Shown: positions 1-24,000, numbered from the stretch's first letter. The stretch is DNA of 24,000 nucleotides from Arsukibacterium ikkense (GCF_000987775.1 NZ_LAHO01000014.1:1-24000); one strand, 5' to 3'. Notes: a model not told the origin generated them from the sequence alone. Made by a program: numbers and translations.

Positions 1-104
1 TGGAATGTGTGGTTGGGGTTACGCTTACGCTACTCGTAACTAGAATACGACATGATTTTAGCGCTAACGCCCGCCACAAACACGAGCAACGTGTTGCGAG
101 TCGA

Positions 105-119
105 GCGCCCAAAGGGCGC
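105..119 (+). terminator. GC-rich hairpin (gcgccc-aaa-gggcgc) followed by gtttgtg; possible terminator of a plus-strand gene lying left of the window
   Basis: The 6-bp perfect stem and 3-nt loop were read directly from the sequence. The downstream T-tract is weak. The flanking cacaaac (74-80) and gtttgtg (120-126) are also complementary. Confidence 0.25.
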
Positions 120-144
120 GTTTGTGCTGGCGATTGCTATACAT

Positions 145-423
145 TTAGATTAATGCACCAAAAATTAATGTCCAAATGCCAAACAACACTGCGATAACAA
201 CAAGAATCTTCTTCGCCCAATCATTTACGATTGGGCTAATATAATTGAGTTCTGTTTTATATAAACCAAAGATCAAAAACATTGCCGCATAAATCAAAAA
301 CACTATTTCACTTAGTGGCACTTTATTCAATACTGGAATGAAGGCAGCTAATACTAAGAAAAAAGATATAGCAAAAAACAATATCGCTGACGGATTATTT
401 TTAGACGCAGACTCTGTGTTCAA
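145..423 (-). CDS. hypothetical small integral membrane protein (92 aa, about 3 TM helices)
   Basis: ORF track. Hydrophobic segments are AILFFAISFFLVLAAFIPVL, IVFLIYAAMFLIFGL and ILVVIAVLFGIWTLIFGALI. The gene sits in a very AT-rich block; the sampled line 241-300 is about 25% GC. No family recognised. Confidence 0.4.
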   Translation of the reverse strand: MNTESASKNNPSAILFFAISFFLVLAAFIPVLNKVPLSEIVFLIYAAMFLIFGLYKTELNYISPIVNDWAKKILVVIAVLFGIWTLIFGALI

Positions 424-642
424 ACTTTACGCTCCGAATGCATAACACTTATTGGGCGGAAAAATTCGTATTGAAACACGGACTCTTCTGCCTTTGTAAA
501 TTTTATGTTGATGACATTACATCGGATTTAGCTTATTTACAATAACTTATGGGCACAGCTAAGTTTACCAGAGGATAGAATCTCTTTAGAGGGAGTCGGG
601 GAGTGTCACTCGCTTTCGCTCGCTCAGACACTCTGTGTCGAC

Positions 643-657
643 CAGAACGGGGTTCTG
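643..657 (-). terminator. hairpin cagaac-ggg-gttctg immediately after the stop codon of the 658-1059 gene; a second hairpin (gagtgtc...gacactc) lies at 601-634
   Basis: Stems were read directly from the sequence. There is no clear U-tract, so terminator function is uncertain. Confidence 0.25.
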
Positions 658-1059
658 CTACCACCAAAGCCGTAGCAGGCTGGCGGCAATTAATGCCAGG
701 TAGGTTATCGCGACAGTGGGTTTTAGCGCTTGTTTGGCGTAGCTCAGTATTAGCTGCAGCGGATTCTGGCGCTGGTAACGCCACTGGCTATGCCACTGAC
801 AGCCGATATCCTGCGCTTGCAATATAGCCTGCTCAAGTTGCAGCAGGCGGTTGGCGGCGCGCTGCTGCCAGGTTTTAAGTAGGGCTTCGTGCAGCCAGAA
901 TAAGCCAATAACACCCACTTGCAGCTCAATACCGGCGGCGTTTTTTAATAGCCACAGCCACACCAGAATGGTCACCACTTTCAGCCATAGCGCTTGCTGT
1001 TCTTGTTTGTCGTAACTTTGTTGCACTAGTAGCCATTCGGCCTGATTTCTGTCGGTCAT
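658..1059 (-). CDS. hypothetical membrane protein (133 aa), last gene of the DoxX/sigma/anti-sigma operon
   Basis: ORF track. It starts 27 nt downstream of the anti-sigma gene on the same strand. Hydrophobic helices are LWLKVVTILVWLWLL, VGVIGLFWL and VAITYLALIAASLLRLWW. No family recognised. Confidence 0.5.
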   Translation of the reverse strand: MTDRNQAEWLLVQQSYDKQEQQALWLKVVTILVWLWLLKNAAGIELQVGVIGLFWLHEALLKTWQQRAANRLLQLEQAILQAQDIGCQWHSQWRYQRQNPLQLILSYAKQALKPTVAITYLALIAASLLRLWW

Positions 1060-1086
1060 GATGCGTCCCTGCTGATTGACGGTAGC

Positions 1087-1794
1087 TTAAATAAACTTAA
1101 GTTGCTGCTTCAGTTTAGCCGGTAATTGCTGTAAGTCAGCATCATTTTCACTTACTACCACTATATCGGCGGTTTTTAACGCCAGGCTGCGGCCGCGATA
1201 GGTTTCATCTGCAAAATGGTGTTCAAATTTTAGCTTGTTGCCCGCCGGCACAATAAATACCGTGGCCAGACCATGCTCGGTTTGCAGCACCAGATGTAAT
1301 GATCGTGTGCCACGAAAGTCACAGAAATTGGCAAACAGAATACTGTGCTGCCAGTCGCTCAGCTCAGCGCCTAAGCTGGCAAGTTTAAGATTAACCTGAT
1401 GCAGCGGTTGTGGCGCCAGCATCTGCTCCATATAAGGTGCTTCATGGTAAACATGGGCCAATGCGTGTTGGCCCAGGGTCATTTGTGGGTAACCATAGTT
1501 AAACCAGTTCAGGGTCAGGCCTGCCACAAACGCGATTGATGCTGCCAGGGCAATAGCGCCGGCAAAGCGTTTTTGCTGGGTTTGTTGGCTTAATACCATT
1601 TGCTGGCGCAATAATTTCAGCGGCAGCGTTTCTGGCACCTTAAATTCCAGTGCTTGCTTAATGCTTAGTTGATCCAGCAATAGCTGGCGCTGCAGCTGCT
1701 GCAGTTCATGATCTGCGGCAAGGGCCCGGGCCAATTCAGGGTTACGTGCCTGCGGATCGGCAATCAGCGCCTGTTTTAATGTTAAATCAGCCAT
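1087..1794 (-). CDS. putative anti-sigma factor (DUF3379-like, single-pass membrane protein)
   Basis: It starts 4 nt after the ECF sigma stop. A cytoplasmic N-terminal helix region is followed by one central TM helix (FAGAIALAASIAFVAGLTL) and an exported C-terminal domain. This is the usual ECF partner architecture. No HxxxCxxC zinc motif is present. Confidence 0.6.
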   Translation of the reverse strand: MADLTLKQALIADPQARNPELARALAADHELQQLQRQLLLDQLSIKQALEFKVPETLPLKLLRQQMVLSQQTQQKRFAGAIALAASIAFVAGLTLNWFNYGYPQMTLGQHALAHVYHEAPYMEQMLAPQPLHQVNLKLASLGAELSDWQHSILFANFCDFRGTRSLHLVLQTEHGLATVFIVPAGNKLKFEHHFADETYRGRSLALKTADIVVVSENDADLQQLPAKLKQQLKFI

Positions 1795-1798
1795 CTGC

Positions 1799-2437
1799 TT
1801 ACCCCTTATCCTGCGCGTTCTGCTGCGCGACCAGACGTTGTTTCAATAGTTGGCGGGCCCGGAATAAACGGGTATTCACGGTATTCACATTTAAACTTAA
1901 TAGTTTACCAATTTCTTCACTGTTAAAACCGGCCAATGCCTGTAACAACAAAGGTTCGCCATACTCCGGTGGCAGCAGCAGTAGCTGACGCTGCAGCAGC
2001 GCGTTGTCGTATTGCTGCTCCAGTGCCGGGTTAATCTCATCGGTCAGGCTGTCTTGTTCAATATCGCTGTAATCAAATTGTTTGCGCTCAAACCGCCGGG
2101 CATTTTCCCGGCGTAAAATGGTAATAAGCCAGCTTTTGGCGGCGTTATCATCCAATAAAGCATCCAGCGCTTTCCAGGCTCGTAAAAAGGTGTCTTGCAC
2201 TATATCTTCTGCAATATGCTGGTCGCGACACAACCAGAAGGCATAACGATACAAATCAGCATGATATAGCCGCACCAGCTGCTCATAGCGCTGGCTGTTA
2301 CTCTGAGCTTTGCGTTTAAATAAAGAGACCGGCAAACTGAACAGGCTATTTCGTGATTGCGGCATGGCGGCAGGCTTTTGTGCAGTGGCAAGAGTGCTAA
2401 GACTAATAGACATCGTCTGATCCTGTAAAGGGGGCAT
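1799..2437 (-). CDS. ECF-type RNA polymerase sigma-70 family sigma factor
   Basis: The region 2 motif is YRYAFWLCRDQHIAEDIVQDTFLRAW. The region 4 helix-turn-helix is SEEIGKLLSLNVNTVNTRLFRARQLLK. An N-terminal extension of about 50 aa means the real start could instead be the Met at 2413. Confidence 0.9.
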   Translation of the reverse strand: MPPLQDQTMSISLSTLATAQKPAAMPQSRNSLFSLPVSLFKRKAQSNSQRYEQLVRLYHADLYRYAFWLCRDQHIAEDIVQDTFLRAWKALDALLDDNAAKSWLITILRRENARRFERKQFDYSDIEQDSLTDEINPALEQQYDNALLQRQLLLLPPEYGEPLLLQALAGFNSEEIGKLLSLNVNTVNTRLFRARQLLKQRLVAQQNAQDKG

Positions 2438-2442
2438 TTAAC

Positions 2443-3093
2443 TTAAACCCGCTGCTTAGGTGCATCGCTTTGTGTCGCTGCGCTGCTGAGACAATGCTGC
2501 AGCCAGTAATCCGCACTGACATAACGACCCGCGCCACTAAATAGCAGGCTTAGCAGCATGGCAAAATAAAGTGCCGCAAACTCAATACCATTGTTTAAGA
2601 TCACCAGCCTGCCACTGGCGCTTAGCCAGTCGTAGTTACCATGTTGCTGCAACAGGCCGCGGGCAGCTGCAATTTTATCGCTGCTGGCCATTACCCGTTC
2701 ATTGAGCAAAATGGTGCCATCAGCCAGCCAGCTGCTGCTATCGGAAATGGCGGGCCAGCCATTAGGTAGATGCACCGCAAAAATGGCAACCAGCATGGTA
2801 ACCAGCAAGGGTATTGCCACCAGCCGGGTAAATAAGCCCAGTAACAGCAAAACACCGCCCAGCAACTCTGCTGCAATGGCCAGGCTGGCTAACAATGCCG
2901 GCAGCGGCAAACCCAGGCCCCAGTCGCTGTTACCAAACCAGGCGACAGTATCGCTAAAGTGACTGAACTTATTCCAGCCAGCCTGAATAAGCACCGGCGC
3001 CAGGATCAGTCGCAGTAGCAGTGGTGCCAGGCCATCTAATGGCGTCAGGAGTTGAAGTGACTTTACATAACTTTGCTGGATGGATTGAAACAT
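2443..3093 (-). CDS. DoxX family membrane protein (HvfX/bufferin-associated type suspected)
   Basis: DoxX-like N-terminus LLLRLILAPVLIQAGWNKF with several TM helices. It has the long insert ending VILNNGIEF that I associate with DoxX proteins of DUF692/DUF2063 loci. It ends 5 nt before the sigma gene. Confidence 0.75.
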   Translation of the reverse strand: MFQSIQQSYVKSLQLLTPLDGLAPLLLRLILAPVLIQAGWNKFSHFSDTVAWFGNSDWGLGLPLPALLASLAIAAELLGGVLLLLGLFTRLVAIPLLVTMLVAIFAVHLPNGWPAISDSSSWLADGTILLNERVMASSDKIAAARGLLQQHGNYDWLSASGRLVILNNGIEFAALYFAMLLSLLFSGAGRYVSADYWLQHCLSSAATQSDAPKQRV

Positions 3094-3208
3094 TGCGCTA
3101 ACCTGCCTAAATGAGTGTATTAGTTATAAGACAGAATCAGGAGCAGAAATCTTTCGGAAACCTTTATAAATAAAAATGAAAGTGCAGGGTGTGCAACATT
3201 ACTAATAG

Positions 3209-4105
3209 TTAATCAATAAAACGCTGACGTATGCCACCACTGACAGCGGTCAGCGGCACTATAATGCTCAGTTCATAAGCCTGGCCAAAGTCAGCATCCA
3301 GTGCTACATCGTCAAACCAGATGGCGTTGCCGACACTGAGATAAGACTGCAAAACTGGTGGTAGGCGGCAGTCAAGCGGTTTAAGGTGTTGCTGCAATTG
3401 CCGGATACGGCTGCTTGCGTCGAGCTGTTGCCAGCTAGTAAAGTCGGGCGCGAATGACGCCTGATATTCTAAACCGGCTTTTGCCATTAGCATGGGCTTG
3501 GGTGGGCGGTAAAGTTGCTGACAGTATTGCACCATGCCAGCTATCGCCTCATCACCAAGGCTTTGATACAACGACACATTACCAAAAAAATACTGCAACC
3601 CCGGATACAACTGCGACAATGCTCCTAAGCCGGCCCACAGTGCGTAAAAACCGAGTAATGCTGCTTTGGCATTGGGGTTTACCACCGAGCGGCCTAACTC
3701 AATGCTGTAGGGCAACACTTGCTGTTTAAAGGTTGTGCTGTAGTCAAACAGCTGGCTGGTACGCAAAATGGCATTACCAAAATGGGCAGCTTGCCAGCCT
3801 AACTGATAGCGATACATCGCCACCAGCTCTGTTCTTTTTGGGTCCCACACCAGCAACTGGTAATAGGCGGCTTCACCATAGTCTAACGCATCCAGATCGC
3901 GCTCCAGGTTACGCCCGGCACCAGCCTGGCGAAATATCAGCTCGCGCAGCCGACCTATTTCCAGCATGGTGACTGGTATAGCAGCGGCCTGCGCACTGAA
4001 AACCTGTAAGCCTCTTACGCTGGCAATAGGTGTGAGGGTGGCTAGCTCTTGCGCAATAAGCTCAGCCGGCTCGGCGGCTGCAACTGGGTTTAACAGCGGC
4101 ATCAT
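3209..4105 (-). CDS. GNAT-fold N-acyltransferase, OlsB-like (aminolipid / 'putative hemolysin' family)
   Basis: IGRLRELIFRQAGAGRNLERDLDALD...YYQLLVWDP resembles the OlsB/COG3176-type acyl-ACP-dependent N-acyltransferases. A GGAGG Shine-Dalgarno (SD) sequence lies just upstream of the tandem ATGs at 4105 and 4102. The gene overlaps the upstream acyltransferase gene by 44 nt. Confidence 0.6.
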   Translation of the reverse strand: MMPLLNPVAAAEPAELIAQELATLTPIASVRGLQVFSAQAAAIPVTMLEIGRLRELIFRQAGAGRNLERDLDALDYGEAAYYQLLVWDPKRTELVAMYRYQLGWQAAHFGNAILRTSQLFDYSTTFKQQVLPYSIELGRSVVNPNAKAALLGFYALWAGLGALSQLYPGLQYFFGNVSLYQSLGDEAIAGMVQYCQQLYRPPKPMLMAKAGLEYQASFAPDFTSWQQLDASSRIRQLQQHLKPLDCRLPPVLQSYLSVGNAIWFDDVALDADFGQAYELSIIVPLTAVSGGIRQRFID

Positions 4106-5672
4106 GCTCCTCCCGGTAAATAGTCGGTAATTGATAGCAACGGCGTTTCAGCCAGGCCATGCGCTGCCGGTCGTTATCGGCCAGAGCATCAAGCTCAACG
4201 GCATGCATAGGGATGTCCACATAAAGCCTTGGTACACGCAGGGCTGGGTTGAGCATTTGCCGCACCAGCAATAGCATCTCCAGATTGGCGCTGATGCCAA
4301 ACTTCTGACGTAGCCAGGCCAGCGCATAAAACCCGCGGGAGTTATAACTGTGTAAATGCAGTACGGTAAGACTGCGCTGCTCGCGCCGGGCCAGGGTGAC
4401 GGCCAGCTTAGACCAGTCACCATCATCCAGGGCACCGTTGGCGGTTTTTCTGGCGGTGCGGCCAGCCGGAAAAATCACTAACGGGCTATTACCGGCAAAA
4501 GCGGCCTGCACTGCAGCCAGCGCTGCTTGCGGCCGGCCAAACACCGGTATTGGCACTATGCGCCCGGCCAGTTGCTGCACCTCAGCCAGCGCCTCGTTGG
4601 CCAGCACCTGGATATCGGGGTAACGTTTTTGCAGCACACTCAGTAGCAACAAGCCATCAATACCGCCGGTAGGATGATTACAGACAAACACCGGTCTGCT
4701 GGCAGCACTGGGCCAGCGACAGGCGATAATCTCAGGCGTAAGCTGCAAGCGCTGCAGCGCGGCATCACAAAAGAGATCTGCCGGCAGCCGGTTTAGTGGC
4801 TGCAGCTTCTGATTAAATGCTTTTTCTGCTAACAACCAGCGCAATAAGCGCCACTGCCAGCCGGTTAGCCGGTTAGCCAGCGTAGGGTTGTAACGGCGAA
4901 ATAATGCCTGCCCCTCCAAGCGGCTGCTAAAATCACCTGCTGTCACTACAGTGTGTTGCAGCGGTAACGCCAAACGGTCAGTGGCATCCTGTTGCTGCGA
5001 TGACGGGTAACCATCCCAGTACTGCATGTCAATACGGTCAGTGTCGATAGTCAATTGGGTGATGCTGACGGTTTGCACCTGACTGCGCTGCATGGCAATA
5101 CCGCTAAAGGCGCAGAATGGCTTAGCCTGACGATGTAATTGCTGCAGAGTACTCAGTGACGGCGAGCGGGCCATGGCCCGTTGCCAGTGCCAGACTCTTA
5201 GTGTCGGAATAAGCCGCGGCCAGGCGCTGGAGCTGGATACCGGCGAGGTCAGCGCCAGCTGCTGGCGCAGCTTGCTGCCATCCCAATGCCACAGTAGCGG
5301 CTGTTGCAAGCCGACAAAGACTAGCAGGCGAAATGGTGCATAGCAGCGCAGTTGCTCTGGCTGCAACAGGGTATCCACTGCCTGCCAATCGGGGCTTAAT
5401 GCCAGCGCCCGCAGCAGCAGGCCCCGACTGCGCCGGATGGCAGCGTCAGGCTGATAGGCCGCGGTATAGTCGTTTAACAGACACAACACCAGGCCTTTAC
5501 TATTGGCCGCGACCCAGCTGCCACCACCTGCCGGGTCTATCGGCATAATGGCATCCACGCCCTGCTGACTAAGCCGTACCGGTAGTTGCGCGCTGGCGCG
5601 GCCTTTTTGCTCATCCCGGTTAAAGACAATGTGCATTTGTTCATCTTGATACCACCAGCTTAAGGTGCACAT
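4062..5672 (-). CDS. fusion protein: N-terminal NRDE/TANGO2-family domain plus C-terminal lysophospholipid (PlsC/OlsA-like) acyltransferase domain
   Basis: I place the start at the internal Met (5672), giving MCTLSWWYQDEQMHIVFNRDE. This is the family-typical Met-Cys N-terminus followed by the NRDE motif. An AGGAG SD lies 11 nt upstream. The C-terminal half carries FVCNHPTGGIDG (NHPxGxxDG acyltransferase motif) and VIFPAGRTAR. The ORF-track start at 5735 would add 21 non-conserved residues. Confidence 0.7.
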   Translation of the reverse strand: MCTLSWWYQDEQMHIVFNRDEQKGRASAQLPVRLSQQGVDAIMPIDPAGGGSWVAANSKGLVLCLLNDYTAAYQPDAAIRRSRGLLLRALALSPDWQAVDTLLQPEQLRCYAPFRLLVFVGLQQPLLWHWDGSKLRQQLALTSPVSSSSAWPRLIPTLRVWHWQRAMARSPSLSTLQQLHRQAKPFCAFSGIAMQRSQVQTVSITQLTIDTDRIDMQYWDGYPSSQQQDATDRLALPLQHTVVTAGDFSSRLEGQALFRRYNPTLANRLTGWQWRLLRWLLAEKAFNQKLQPLNRLPADLFCDAALQRLQLTPEIIACRWPSAASRPVFVCNHPTGGIDGLLLLSVLQKRYPDIQVLANEALAEVQQLAGRIVPIPVFGRPQAALAAVQAAFAGNSPLVIFPAGRTARKTANGALDDGDWSKLAVTLARREQRSLTVLHLHSYNSRGFYALAWLRQKFGISANLEMLLLVRQMLNPALRVPRLYVDIPMHAVELDALADNDRQRMAWLKRRCYQLPTIYREEHDAAVKPSCSRRAG

Positions 5673-6151
5673 TGTTGCTGATACTCCTGCGTTGAACTGT
5701 GCACACCGGCGCTGTCTGGCCAGGCATAATCCCATTGCTCCAGCATCGCATGAATAAGCGCAAGATGATGCACACTATGGCTGGCCACAAAGTCCAGCTC
5801 ACGTTCCACGCTGGTATAGGTTTGCCCTTCGGCAAACTGATAGGTTAACTGGCTATCCAGATCAGCAGCGTTCAAACTGGCAAGCCACGGCTTCAGTTGG
5901 CCAATCCAAAACAACGCTTTTGCCTGGTCCGTTTCTGCCCCTTCATCGCGCAGACGCAGCCGGTAATCGAGCCGACCGCTGGCAACGGCCAGCCGCAGCT
6001 GCTGATAGTGGTCCAGCACATGGCGCACATGTTTACCGACCGAAGGTTGGCCGGGCCAGTCTTTAATGCAACGATAATGCTCAGGCTGCAGCTGAAGCAA
6101 TACAGTGCTCAGTAATTGAAGTTGCTGCAGGTTGTGTTCAATTACCGTCAT
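5660..6151 (-). CDS. DinB-family (DinB_2-like four-helix bundle, metal-binding His triad) protein
   Basis: The His-containing motifs are HVRHVLDHYQQL and ASHSVHHLALIHAML. Its 3' end overlaps the start of the NRDE fusion gene by 13 nt. Confidence 0.5.
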   Translation of the reverse strand: MTVIEHNLQQLQLLSTVLLQLQPEHYRCIKDWPGQPSVGKHVRHVLDHYQQLRLAVASGRLDYRLRLRDEGAETDQAKALFWIGQLKPWLASLNAADLDSQLTYQFAEGQTYTSVERELDFVASHSVHHLALIHAMLEQWDYAWPDSAGVHSSTQEYQQQCAP

Positions 6152-6386
6152 GCCGCTCTGCCCTATTTTTGGTTAAATCATTCAGTCGCTGTTTTGCAGC
6201 ACTGTAACTGGCGACCGAGAAAGGTACCAGGTAATTAAGCAGCGCCATGCCCCAGCGCCACTCTTGCTGACCGAGCAAGGCATACCACTGATTGATCAGG
6301 TTTAGTAAAGTCCCCACCACCAGCGCCACCTTTAAGGCATTGCTGATAAGCGATGGCTGACGCAGTTGTCGTAACAAGGCTTTCAT
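6138..6386 (-). CDS. small membrane protein, NrtS-like (nitrate/nitrite transporter NrtS family suspected)
   Basis: ALKVALVVGTLLNLINQ ... LNYLVPFSVASYS matches my memory of the roughly 80-aa NrtS family. It has an ATGA overlap with the HD-GYP gene and a 14-nt overlap with the DinB gene. Confidence 0.4.
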   Translation of the reverse strand: MKALLRQLRQPSLISNALKVALVVGTLLNLINQWYALLGQQEWRWGMALLNYLVPFSVASYSAAKQRLNDLTKNRAERHDGN

Positions 6387-7306
6387 CCGCGGGCAAACCT
6401 TATCAACTGCTCCAGCGGAATATGCGTAATAGACTCTTCGATCATGCGCTTAATTAACAGATTATCGGCTTTGGGTTGCCATGCCGCCACAGGGGCTTTT
6501 TTGCCGGTGGGTTTTACCCGCAACTGATGATCTTCTTCACATAACCTCATTTCACTATGACACACACTACAAGCCAACAGGTCGCCTGGTTTGTCATCGC
6601 TTTGCTGCAACACAGTGGGGCCACAATGCGGGCAAGTATGCAAGGGAATACCATTATCGCTGTGTCCCATAATGGCATCCAGCACACCCTCTTCCGCCAG
6701 CGCCAATAAATGATTGCACCAAAACTGGCTGAACTGCCGGCCTGATTCAGCGCGCAGGATGTTCAAGACCTTATCCAGTGGCATCGGCTTGCGGTAAGCC
6801 CGAAGACTGGTCATGGCGTCAAAGGCATCACAAACACCGATAATGGCAGCATCGGTTGGGATCATGCTGGCGGTAAGTCCATAAGGATAACCGCGCCCAT
6901 CCGGCCGCTCATGGTGCAATTCGACAGCTGCAGCCACCAGATGCCCCAGCGGATGCCCTGCCAGCATGCGGCCACCCGCTGCAGGGTGCGTTTGGATCAG
7001 GGTAAACTCGTTGTCATCCAGCTTGCCGGCTTTATTTAGAATAGCATCGGGAATGGCCACTTTACCCAGATCATGCAGAAAACCACCGAGCGTCACCCGG
7101 GCAATATCAGCATCTGGCAAACCACCAGCCCGGGCCACTAAATTGGCATAGCGCGATACTCGCCACAAATGCCCGCCGGTATAAGGATCTTTGGCTTCAA
7201 CAAACCAGGCCATTACCATCAGGCTGGCAAGCAAGTCTTTGCTCAGCTGGCCAGCATCGGCAGGCAAAGCCTGATCTTTGTGGAACTGCTGAAACCACCT
7301 GAACAT
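6383..7306 (-). CDS. HD-GYP domain c-di-GMP phosphodiesterase with C-terminal Cys4 zinc-ribbon
   Basis: The motifs are GGFLHDLGKVAIPD (HD), HHERPDGRGYPYGL (GYP) and the CPHC-x17-CSVC ribbon. A GAGG SD lies upstream of the ATG. Confidence 0.9.
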   Translation of the reverse strand: MFRWFQQFHKDQALPADAGQLSKDLLASLMVMAWFVEAKDPYTGGHLWRVSRYANLVARAGGLPDADIARVTLGGFLHDLGKVAIPDAILNKAGKLDDNEFTLIQTHPAAGGRMLAGHPLGHLVAAAVELHHERPDGRGYPYGLTASMIPTDAAIIGVCDAFDAMTSLRAYRKPMPLDKVLNILRAESGRQFSQFWCNHLLALAEEGVLDAIMGHSDNGIPLHTCPHCGPTVLQQSDDKPGDLLACSVCHSEMRLCEEDHQLRVKPTGKKAPVAAWQPKADNLLIKRMIEESITHIPLEQLIRFARG

Positions 7307-7324
7307 AAAAACCTCTAATTTTAG

Positions 7325-7777
7325 TTAATGTTTTGCATGCAACTTCAATAGCTTAGAAAAAGCATCTCGTTTGATAGCATCTGCCAGATCATCTTTGCAA
7401 AAATACAATGCGGTGGCTGGCTGGCCAGGATGCGCTGCACCTACCATTTGTCCTGCTGCAGCAATGGCTGCCTGCTGATGATGCGCCTGCATTAAGCGCA
7501 GAATACTATTTTGTACCCGTTCAAGTGGCAGTAAACTGGCAAAAACGATTGGCATGGACGGTTTTATATGGCGAATTGCGGCCAATAACTCCTCTGCAGA
7601 TTGCGGCAGGGGGGATGTTATGGCAAGGGAAATGACTGCAGCATCGGCCTTAGCCAATTCATCATTTAGGGCATCCAGATTTAGCAAACGGTTAAATCTA
7701 AAGCCTTGCTCTTGTAGAAAAGGCGCCATTTCACTGACGATAAAAGGGTGCGGTCTGGCTAATAATATATGTGGCAT
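7325..7777 (-). CDS. hypothetical protein (150 aa), possibly a flavodoxin-like / degenerate receiver-like fold
   Basis: ORF track, with an AGGAAA SD. It is the first gene of the operon and ends 18 nt upstream of the HD-GYP gene. It shows an alternating beta-alpha pattern (HILLAR, AAVISLAI, PIVFASL) but lacks the phospho-acceptor Asp. Confidence 0.5.
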   Translation of the reverse strand: MPHILLARPHPFIVSEMAPFLQEQGFRFNRLLNLDALNDELAKADAAVISLAITSPLPQSAEELLAAIRHIKPSMPIVFASLLPLERVQNSILRLMQAHHQQAAIAAAGQMVGAAHPGQPATALYFCKDDLADAIKRDAFSKLLKLHAKH

Positions 7778-7871
7778 GCTTTTTCCTAACGTTGATTTCT
7801 AGTTGCAATGTGCCGCAAACTGCTTAGACTAAATTATTCATTAAGCTTAGGAAGTTCCGCTACTTATCACA

Positions 7872-8792
7872 ATGACCAAAACACCGGCCCTATCCACCGA
7901 AACACCCGAACCGCTGGAACAGCTATTAGCCCAGCTGGCATTTGGCTCAGAACTGCATTTCGAATCTGGTTTTTGTGATCATTGGAACTTGCTGACCAGC
8001 AAATCGAATAAGGCGGCGTTGCATGTAGTAACGGCAGGTACCTTATGGATGGCAATACCCGGTCGTTTGCATGAGCAGCTGCAGTTGCAAGCCGGTGATG
8101 CGATTTTCTTCAGCCACAGTTTCCGGCATTGGCTTAGCGATAAGCCGGTGGATGAACACACCACTGAAGTCGATTTTGCTAATTTTTGTGTACCCGACCA
8201 CTTAGAGCGCGGGCTGGTGTGTTACGACATTGCGGTCGAATCGCCGTTAACGGCTAATTTGTTTCAGGTGATGCCCGACTACATTCATTTGCCGGCCAGC
8301 CAGCAGTCCGGCCGGTTAAGCCCGTTAATTCAGCTGATCCGCGAAGAGGCGCAGGCGCGCCAGCCAGGTTATCAGGCGGCCATTAGCCGCTTAAGCGACG
8401 TGGTAGTGTTGCACTTATTACGTCAGGTGCTGAGTGACGACAGCATGCAACAGGGTTTGTTGGCCGCGCTGAAAGAGCCGGCACTGCGCCGGGTAGTGTT
8501 GGCTATTATGGATGAACCGGGCGCGGACTGGACAGTAGACAACATGGCGGCACTGGCGTTTTTATCAAAAAGCGCCTTTGCCGAGCGCTGCCATAAAATA
8601 ATGGATATGACGGCCAAATCGCTGCTGGACGAACTGCGACTGCAACGCGCCCGTTTCTTACTTATCCACTCCGAACTGAGCCTGGAGCTGATTGCCGAAC
8701 AAGTCGGTTACCAATCCGCCACGGCCTTTATCCGCTTTTTTAAACAACGCGAGCAGTTATCGCCCGGTGAGTTCAGAAGTTTGCACGCCTGA
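7872..8792 (+). CDS. AraC family transcriptional regulator with N-terminal cupin-like domain
   Basis: The C-terminal double helix-turn-helix is LAFLSKSAFAERCHKIMDMTAKSLLDELRLQRARFLL...IAEQVGYQSATAFIRFFKQREQLSPGEFR. The N-terminal cupin-like part includes LHVVTAGTLWM...GDAIFF. It is transcribed divergently from the 7777-3209 operon. Confidence 0.85.
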   Translation: MTKTPALSTETPEPLEQLLAQLAFGSELHFESGFCDHWNLLTSKSNKAALHVVTAGTLWMAIPGRLHEQLQLQAGDAIFFSHSFRHWLSDKPVDEHTTEVDFANFCVPDHLERGLVCYDIAVESPLTANLFQVMPDYIHLPASQQSGRLSPLIQLIREEAQARQPGYQAAISRLSDVVVLHLLRQVLSDDSMQQGLLAALKEPALRRVVLAIMDEPGADWTVDNMAALAFLSKSAFAERCHKIMDMTAKSLLDELRLQRARFLLIHSELSLELIAEQVGYQSATAFIRFFKQREQLSPGEFRSLHA

Positions 8793-8803
8793 ATCCAGAC
8801 GGT

Positions 8804-8826
8804 CCCCGCTCAGCAAAGCGGCGGGG
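8804..8826 (+). terminator. GC-rich hairpin (ccccgc-11 nt-gcgggg) 12 nt after the AraC stop codon
   Basis: The stem was read directly from the sequence. No U-tract follows it. Confidence 0.3.
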
Positions 8827-9018
8827 CCATGAACATTGCCGCCTTGGTGCCAACAAAGGAACAACCTGTCTATCAAGCACACGGGACAAATACGCCTTTG
8901 TCTACTGCAGTGAGCACGGTTTTGTGATAATCGGCTCCAACAGTCCATTGCCTGGCGTTTAGCGGACGGTTAGAGATACCCTGGAGTCCAGCTATGCAGA
9001 CATTCACAGGTTACATTG

Positions 9019-9873
9019 TTATATCCTCCGAAATGGATGCAGTAGTTGAGATAAGTAGCGAGTAGGATAATCGGGCTCTGTCGCAATACCCAGGTCATCA
9101 ACCCCTATCACCCGCTCAAAATCAAAATAGGCGGTACCCAGCACACGATCTGTCAAGGTTGTAAATAATCCAAAATTTACATTACCTTCAGCAGATGTAC
9201 GAAGGTGATGAAAGCGGTGCACTGAATTTATGGCGAGTATATATTTAAAGGGTCCTGCAAAATAGGCAACATTCGAGTGCTGTAGCAACAACTGTATGAT
9301 TACGGCTGTGGTCAGCAAAATTAACACATCCTGAGGGATACCGACAATGAGCAGCGGCGTTATACCTGCGATCGTTTCCAGCAATTGATGTAGCGGGTGT
9401 TTCATAAGACCATTGAATCCGTACATACGCTTCACACTGTGATGAACAGCATGTAGTTTCCAGAGAAGCGTCAGCCGGTGGCTGGCGTAATGAGCCAGAG
9501 TAATGCCGATGTCTGCTACTATCACCGCTAGCAGTAGCTGAACAGCGAGTGGCCACTCCAGCGGCCACCAGTTAACCACGGTCAGAGCACCAGCGATAAA
9601 CGGCAGCAAGCTTAAACCTATCAGATTCATAAGCTCGTTGTTCAGCGCATGCAGTACGTCACGTGCAGTGTCCTGTTGCGGGATGTTAAAGGTCTGATTA
9701 TATGCCACCCATCTTTCGGCAAGAAATGACACTCCGATCAACAATAATAATAATGGGATCAGCCAAATTTTGGGATAGCCGGCTGCGACGATATAGATCG
9801 CAATACCATTACCGCCAATCAACAAGGCTGGTAAGTATAAAACTTTCACTGCTACAGTGGTCAGATGCTTCAT
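9019..9873 (-). CDS. fatty acid hydroxylase / sterol desaturase superfamily di-iron membrane enzyme
   Basis: Three histidine boxes are present: HYASHR, HAVHH and HRFHH. The N-terminus is polytopic. Confidence 0.8.
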   Translation of the reverse strand: MKHLTTVAVKVLYLPALLIGGNGIAIYIVAAGYPKIWLIPLLLLLIGVSFLAERWVAYNQTFNIPQQDTARDVLHALNNELMNLIGLSLLPFIAGALTVVNWWPLEWPLAVQLLLAVIVADIGITLAHYASHRLTLLWKLHAVHHSVKRMYGFNGLMKHPLHQLLETIAGITPLLIVGIPQDVLILLTTAVIIQLLLQHSNVAYFAGPFKYILAINSVHRFHHLRTSAEGNVNFGLFTTLTDRVLGTAYFDFERVIGVDDLGIATEPDYPTRYLSQLLHPFRRI

Positions 9874-9910
9874 AAACTGAAACTCCTCAATGGTTTGAAG
9901 GAGTCAGTTT
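9874..9910 (-). promoter_or_regulatory. stem-loop in the mRNA leader that pairs with the SD sequence of the hydroxylase gene
   Basis: The minus strand reads AAACTGACTCCT-TCAAACCATTG-AGGAG(TT)TCAGTTT-ATG. This gives 12 paired bases with a 2-nt bulge. The 3' arm contains the AGGAG SD and ends at the start codon. Confidence 0.4.
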
Positions 9911-9949
9911 GCCTTTGAAAGGTTGCTCAGAATTGAACATAAGTGCTAT

Positions 9950-10702
9950 CTATGCAGAAAGAAGTTGTTTAATGGTAGCTGGACTGACACCAAATCCCTG
10001 CTTAACCGCACGGCAGAAATGTGCCTGATCTGAAAAGCCCGCTGCTAAGGCTGCATCAGTCAGTGACATTGTTCTTGATAATTCAAAACCGACAATTAGC
10101 TTCAGCCATTTTTTGTAGCTGCGTAGGGGTAAGCCTGTTTGTTTCGAGAACCAGTGCGAAAATCGGCTGGGAGAGAGATGCACCTGTTTTGCTAATGTAG
10201 CACGCGATGTATCCATGCCACAGGCAATGTCGTGTTTTAGGGTGTCCAAAATGTACTGCAGTCTGTTATGCATCTGTGACTGGTCAAGGTTGCCGTATAT
10301 CTGGCAAAACCGCTGAACCGAAACGTGTAAGTCGCCAATTCCGTTAAAAATTGTCATGCAACCCTCGACAAGTTGGTCACTCAAAGGGGAAAGCCTATCC
10401 TTTGGGGAGGCAAAATCTTGCAGCAACCCCGGACAACCAATGTGGAGTGGATCGATGTATATACATAGAACGTCAGCAGGATCTAACTGATGTGCCACCC
10501 CCGCAGGGATCAGAACGCCTTTATGATGAGCAGAGTAATCGCCTGAGCGTACACAGATGTCGTTATAAAAGCCAATGACGAGTTGATGTGCCCAATGCTT
10601 ATGGGGCGTGTTATCACCTGAAAGACCAACGAACACACCTATGCCAGCAGTTATCGCAGCAGAACCATGCCAACGTCTATTCAGTTGCGGTGTCTTATAC
10701 AC
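9950..10702 (-). CDS. AraC family transcriptional regulator
   Basis: The C-terminal helix-turn-helix region is LAKQVHLSPSRFSHWFSKQTGLPLRSYKKWLKL...AALAAGFSDQAHFCRAVKQGFGVSP. It lies upstream of, and on the same strand as, the hydroxylase gene. Confidence 0.8.
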   Translation of the reverse strand: MYKTPQLNRRWHGSAAITAGIGVFVGLSGDNTPHKHWAHQLVIGFYNDICVRSGDYSAHHKGVLIPAGVAHQLDPADVLCIYIDPLHIGCPGLLQDFASPKDRLSPLSDQLVEGCMTIFNGIGDLHVSVQRFCQIYGNLDQSQMHNRLQYILDTLKHDIACGMDTSRATLAKQVHLSPSRFSHWFSKQTGLPLRSYKKWLKLIVGFELSRTMSLTDAALAAGFSDQAHFCRAVKQGFGVSPATIKQLLSA

Positions 10703-10816
10703 TGTTATAACTCCCTGGCTCCCATGATTTGCGTTTCCTTTTATATTTAGAGTGACTTACTAGTAAATATAGTTAACGCGAGGCTGGCTCTTGCTTACGG
10801 CGGTGTAGCTCAAAAA

Positions 10817-11089
10817 CTAAGGACGTTTAGTGGATTCTTTACGCCCCTCTTCCAATCCCCGGCGATAAGCTTCCTCTTCACCAGGATGCTTGTCTGCGTC
10901 GTGACTGTGCCCGCCATGCCCCTTATGCATAAAGATGTGCATCAGTGGGCACAACAGAATAATCAAAAAGGGCAGATACGGCAGGACGTGTTCAGCGTGC
11001 TCCACAAAAATGAAATAGAGCGCGGCGCCGATAAGTGTAAGCGTGGCCAGTCCGTGCAGGCTGGTCCAGTATCCGGATTTATTTACCAT
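10817..11089 (-). CDS. DUF2933-like small membrane protein with His-rich tail
   Basis: Two TM helices are followed by MHIFMHKGHGGHSHDADKH. It starts 36 nt downstream of the P-type ATPase gene, which is a position I associate with this family. Confidence 0.6.
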   Translation of the reverse strand: MVNKSGYWTSLHGLATLTLIGAALYFIFVEHAEHVLPYLPFLIILLCPLMHIFMHKGHGGHSHDADKHPGEEEAYRRGLEEGRKESTKRP

Positions 11090-11125
11090 GATGACTTCTC
11101 CTTCTTCAACTCTGCGAATCGATGT

Positions 11126-13417
11126 TTAATTGCTGGGGGGCTTGCTTGCATTCAGCTTTACCCGCTTAAGTAACAGTGAATTACCAATCACTGACAGTGA
11201 GCTTGCGGTCATCGCCACCACACCGATCATCGGGTGCAGCAAACCGATAGCGGCGATGGGTATGGCGGCCATGTTGTAGGCGCTGGCCCAGATCAGGTTT
11301 TGCACAATTTTGCTGAAGGTGGCGCGAGAGAGGTACATGGCTTCCACCACACCGGTCAGTTCGCCGCGAACCAGCGTCACATCGGCCGCCTCAATGGCGA
11401 CATCGGCACCAGCGCCGATAGCAATGCCGACATTAGCCTGTTTCAGCGCTGGCGCATCATTGATGCCATCGCCCACCATGGCCACATGGTTACCGTGCTT
11501 TTTCTGCAGTGCACGGATTGCATCCACCTTGCCTTCCGGCAGCACACCGGCCTGCACTTCGTCGATGCCCACTTCCTCGGCAACGGCGCGCGCCGCGCGT
11601 TCGTTGTCGCCGGTAATCATCACCACATGCAGGCCCAACTCGTGCATGCCGCGAATGGCTGCGACCGATCCTGCCTTGATGGTATCGGCCACTGCGACAA
11701 TGCCACATGCTTTGCCATCTACAGCGACCAATACGGCGGTGCGACCACGTCCCTCCAGATCATCCAGCTCCTTGTCCAGGGCCTCCAGCGCTGTTACCCC
11801 TTCTTCGCTCAGTAACTTGCGGTTGCCAATCAGTACCAACGCTCCATCGACCTTGCCGGACACACCACGCGCGCCGGTAGAGCGAAATTCAGTTACCTCA
11901 CCAGGTGTCACATTGCGCTCGCCGGCACCCTCAACAATGGCGCGGGCAATCGGGTGCTCGGAGGCATTTTCCACCGTGGCGGCCCATTGCAATAATTGTT
12001 GTTCGGTCACGCCGTCAGCCGTGACCACTTCGGTCAGTTTTGGCTCGCCGCGGGTAATGGTGCCGGTTTTATCGAGCACCATTACCTTGATGTCTTTAAA
12101 GGTTTGAATGGCCTCGCCGGAGCGGATCAATATGCCTCGCTCGGCACCGATACCCGATCCCACCATCAGTGCGGTTGGCGTCGCCAGGCCCAGGGCACAG
12201 GGGCAGGCGATAACCAGCACCGCGATAGCGGCGAGAATGGCCAGCACCGGGGTGCTTGCTGTGGGGTTGACCCAGGGTAGGGTTCCTGCGGCCCATTCCA
12301 ATATTGGACGCAGACTGTCGGCGGCGACAAACCATACCACAAAGCTCGCCAGAGCAATCAGGATGACGATAGGCACAAAACGTCCGGTCATGCGATCGGC
12401 GAACTCCTGAATGGGTACCCGTGATCCTTGCGCCTGTTCAACCAGCTTGATCACCTGCGACAAAAAGGTATCGCCACCCACCTTAGTGGCCCTCACCCGC
12501 AATCGCCCCTCTTTATTGATGGTTGCGCCAATGACGGTATCGCCCGACGATTTATACACCGGCACCGATTCGCCGGTGGCAATGGATTCATCCAGATGGC
12601 TTTCACCTTCGACCACCTCGCCGTCTGTGGGCACCTTGTCACCAGGGCGGATCACCATAATGTCGCCTGGCTGCAGTTCCTTGACGGCAACGTCCTGCTC
12701 CTGACCATCGCGTTCGACCCGGGCGGTTTTAGCACCCAGCGTCAGCAACTTGCGGATGGCCTGGGAAGCTCGGCCCTTGGCCTTGGTCTCAAGATAGCGC
12801 CCCAATAGATGGAAGGTCATGATGGTGGCGGCCATTTCCATAAACGACGTCATGCTGACAAAAAAGCCTGCCAGTCCAATCAAATAGGGTGGAATACTGC
12901 CCATGGAGATCAGCACATCCATATTGAAGGTGCGGTTGGTCAGCGAGCGCCAGGTGGACTTGTGAGTGGCTGCGCCGCCGTAAAGAAAAACCACGGGAAA
13001 CGCCAGCAGTGTTACGATCAACAGATAGCCGGGAATGGGCTGCCAGAACATGTGGGGGATCATCAATAACATGATCAGGGTGGTGGGTATGCCGGCTATC
13101 CAGAGGCGCTGCAGGGCCTGGCTCAGGTAGGCGCTTTCAATATCAGCATCCTTTTCGGCAGCGTTATCGTCTGAGTCGGAACAGATCTGAGCGACATCGT
13201 AACCGGCTTTTTCTACGGCAGCGCGGATCTCAGCCAGGTTTAACTTGCCGGGATCATAGCTAGCCTCAACACGGTGAGCTGCGATATTGGTTGTGATCTC
13301 ACCCATGCCATCCAAGCGCTTTAGCGAGGTTTTTACAATACCCGCGCAGTGGTCTGATCCCATTCCTGGCAAAGTCAGTCTTGCCAGGGCTGTGATATGT
13401 TTTGTTTCAGCGCTCAT
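11126..13417 (-). CDS. copA: copper(I)-translocating P1B-type ATPase
   Basis: Motifs present are an HMA-like N-terminal domain, TGES, CPCALGLATP, DKTGTIT, GDGINDAP, AYNMAAIP and MTASSLSV (MxxSS). The start is set at the ATG at 13417, which is preceded by a GGGAGA SD. The ORF-track extension to 13729 overlaps the upstream gene in another frame. Confidence 0.95.
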   Translation of the reverse strand: MSAETKHITALARLTLPGMGSDHCAGIVKTSLKRLDGMGEITTNIAAHRVEASYDPGKLNLAEIRAAVEKAGYDVAQICSDSDDNAAEKDADIESAYLSQALQRLWIAGIPTTLIMLLMIPHMFWQPIPGYLLIVTLLAFPVVFLYGGAATHKSTWRSLTNRTFNMDVLISMGSIPPYLIGLAGFFVSMTSFMEMAATIMTFHLLGRYLETKAKGRASQAIRKLLTLGAKTARVERDGQEQDVAVKELQPGDIMVIRPGDKVPTDGEVVEGESHLDESIATGESVPVYKSSGDTVIGATINKEGRLRVRATKVGGDTFLSQVIKLVEQAQGSRVPIQEFADRMTGRFVPIVILIALASFVVWFVAADSLRPILEWAAGTLPWVNPTASTPVLAILAAIAVLVIACPCALGLATPTALMVGSGIGAERGILIRSGEAIQTFKDIKVMVLDKTGTITRGEPKLTEVVTADGVTEQQLLQWAATVENASEHPIARAIVEGAGERNVTPGEVTEFRSTGARGVSGKVDGALVLIGNRKLLSEEGVTALEALDKELDDLEGRGRTAVLVAVDGKACGIVAVADTIKAGSVAAIRGMHELGLHVVMITGDNERAARAVAEEVGIDEVQAGVLPEGKVDAIRALQKKHGNHVAMVGDGINDAPALKQANVGIAIGAGADVAIEAADVTLVRGELTGVVEAMYLSRATFSKIVQNLIWASAYNMAAIPIAAIGLLHPMIGVVAMTASSLSVIGNSLLLKRVKLNASKPPSN

Positions 13418-13437
13418 TTTTTCTCCCAGATGTCTAA

Positions 13438-13989
13438 TCAGCCAGGCTGTCGACGGCCGTGAATCGCGATTGCCAGCAAAGCAAGCACCGCCGCACCAAT
13501 AATGACCAGCATTGTCGTCGGTAAATAAAAGGTGGTATACACTTCCCAGCCCAGCAAACGCAGCACGTCTGAAACCATCGTAGGGTTGCCGATCAGATGG
13601 CCGCCCAGTGCGCCGGTGATGGCAAGTAAGTCGGCGCCCAGGATACCTAAACCAAGTATGATCCAGCGCGATACCCCGTGCCATAGCGTCTCGCCGTGCC
13701 GCCATGCAATAAACAGCAACATCGTCCAATAGCCCAGCGACCAGCTTGCCATCAGCAAGTGATTACGACCCAGTGGTGAGGCTGATAGCGCTTCGTACGG
13801 CCATACCAGAAAACCCAGCGCAAAGGTGATAGCGCCTGTCACAGCACCCAGTGCCAGTAGCGGCACCAAAACTCGGCCTAAATTGCGCGCCAACTGGCGA
13901 TCTGAAAAAACACGGATAACAATAACCAGCGTTGCCGTCAGCCACAGCGCCACCGGAAAGTGCGACATTACAGCATGATAAGGCCCCAT
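13438..13989 (-). CDS. DUF2231-like polytopic membrane protein
   Basis: The N-terminal motif is HAVMSHFPVALWLTA, and there are 4-5 TM helices. Its start overlaps the upstream stop codon (TAATG). Confidence 0.6.
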   Translation of the reverse strand: MGPYHAVMSHFPVALWLTATLVIVIRVFSDRQLARNLGRVLVPLLALGAVTGAITFALGFLVWPYEALSASPLGRNHLLMASWSLGYWTMLLFIAWRHGETLWHGVSRWIILGLGILGADLLAITGALGGHLIGNPTMVSDVLRLLGWEVYTTFYLPTTMLVIIGAAVLALLAIAIHGRRQPG

Positions 13990-15416
13990 TACCGCTCCCC
14001 TTGTTTGGATAACAGATTATTGAGAGCGAGTGCAAATGCAGCGATTAGCAGCAAGCCGGCGAACAGGGTCAGCAACCACTGCAATTTAATTTCTGCCAGA
14101 AACTCGGCTTCGACGCCGTAATAAGCCAGTTGTTTTGCACTGTGGCGAACCCGTACCGGTACGCCCGCCCGCATATGCGCTGCACCAGCATGTTGCTTGC
14201 TTAATAAAGTAGTCCAGTTCACCTGGCCCGGATAAAACAATTCCAGGGTATGGCTGTCGACCTGCGTCCAGTCGGGTTGGCTGCCACTGAATTTGTGGGC
14301 GCGGATTTCAGCATCGCGGCCAAGCCCCATTTCCAGTGGTATGGACACATAATGCCAGCGGCTGCCCATTGCATTGCGGTGCACGGCGATGGCGATGTCA
14401 TACAGTCCTTGTTCTTTAAAAACTTTGTCCTGCAATGGATCCCCGGTGTCTTTAGCGCGAACCAGCGTCACGCGCCAATAGCCGTCCTGCCAGCGGGCCT
14501 GGCCATCTACCCGGATGTCGCCACGGGATCCTGAGGGCAAGCGCAGCACCCGGCGGGGCAGGGTGTCACCTTCCTGCCAAGCAAGGCTATTGTCAAATGG
14601 CAGCGCCATCGATTCACTTAAATAGTAGATCGCATCGAAGTCTGGGCGTCCGGTAGTCACCTCAGTCCAGTTCAGGGCGTGAAAGCCGGTTTTTGCCGGG
14701 TTGAACATCAGGCTGGGATGGTTGGCGCCACTGTCCCAGTTGGTATAGAAGGGGCCGATGCCACTATCACTGTGCCGGAACTCGGCCACAAACTCATCGT
14801 CTGACACATTAAGCGGGTTGGAACGATGGGCCCGCCAATGCCACAGATCAAGAAAATAGCCAACCTGACGTTGCTGAGTCAGAGCTGCATCGTCTACCAC
14901 TGTGCGCCAGTCATTGATATCAGTACGGGTGGCCGGCAGGCTCTTGCGTACGTCAGTGGCGCCAAGTTGTTGCCCCAGGTAAGCATGCTCCCTCACCTCA
15001 GTGGCGCTGGCCTCCCGGCTCATAAAACGGTGGTTTTCGCCAACCGTAATGTAGCCACCATAGCGCTTAAATTCCGGTACGCCACCATCGTCTACCAGCA
15101 TGCTGACGCGATCTTCATAGACGCCATCAGGCTGCTCACCAACGGGGCTGCTGCCATGCCGGATCCATTCGCCGCCGGTATAGCGCAGCATGTCCAGGTA
15201 GACGTGCGGCCGCTCGGTTGGCCATTGGTAGCGGAAGTAGATGTCATGCTCGTTGTAAGCCACCTGCAGTTGCAGTGGCATGATGAGCGTTTTGGGAATA
15301 AAAATATTGCGCGCGGTATCGTTATGAATAACCCCCCGGCCATGCATCAACCAAGAGGCTGTCAATACGCTGATAAAAATAGCAATAGCAATGTACAGCA
15401 GGTGAGCCCGGGACAT
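13989..15416 (-). CDS. membrane-anchored periplasmic protein with ethylbenzene-dehydrogenase-gamma-like (EB_dh/DOMON-type) haem-binding domain
   Basis: There is an N-terminal TM helix (LLYIAIAIFISVLTASWLM) and a C-terminal TM helix (WLLTLFAGLLLIAAFALAL). The exported core carries VAYNEHDIYFRYQWPTE and DLWHWRAHRSNPLNVSDDEF, both recalled as EB_dh family signatures. Confidence 0.5.
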   Translation of the reverse strand: MSRAHLLYIAIAIFISVLTASWLMHGRGVIHNDTARNIFIPKTLIMPLQLQVAYNEHDIYFRYQWPTERPHVYLDMLRYTGGEWIRHGSSPVGEQPDGVYEDRVSMLVDDGGVPEFKRYGGYITVGENHRFMSREASATEVREHAYLGQQLGATDVRKSLPATRTDINDWRTVVDDAALTQQRQVGYFLDLWHWRAHRSNPLNVSDDEFVAEFRHSDSGIGPFYTNWDSGANHPSLMFNPAKTGFHALNWTEVTTGRPDFDAIYYLSESMALPFDNSLAWQEGDTLPRRVLRLPSGSRGDIRVDGQARWQDGYWRVTLVRAKDTGDPLQDKVFKEQGLYDIAIAVHRNAMGSRWHYVSIPLEMGLGRDAEIRAHKFSGSQPDWTQVDSHTLELFYPGQVNWTTLLSKQHAGAAHMRAGVPVRVRHSAKQLAYYGVEAEFLAEIKLQWLLTLFAGLLLIAAFALALNNLLSKQGER

Positions 15417-15652
15417 GAAATTTGATTTCCTTATTTATAAGGTCTGCACTTTGGATTTTCCTCAGTTGAGTTTTTAGTGCCTGATCGTCAGGCCCCTGTG
15501 GTGAGGAATGGGTATCTATCGAAAACAGAATAAGGGAGCTAAGCTAGCATACTCTGTTTAGTCTCCCGGAAGTGAACTACGTATAGGTATAGGACAAATA
15601 CTCCAATATGTATAGATAGTGGCTTGATGCCACCCTGCTAGTGCTTTGCCGC

Positions 15653-16516
15653 TTAAGACAGAGTTAAGCCAATCACCACCGTGGCCCAGGCCGTTAGCCC
15701 CAGCACCAACGCAGCAGCTATCATCTCAATACAAATAACGGTTCTGAGCCGCTTGATCACACCGGGCATGGCCACCCTTGGTACCAGCAACAACTTATTG
15801 GTCGCGCCAAGCCCCAGTAGTAATAACACCAGGCATAACTTAGCTAACAACGTCAGGCCATAAGCCGTTTGCCACAGCAGGCTTACATCGCCCAGCAACA
15901 CTTGCAGCATTAGCACACCCATCAGCAGCAACAGGCTGACAAAAATCAAGGCTGCTTTGCCAAAATCCGTCATTACCCGGGCGACTAGCTCAGGGTTGTC
16001 TATATGGCTGATCCGCCACAGCGGCAGCAAGGAGCCGATCCAGCAAGATACCCCAAGCAGGTGCAACATTAATGCCAGCTGGCCATACCAGGGCGTGCGG
16101 ATCAAGTGACCGGTAAAAATATAAGACAACAGAATACAGGCAGCCACTATTAGCATAAGCACAGGCAAACACTTACCGCGCCAGTAAAATGTAGCGGCAA
16201 GCCAGCAACTGACAAAACCTGCTACTGCCAGGCCCCAGCTTAACCCCATATTGCCGTCCAGCAACATAAGGTACATTTCCCAGTCATAAAAACTGGCAAG
16301 GCCCTGGCCACTGAACAGCAGCAACTGCACCCCAAATGCCAGTACCACACTTACAACGCCGAGCAGGGCTGAGCCGATACAATAAGCACCTAACCAGGGC
16401 AGTATTGATTCATCCCGGGCGCTGAGCCAGCGGATAAAATAGCCGCCTATCACGCCTGTGGTGGCAAGGTATAGCAGCACTTTTGCCAGCCAGGTCAGTA
16501 GCAAGTACAGGTCCAT
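15653..16516 (-). CDS. copD: CopD-family copper resistance membrane protein
   Basis: It is a polytopic protein of about 8 TM helices and 287 aa. It starts 47 nt downstream of the CopC-domain gene, as in the classical copCD arrangement. Confidence 0.65.
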   Translation of the reverse strand: MDLYLLLTWLAKVLLYLATTGVIGGYFIRWLSARDESILPWLGAYCIGSALLGVVSVVLAFGVQLLLFSGQGLASFYDWEMYLMLLDGNMGLSWGLAVAGFVSCWLAATFYWRGKCLPVLMLIVAACILLSYIFTGHLIRTPWYGQLALMLHLLGVSCWIGSLLPLWRISHIDNPELVARVMTDFGKAALIFVSLLLLMGVLMLQVLLGDVSLLWQTAYGLTLLAKLCLVLLLLGLGATNKLLLVPRVAMPGVIKRLRTVICIEMIAAALVLGLTAWATVVIGLTLS

Positions 16517-16563
16517 GCGTTATTCCTTTGTTGCAGGGAGAGCAAGCCTCCCCCTTGAGTATA

Positions 16564-17367
16564 TTATTTTGACCAATGAATATGGGTGATCTGCCAATTA
16601 CCGCCGCGCAGTTGCAGGGTCATGGTTTCCATGCCGGTGTGATCTATTGATTTGTCCTTGAACTGGCCGCTAACCTTCGAGCGAGCCAGCGACACTGCGC
16701 TATCGCCTTGTACCCGCACGTGGTGCTCTATGGTTGCCACAGACAGGTCTTTTAGAAACGCCATATCGGCGGCCATATGATGGCTTTCATATTCCGCTCT
16801 GGAGCGTTCAACACTACCGCCTTCAAAAATGATCACATCCTCGGCCAGCAGGCGCTTGACTGCTGAGGCGTCTGCGGCTTTAAGGGCGGCATGAAACTCC
16901 GTCACCGCCTTGGCCGCAGGGTGTTCCAGACCGCTAAAGTGCAGCGCTGTCTTTGCAGAGTGCGCTTTGGCGTCAGTGGCTGCTGCATTGGGGTCAACGA
17001 CAAAACTAAAGGCCCCTTCCATTCGGTGGCCATCTTCTCCCATCCCCATCCATGCTGCCTGATACGCGCCCGCCGGCAGCGGCACAGCAATCAACACCTC
17101 AAACCGGCTTTGCGCGGCACTGCTACGTTTAAAGTTCAGGGCAATGTCCTTGCCGGACGCATCGGTTAGTGTCAGGCTCATCAAGCGCAGTGGCCCGCTA
17201 AACTGCAGGCTTAACTGGCTGGCAGCCACTACCGTCTGCTTATCTGCCGGAACAGAAGAGCTTAAGCTGGTATGGGCCAGAACAGTAAGCGGGCTCAATA
17301 CTAGCAGCAGCAAAGCTAACCGCTTTGCCGCTGCGTGAAGCCGTAGGGTATTTTTCATCAGTTGCAT
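16564..17367 (-). CDS. copC: CopC-domain periplasmic copper-binding protein fused to a C-terminal NTF2-like (SnoaL/DUF4440-type) domain
   Basis: The signal peptide ends at ...VLA|HTSL, giving a mature N-terminal His. HTSLSSSVPAD and GEDGHRMEG (DGHxxxG) are the CopC Cu(II)-site motifs. Residues from about 150 to 267 (AVTEFHAALKAADASAVKRLLAEDVIIFEGG...GNWQITHIHWS) look like an NTF2-like fold. Confidence 0.7.
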   Translation of the reverse strand: MQLMKNTLRLHAAAKRLALLLLVLSPLTVLAHTSLSSSVPADKQTVVAASQLSLQFSGPLRLMSLTLTDASGKDIALNFKRSSAAQSRFEVLIAVPLPAGAYQAAWMGMGEDGHRMEGAFSFVVDPNAAATDAKAHSAKTALHFSGLEHPAAKAVTEFHAALKAADASAVKRLLAEDVIIFEGGSVERSRAEYESHHMAADMAFLKDLSVATIEHHVRVQGDSAVSLARSKVSGQFKDKSIDHTGMETMTLQLRGGNWQITHIHWSK

Positions 17368-17391
17368 TCCTTAGTGTCAGTTGTGTGCACG

Positions 17392-17739
17392 TTAAAGGTG
17401 CGGTATTTTTTCAATGGCGGTAACGACCAGTGCGCTGCCGACTTTCTCAACTTTAACGCGCACACTATCGCCCGGCGCTAAACCGTCAAATAAGGCTTTG
17501 TCCTGTATCTGAAATACCATAGTCATTGCTGGCATACCGAGACTGGCTATGGGTTCATGCTTCAGGGTGATTTTGCCGTACTCTACATCGAGTTTGCGCA
17601 CTACTGCTGCGGTCATATCATCAGTAACGGCTGCGGTATCACTTTGAGGGTGATGTTGGGCATGATCCTGCTGTGCCAGCGCAGACGGCAGCGCTAAAGC
17701 TACCGATAACGCTAATAAACTCATTGCTATTGATTTCAT
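17392..17739 (-). CDS. cusF: CusF-like periplasmic Cu(I)/Ag(I)-binding protein
   Basis: A signal peptide and a His-rich N-terminus (DHAQHHPQ) are present. The CusF core is GKITLKHEPIASLGMPAMTMVFQ. Confidence 0.8.
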   Translation of the reverse strand: MKSIAMSLLALSVALALPSALAQQDHAQHHPQSDTAAVTDDMTAAVVRKLDVEYGKITLKHEPIASLGMPAMTMVFQIQDKALFDGLAPGDSVRVKVEKVGSALVVTAIEKIPHL

Positions 17740-17753
17740 AAATTCACCTGTTA

Positions 17754-19169
17754 CTAGTTATGCCCACTATGGGCTTTGGGTTTACGTACTGTGACTTCCA
17801 CTTCTGCTGCCACCGGCTGTTCTGTCGCCATTAGTTGGCCGCCGTGTTGTGCTGAGCGTTTTGCCGCCGGCATGTCGCCGGTCCATTCGCTGGCCACTGT
17901 GCCTGCGGGATGCTTAAACCAACCCGGATCGGTATAGTCATTCGGCGCTTGATCTGCTCTGACTTTAAGCACACTAAACATGCCGCCCATTTCTACCGAG
18001 CCAAAAGGTCCTTCGCCGGTCATCATCGGCAGGGTGTTATCTGGTAGTGGCATGGGCATTTCCGCCATATCGGCCATGCCGCGCTCGCCCATCACCATAT
18101 AGTCAGGTACTAAGGTTTGAATTTTTTTCGTCATACCACTGTGATCCACCCCGATCATGGTTGGAATATCATGGCCCATCGCATTCATTGTGTGATGTGA
18201 TTTATGGCAGTGAAACGCCCAGTCACCTTCCTCATCTGCGATAAACTCAAGCTGACGCATCTGGCCCACCGCAATATCAGTAGTCACTTCAGGCCAGCGA
18301 CTGCCCGGAGGCGTTGGGCCACCATCTGTGCCGGTAACGGTAAATTCATGGCCATGCAGGTGAATGGGATGGTTGGTCATGGTTAGGTTGCCGACGCGTA
18401 TGCGTACCTTGTCATTTTTACGCACCACCAGCGGATCAATTCCGGGAAAAGCGCGGCTGTTAAAGGTCCAGAGGTTAAAATCCAGCATGGTCATAATTTT
18501 CGGTGTATAAGCACCAGGTTCAATGTCGTAAGCATTCAACAGAAACACAAAATCACGGTCTACTTGCTCAATATAAGGGTGTGCATCTTTTGGATGAGTT
18601 ACCCAAAAACCCATCATGCCCATGGCCATTTGCACCATTTCATCCGCATGCGGATGGTACATAAAGGTACCCGGGCGCCTGGCAACAAACTCATAAACAT
18701 AGGTTTTACCCACCGGAATAGCAGGTTGATTCAGCCCCGCCACGCCATCCATGCCATTAGGTAAACGCTGGCCGTGCCAGTGAATGGAAGTATGCTCAGG
18801 CAGCTTATTGGTGACAAAAATCCTCACTCTATCACCTTCGACCACTTCAATAGTTGGCCCCGGTGACTGGCCGTTATAGCCCCATAGGTGCGCTTTCATC
18901 CCCGGCGCAATTTCTCTGATCACCGGTTCTGCTACCAGGTGAAACTCCTTTACACCCTGGTTCATCCGCCAGGGCAGCGTCCAGCCATTTAACGTCACTA
19001 CCGGATTATAGGGCCGGCCAGATGTCGGCAGTAAAGGGGCCATAGTGTCAGCAGAGGTTTGACTCACCACTTCCGGCAGCCCCGCCATGGCTACACGGCT
19101 GACCGCCGTTACCCCAACCCCGGCGGTAATGGCGCCGATCCCTTTTAGTAAATCACGACGTGAAAACAT
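17754..19169 (-). CDS. Tat-exported multicopper oxidase (CopA/PcoA/CueO-like cuprous oxidase)
   Basis: The twin-arginine leader is MFSRRDLLKGIG. Copper-ligand motifs are HWHG, HPHAD, HPIHLHGHEF and HCHKSHH. A Met-rich segment (MADMAEMPMPLPDNTLPMMTG) is also present. Confidence 0.9.
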   Translation of the reverse strand: MFSRRDLLKGIGAITAGVGVTAVSRVAMAGLPEVVSQTSADTMAPLLPTSGRPYNPVVTLNGWTLPWRMNQGVKEFHLVAEPVIREIAPGMKAHLWGYNGQSPGPTIEVVEGDRVRIFVTNKLPEHTSIHWHGQRLPNGMDGVAGLNQPAIPVGKTYVYEFVARRPGTFMYHPHADEMVQMAMGMMGFWVTHPKDAHPYIEQVDRDFVFLLNAYDIEPGAYTPKIMTMLDFNLWTFNSRAFPGIDPLVVRKNDKVRIRVGNLTMTNHPIHLHGHEFTVTGTDGGPTPPGSRWPEVTTDIAVGQMRQLEFIADEEGDWAFHCHKSHHTMNAMGHDIPTMIGVDHSGMTKKIQTLVPDYMVMGERGMADMAEMPMPLPDNTLPMMTGEGPFGSVEMGGMFSVLKVRADQAPNDYTDPGWFKHPAGTVASEWTGDMPAAKRSAQHGGQLMATEQPVAAEVEVTVRKPKAHSGHN

Positions 19170-19179
19170 AACATGCTCC

Positions 19180-20604
19180 TTAATGGCCGGCTGCCGTATT
19201 GGTGTTAATTAATGGCGTTTCGCTGGTATTGGCTGCCGTTACAGGCACGCCCATCATGGCGAAATCCAGCTGCGACCTGGCCAGCCAGAAATCACGGTTG
19301 GCATTAACATAACCGGTTACGGCATTAATTTGGTTACGAGCGTCGGCAATAAGCTCAAACACGCTGATAAACATACCGTTGTAACGCAGCTGATTCTCTT
19401 CTGCAATTTGCTGCTGTATTGGCAGCATGGCATTTTTGTAGTGCTGTGCTAATTCATACCTGGACTGGTAGTTAAAGTAACTTTGCCTTAACTCAGAGCG
19501 TGCCGACACCCCTATGGCAAAAGCGTGATTAAAAGCTTGTTGATATTGATATTCAGCTTTTTTAAGCCGATAGCTGCCCCAGTCAAATAGCGGCAACTCC
19601 AACACGGCTTTGTAGCTGCGTTCTGAGCGGTCTTGCATATTGGCGCCCACTTCTACTTCAAAAGCATTGATAAAACGAGTGGCCCGCGTTAAGCCTGCGC
19701 CTTGGGCAATGTGCTCCAGCTTTAGTTTTGCCAGCTTTACGTCCAGCCGCTGCTCAAGCCCACCTTGCACGACGTAGCTCCAGTCTGTCAGTTGTGTTGG
19801 GATCTCCGGTAAGCGATCCGGCAATATTAACTGCTCGGAATCCTGCCATAACCCCAACTGGCGTTGTAGCGCTTGTTGGCTGCTGTAGGCTGACTGCCTG
19901 GCTTTGACTAAATTAAGCGTAACCTCGGTGAGCAGGCTCTGCTCGCGCAAGAATTCTAATTTGCTGAAGTTACCGGCCTGCAACATCCGTTTCGCCAGCT
20001 CGGCACCGGCGGCGGTGGTGGCGTAAACCTGCTCGGTGTAATGCAATAACTCCTGCGCCGCCACGGCATTCCAGTATGCATGATGCGTGTCAGCAATGAT
20101 GCCGGCAATCCGCTGCGCGACCTGCAGTTTCACTTGCTCAAACTGATTGATTTCCAGCTGACGGACTTTAGGCAAGGTCAGTAATGACAGCAGATTAAAG
20201 CCAAATTCCAGCTCAGTAGTATAATGGCCATCAGATACCTTGCGAGTCAGGCTGATAGACGGGTTAGGCAGTTGTGATGCTTGCTGCAACTGGGCAGCCG
20301 ATATACCCAGTGTCAGCAGCTCGCCTTGGACTGCCCTGTTATTCAGTACCGCTATTGCCACAGCGTTATCCAGCGTTAAAGGTGTCTTTAATAGCTGTTG
20401 AATACGCTGATCAGCCTGTTGCTGTTGCTGCTCAGTGTCAATTTGCTGTAATGGCGTCGGGTTAATCGCGGCAATTTCAGCCTGTACCTCACTCAGTGGC
20501 TGGCCCGGATTGACTGCGCATCCAGCCAGGGTACTGACTATCGCCAGCAGTGCCGTCAGTTTTAATGTCTGACGTTTGCTGCCTGTTGCTTTAGAACATG
20601 CCAT
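19180..20604 (-). CDS. TolC-family outer-membrane efflux lipoprotein
   Basis: The lipobox is LAGC (Cys29). The 474-aa length and the repeated coiled-coil/beta-barrel pattern are typical of outer-membrane factor (OMF) proteins. The gene ends 10 nt upstream of the multicopper oxidase gene. Confidence 0.8.
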   Translation of the reverse strand: MACSKATGSKRQTLKLTALLAIVSTLAGCAVNPGQPLSEVQAEIAAINPTPLQQIDTEQQQQQADQRIQQLLKTPLTLDNAVAIAVLNNRAVQGELLTLGISAAQLQQASQLPNPSISLTRKVSDGHYTTELEFGFNLLSLLTLPKVRQLEINQFEQVKLQVAQRIAGIIADTHHAYWNAVAAQELLHYTEQVYATTAAGAELAKRMLQAGNFSKLEFLREQSLLTEVTLNLVKARQSAYSSQQALQRQLGLWQDSEQLILPDRLPEIPTQLTDWSYVVQGGLEQRLDVKLAKLKLEHIAQGAGLTRATRFINAFEVEVGANMQDRSERSYKAVLELPLFDWGSYRLKKAEYQYQQAFNHAFAIGVSARSELRQSYFNYQSRYELAQHYKNAMLPIQQQIAEENQLRYNGMFISVFELIADARNQINAVTGYVNANRDFWLARSQLDFAMMGVPVTAANTSETPLINTNTAAGH

Positions 20605-20945
20605 TACTGATGCCCCTTATGGTTATGCGGCTGCTGTTCCGGCTTGGGTTTTGGCTGCTCCGGCTGCTCAGCGTGCTCTGATTGCTCCGCTGCGCCCTCT
20701 GCGGCATAAAACATCCAGCCACCGATCTGACTGACCCGCTGATTAACCTCAAGCCAGTTGCTAACAGCGGGTATCCTGGCCGCTGGTGTGGTTACCGGCT
20801 TGTAAGGTGGCGCGGTCAGCACTGTGTCACGCTGCAATGAGGCGGGCAGGGGTAATTCTTTTGCTGACAAAGCCGTGGCAAAAGTAAGGCTGAGCAGCCA
20901 AAGCCCGGCAACAGCCCGCTGTTTTATGGTGCTACTGCAGTGCAT
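20604..20945 (-). CDS. hypothetical secreted protein (113 aa) with Pro/Glu/Gln-rich, His-containing tail
   Basis: The signal peptide is AVAGLWLLSLTFATALSA. The C-terminus is EQPEQPKPKPEQQPHNHKGHQ. Its stop codon overlaps the TolC-family start codon (TAATG). Confidence 0.55.
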   Translation of the reverse strand: MHCSSTIKQRAVAGLWLLSLTFATALSAKELPLPASLQRDTVLTAPPYKPVTTPAARIPAVSNWLEVNQRVSQIGGWMFYAAEGAAEQSEHAEQPEQPKPKPEQQPHNHKGHQ

Positions 20946-21047
20946 AAAAAATCCTCAATATAATAAATAGCAAAATGCTTTAGCGCATAACACCAGTGAT
21001 AATGCACGGGCGCTAGTTAACGCAATGATCGTTAGAACCTATTGGGA

Positions 21048-21449
21048 TTAAACAGACTTTGGAGGGCGTTCTTGCGGTACAACCACACTACTGGTATGGA
21101 AGTAAGTACGTTGTAATACCTTGTCGTGGTATTCACTGGCTGCGGCTGTGAATAATGCCGACGGTGAAGCGCAATGTATCGAACAACAATGGTCGCATGC
21201 TTCACAAGGTTCAACCATGGTATGGCTTACATCTGATTCTGCAATGGTTTCAGTGTCAGAAGTGCTGGCCGCCGCATGCTGATGATGACCGGTGTGAATA
21301 GCCGGATCAACAGTAGCATGCAGATCCGAGGATGTAGTGGTGTCGAGATGGTGTGGCATGGTCTGGCAATGTACCATAGCATAGACGCCCGTTGCCTTTA
21401 AAAGGAACAGAAAGCACAATGCGATGATATACCAATTGCCTGAACGCAT
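21048..21449 (-). CDS. His/Cys-rich exported protein, CopL-like metal-binding (regulatory?) protein
   Basis: A signal-like N-terminus is followed by a His-rich middle (HHLD, HTGHHQH). The Cys cluster is EPCEACDHCCSIHC, and the C-terminus contains RPP. This layout resembles my recollection of Xanthomonas CopL. Confidence 0.4.
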   Translation of the reverse strand: MRSGNWYIIALCFLFLLKATGVYAMVHCQTMPHHLDTTTSSDLHATVDPAIHTGHHQHAAASTSDTETIAESDVSHTMVEPCEACDHCCSIHCASPSALFTAAASEYHDKVLQRTYFHTSSVVVPQERPPKSV

Positions 21450-21565
21450 ACATTATCCAGAGTAAAAACTGATACATAATAGACCTGGCCGATTGAGAGT
21501 TCAATACCTTGGTCCTCTTAGTTAAACATCCTGACAGTCTAGATGGCGTGAGTAACATCAGCATT

Positions 21566-21636
21566 AACCAAAACACCGGTGTAATCGACTTAAGCACTTT
21601 GAAAATCGGGTAGTAAAATACACCGGTGTTTTGGTT
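21566..21636. repeat. perfect 18-bp inverted repeat (aaccaaaacaccggtgta / tacaccggtgttttggtt) with a 35-nt spacer; each arm contains the 10-bp palindrome ACACCGGTGT
   Basis: Read directly from the sequence: arms are at 21566-21583 and 21619-21636. It lies in the 274-nt divergent intergenic region between the copL-like and thioredoxin genes. Confidence 0.9.
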
Positions 21637-21723
21637 GATTGCACCGTTGCTTTGGCTGATGTTCAGGCTGTTATTCCTCTTTACACTGGCACAGTCATTT
21701 GACTTAGCTTAAGAGGAATACTG

Positions 21724-22155
21724 ATGAAAACCCTTATTACTGTAGTGATTGCTGCTGTGGTGCTGTTAGCTGCTGCCTTATTTATTTTTAATCCAGCCAA
21801 TGCCAGCAACGAGCATTTAGAAAAGCATAAACACGCCTTTACCGCAGAATTGTATCAACAGGCAAAAGCTGAAAACCGTCTGGTGCTGATTGATGTGTAT
21901 GCGCCCTGGTGCCCAACCTGCCGTCGCCAGCACGGCGTACTGAACGACTACTTTGCGGCCAACCCCAACAGTGACATTCAGGTGTTGCAGGTAGATTTTG
22001 ACAGCCAGAAAGACTGGGTTACCCATTTTAAAGCACCACGCCAATCTACGCTGGCGCTGTACCGTGGTTACGAGCAGCTGTGGTTTAGTGTGGCGCAAAC
22101 CAAGCAAAAAACGATTTTTGCTGAGCTGCAAAAACACGACACTGGCGCGAACTGA
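21724..22155 (+). CDS. membrane-anchored/periplasmic thioredoxin-family protein
   Basis: There is an N-terminal signal/anchor. The active site is WCPTC. A GAGGA SD lies upstream. Confidence 0.85.
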   Translation: MKTLITVVIAAVVLLAAALFIFNPANASNEHLEKHKHAFTAELYQQAKAENRLVLIDVYAPWCPTCRRQHGVLNDYFAANPNSDIQVLQVDFDSQKDWVTHFKAPRQSTLALYRGYEQLWFSVAQTKQKTIFAELQKHDTGAN

Positions 22156-22157
22156 TT

Positions 22158-22859
22158 ATGGAATTTACCGCCATTCCACTGGCGTTATTAGCAGGCTTAC
22201 TTAGCCTGCTGTCGCCTTGCGTGTTACCGATGATCCCGGCTGTTACAGCCTCAGCGATGCGGGCTTCTAAAACCGGCGTCTGGTTTTTAGCCGCAGGCCT
22301 GGCCCTGACCTTTGCCCTGGGCGGCTCCTTACTCACTTACCTGTTACTTAGCGCCGGTTTATCTCCCGATGTGATGCGCACCTTCGCCGCAGGCTTTATG
22401 CTGCTGATGGGTATGGTGTTAGTAGTGCCCTGGCTAAATCAGCAGTTTACGCTACTGCTGTCACGGCTCACCAGCCGCTTACCTTCGGGCGGCCAGGTAG
22501 CAGACTCTTCCGACAGCCCTGCCTTTCAGTTTGTGATTGGTGGCTCACTGGGCCTGGTGTGGCTGCCTTGTGTTGGCCCGACACTCGGTGCTGCCATAGC
22601 ACTGGCCTCTACCGGTGATAGCATGCTGATGTCGTTTACGGTAATGCTGGCCTTTGGTTTAGGCACGGCCCTGCCTTTAGTGGCCTTAGGTTATGCTGCA
22701 GGAGCTAAGCTAAATACCTTACGTGCCTCCGGTAAAATAGGCCGCCTGCTGCTAGGCTATGCATTGTTGCTGATTGCACTGATGATATTCAGCGGCTTTG
22801 ATAAGGTGCTGGAAATCTGGGCTATTGAGTTTTTGCCGGATTGGGTAACAGTGATTTAA
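22158..22859 (+). CDS. cytochrome c biogenesis CcdA / DsbD-transmembrane-domain family thiol:disulfide electron transporter
   Basis: The two conserved TM cysteines are in LSPCVLPMIP and WLPCVGPTLG. It starts 2 nt after the thioredoxin stop codon. Confidence 0.85.
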   Translation: MEFTAIPLALLAGLLSLLSPCVLPMIPAVTASAMRASKTGVWFLAAGLALTFALGGSLLTYLLLSAGLSPDVMRTFAAGFMLLMGMVLVVPWLNQQFTLLLSRLTSRLPSGGQVADSSDSPAFQFVIGGSLGLVWLPCVGPTLGAAIALASTGDSMLMSFTVMLAFGLGTALPLVALGYAAGAKLNTLRASGKIGRLLLGYALLLIALMIFSGFDKVLEIWAIEFLPDWVTVI

Positions 22860-22873
22860 TTTGCTGAGCTGTT

Positions 22874-22896
22874 CAGGCGGCAATAGTTGTCGCCTG
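22874..22896. terminator. hairpin between convergent genes (caggcggcaa-tag-ttgtcgcctg, 10-bp stem with one G-T pair)
   Basis: The stem was read directly from the sequence. No U-tract is present on either side. Confidence 0.35.
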
Positions 22897-22942
22897 GCAC
22901 GGCAAACGTTTAACAAAGCCTAGATGGCGTGCAGCCAAGTCT

Positions 22943-23719
22943 TCAGTTTGATTCTGAACAACCGCAGATAGCACCTTTATTGGCGAGATCCTGCAGCAGG
23001 GGCAGGGCGCCCTGCTGTAACTGTTGCTCAGTTAAACCCGGCAATTGTTTGCTAATAGCGCGAATAAGTTGAGGCAAGGTCAGGCCTGGCTGTTCAGCCA
23101 GGTGGTTTAGTAGTAATAAGGTCGCCTGGCTAAGTTGTACAAATTTTACCTCGTCATCGATGTTGCGATATAACAGAAAAAACACCGGTTGCGCAGGCTC
23201 AGTCGGCTGAAAATCAACCCTAATTTGTTGTACCGGGTACTGATAAGCACAGAGCATGGCCAGTTCAGACAGCTTTAGCCTGGTGCTATCCAGCGCTGCG
23301 CCGGTTAGCTGCACAGGCGCAAGCGATGGCGCCTGACTGGGCACCAGCGTCGCAATATACAACTCGGCCCATTCATAATGGGCCAGCTCAGCTAAAAAAG
23401 CCGGGTCGTCGGCTGTTGGCTGGTAGTCTTGTAAAAAGGCCACAAACTGTTCGGCTATGTGCAGAAAGTAGGGGCTATGGCAGGCGTAGCGGCTGAAAAA
23501 TTGCTGGGCCAGGGCGGTCCAGTTGCGGTCGCTGTACAGGGTTTTTAATACCGGAAAAGCGGTGTCGAGAAAGCCTTTTACATTATTAAAGAACAGCTCA
23601 CGATAGACGTTTAGCCGGCGTGGTTCGATACCCGGCGGCGGTGCATTATGTTGCGGGTTACGAATATAAGCGGCAAATTGCTGCTGTAGCTGCTGAAAGT
23701 CAGCGCTCTGCTGCTTCAT
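22943..23719 (-). CDS. DUF2063-family protein (HvfC/BufC-like partner of MNIO RiPP maturases)
   Basis: The N-terminus FQQLQQQFAAYIRNP...GIEPRRLNVYRELFFNNVKGFLDTAFPVLK is typical of DUF2063. It has an ATGA overlap with the upstream DUF692 gene. Confidence 0.8.
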   Translation of the reverse strand: MKQQSADFQQLQQQFAAYIRNPQHNAPPPGIEPRRLNVYRELFFNNVKGFLDTAFPVLKTLYSDRNWTALAQQFFSRYACHSPYFLHIAEQFVAFLQDYQPTADDPAFLAELAHYEWAELYIATLVPSQAPSLAPVQLTGAALDSTRLKLSELAMLCAYQYPVQQIRVDFQPTEPAQPVFFLLYRNIDDEVKFVQLSQATLLLLNHLAEQPGLTLPQLIRAISKQLPGLTEQQLQQGALPLLQDLANKGAICGCSESN

Positions 23720-24000
23720 AGCACAGGCCTGTTGCCAGCCTTGGCGTTTTGCGCTTGCTGCTGCAGCGTTCTGATAGTGGCCAGCTCGTGTTGCAGGCTG
23801 CTTAGCGATGGTATATTGAAATCCCGCTCATACAGGGTAGGCTTTACTCCATGCTGCTGGTAAGCCTGTTGCAGTAACTGCCACACCGGGCTTGGAATAT
23901 CGGCGCCATGGGTGTCGATTAATAAGTCTGGTGCTTGCTGGTAGTGGCCGGCCACATGGTAATAAGCGATGCGCTCGGTTGGCAGTGCCTGCAAAAAAGC
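23716..24000 (-). CDS. DUF692 / MNIO-family (MbnB/HvfB/BufB-like) iron enzyme, C-terminal part only (gene continues beyond the window)
   Basis: YYHVAGHY...LIDTHGADIPSPVWQLLQQAYQQHGVKPTLYERDFNIPSL matches the conserved C-terminal HxAGH...DTHG...ExD block of DUF692 proteins. Confidence 0.85.
   Translation of the reverse strand, partial: AFLQALPTERIAYYHVAGHYQQAPDLLIDTHGADIPSPVWQLLQQAYQQHGVKPTLYERDFNIPSLSSLQHELATIRTLQQQAQNAKAGNRPVL

Follow-up and report, generated by a model that had tools for sequence, protein, structure and literature searches.

The window analysed, 24,000 nucleotides of DNA from Arsukibacterium ikkense, contains a copper island of 11 genes, four of which are tightly spaced on the minus strand. 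In order, these encode an EB_dh protein (positions 13989-15416; ORF of 475 aa), a DUF2231 protein (13438-13989; ORF of 183 aa), a Cu(I)-type P1B-ATPase (11126-13417; ORF of 763 aa from the ATG at 13417) and a DUF2933 protein (10817-11089; ORF of 90 aa). The close packing given in a preliminary description of the locus agrees with the ORF coordinates and strands, and each of the junctions it listed can be read in the sequence. The EB_dh and DUF2231 genes meet at position 13989 in a TAATG stop/start overlap (13987..13991, minus strand; cggTAATGggg) with one base in common, consistent with translational coupling. A 20-nt spacer (13418..13437, minus strand) with the ribosome-binding site GGGAGA lies ahead of the ATPase ATG, and one of 36 nt (11090..11125, minus strand; GAAGGAGAAG) with the ribosome-binding site GAAGGAG comes before the 90-aa gene. 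No terminator-like sites were found at the junctions of the four-gene block.

The upstream genes of the island (15653..21449, minus strand) encode CopD, CopC-DUF4440, a CusF-like protein, a TAT multicopper oxidase, an outer-membrane efflux protein, orf113 and orf133. The 236-nt intergenic stretch that separates copD from the EB_dh gene (15417..15652, minus strand) is AT-rich, and no consensus-level promoter or terminator was found in it. The block had also been described as richer in GC than its flanks. This contrast is real, the four genes having a GC content of 0.52-0.57 and the two genes just downstream 0.46-0.47, but it is unremarkable in a window with a mean of 0.52 and unrelated genes of up to 0.58. 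An argument for horizontal transfer from GC content was dropped because the contrast was too small.

A profile search with the 475-aa protein gave a match to Pfam EB_dh (PF09459) with an E-value of 1.5e-43 and 150 bits (cut-off 33.3). The match covers residues 33-358 of the protein and positions 14-236 of the 236 in the profile, so that the protein belongs to this family of the DOMON superfamily, as first proposed; PF09459 was also present in 120/120 homologues among the matches listed. The product is 100% identical to the A. ikkense protein P0001, for which the NCBI gene model (452 aa) begins at M24 and so leaves out the N-terminal helix. The claim that there is one TM helix at each end is borne out by the AlphaFold2 model, in which residues 3-25 and 440-469 are helical, and by alignment A1 of EB_dh homologues, which has a mean column identity of 73%. 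The N-terminal helix is encoded at 15342..15410 and the C-terminal anchor at 14010..14099 (both minus strand), giving an N-in/C-in topology in which some 415 aa form a periplasmic core held to the inner membrane at both ends.

The AlphaFold2 model of the whole protein is weak (pLDDT 59.8), two large insertions being poorly modelled. The top Foldseek matches to this model were NxrC (7b04_C, E 3.7e-4) and the EBDH gamma subunit (2ivf_C), with TM-scores of only 0.21-0.42, and a PDB sequence search with the EB_dh profile gave 2ivf_C as its sole, marginal match (E 0.004). A PDB sequence search with one relative containing a CX3CH motif gave no match, and a homology search with fragments of 2ivf_C for full-length EbdC homologues, intended for ligand mapping, gave no candidates. 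The clade to which the window protein belongs was found in at least 319 species-level genomes. No paper on this clade or on the function of DUF2231 was found in the literature, and the EB_dh protein is a member of a large, uncharacterised clade.

Many EB_dh relatives are c-type cytochromes. They carry CX3CH within an insertion of the sandwich or have a small extra module with CXXCH, and in two relatives (P0276 and P0312) EB_dh is fused to cytochrome c domains. Within the family an evolutionary series can be discerned, from c-type forms (CX3CH/CXXCH) to His-only forms and then to forms free of both Cys and His.

The window protein contains no cysteine, and so has none of the CXXCH/CXnCH motifs of c-type cytochromes. 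At what we term site 1 (residues 119-133, YGGYITVGENHRFMS; 15018..15062, minus strand) many relatives have GC[WF]xxCH, which is a CX3CH haem-c attachment motif. This was seen in alignment A3 and in a regular-expression survey, where about 55 of 150 cluster representatives had the motif at the position of GGYITVG in the window protein. The window subfamily has lost all the cysteines and the first histidine of the relatives' haem-c motifs: site 1 has no canonical Cys/Cys/His, and the proximal position, occupied in relatives by the His of CX3CH, is Gly. At nearby residue 129, Met is found in 112 of the 121 close homologues and Ala, Leu or Ile in six, these including the copper-island Pseudomonas clade; the window protein itself has His. 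Since the Cys/Cys/His is absent and this nearest candidate ligand is variable, haem may have been lost.

Other residues are strictly kept. M106, K158, H193, M237, H346, H355, H409 and H425 are invariant in 121 EB_dh homologues; H409 and H425 lie in the extra module, and H355, M237 and K158, which lie in the sandwich, are equally conserved in the c-type cytochrome relatives. H355 (RWHYVS; 14352..14354, minus strand) is nearly invariant across the broad family, and the distal Lys ligand of EBDH gamma has a position close to it. The C-terminal extra module (residues 382-431, FYPGQ...H409AGA...RVRH425; 14124..14273, minus strand) is homologous to the relatives' CXXCH cytochrome-c module: H425 aligns with the His of CXXCH in alignment A3, and BLASTP matched the module to the N-terminal CSACH module of a c-type relative (L166) with an E-value of 1e-7. 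Given relatives with CX3CH/CXXCH motifs or fused cytochrome c domains, a haem-type redox nature of the EB_dh protein is plausible. Judged by these alignments, the window protein could be a cysteine-free, b-haem-type descendant of a c-type cytochrome family.

The 183-aa protein had been called DUF2231-like, and this holds: its own match to Pfam DUF2231 (PF09990) is, at 27.8 bits, barely over the cut-off of 26.4, but of the 42 homologues aligned with it 41 also match, with an E-value of 3.6e-10 for the strongest. The protein has five helices (AlphaFold2 model, pLDDT 82.5), and loop charges and alignment A2 suggest an N-out/C-in topology. Two histidines, H10 and H131, are invariant, and two more, H5 and H77, almost invariant; in the predicted topology H5, H10, N76/H77 and H131 are on the periplasmic face, where the loops are rich in Trp and Tyr. 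Neither a sequence-profile search nor Foldseek gave a significant match for DUF2231 in the PDB, and the protein matched neither the b561 nor the Ferric_reduct model of Pfam. The idea of a cytochrome b561-like di-haem conduit was rejected because four histidines on four helices would be needed, giving a haem site close to either membrane face, and there are only two invariant ones, both periplasmic.

The third gene had been assigned to a Cu(I) ATPase from its CPC, YN and MxxSS motifs. These can be read in the translation, together with one HMA domain, and the protein scored 557.9 bits against the copper-translocating model TIGR01511 (cut-off 397), in keeping with a P1B-1 ATPase of the CopA type. 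The N-terminal HMA domain has a non-canonical metal-binding motif, GMGSDHC (13346..13366, minus strand), that is conserved in the ATPase clade, which was defined by relatives with 61-91% identity. No plasmid members of this clade with more than 60% identity were found. The 90-aa protein is a His-rich small membrane protein of the DUF2933 family (Pfam, 1.2e-21); DUF2933 is encoded downstream of the ATPase in many loci of the clade and is its usual companion.

The EB_dh and DUF2231 genes were examined in other genomes. They are adjacent in 82 of 83 loci, overlapping or near-touching, with junctions that are a 4-nt overlap, a 1-nt overlap or a gap of 2-4 nt. The pairing is essentially universal and the surrounding genes are variable; the 475-aa and 183-aa genes are a self-contained, translationally coupled two-protein envelope module. 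The pair is usually a stand-alone bicistron, with neighbours as heterogeneous as UbiA, an Na/H exchanger, PurK, AhpC, cytochrome c, cytochrome b5 and a NOX-like reductase. A universal third gene was sought by clustering the neighbours and had to be abandoned, as only lineage-specific ones emerged, such as PurK with a TRAP-type transporter in Halomonas and UbiA in 10-11 loci. A tblastn search of PLSDB with the EB_dh and DUF2231 proteins, to look for plasmid carriage, gave no match.

About 80% of the 81 genomic pair loci have no metal gene within 10 kb. Metal-efflux genes are near the pair in about 15 of the 81, a P1B-ATPase lies within 10 kb in 11 of them, and the pair is in a metal-efflux island in about 15-19% of genomes. 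The neighbour clustering showed that copper/metal-efflux genes are the only neighbours recurring across lineages. In 1.196 Mb of sequence flanking the pair there are 13 P1B-ATPase genes, where some 0.6-1.7 would be expected on an assumed background, a comparison that takes no account of shared ancestry. The loci with a copper context are spread over at least five separate clades of the EB_dh tree, and the recurrence of metal genes covers Alpha-, Beta- and Gammaproteobacteria. Such enrichment in independent lineages is the pattern of copper-island cargo.

In the preliminary description the pair was taken for a dedicated redox partner of the copper pump. The co-operonic arrangement with the ATPase in the window, across the 20-nt gap, is as claimed, and a similar arrangement is found in Alcanivorax limicola (L056), where the order is cusB-cusA-EB_dh-DUF2231-copA-x-DUF2933, the ATPase is 72% identical, and CopG (DUF411), a multicopper oxidase and an outer-membrane efflux protein are encoded nearby. 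In both organisms the module is thus directly upstream of one particular copA clade. An ATPase of the same clade is close to the pair in four Pseudomonas loci as well, but the two are not co-transcribed there and a divergent UbiA gene intervenes in three of the four.

Synteny with copper ATPases elsewhere, a lack of which would by the same description refute the proposal, is largely missing, and from neither side is it conserved: to set against the 11 of 81 pair loci with a P1B-ATPase, none of 80 loci encoding close relatives of the ATPase (68-91% identity), 54 of them with at least 2.2 kb of upstream sequence, contains the pair. A locus whose ATPase is 90% identical (L090) reads cusB-cusA-copA-DUF2933, with cusA directly before copA and no pair, and for this reason the pair looks inserted in the window and in Alcanivorax limicola. 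What survives of the original proposal is the domains, the operon and the plausible redox nature. To call the pair a dedicated partner of the pump is too strong, since about 80% of its loci lack a metal gene and the loci of the ATPase clade lack the pair. As the pair usually occurs alone in other bacteria, and in copper-resistance islands only sometimes, its role is probably that of an optional redox helper rather than of a fixed pump component.

The reading that we prefer, tentatively, is that the pair is an autonomous haem-type envelope redox module that has been recruited into copper islands, where it would be a facultative accessory and not an obligate pump subunit. The EB_dh protein is predicted to transfer electrons on the outer side of the inner membrane. 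As its membrane partner, DUF2231 would connect the periplasmic domain with the quinone pool, electrons moving by way of a histidine-bound cofactor in the periplasmic leaflet; alternatively, it might hold or deliver haem. In A. ikkense the module would be expressed with the pump and assist it facultatively under copper stress. There it might convert copper in the periplasm between the Cu(I) and Cu(II) states, with no need for O2, or else guard the redox state of the envelope.

The main competitor to recruitment into copper islands, although on balance rather unlikely, is that the pair serves respiration or stress responses in a general redox capacity that has nothing to do with copper, and came to lie upstream of copA by an accident of island assembly. 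The prevalence of stand-alone bicistrons with heterogeneous neighbours fits such a role, as does the presence, beside close relatives, of toxin-antitoxin genes, an IS element or a sigma-54 two-component system; one c-type EB_dh relative is located upstream of nqrA. An accident of assembly is harder to reconcile with the enrichment of metal genes and their recurrence in at least five clades across three proteobacterial classes, or with the operonic insertion in L056, where the pair sits between cusA and copA with a 4-nt overlap. In the closest relative (L084) the genes downstream of the pair encode a His/Cys-rich small protein and then an outer-membrane efflux protein, which also speaks for a link with metals. 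Among the closest metagenomic relatives, no ATPase immediately follows the pair in L086-L088, nor in L084 with its different genes, and the sequence of L085 stops inside the DUF2231 gene.

A more specific version of the preferred reading is doubtful. It holds that the pair is an unrecognised kind of bacterial envelope oxidoreductase, cysteine-free but derived from a di-haem c-type cytochrome, and that its activity in copper islands would be that of a Cu(I)/Cu(II) oxidoreductase independent of O2, complementing the O2-dependent multicopper oxidase. The cytochrome c maturation machinery would be unneeded because the obligate five-helix DUF2231 would supply haem and/or quinol-derived electrons in the periplasmic leaflet.

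Two further proposals change the chemistry of the pair, and both seem quite improbable. In one, binding of copper and not haem is envisaged, as in CopC/CopD, the periplasmic sandwich and the His-bearing membrane protein sequestering or moving copper through M106, H144, H193, M237, H346, H355, H409 and H425 of EB_dh and H5/H10/H77/H131 of DUF2231. The loss of the site-1 cysteines and proximal His, with so many His and Met residues still invariant, would suit this, as would the periplasm-facing histidines of DUF2231 and the occurrence of the pair beside CopC/CopD, CusF and Met-rich proteins. However, most loci have no copper context, the sequences show no copper-binding motif of a recognised type, searches of Pfam and NCBIfam gave no metal-binding match, and the equal conservation of K158, M237 and H355 in the c-type relatives argues for a role in a haem pocket.

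In the other, DUF2231 would be a haem handler analogous to CcmC/CcsA that loads the cysteine-free EB_dh protein with haem b from the periplasmic leaflet, and not an electron carrier, which would explain its constant presence with the Cys-less subfamily. The two invariant histidines facing the periplasm and the Trp/Tyr-rich loops point this way, and no DUF2231 gene adjoins that of L166, the one c-type relative whose neighbourhood was covered. A weak resemblance of DUF2231 to CcmC in Foldseek (8ce1_C, probability 0.57) and an old source annotation as 'heme ABC transporter permease' would agree with this, but the Foldseek match falls short of significance, the annotation has no known basis, and the protein has no sequence similarity to any solved haem-handling protein. 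Least probable of all is that the pair is a co-evolved periplasmic partner required for the physiological function of the Cu(I) P1B-ATPase, a reading largely refuted by synteny, about 80% of the pair loci being without any ATPase.

If the pair is indeed a recruitable haem-based periplasmic oxidoreductase, the copper redox accessories, so far multicopper oxidases and CopG, would gain a third kind, and one that could function without oxygen. This would also provide a first function for DUF2231 and for the EB_dh clade, with its hundreds of genomes. As the module is autonomous and its link with copper facultative, experiments should not presume that it belongs to the pump.

Several known systems resemble the pair in part. 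EBDH gamma and NxrC, its best structural matches, have the Pfam EB_dh domain in common with it and are periplasmic haem-b electron-transfer domains; the haem ligands of EBDH gamma are Met and Lys in the 2ivf structure. Both are soluble subunits of molybdoenzyme complexes of the type II DMSO-reductase family, whereas the window has no genes for Mo or FeS subunits and its EB_dh protein has, in addition, two insertions of about 80 residues, the extra C-terminal module and two TM helices. Sulfolobus cytochrome b558/566 is closer in layout. CbsA is an extracytoplasmic mono-haem b protein of the EB_dh type with a hydrophobic segment at each end, and its gene adjoins that of the polytopic membrane protein CbsB, like the genes of the window pair; it differs in being archaeal, glycosylated and encoded in a cbsAB-soxLN respiratory cluster.

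The combination of an extracytoplasmic beta-sandwich of the DOMON superfamily, predicted for the EB_dh protein, with a membrane part of roughly five helices, as in the pair, is also that of the eukaryotic CYBDOM proteins, of which Arabidopsis HYP1 (DOMON plus cytochrome b561) reduces Fe(III) and Cu(II) (PMC10784544) and so offers a precedent for a copper role. HYP1 is a single polypeptide whereas the window system has two proteins, and in its membrane domain four histidines hold two haems and cytosolic ascorbate is the electron source, in contrast to the two invariant histidines of DUF2231, both periplasmic. The Met/His pair of the CYBDOM DOMON domain is not identifiable in the window EB_dh protein. 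For a quinol-linked pair the closest functional analogy is MsrQ-MsrP (YedZ-YedY), encoded in a two-gene operon, in which a membrane haem-b protein gives quinol-derived electrons to a periplasmic partner; MsrQ is a Ferric_reduct protein and MsrP a molybdoenzyme, and neither is related to the pair in sequence or fold. The multicopper oxidases CueO/PcoA and CopG (DUF411) are copper or Cu-cluster proteins, not of the haem type, and neither has a DUF2231-like partner. They are, like the pair in A. ikkense, encoded in copper islands, where they alter the oxidation state of periplasmic copper, and both kinds adjoin the pair: in the window there is a multicopper oxidase, in Alcanivorax limicola one together with DUF411.

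The EB_dh gene and the DUF2231 gene that follows it form an autonomous unit. Full-length EB_dh homologues (55–66% identity) occur in their hundreds in Alpha-, Beta- and Gammaproteobacteria, and at least 319 EB_dh loci turned up when a single genome was scanned for each species. DUF2231 lies directly 3′ of EB_dh in 82 of the 83 loci examined, the remaining one being cut by a contig end. The two genes overlap by 1 or 4 nt or are a few bases apart, and the gene past DUF2231 is mostly on the opposite strand or more than 100 nt away. By Pfam counts the immediate neighbours are heterogeneous: PurK (12 loci), UbiA (10), Na/H exchanger (6), PhoX and FA_hydroxylase (4 each), NOX-like ferric reductase (3), and cytochrome c, cytochrome b5 and AhpC (2 each). 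The UbiA-family prenyltransferase gene is immediately upstream of the pair, on the opposite strand, in 10–11 Halomonas, Marinobacter and Pseudomonas loci (comparison loci L015, L020, L022, L023, L030, L032, L044, L073, L075 and L083).

In the window the pair belongs to an 11-gene copper island on the minus strand, running from ~21.4 kb to 10.8 kb. It is headed by orf133 (21048-21449), without a family match, whose product looks secreted and is His/Cys-rich (CEACDHCCSIHC). Then comes orf113 (20604-20945), also without a family match, the end of which overlaps the start of an outer-membrane efflux gene by 4 nt. The array goes on with a TAT-signal multicopper oxidase, a CusF-like protein, a 267-aa CopC (16564-17367) fused to a C-terminal DUF4440/SnoaL-like domain, which is an unusual architecture for CopC, and CopD, the last gene ahead of a 236-nt gap. 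Past the gap are EB_dh (13989-15416), DUF2231 (13438-13989), the Cu(I) P1B-ATPase gene copA (11126-13417) and DUF2933 (10817-11089). The 475-aa EB_dh product matches a protein of Arsukibacterium ikkense, the source of the window, at 100% identity. The junctions of these four genes are as the preliminary description had them: EB_dh and DUF2231 overlap at TAATG, 20 nt containing GGGAGA precede copA, and 36 nt precede DUF2933. The 36-nt spacer contains GAAGGAG, and no terminator-like site was found at the junctions. Its family calls were likewise borne out: EB_dh by a profile match of E 1.5e-43, DUF2231 by a score of 27.8 bits where the cut-off is 26.4 (the model also matches 41 of 42 homologues), and the copper ATPase by its CPC, YN and MxxSS motifs and by passing the copper-ATPase subfamily model. 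The GC contrast is real yet small (0.52–0.57 against a window mean of 0.52).

The plus strand carries, divergent from the array, genes for a thioredoxin-like protein and DsbD_TM (21724-22859), which might serve the island as a thiol-redox accessory. A partial ORF at 22943-24000 has a DUF692-like C-terminus (YYHVAGH...DTHG...ERD) and adjoins a DUF2063/NGO1945_C gene; DoxX, an ECF sigma factor and DUF3379 lie at the left edge (1087-3093). Taken together, the two edges may correspond to portions of metal-stress peptide loci of the bufferin/gig type. An FA_hydroxylase gene, often accompanied by an AraC regulator, lies at 9019-10702 and recurs beside the pair or the ATPase clade in Pseudomonas and metagenomic loci (L070, L075, L077, L085, L149).

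The link of the pair to copper is recurrent and non-obligate. A P1B-ATPase gene lies within 10 kb of the pair in 11 of 81 loci; the 1.196 Mb of flanks hold 13 such genes against an expected 0.6–1.7, taking an assumed background of 2–5 per 3.5–4 Mb genome (Poisson P < 1e-7, ignoring shared ancestry). When neighbours were recounted with better gene calls, four genes either side of the pair, metal genes were the sole ones recurring across lineages in the 81 loci: P1B-ATPase (11 loci), CusB (6), CusA (5) and a Met-rich protein of 144 aa (6). About 15 of the 81 have at least one of them, and in a neighbour-joining tree of EB_dh these loci are spread over five or more separate clades. The Met-rich protein (MGMMGDMDMAKMHEMMQKMHG) is secreted and matches no Pfam family; its gene lies 1–3 genes upstream of the pair in Betaproteobacteria and Pseudomonas (L065, L067, L070, L075, L077, L080). 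The sister of the window, Alcanivorax limicola (L056), has the order cusB-cusA-EB_dh-DUF2231-copA(72%)-x-DUF2933, and the start of EB_dh overlaps the stop of cusA; its neighbours include genes for CopG/DUF411, a multicopper oxidase, an outer-membrane efflux protein and another ATPase. Among the closest metagenomic relatives of EB_dh (62–66% identity), L086–L088 have no ATPase directly downstream, L084 has genes for a small His/Cys-rich protein and an outer-membrane efflux protein after the pair, and L085 stops inside DUF2231. Set beside both the mixed neighbours and the recurring metal genes, the idea that the pair is a passenger with a role unrelated to copper seems doubtful, and is the strongest of the alternatives.

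The EB_dh protein contains no cysteine and therefore cannot carry a c-type haem. Among 1.84 billion cluster representatives searched with a profile, 998 clusters proved related, and 141 of these fell below 1e-30. In about 55 of the best 150, GC[WF]xxCH (CX3CH) falls exactly at the window's G-G-Y-I-T-V-G, usually with a second motif, CXXCH, elsewhere; intermediate relatives retain the His and have lost the cysteines (GGFMTSH), and fusions to cytochrome c domains also occur among the relatives. The C-terminal extension of the window protein (residues 382–431) is homologous to the CXXCH module, which is C-terminal in some relatives and, by circular permutation, N-terminal in those of ~440 aa. The module of L166, a c-type relative, matches the window protein with a BLASTP E of 1e-7, the His of CSACH aligning with H425 and GHAAG with QH409AG. 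These comparisons establish a haem-type ancestry, and the protein likely still binds haem. The L166 gene itself (CX3CH plus N-terminal CXXCH module) is directly upstream of nqrA and nqrB and divergent from a GMGSDHC-type ATPase gene with two metal-binding domains (the region covers 6042-8982 on the minus strand and 9788-12481).

M106, K158, H193, M237, H346, H355, H409 and H425 are invariant in 121 close homologues, and K158, M237, R353 and H355 nearly so family-wide. By profile alignment H355 is near the position of the distal Lys of EBDH gamma, which we take from the 2ivf structure to be a haem ligand. In this subfamily Gly occupies the proximal ligand position, a weak spot for the haem reading. 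Close to it, residue 129 is Met in 112 of the 121 homologues and His in the window protein; a few, the copper-island Pseudomonas clade among them, have Ala, Leu or Ile there, and the L056 protein has His at 126. An AlphaFold2 model was poor (pLDDT 59.8), its best PDB matches being NxrC and EBDH gamma. With the conserved His and Met residues and the proximal Gly on one side and the c-type relatives on the other, a non-haem pair binding copper through His and Met, as in CopC/CopD, is improbable. The public gene model (452 aa) begins at Met24 and omits an N-terminal transmembrane helix (window 15342-15416) that is conserved in EB_dh homologues.

The DUF2231 protein has five helices in its AF2 model (pLDDT 82.5), and the loop charges indicate an N-out/C-in topology. 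H10 (HFP) and H131 (GGHL) are invariant and H5 and N76/H77 nearly so; given this topology they would lie at the periplasmic face, where the conserved residues adjoin Trp/Tyr-rich loops. A transmembrane di-haem wire of the b561 type is a poor match for this arrangement, which would suit one cofactor or metal site at the outer leaflet, near the partner's membrane-proximal H409/H425 module. No solved structure was significantly similar by sequence or fold. We think it unlikely that DUF2231 is a haem-handling partner.

Viewed from the ATPase, the pair was found in none of 80 metagenomic loci encoding ATPases 68–91% identical to that of the window, at least 2.2 kb of upstream sequence being present in 54 of them. 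The nearest ATPase (90%; metagenomic locus L090, 4454-12602) is in the order cusB-cusA-copA-DUF2933, without the pair and with a cusA-copA gap of 52 nt. Because the pair is absent from these loci, L090 included, it looks as though it was inserted upstream of copA in two genomes, those of the window and L056. The N-terminal HMA domain of the ATPase has GMGSDHC (window 13346-13366, residues 18–24) in place of the canonical GMTCxxC, with Ser for the first Cys and His before the remaining one; this is kept across the clade (L056, L073, L077, L082, L166) and duplicated in L166. Close as the pair is to copA in the window, synteny, whether followed from pair to ATPase or from ATPase to pair, contradicts the earlier proposal that it is strictly a dedicated pump partner, and that proposal is very improbable. 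The observation stands and its interpretation is to be narrowed; the lead is sound and moderately interesting.

We favour the view that the pair is a redox module of the envelope that stands on its own. Its gene layout in the window suggests transcription, and probably translation, in common with copA, so that copper stress would lead to its production. Its most likely role would be periplasmic copper redox conversion, or redox protection of the envelope, in either case independent of the O2-requiring multicopper oxidase. A precedent is a plant DOMON-b561 protein for which reduction of Cu(II) and Fe(III) has been demonstrated (PMC10784544).

A literature search found no paper on the function of DUF2231 or on the EB_dh clade of the window. 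The architecture of the pair is no new category and varies a known theme, that of DOMON/EB_dh haem domains with membrane partners, under which we group CYBDOM, CbsAB and MsrPQ.
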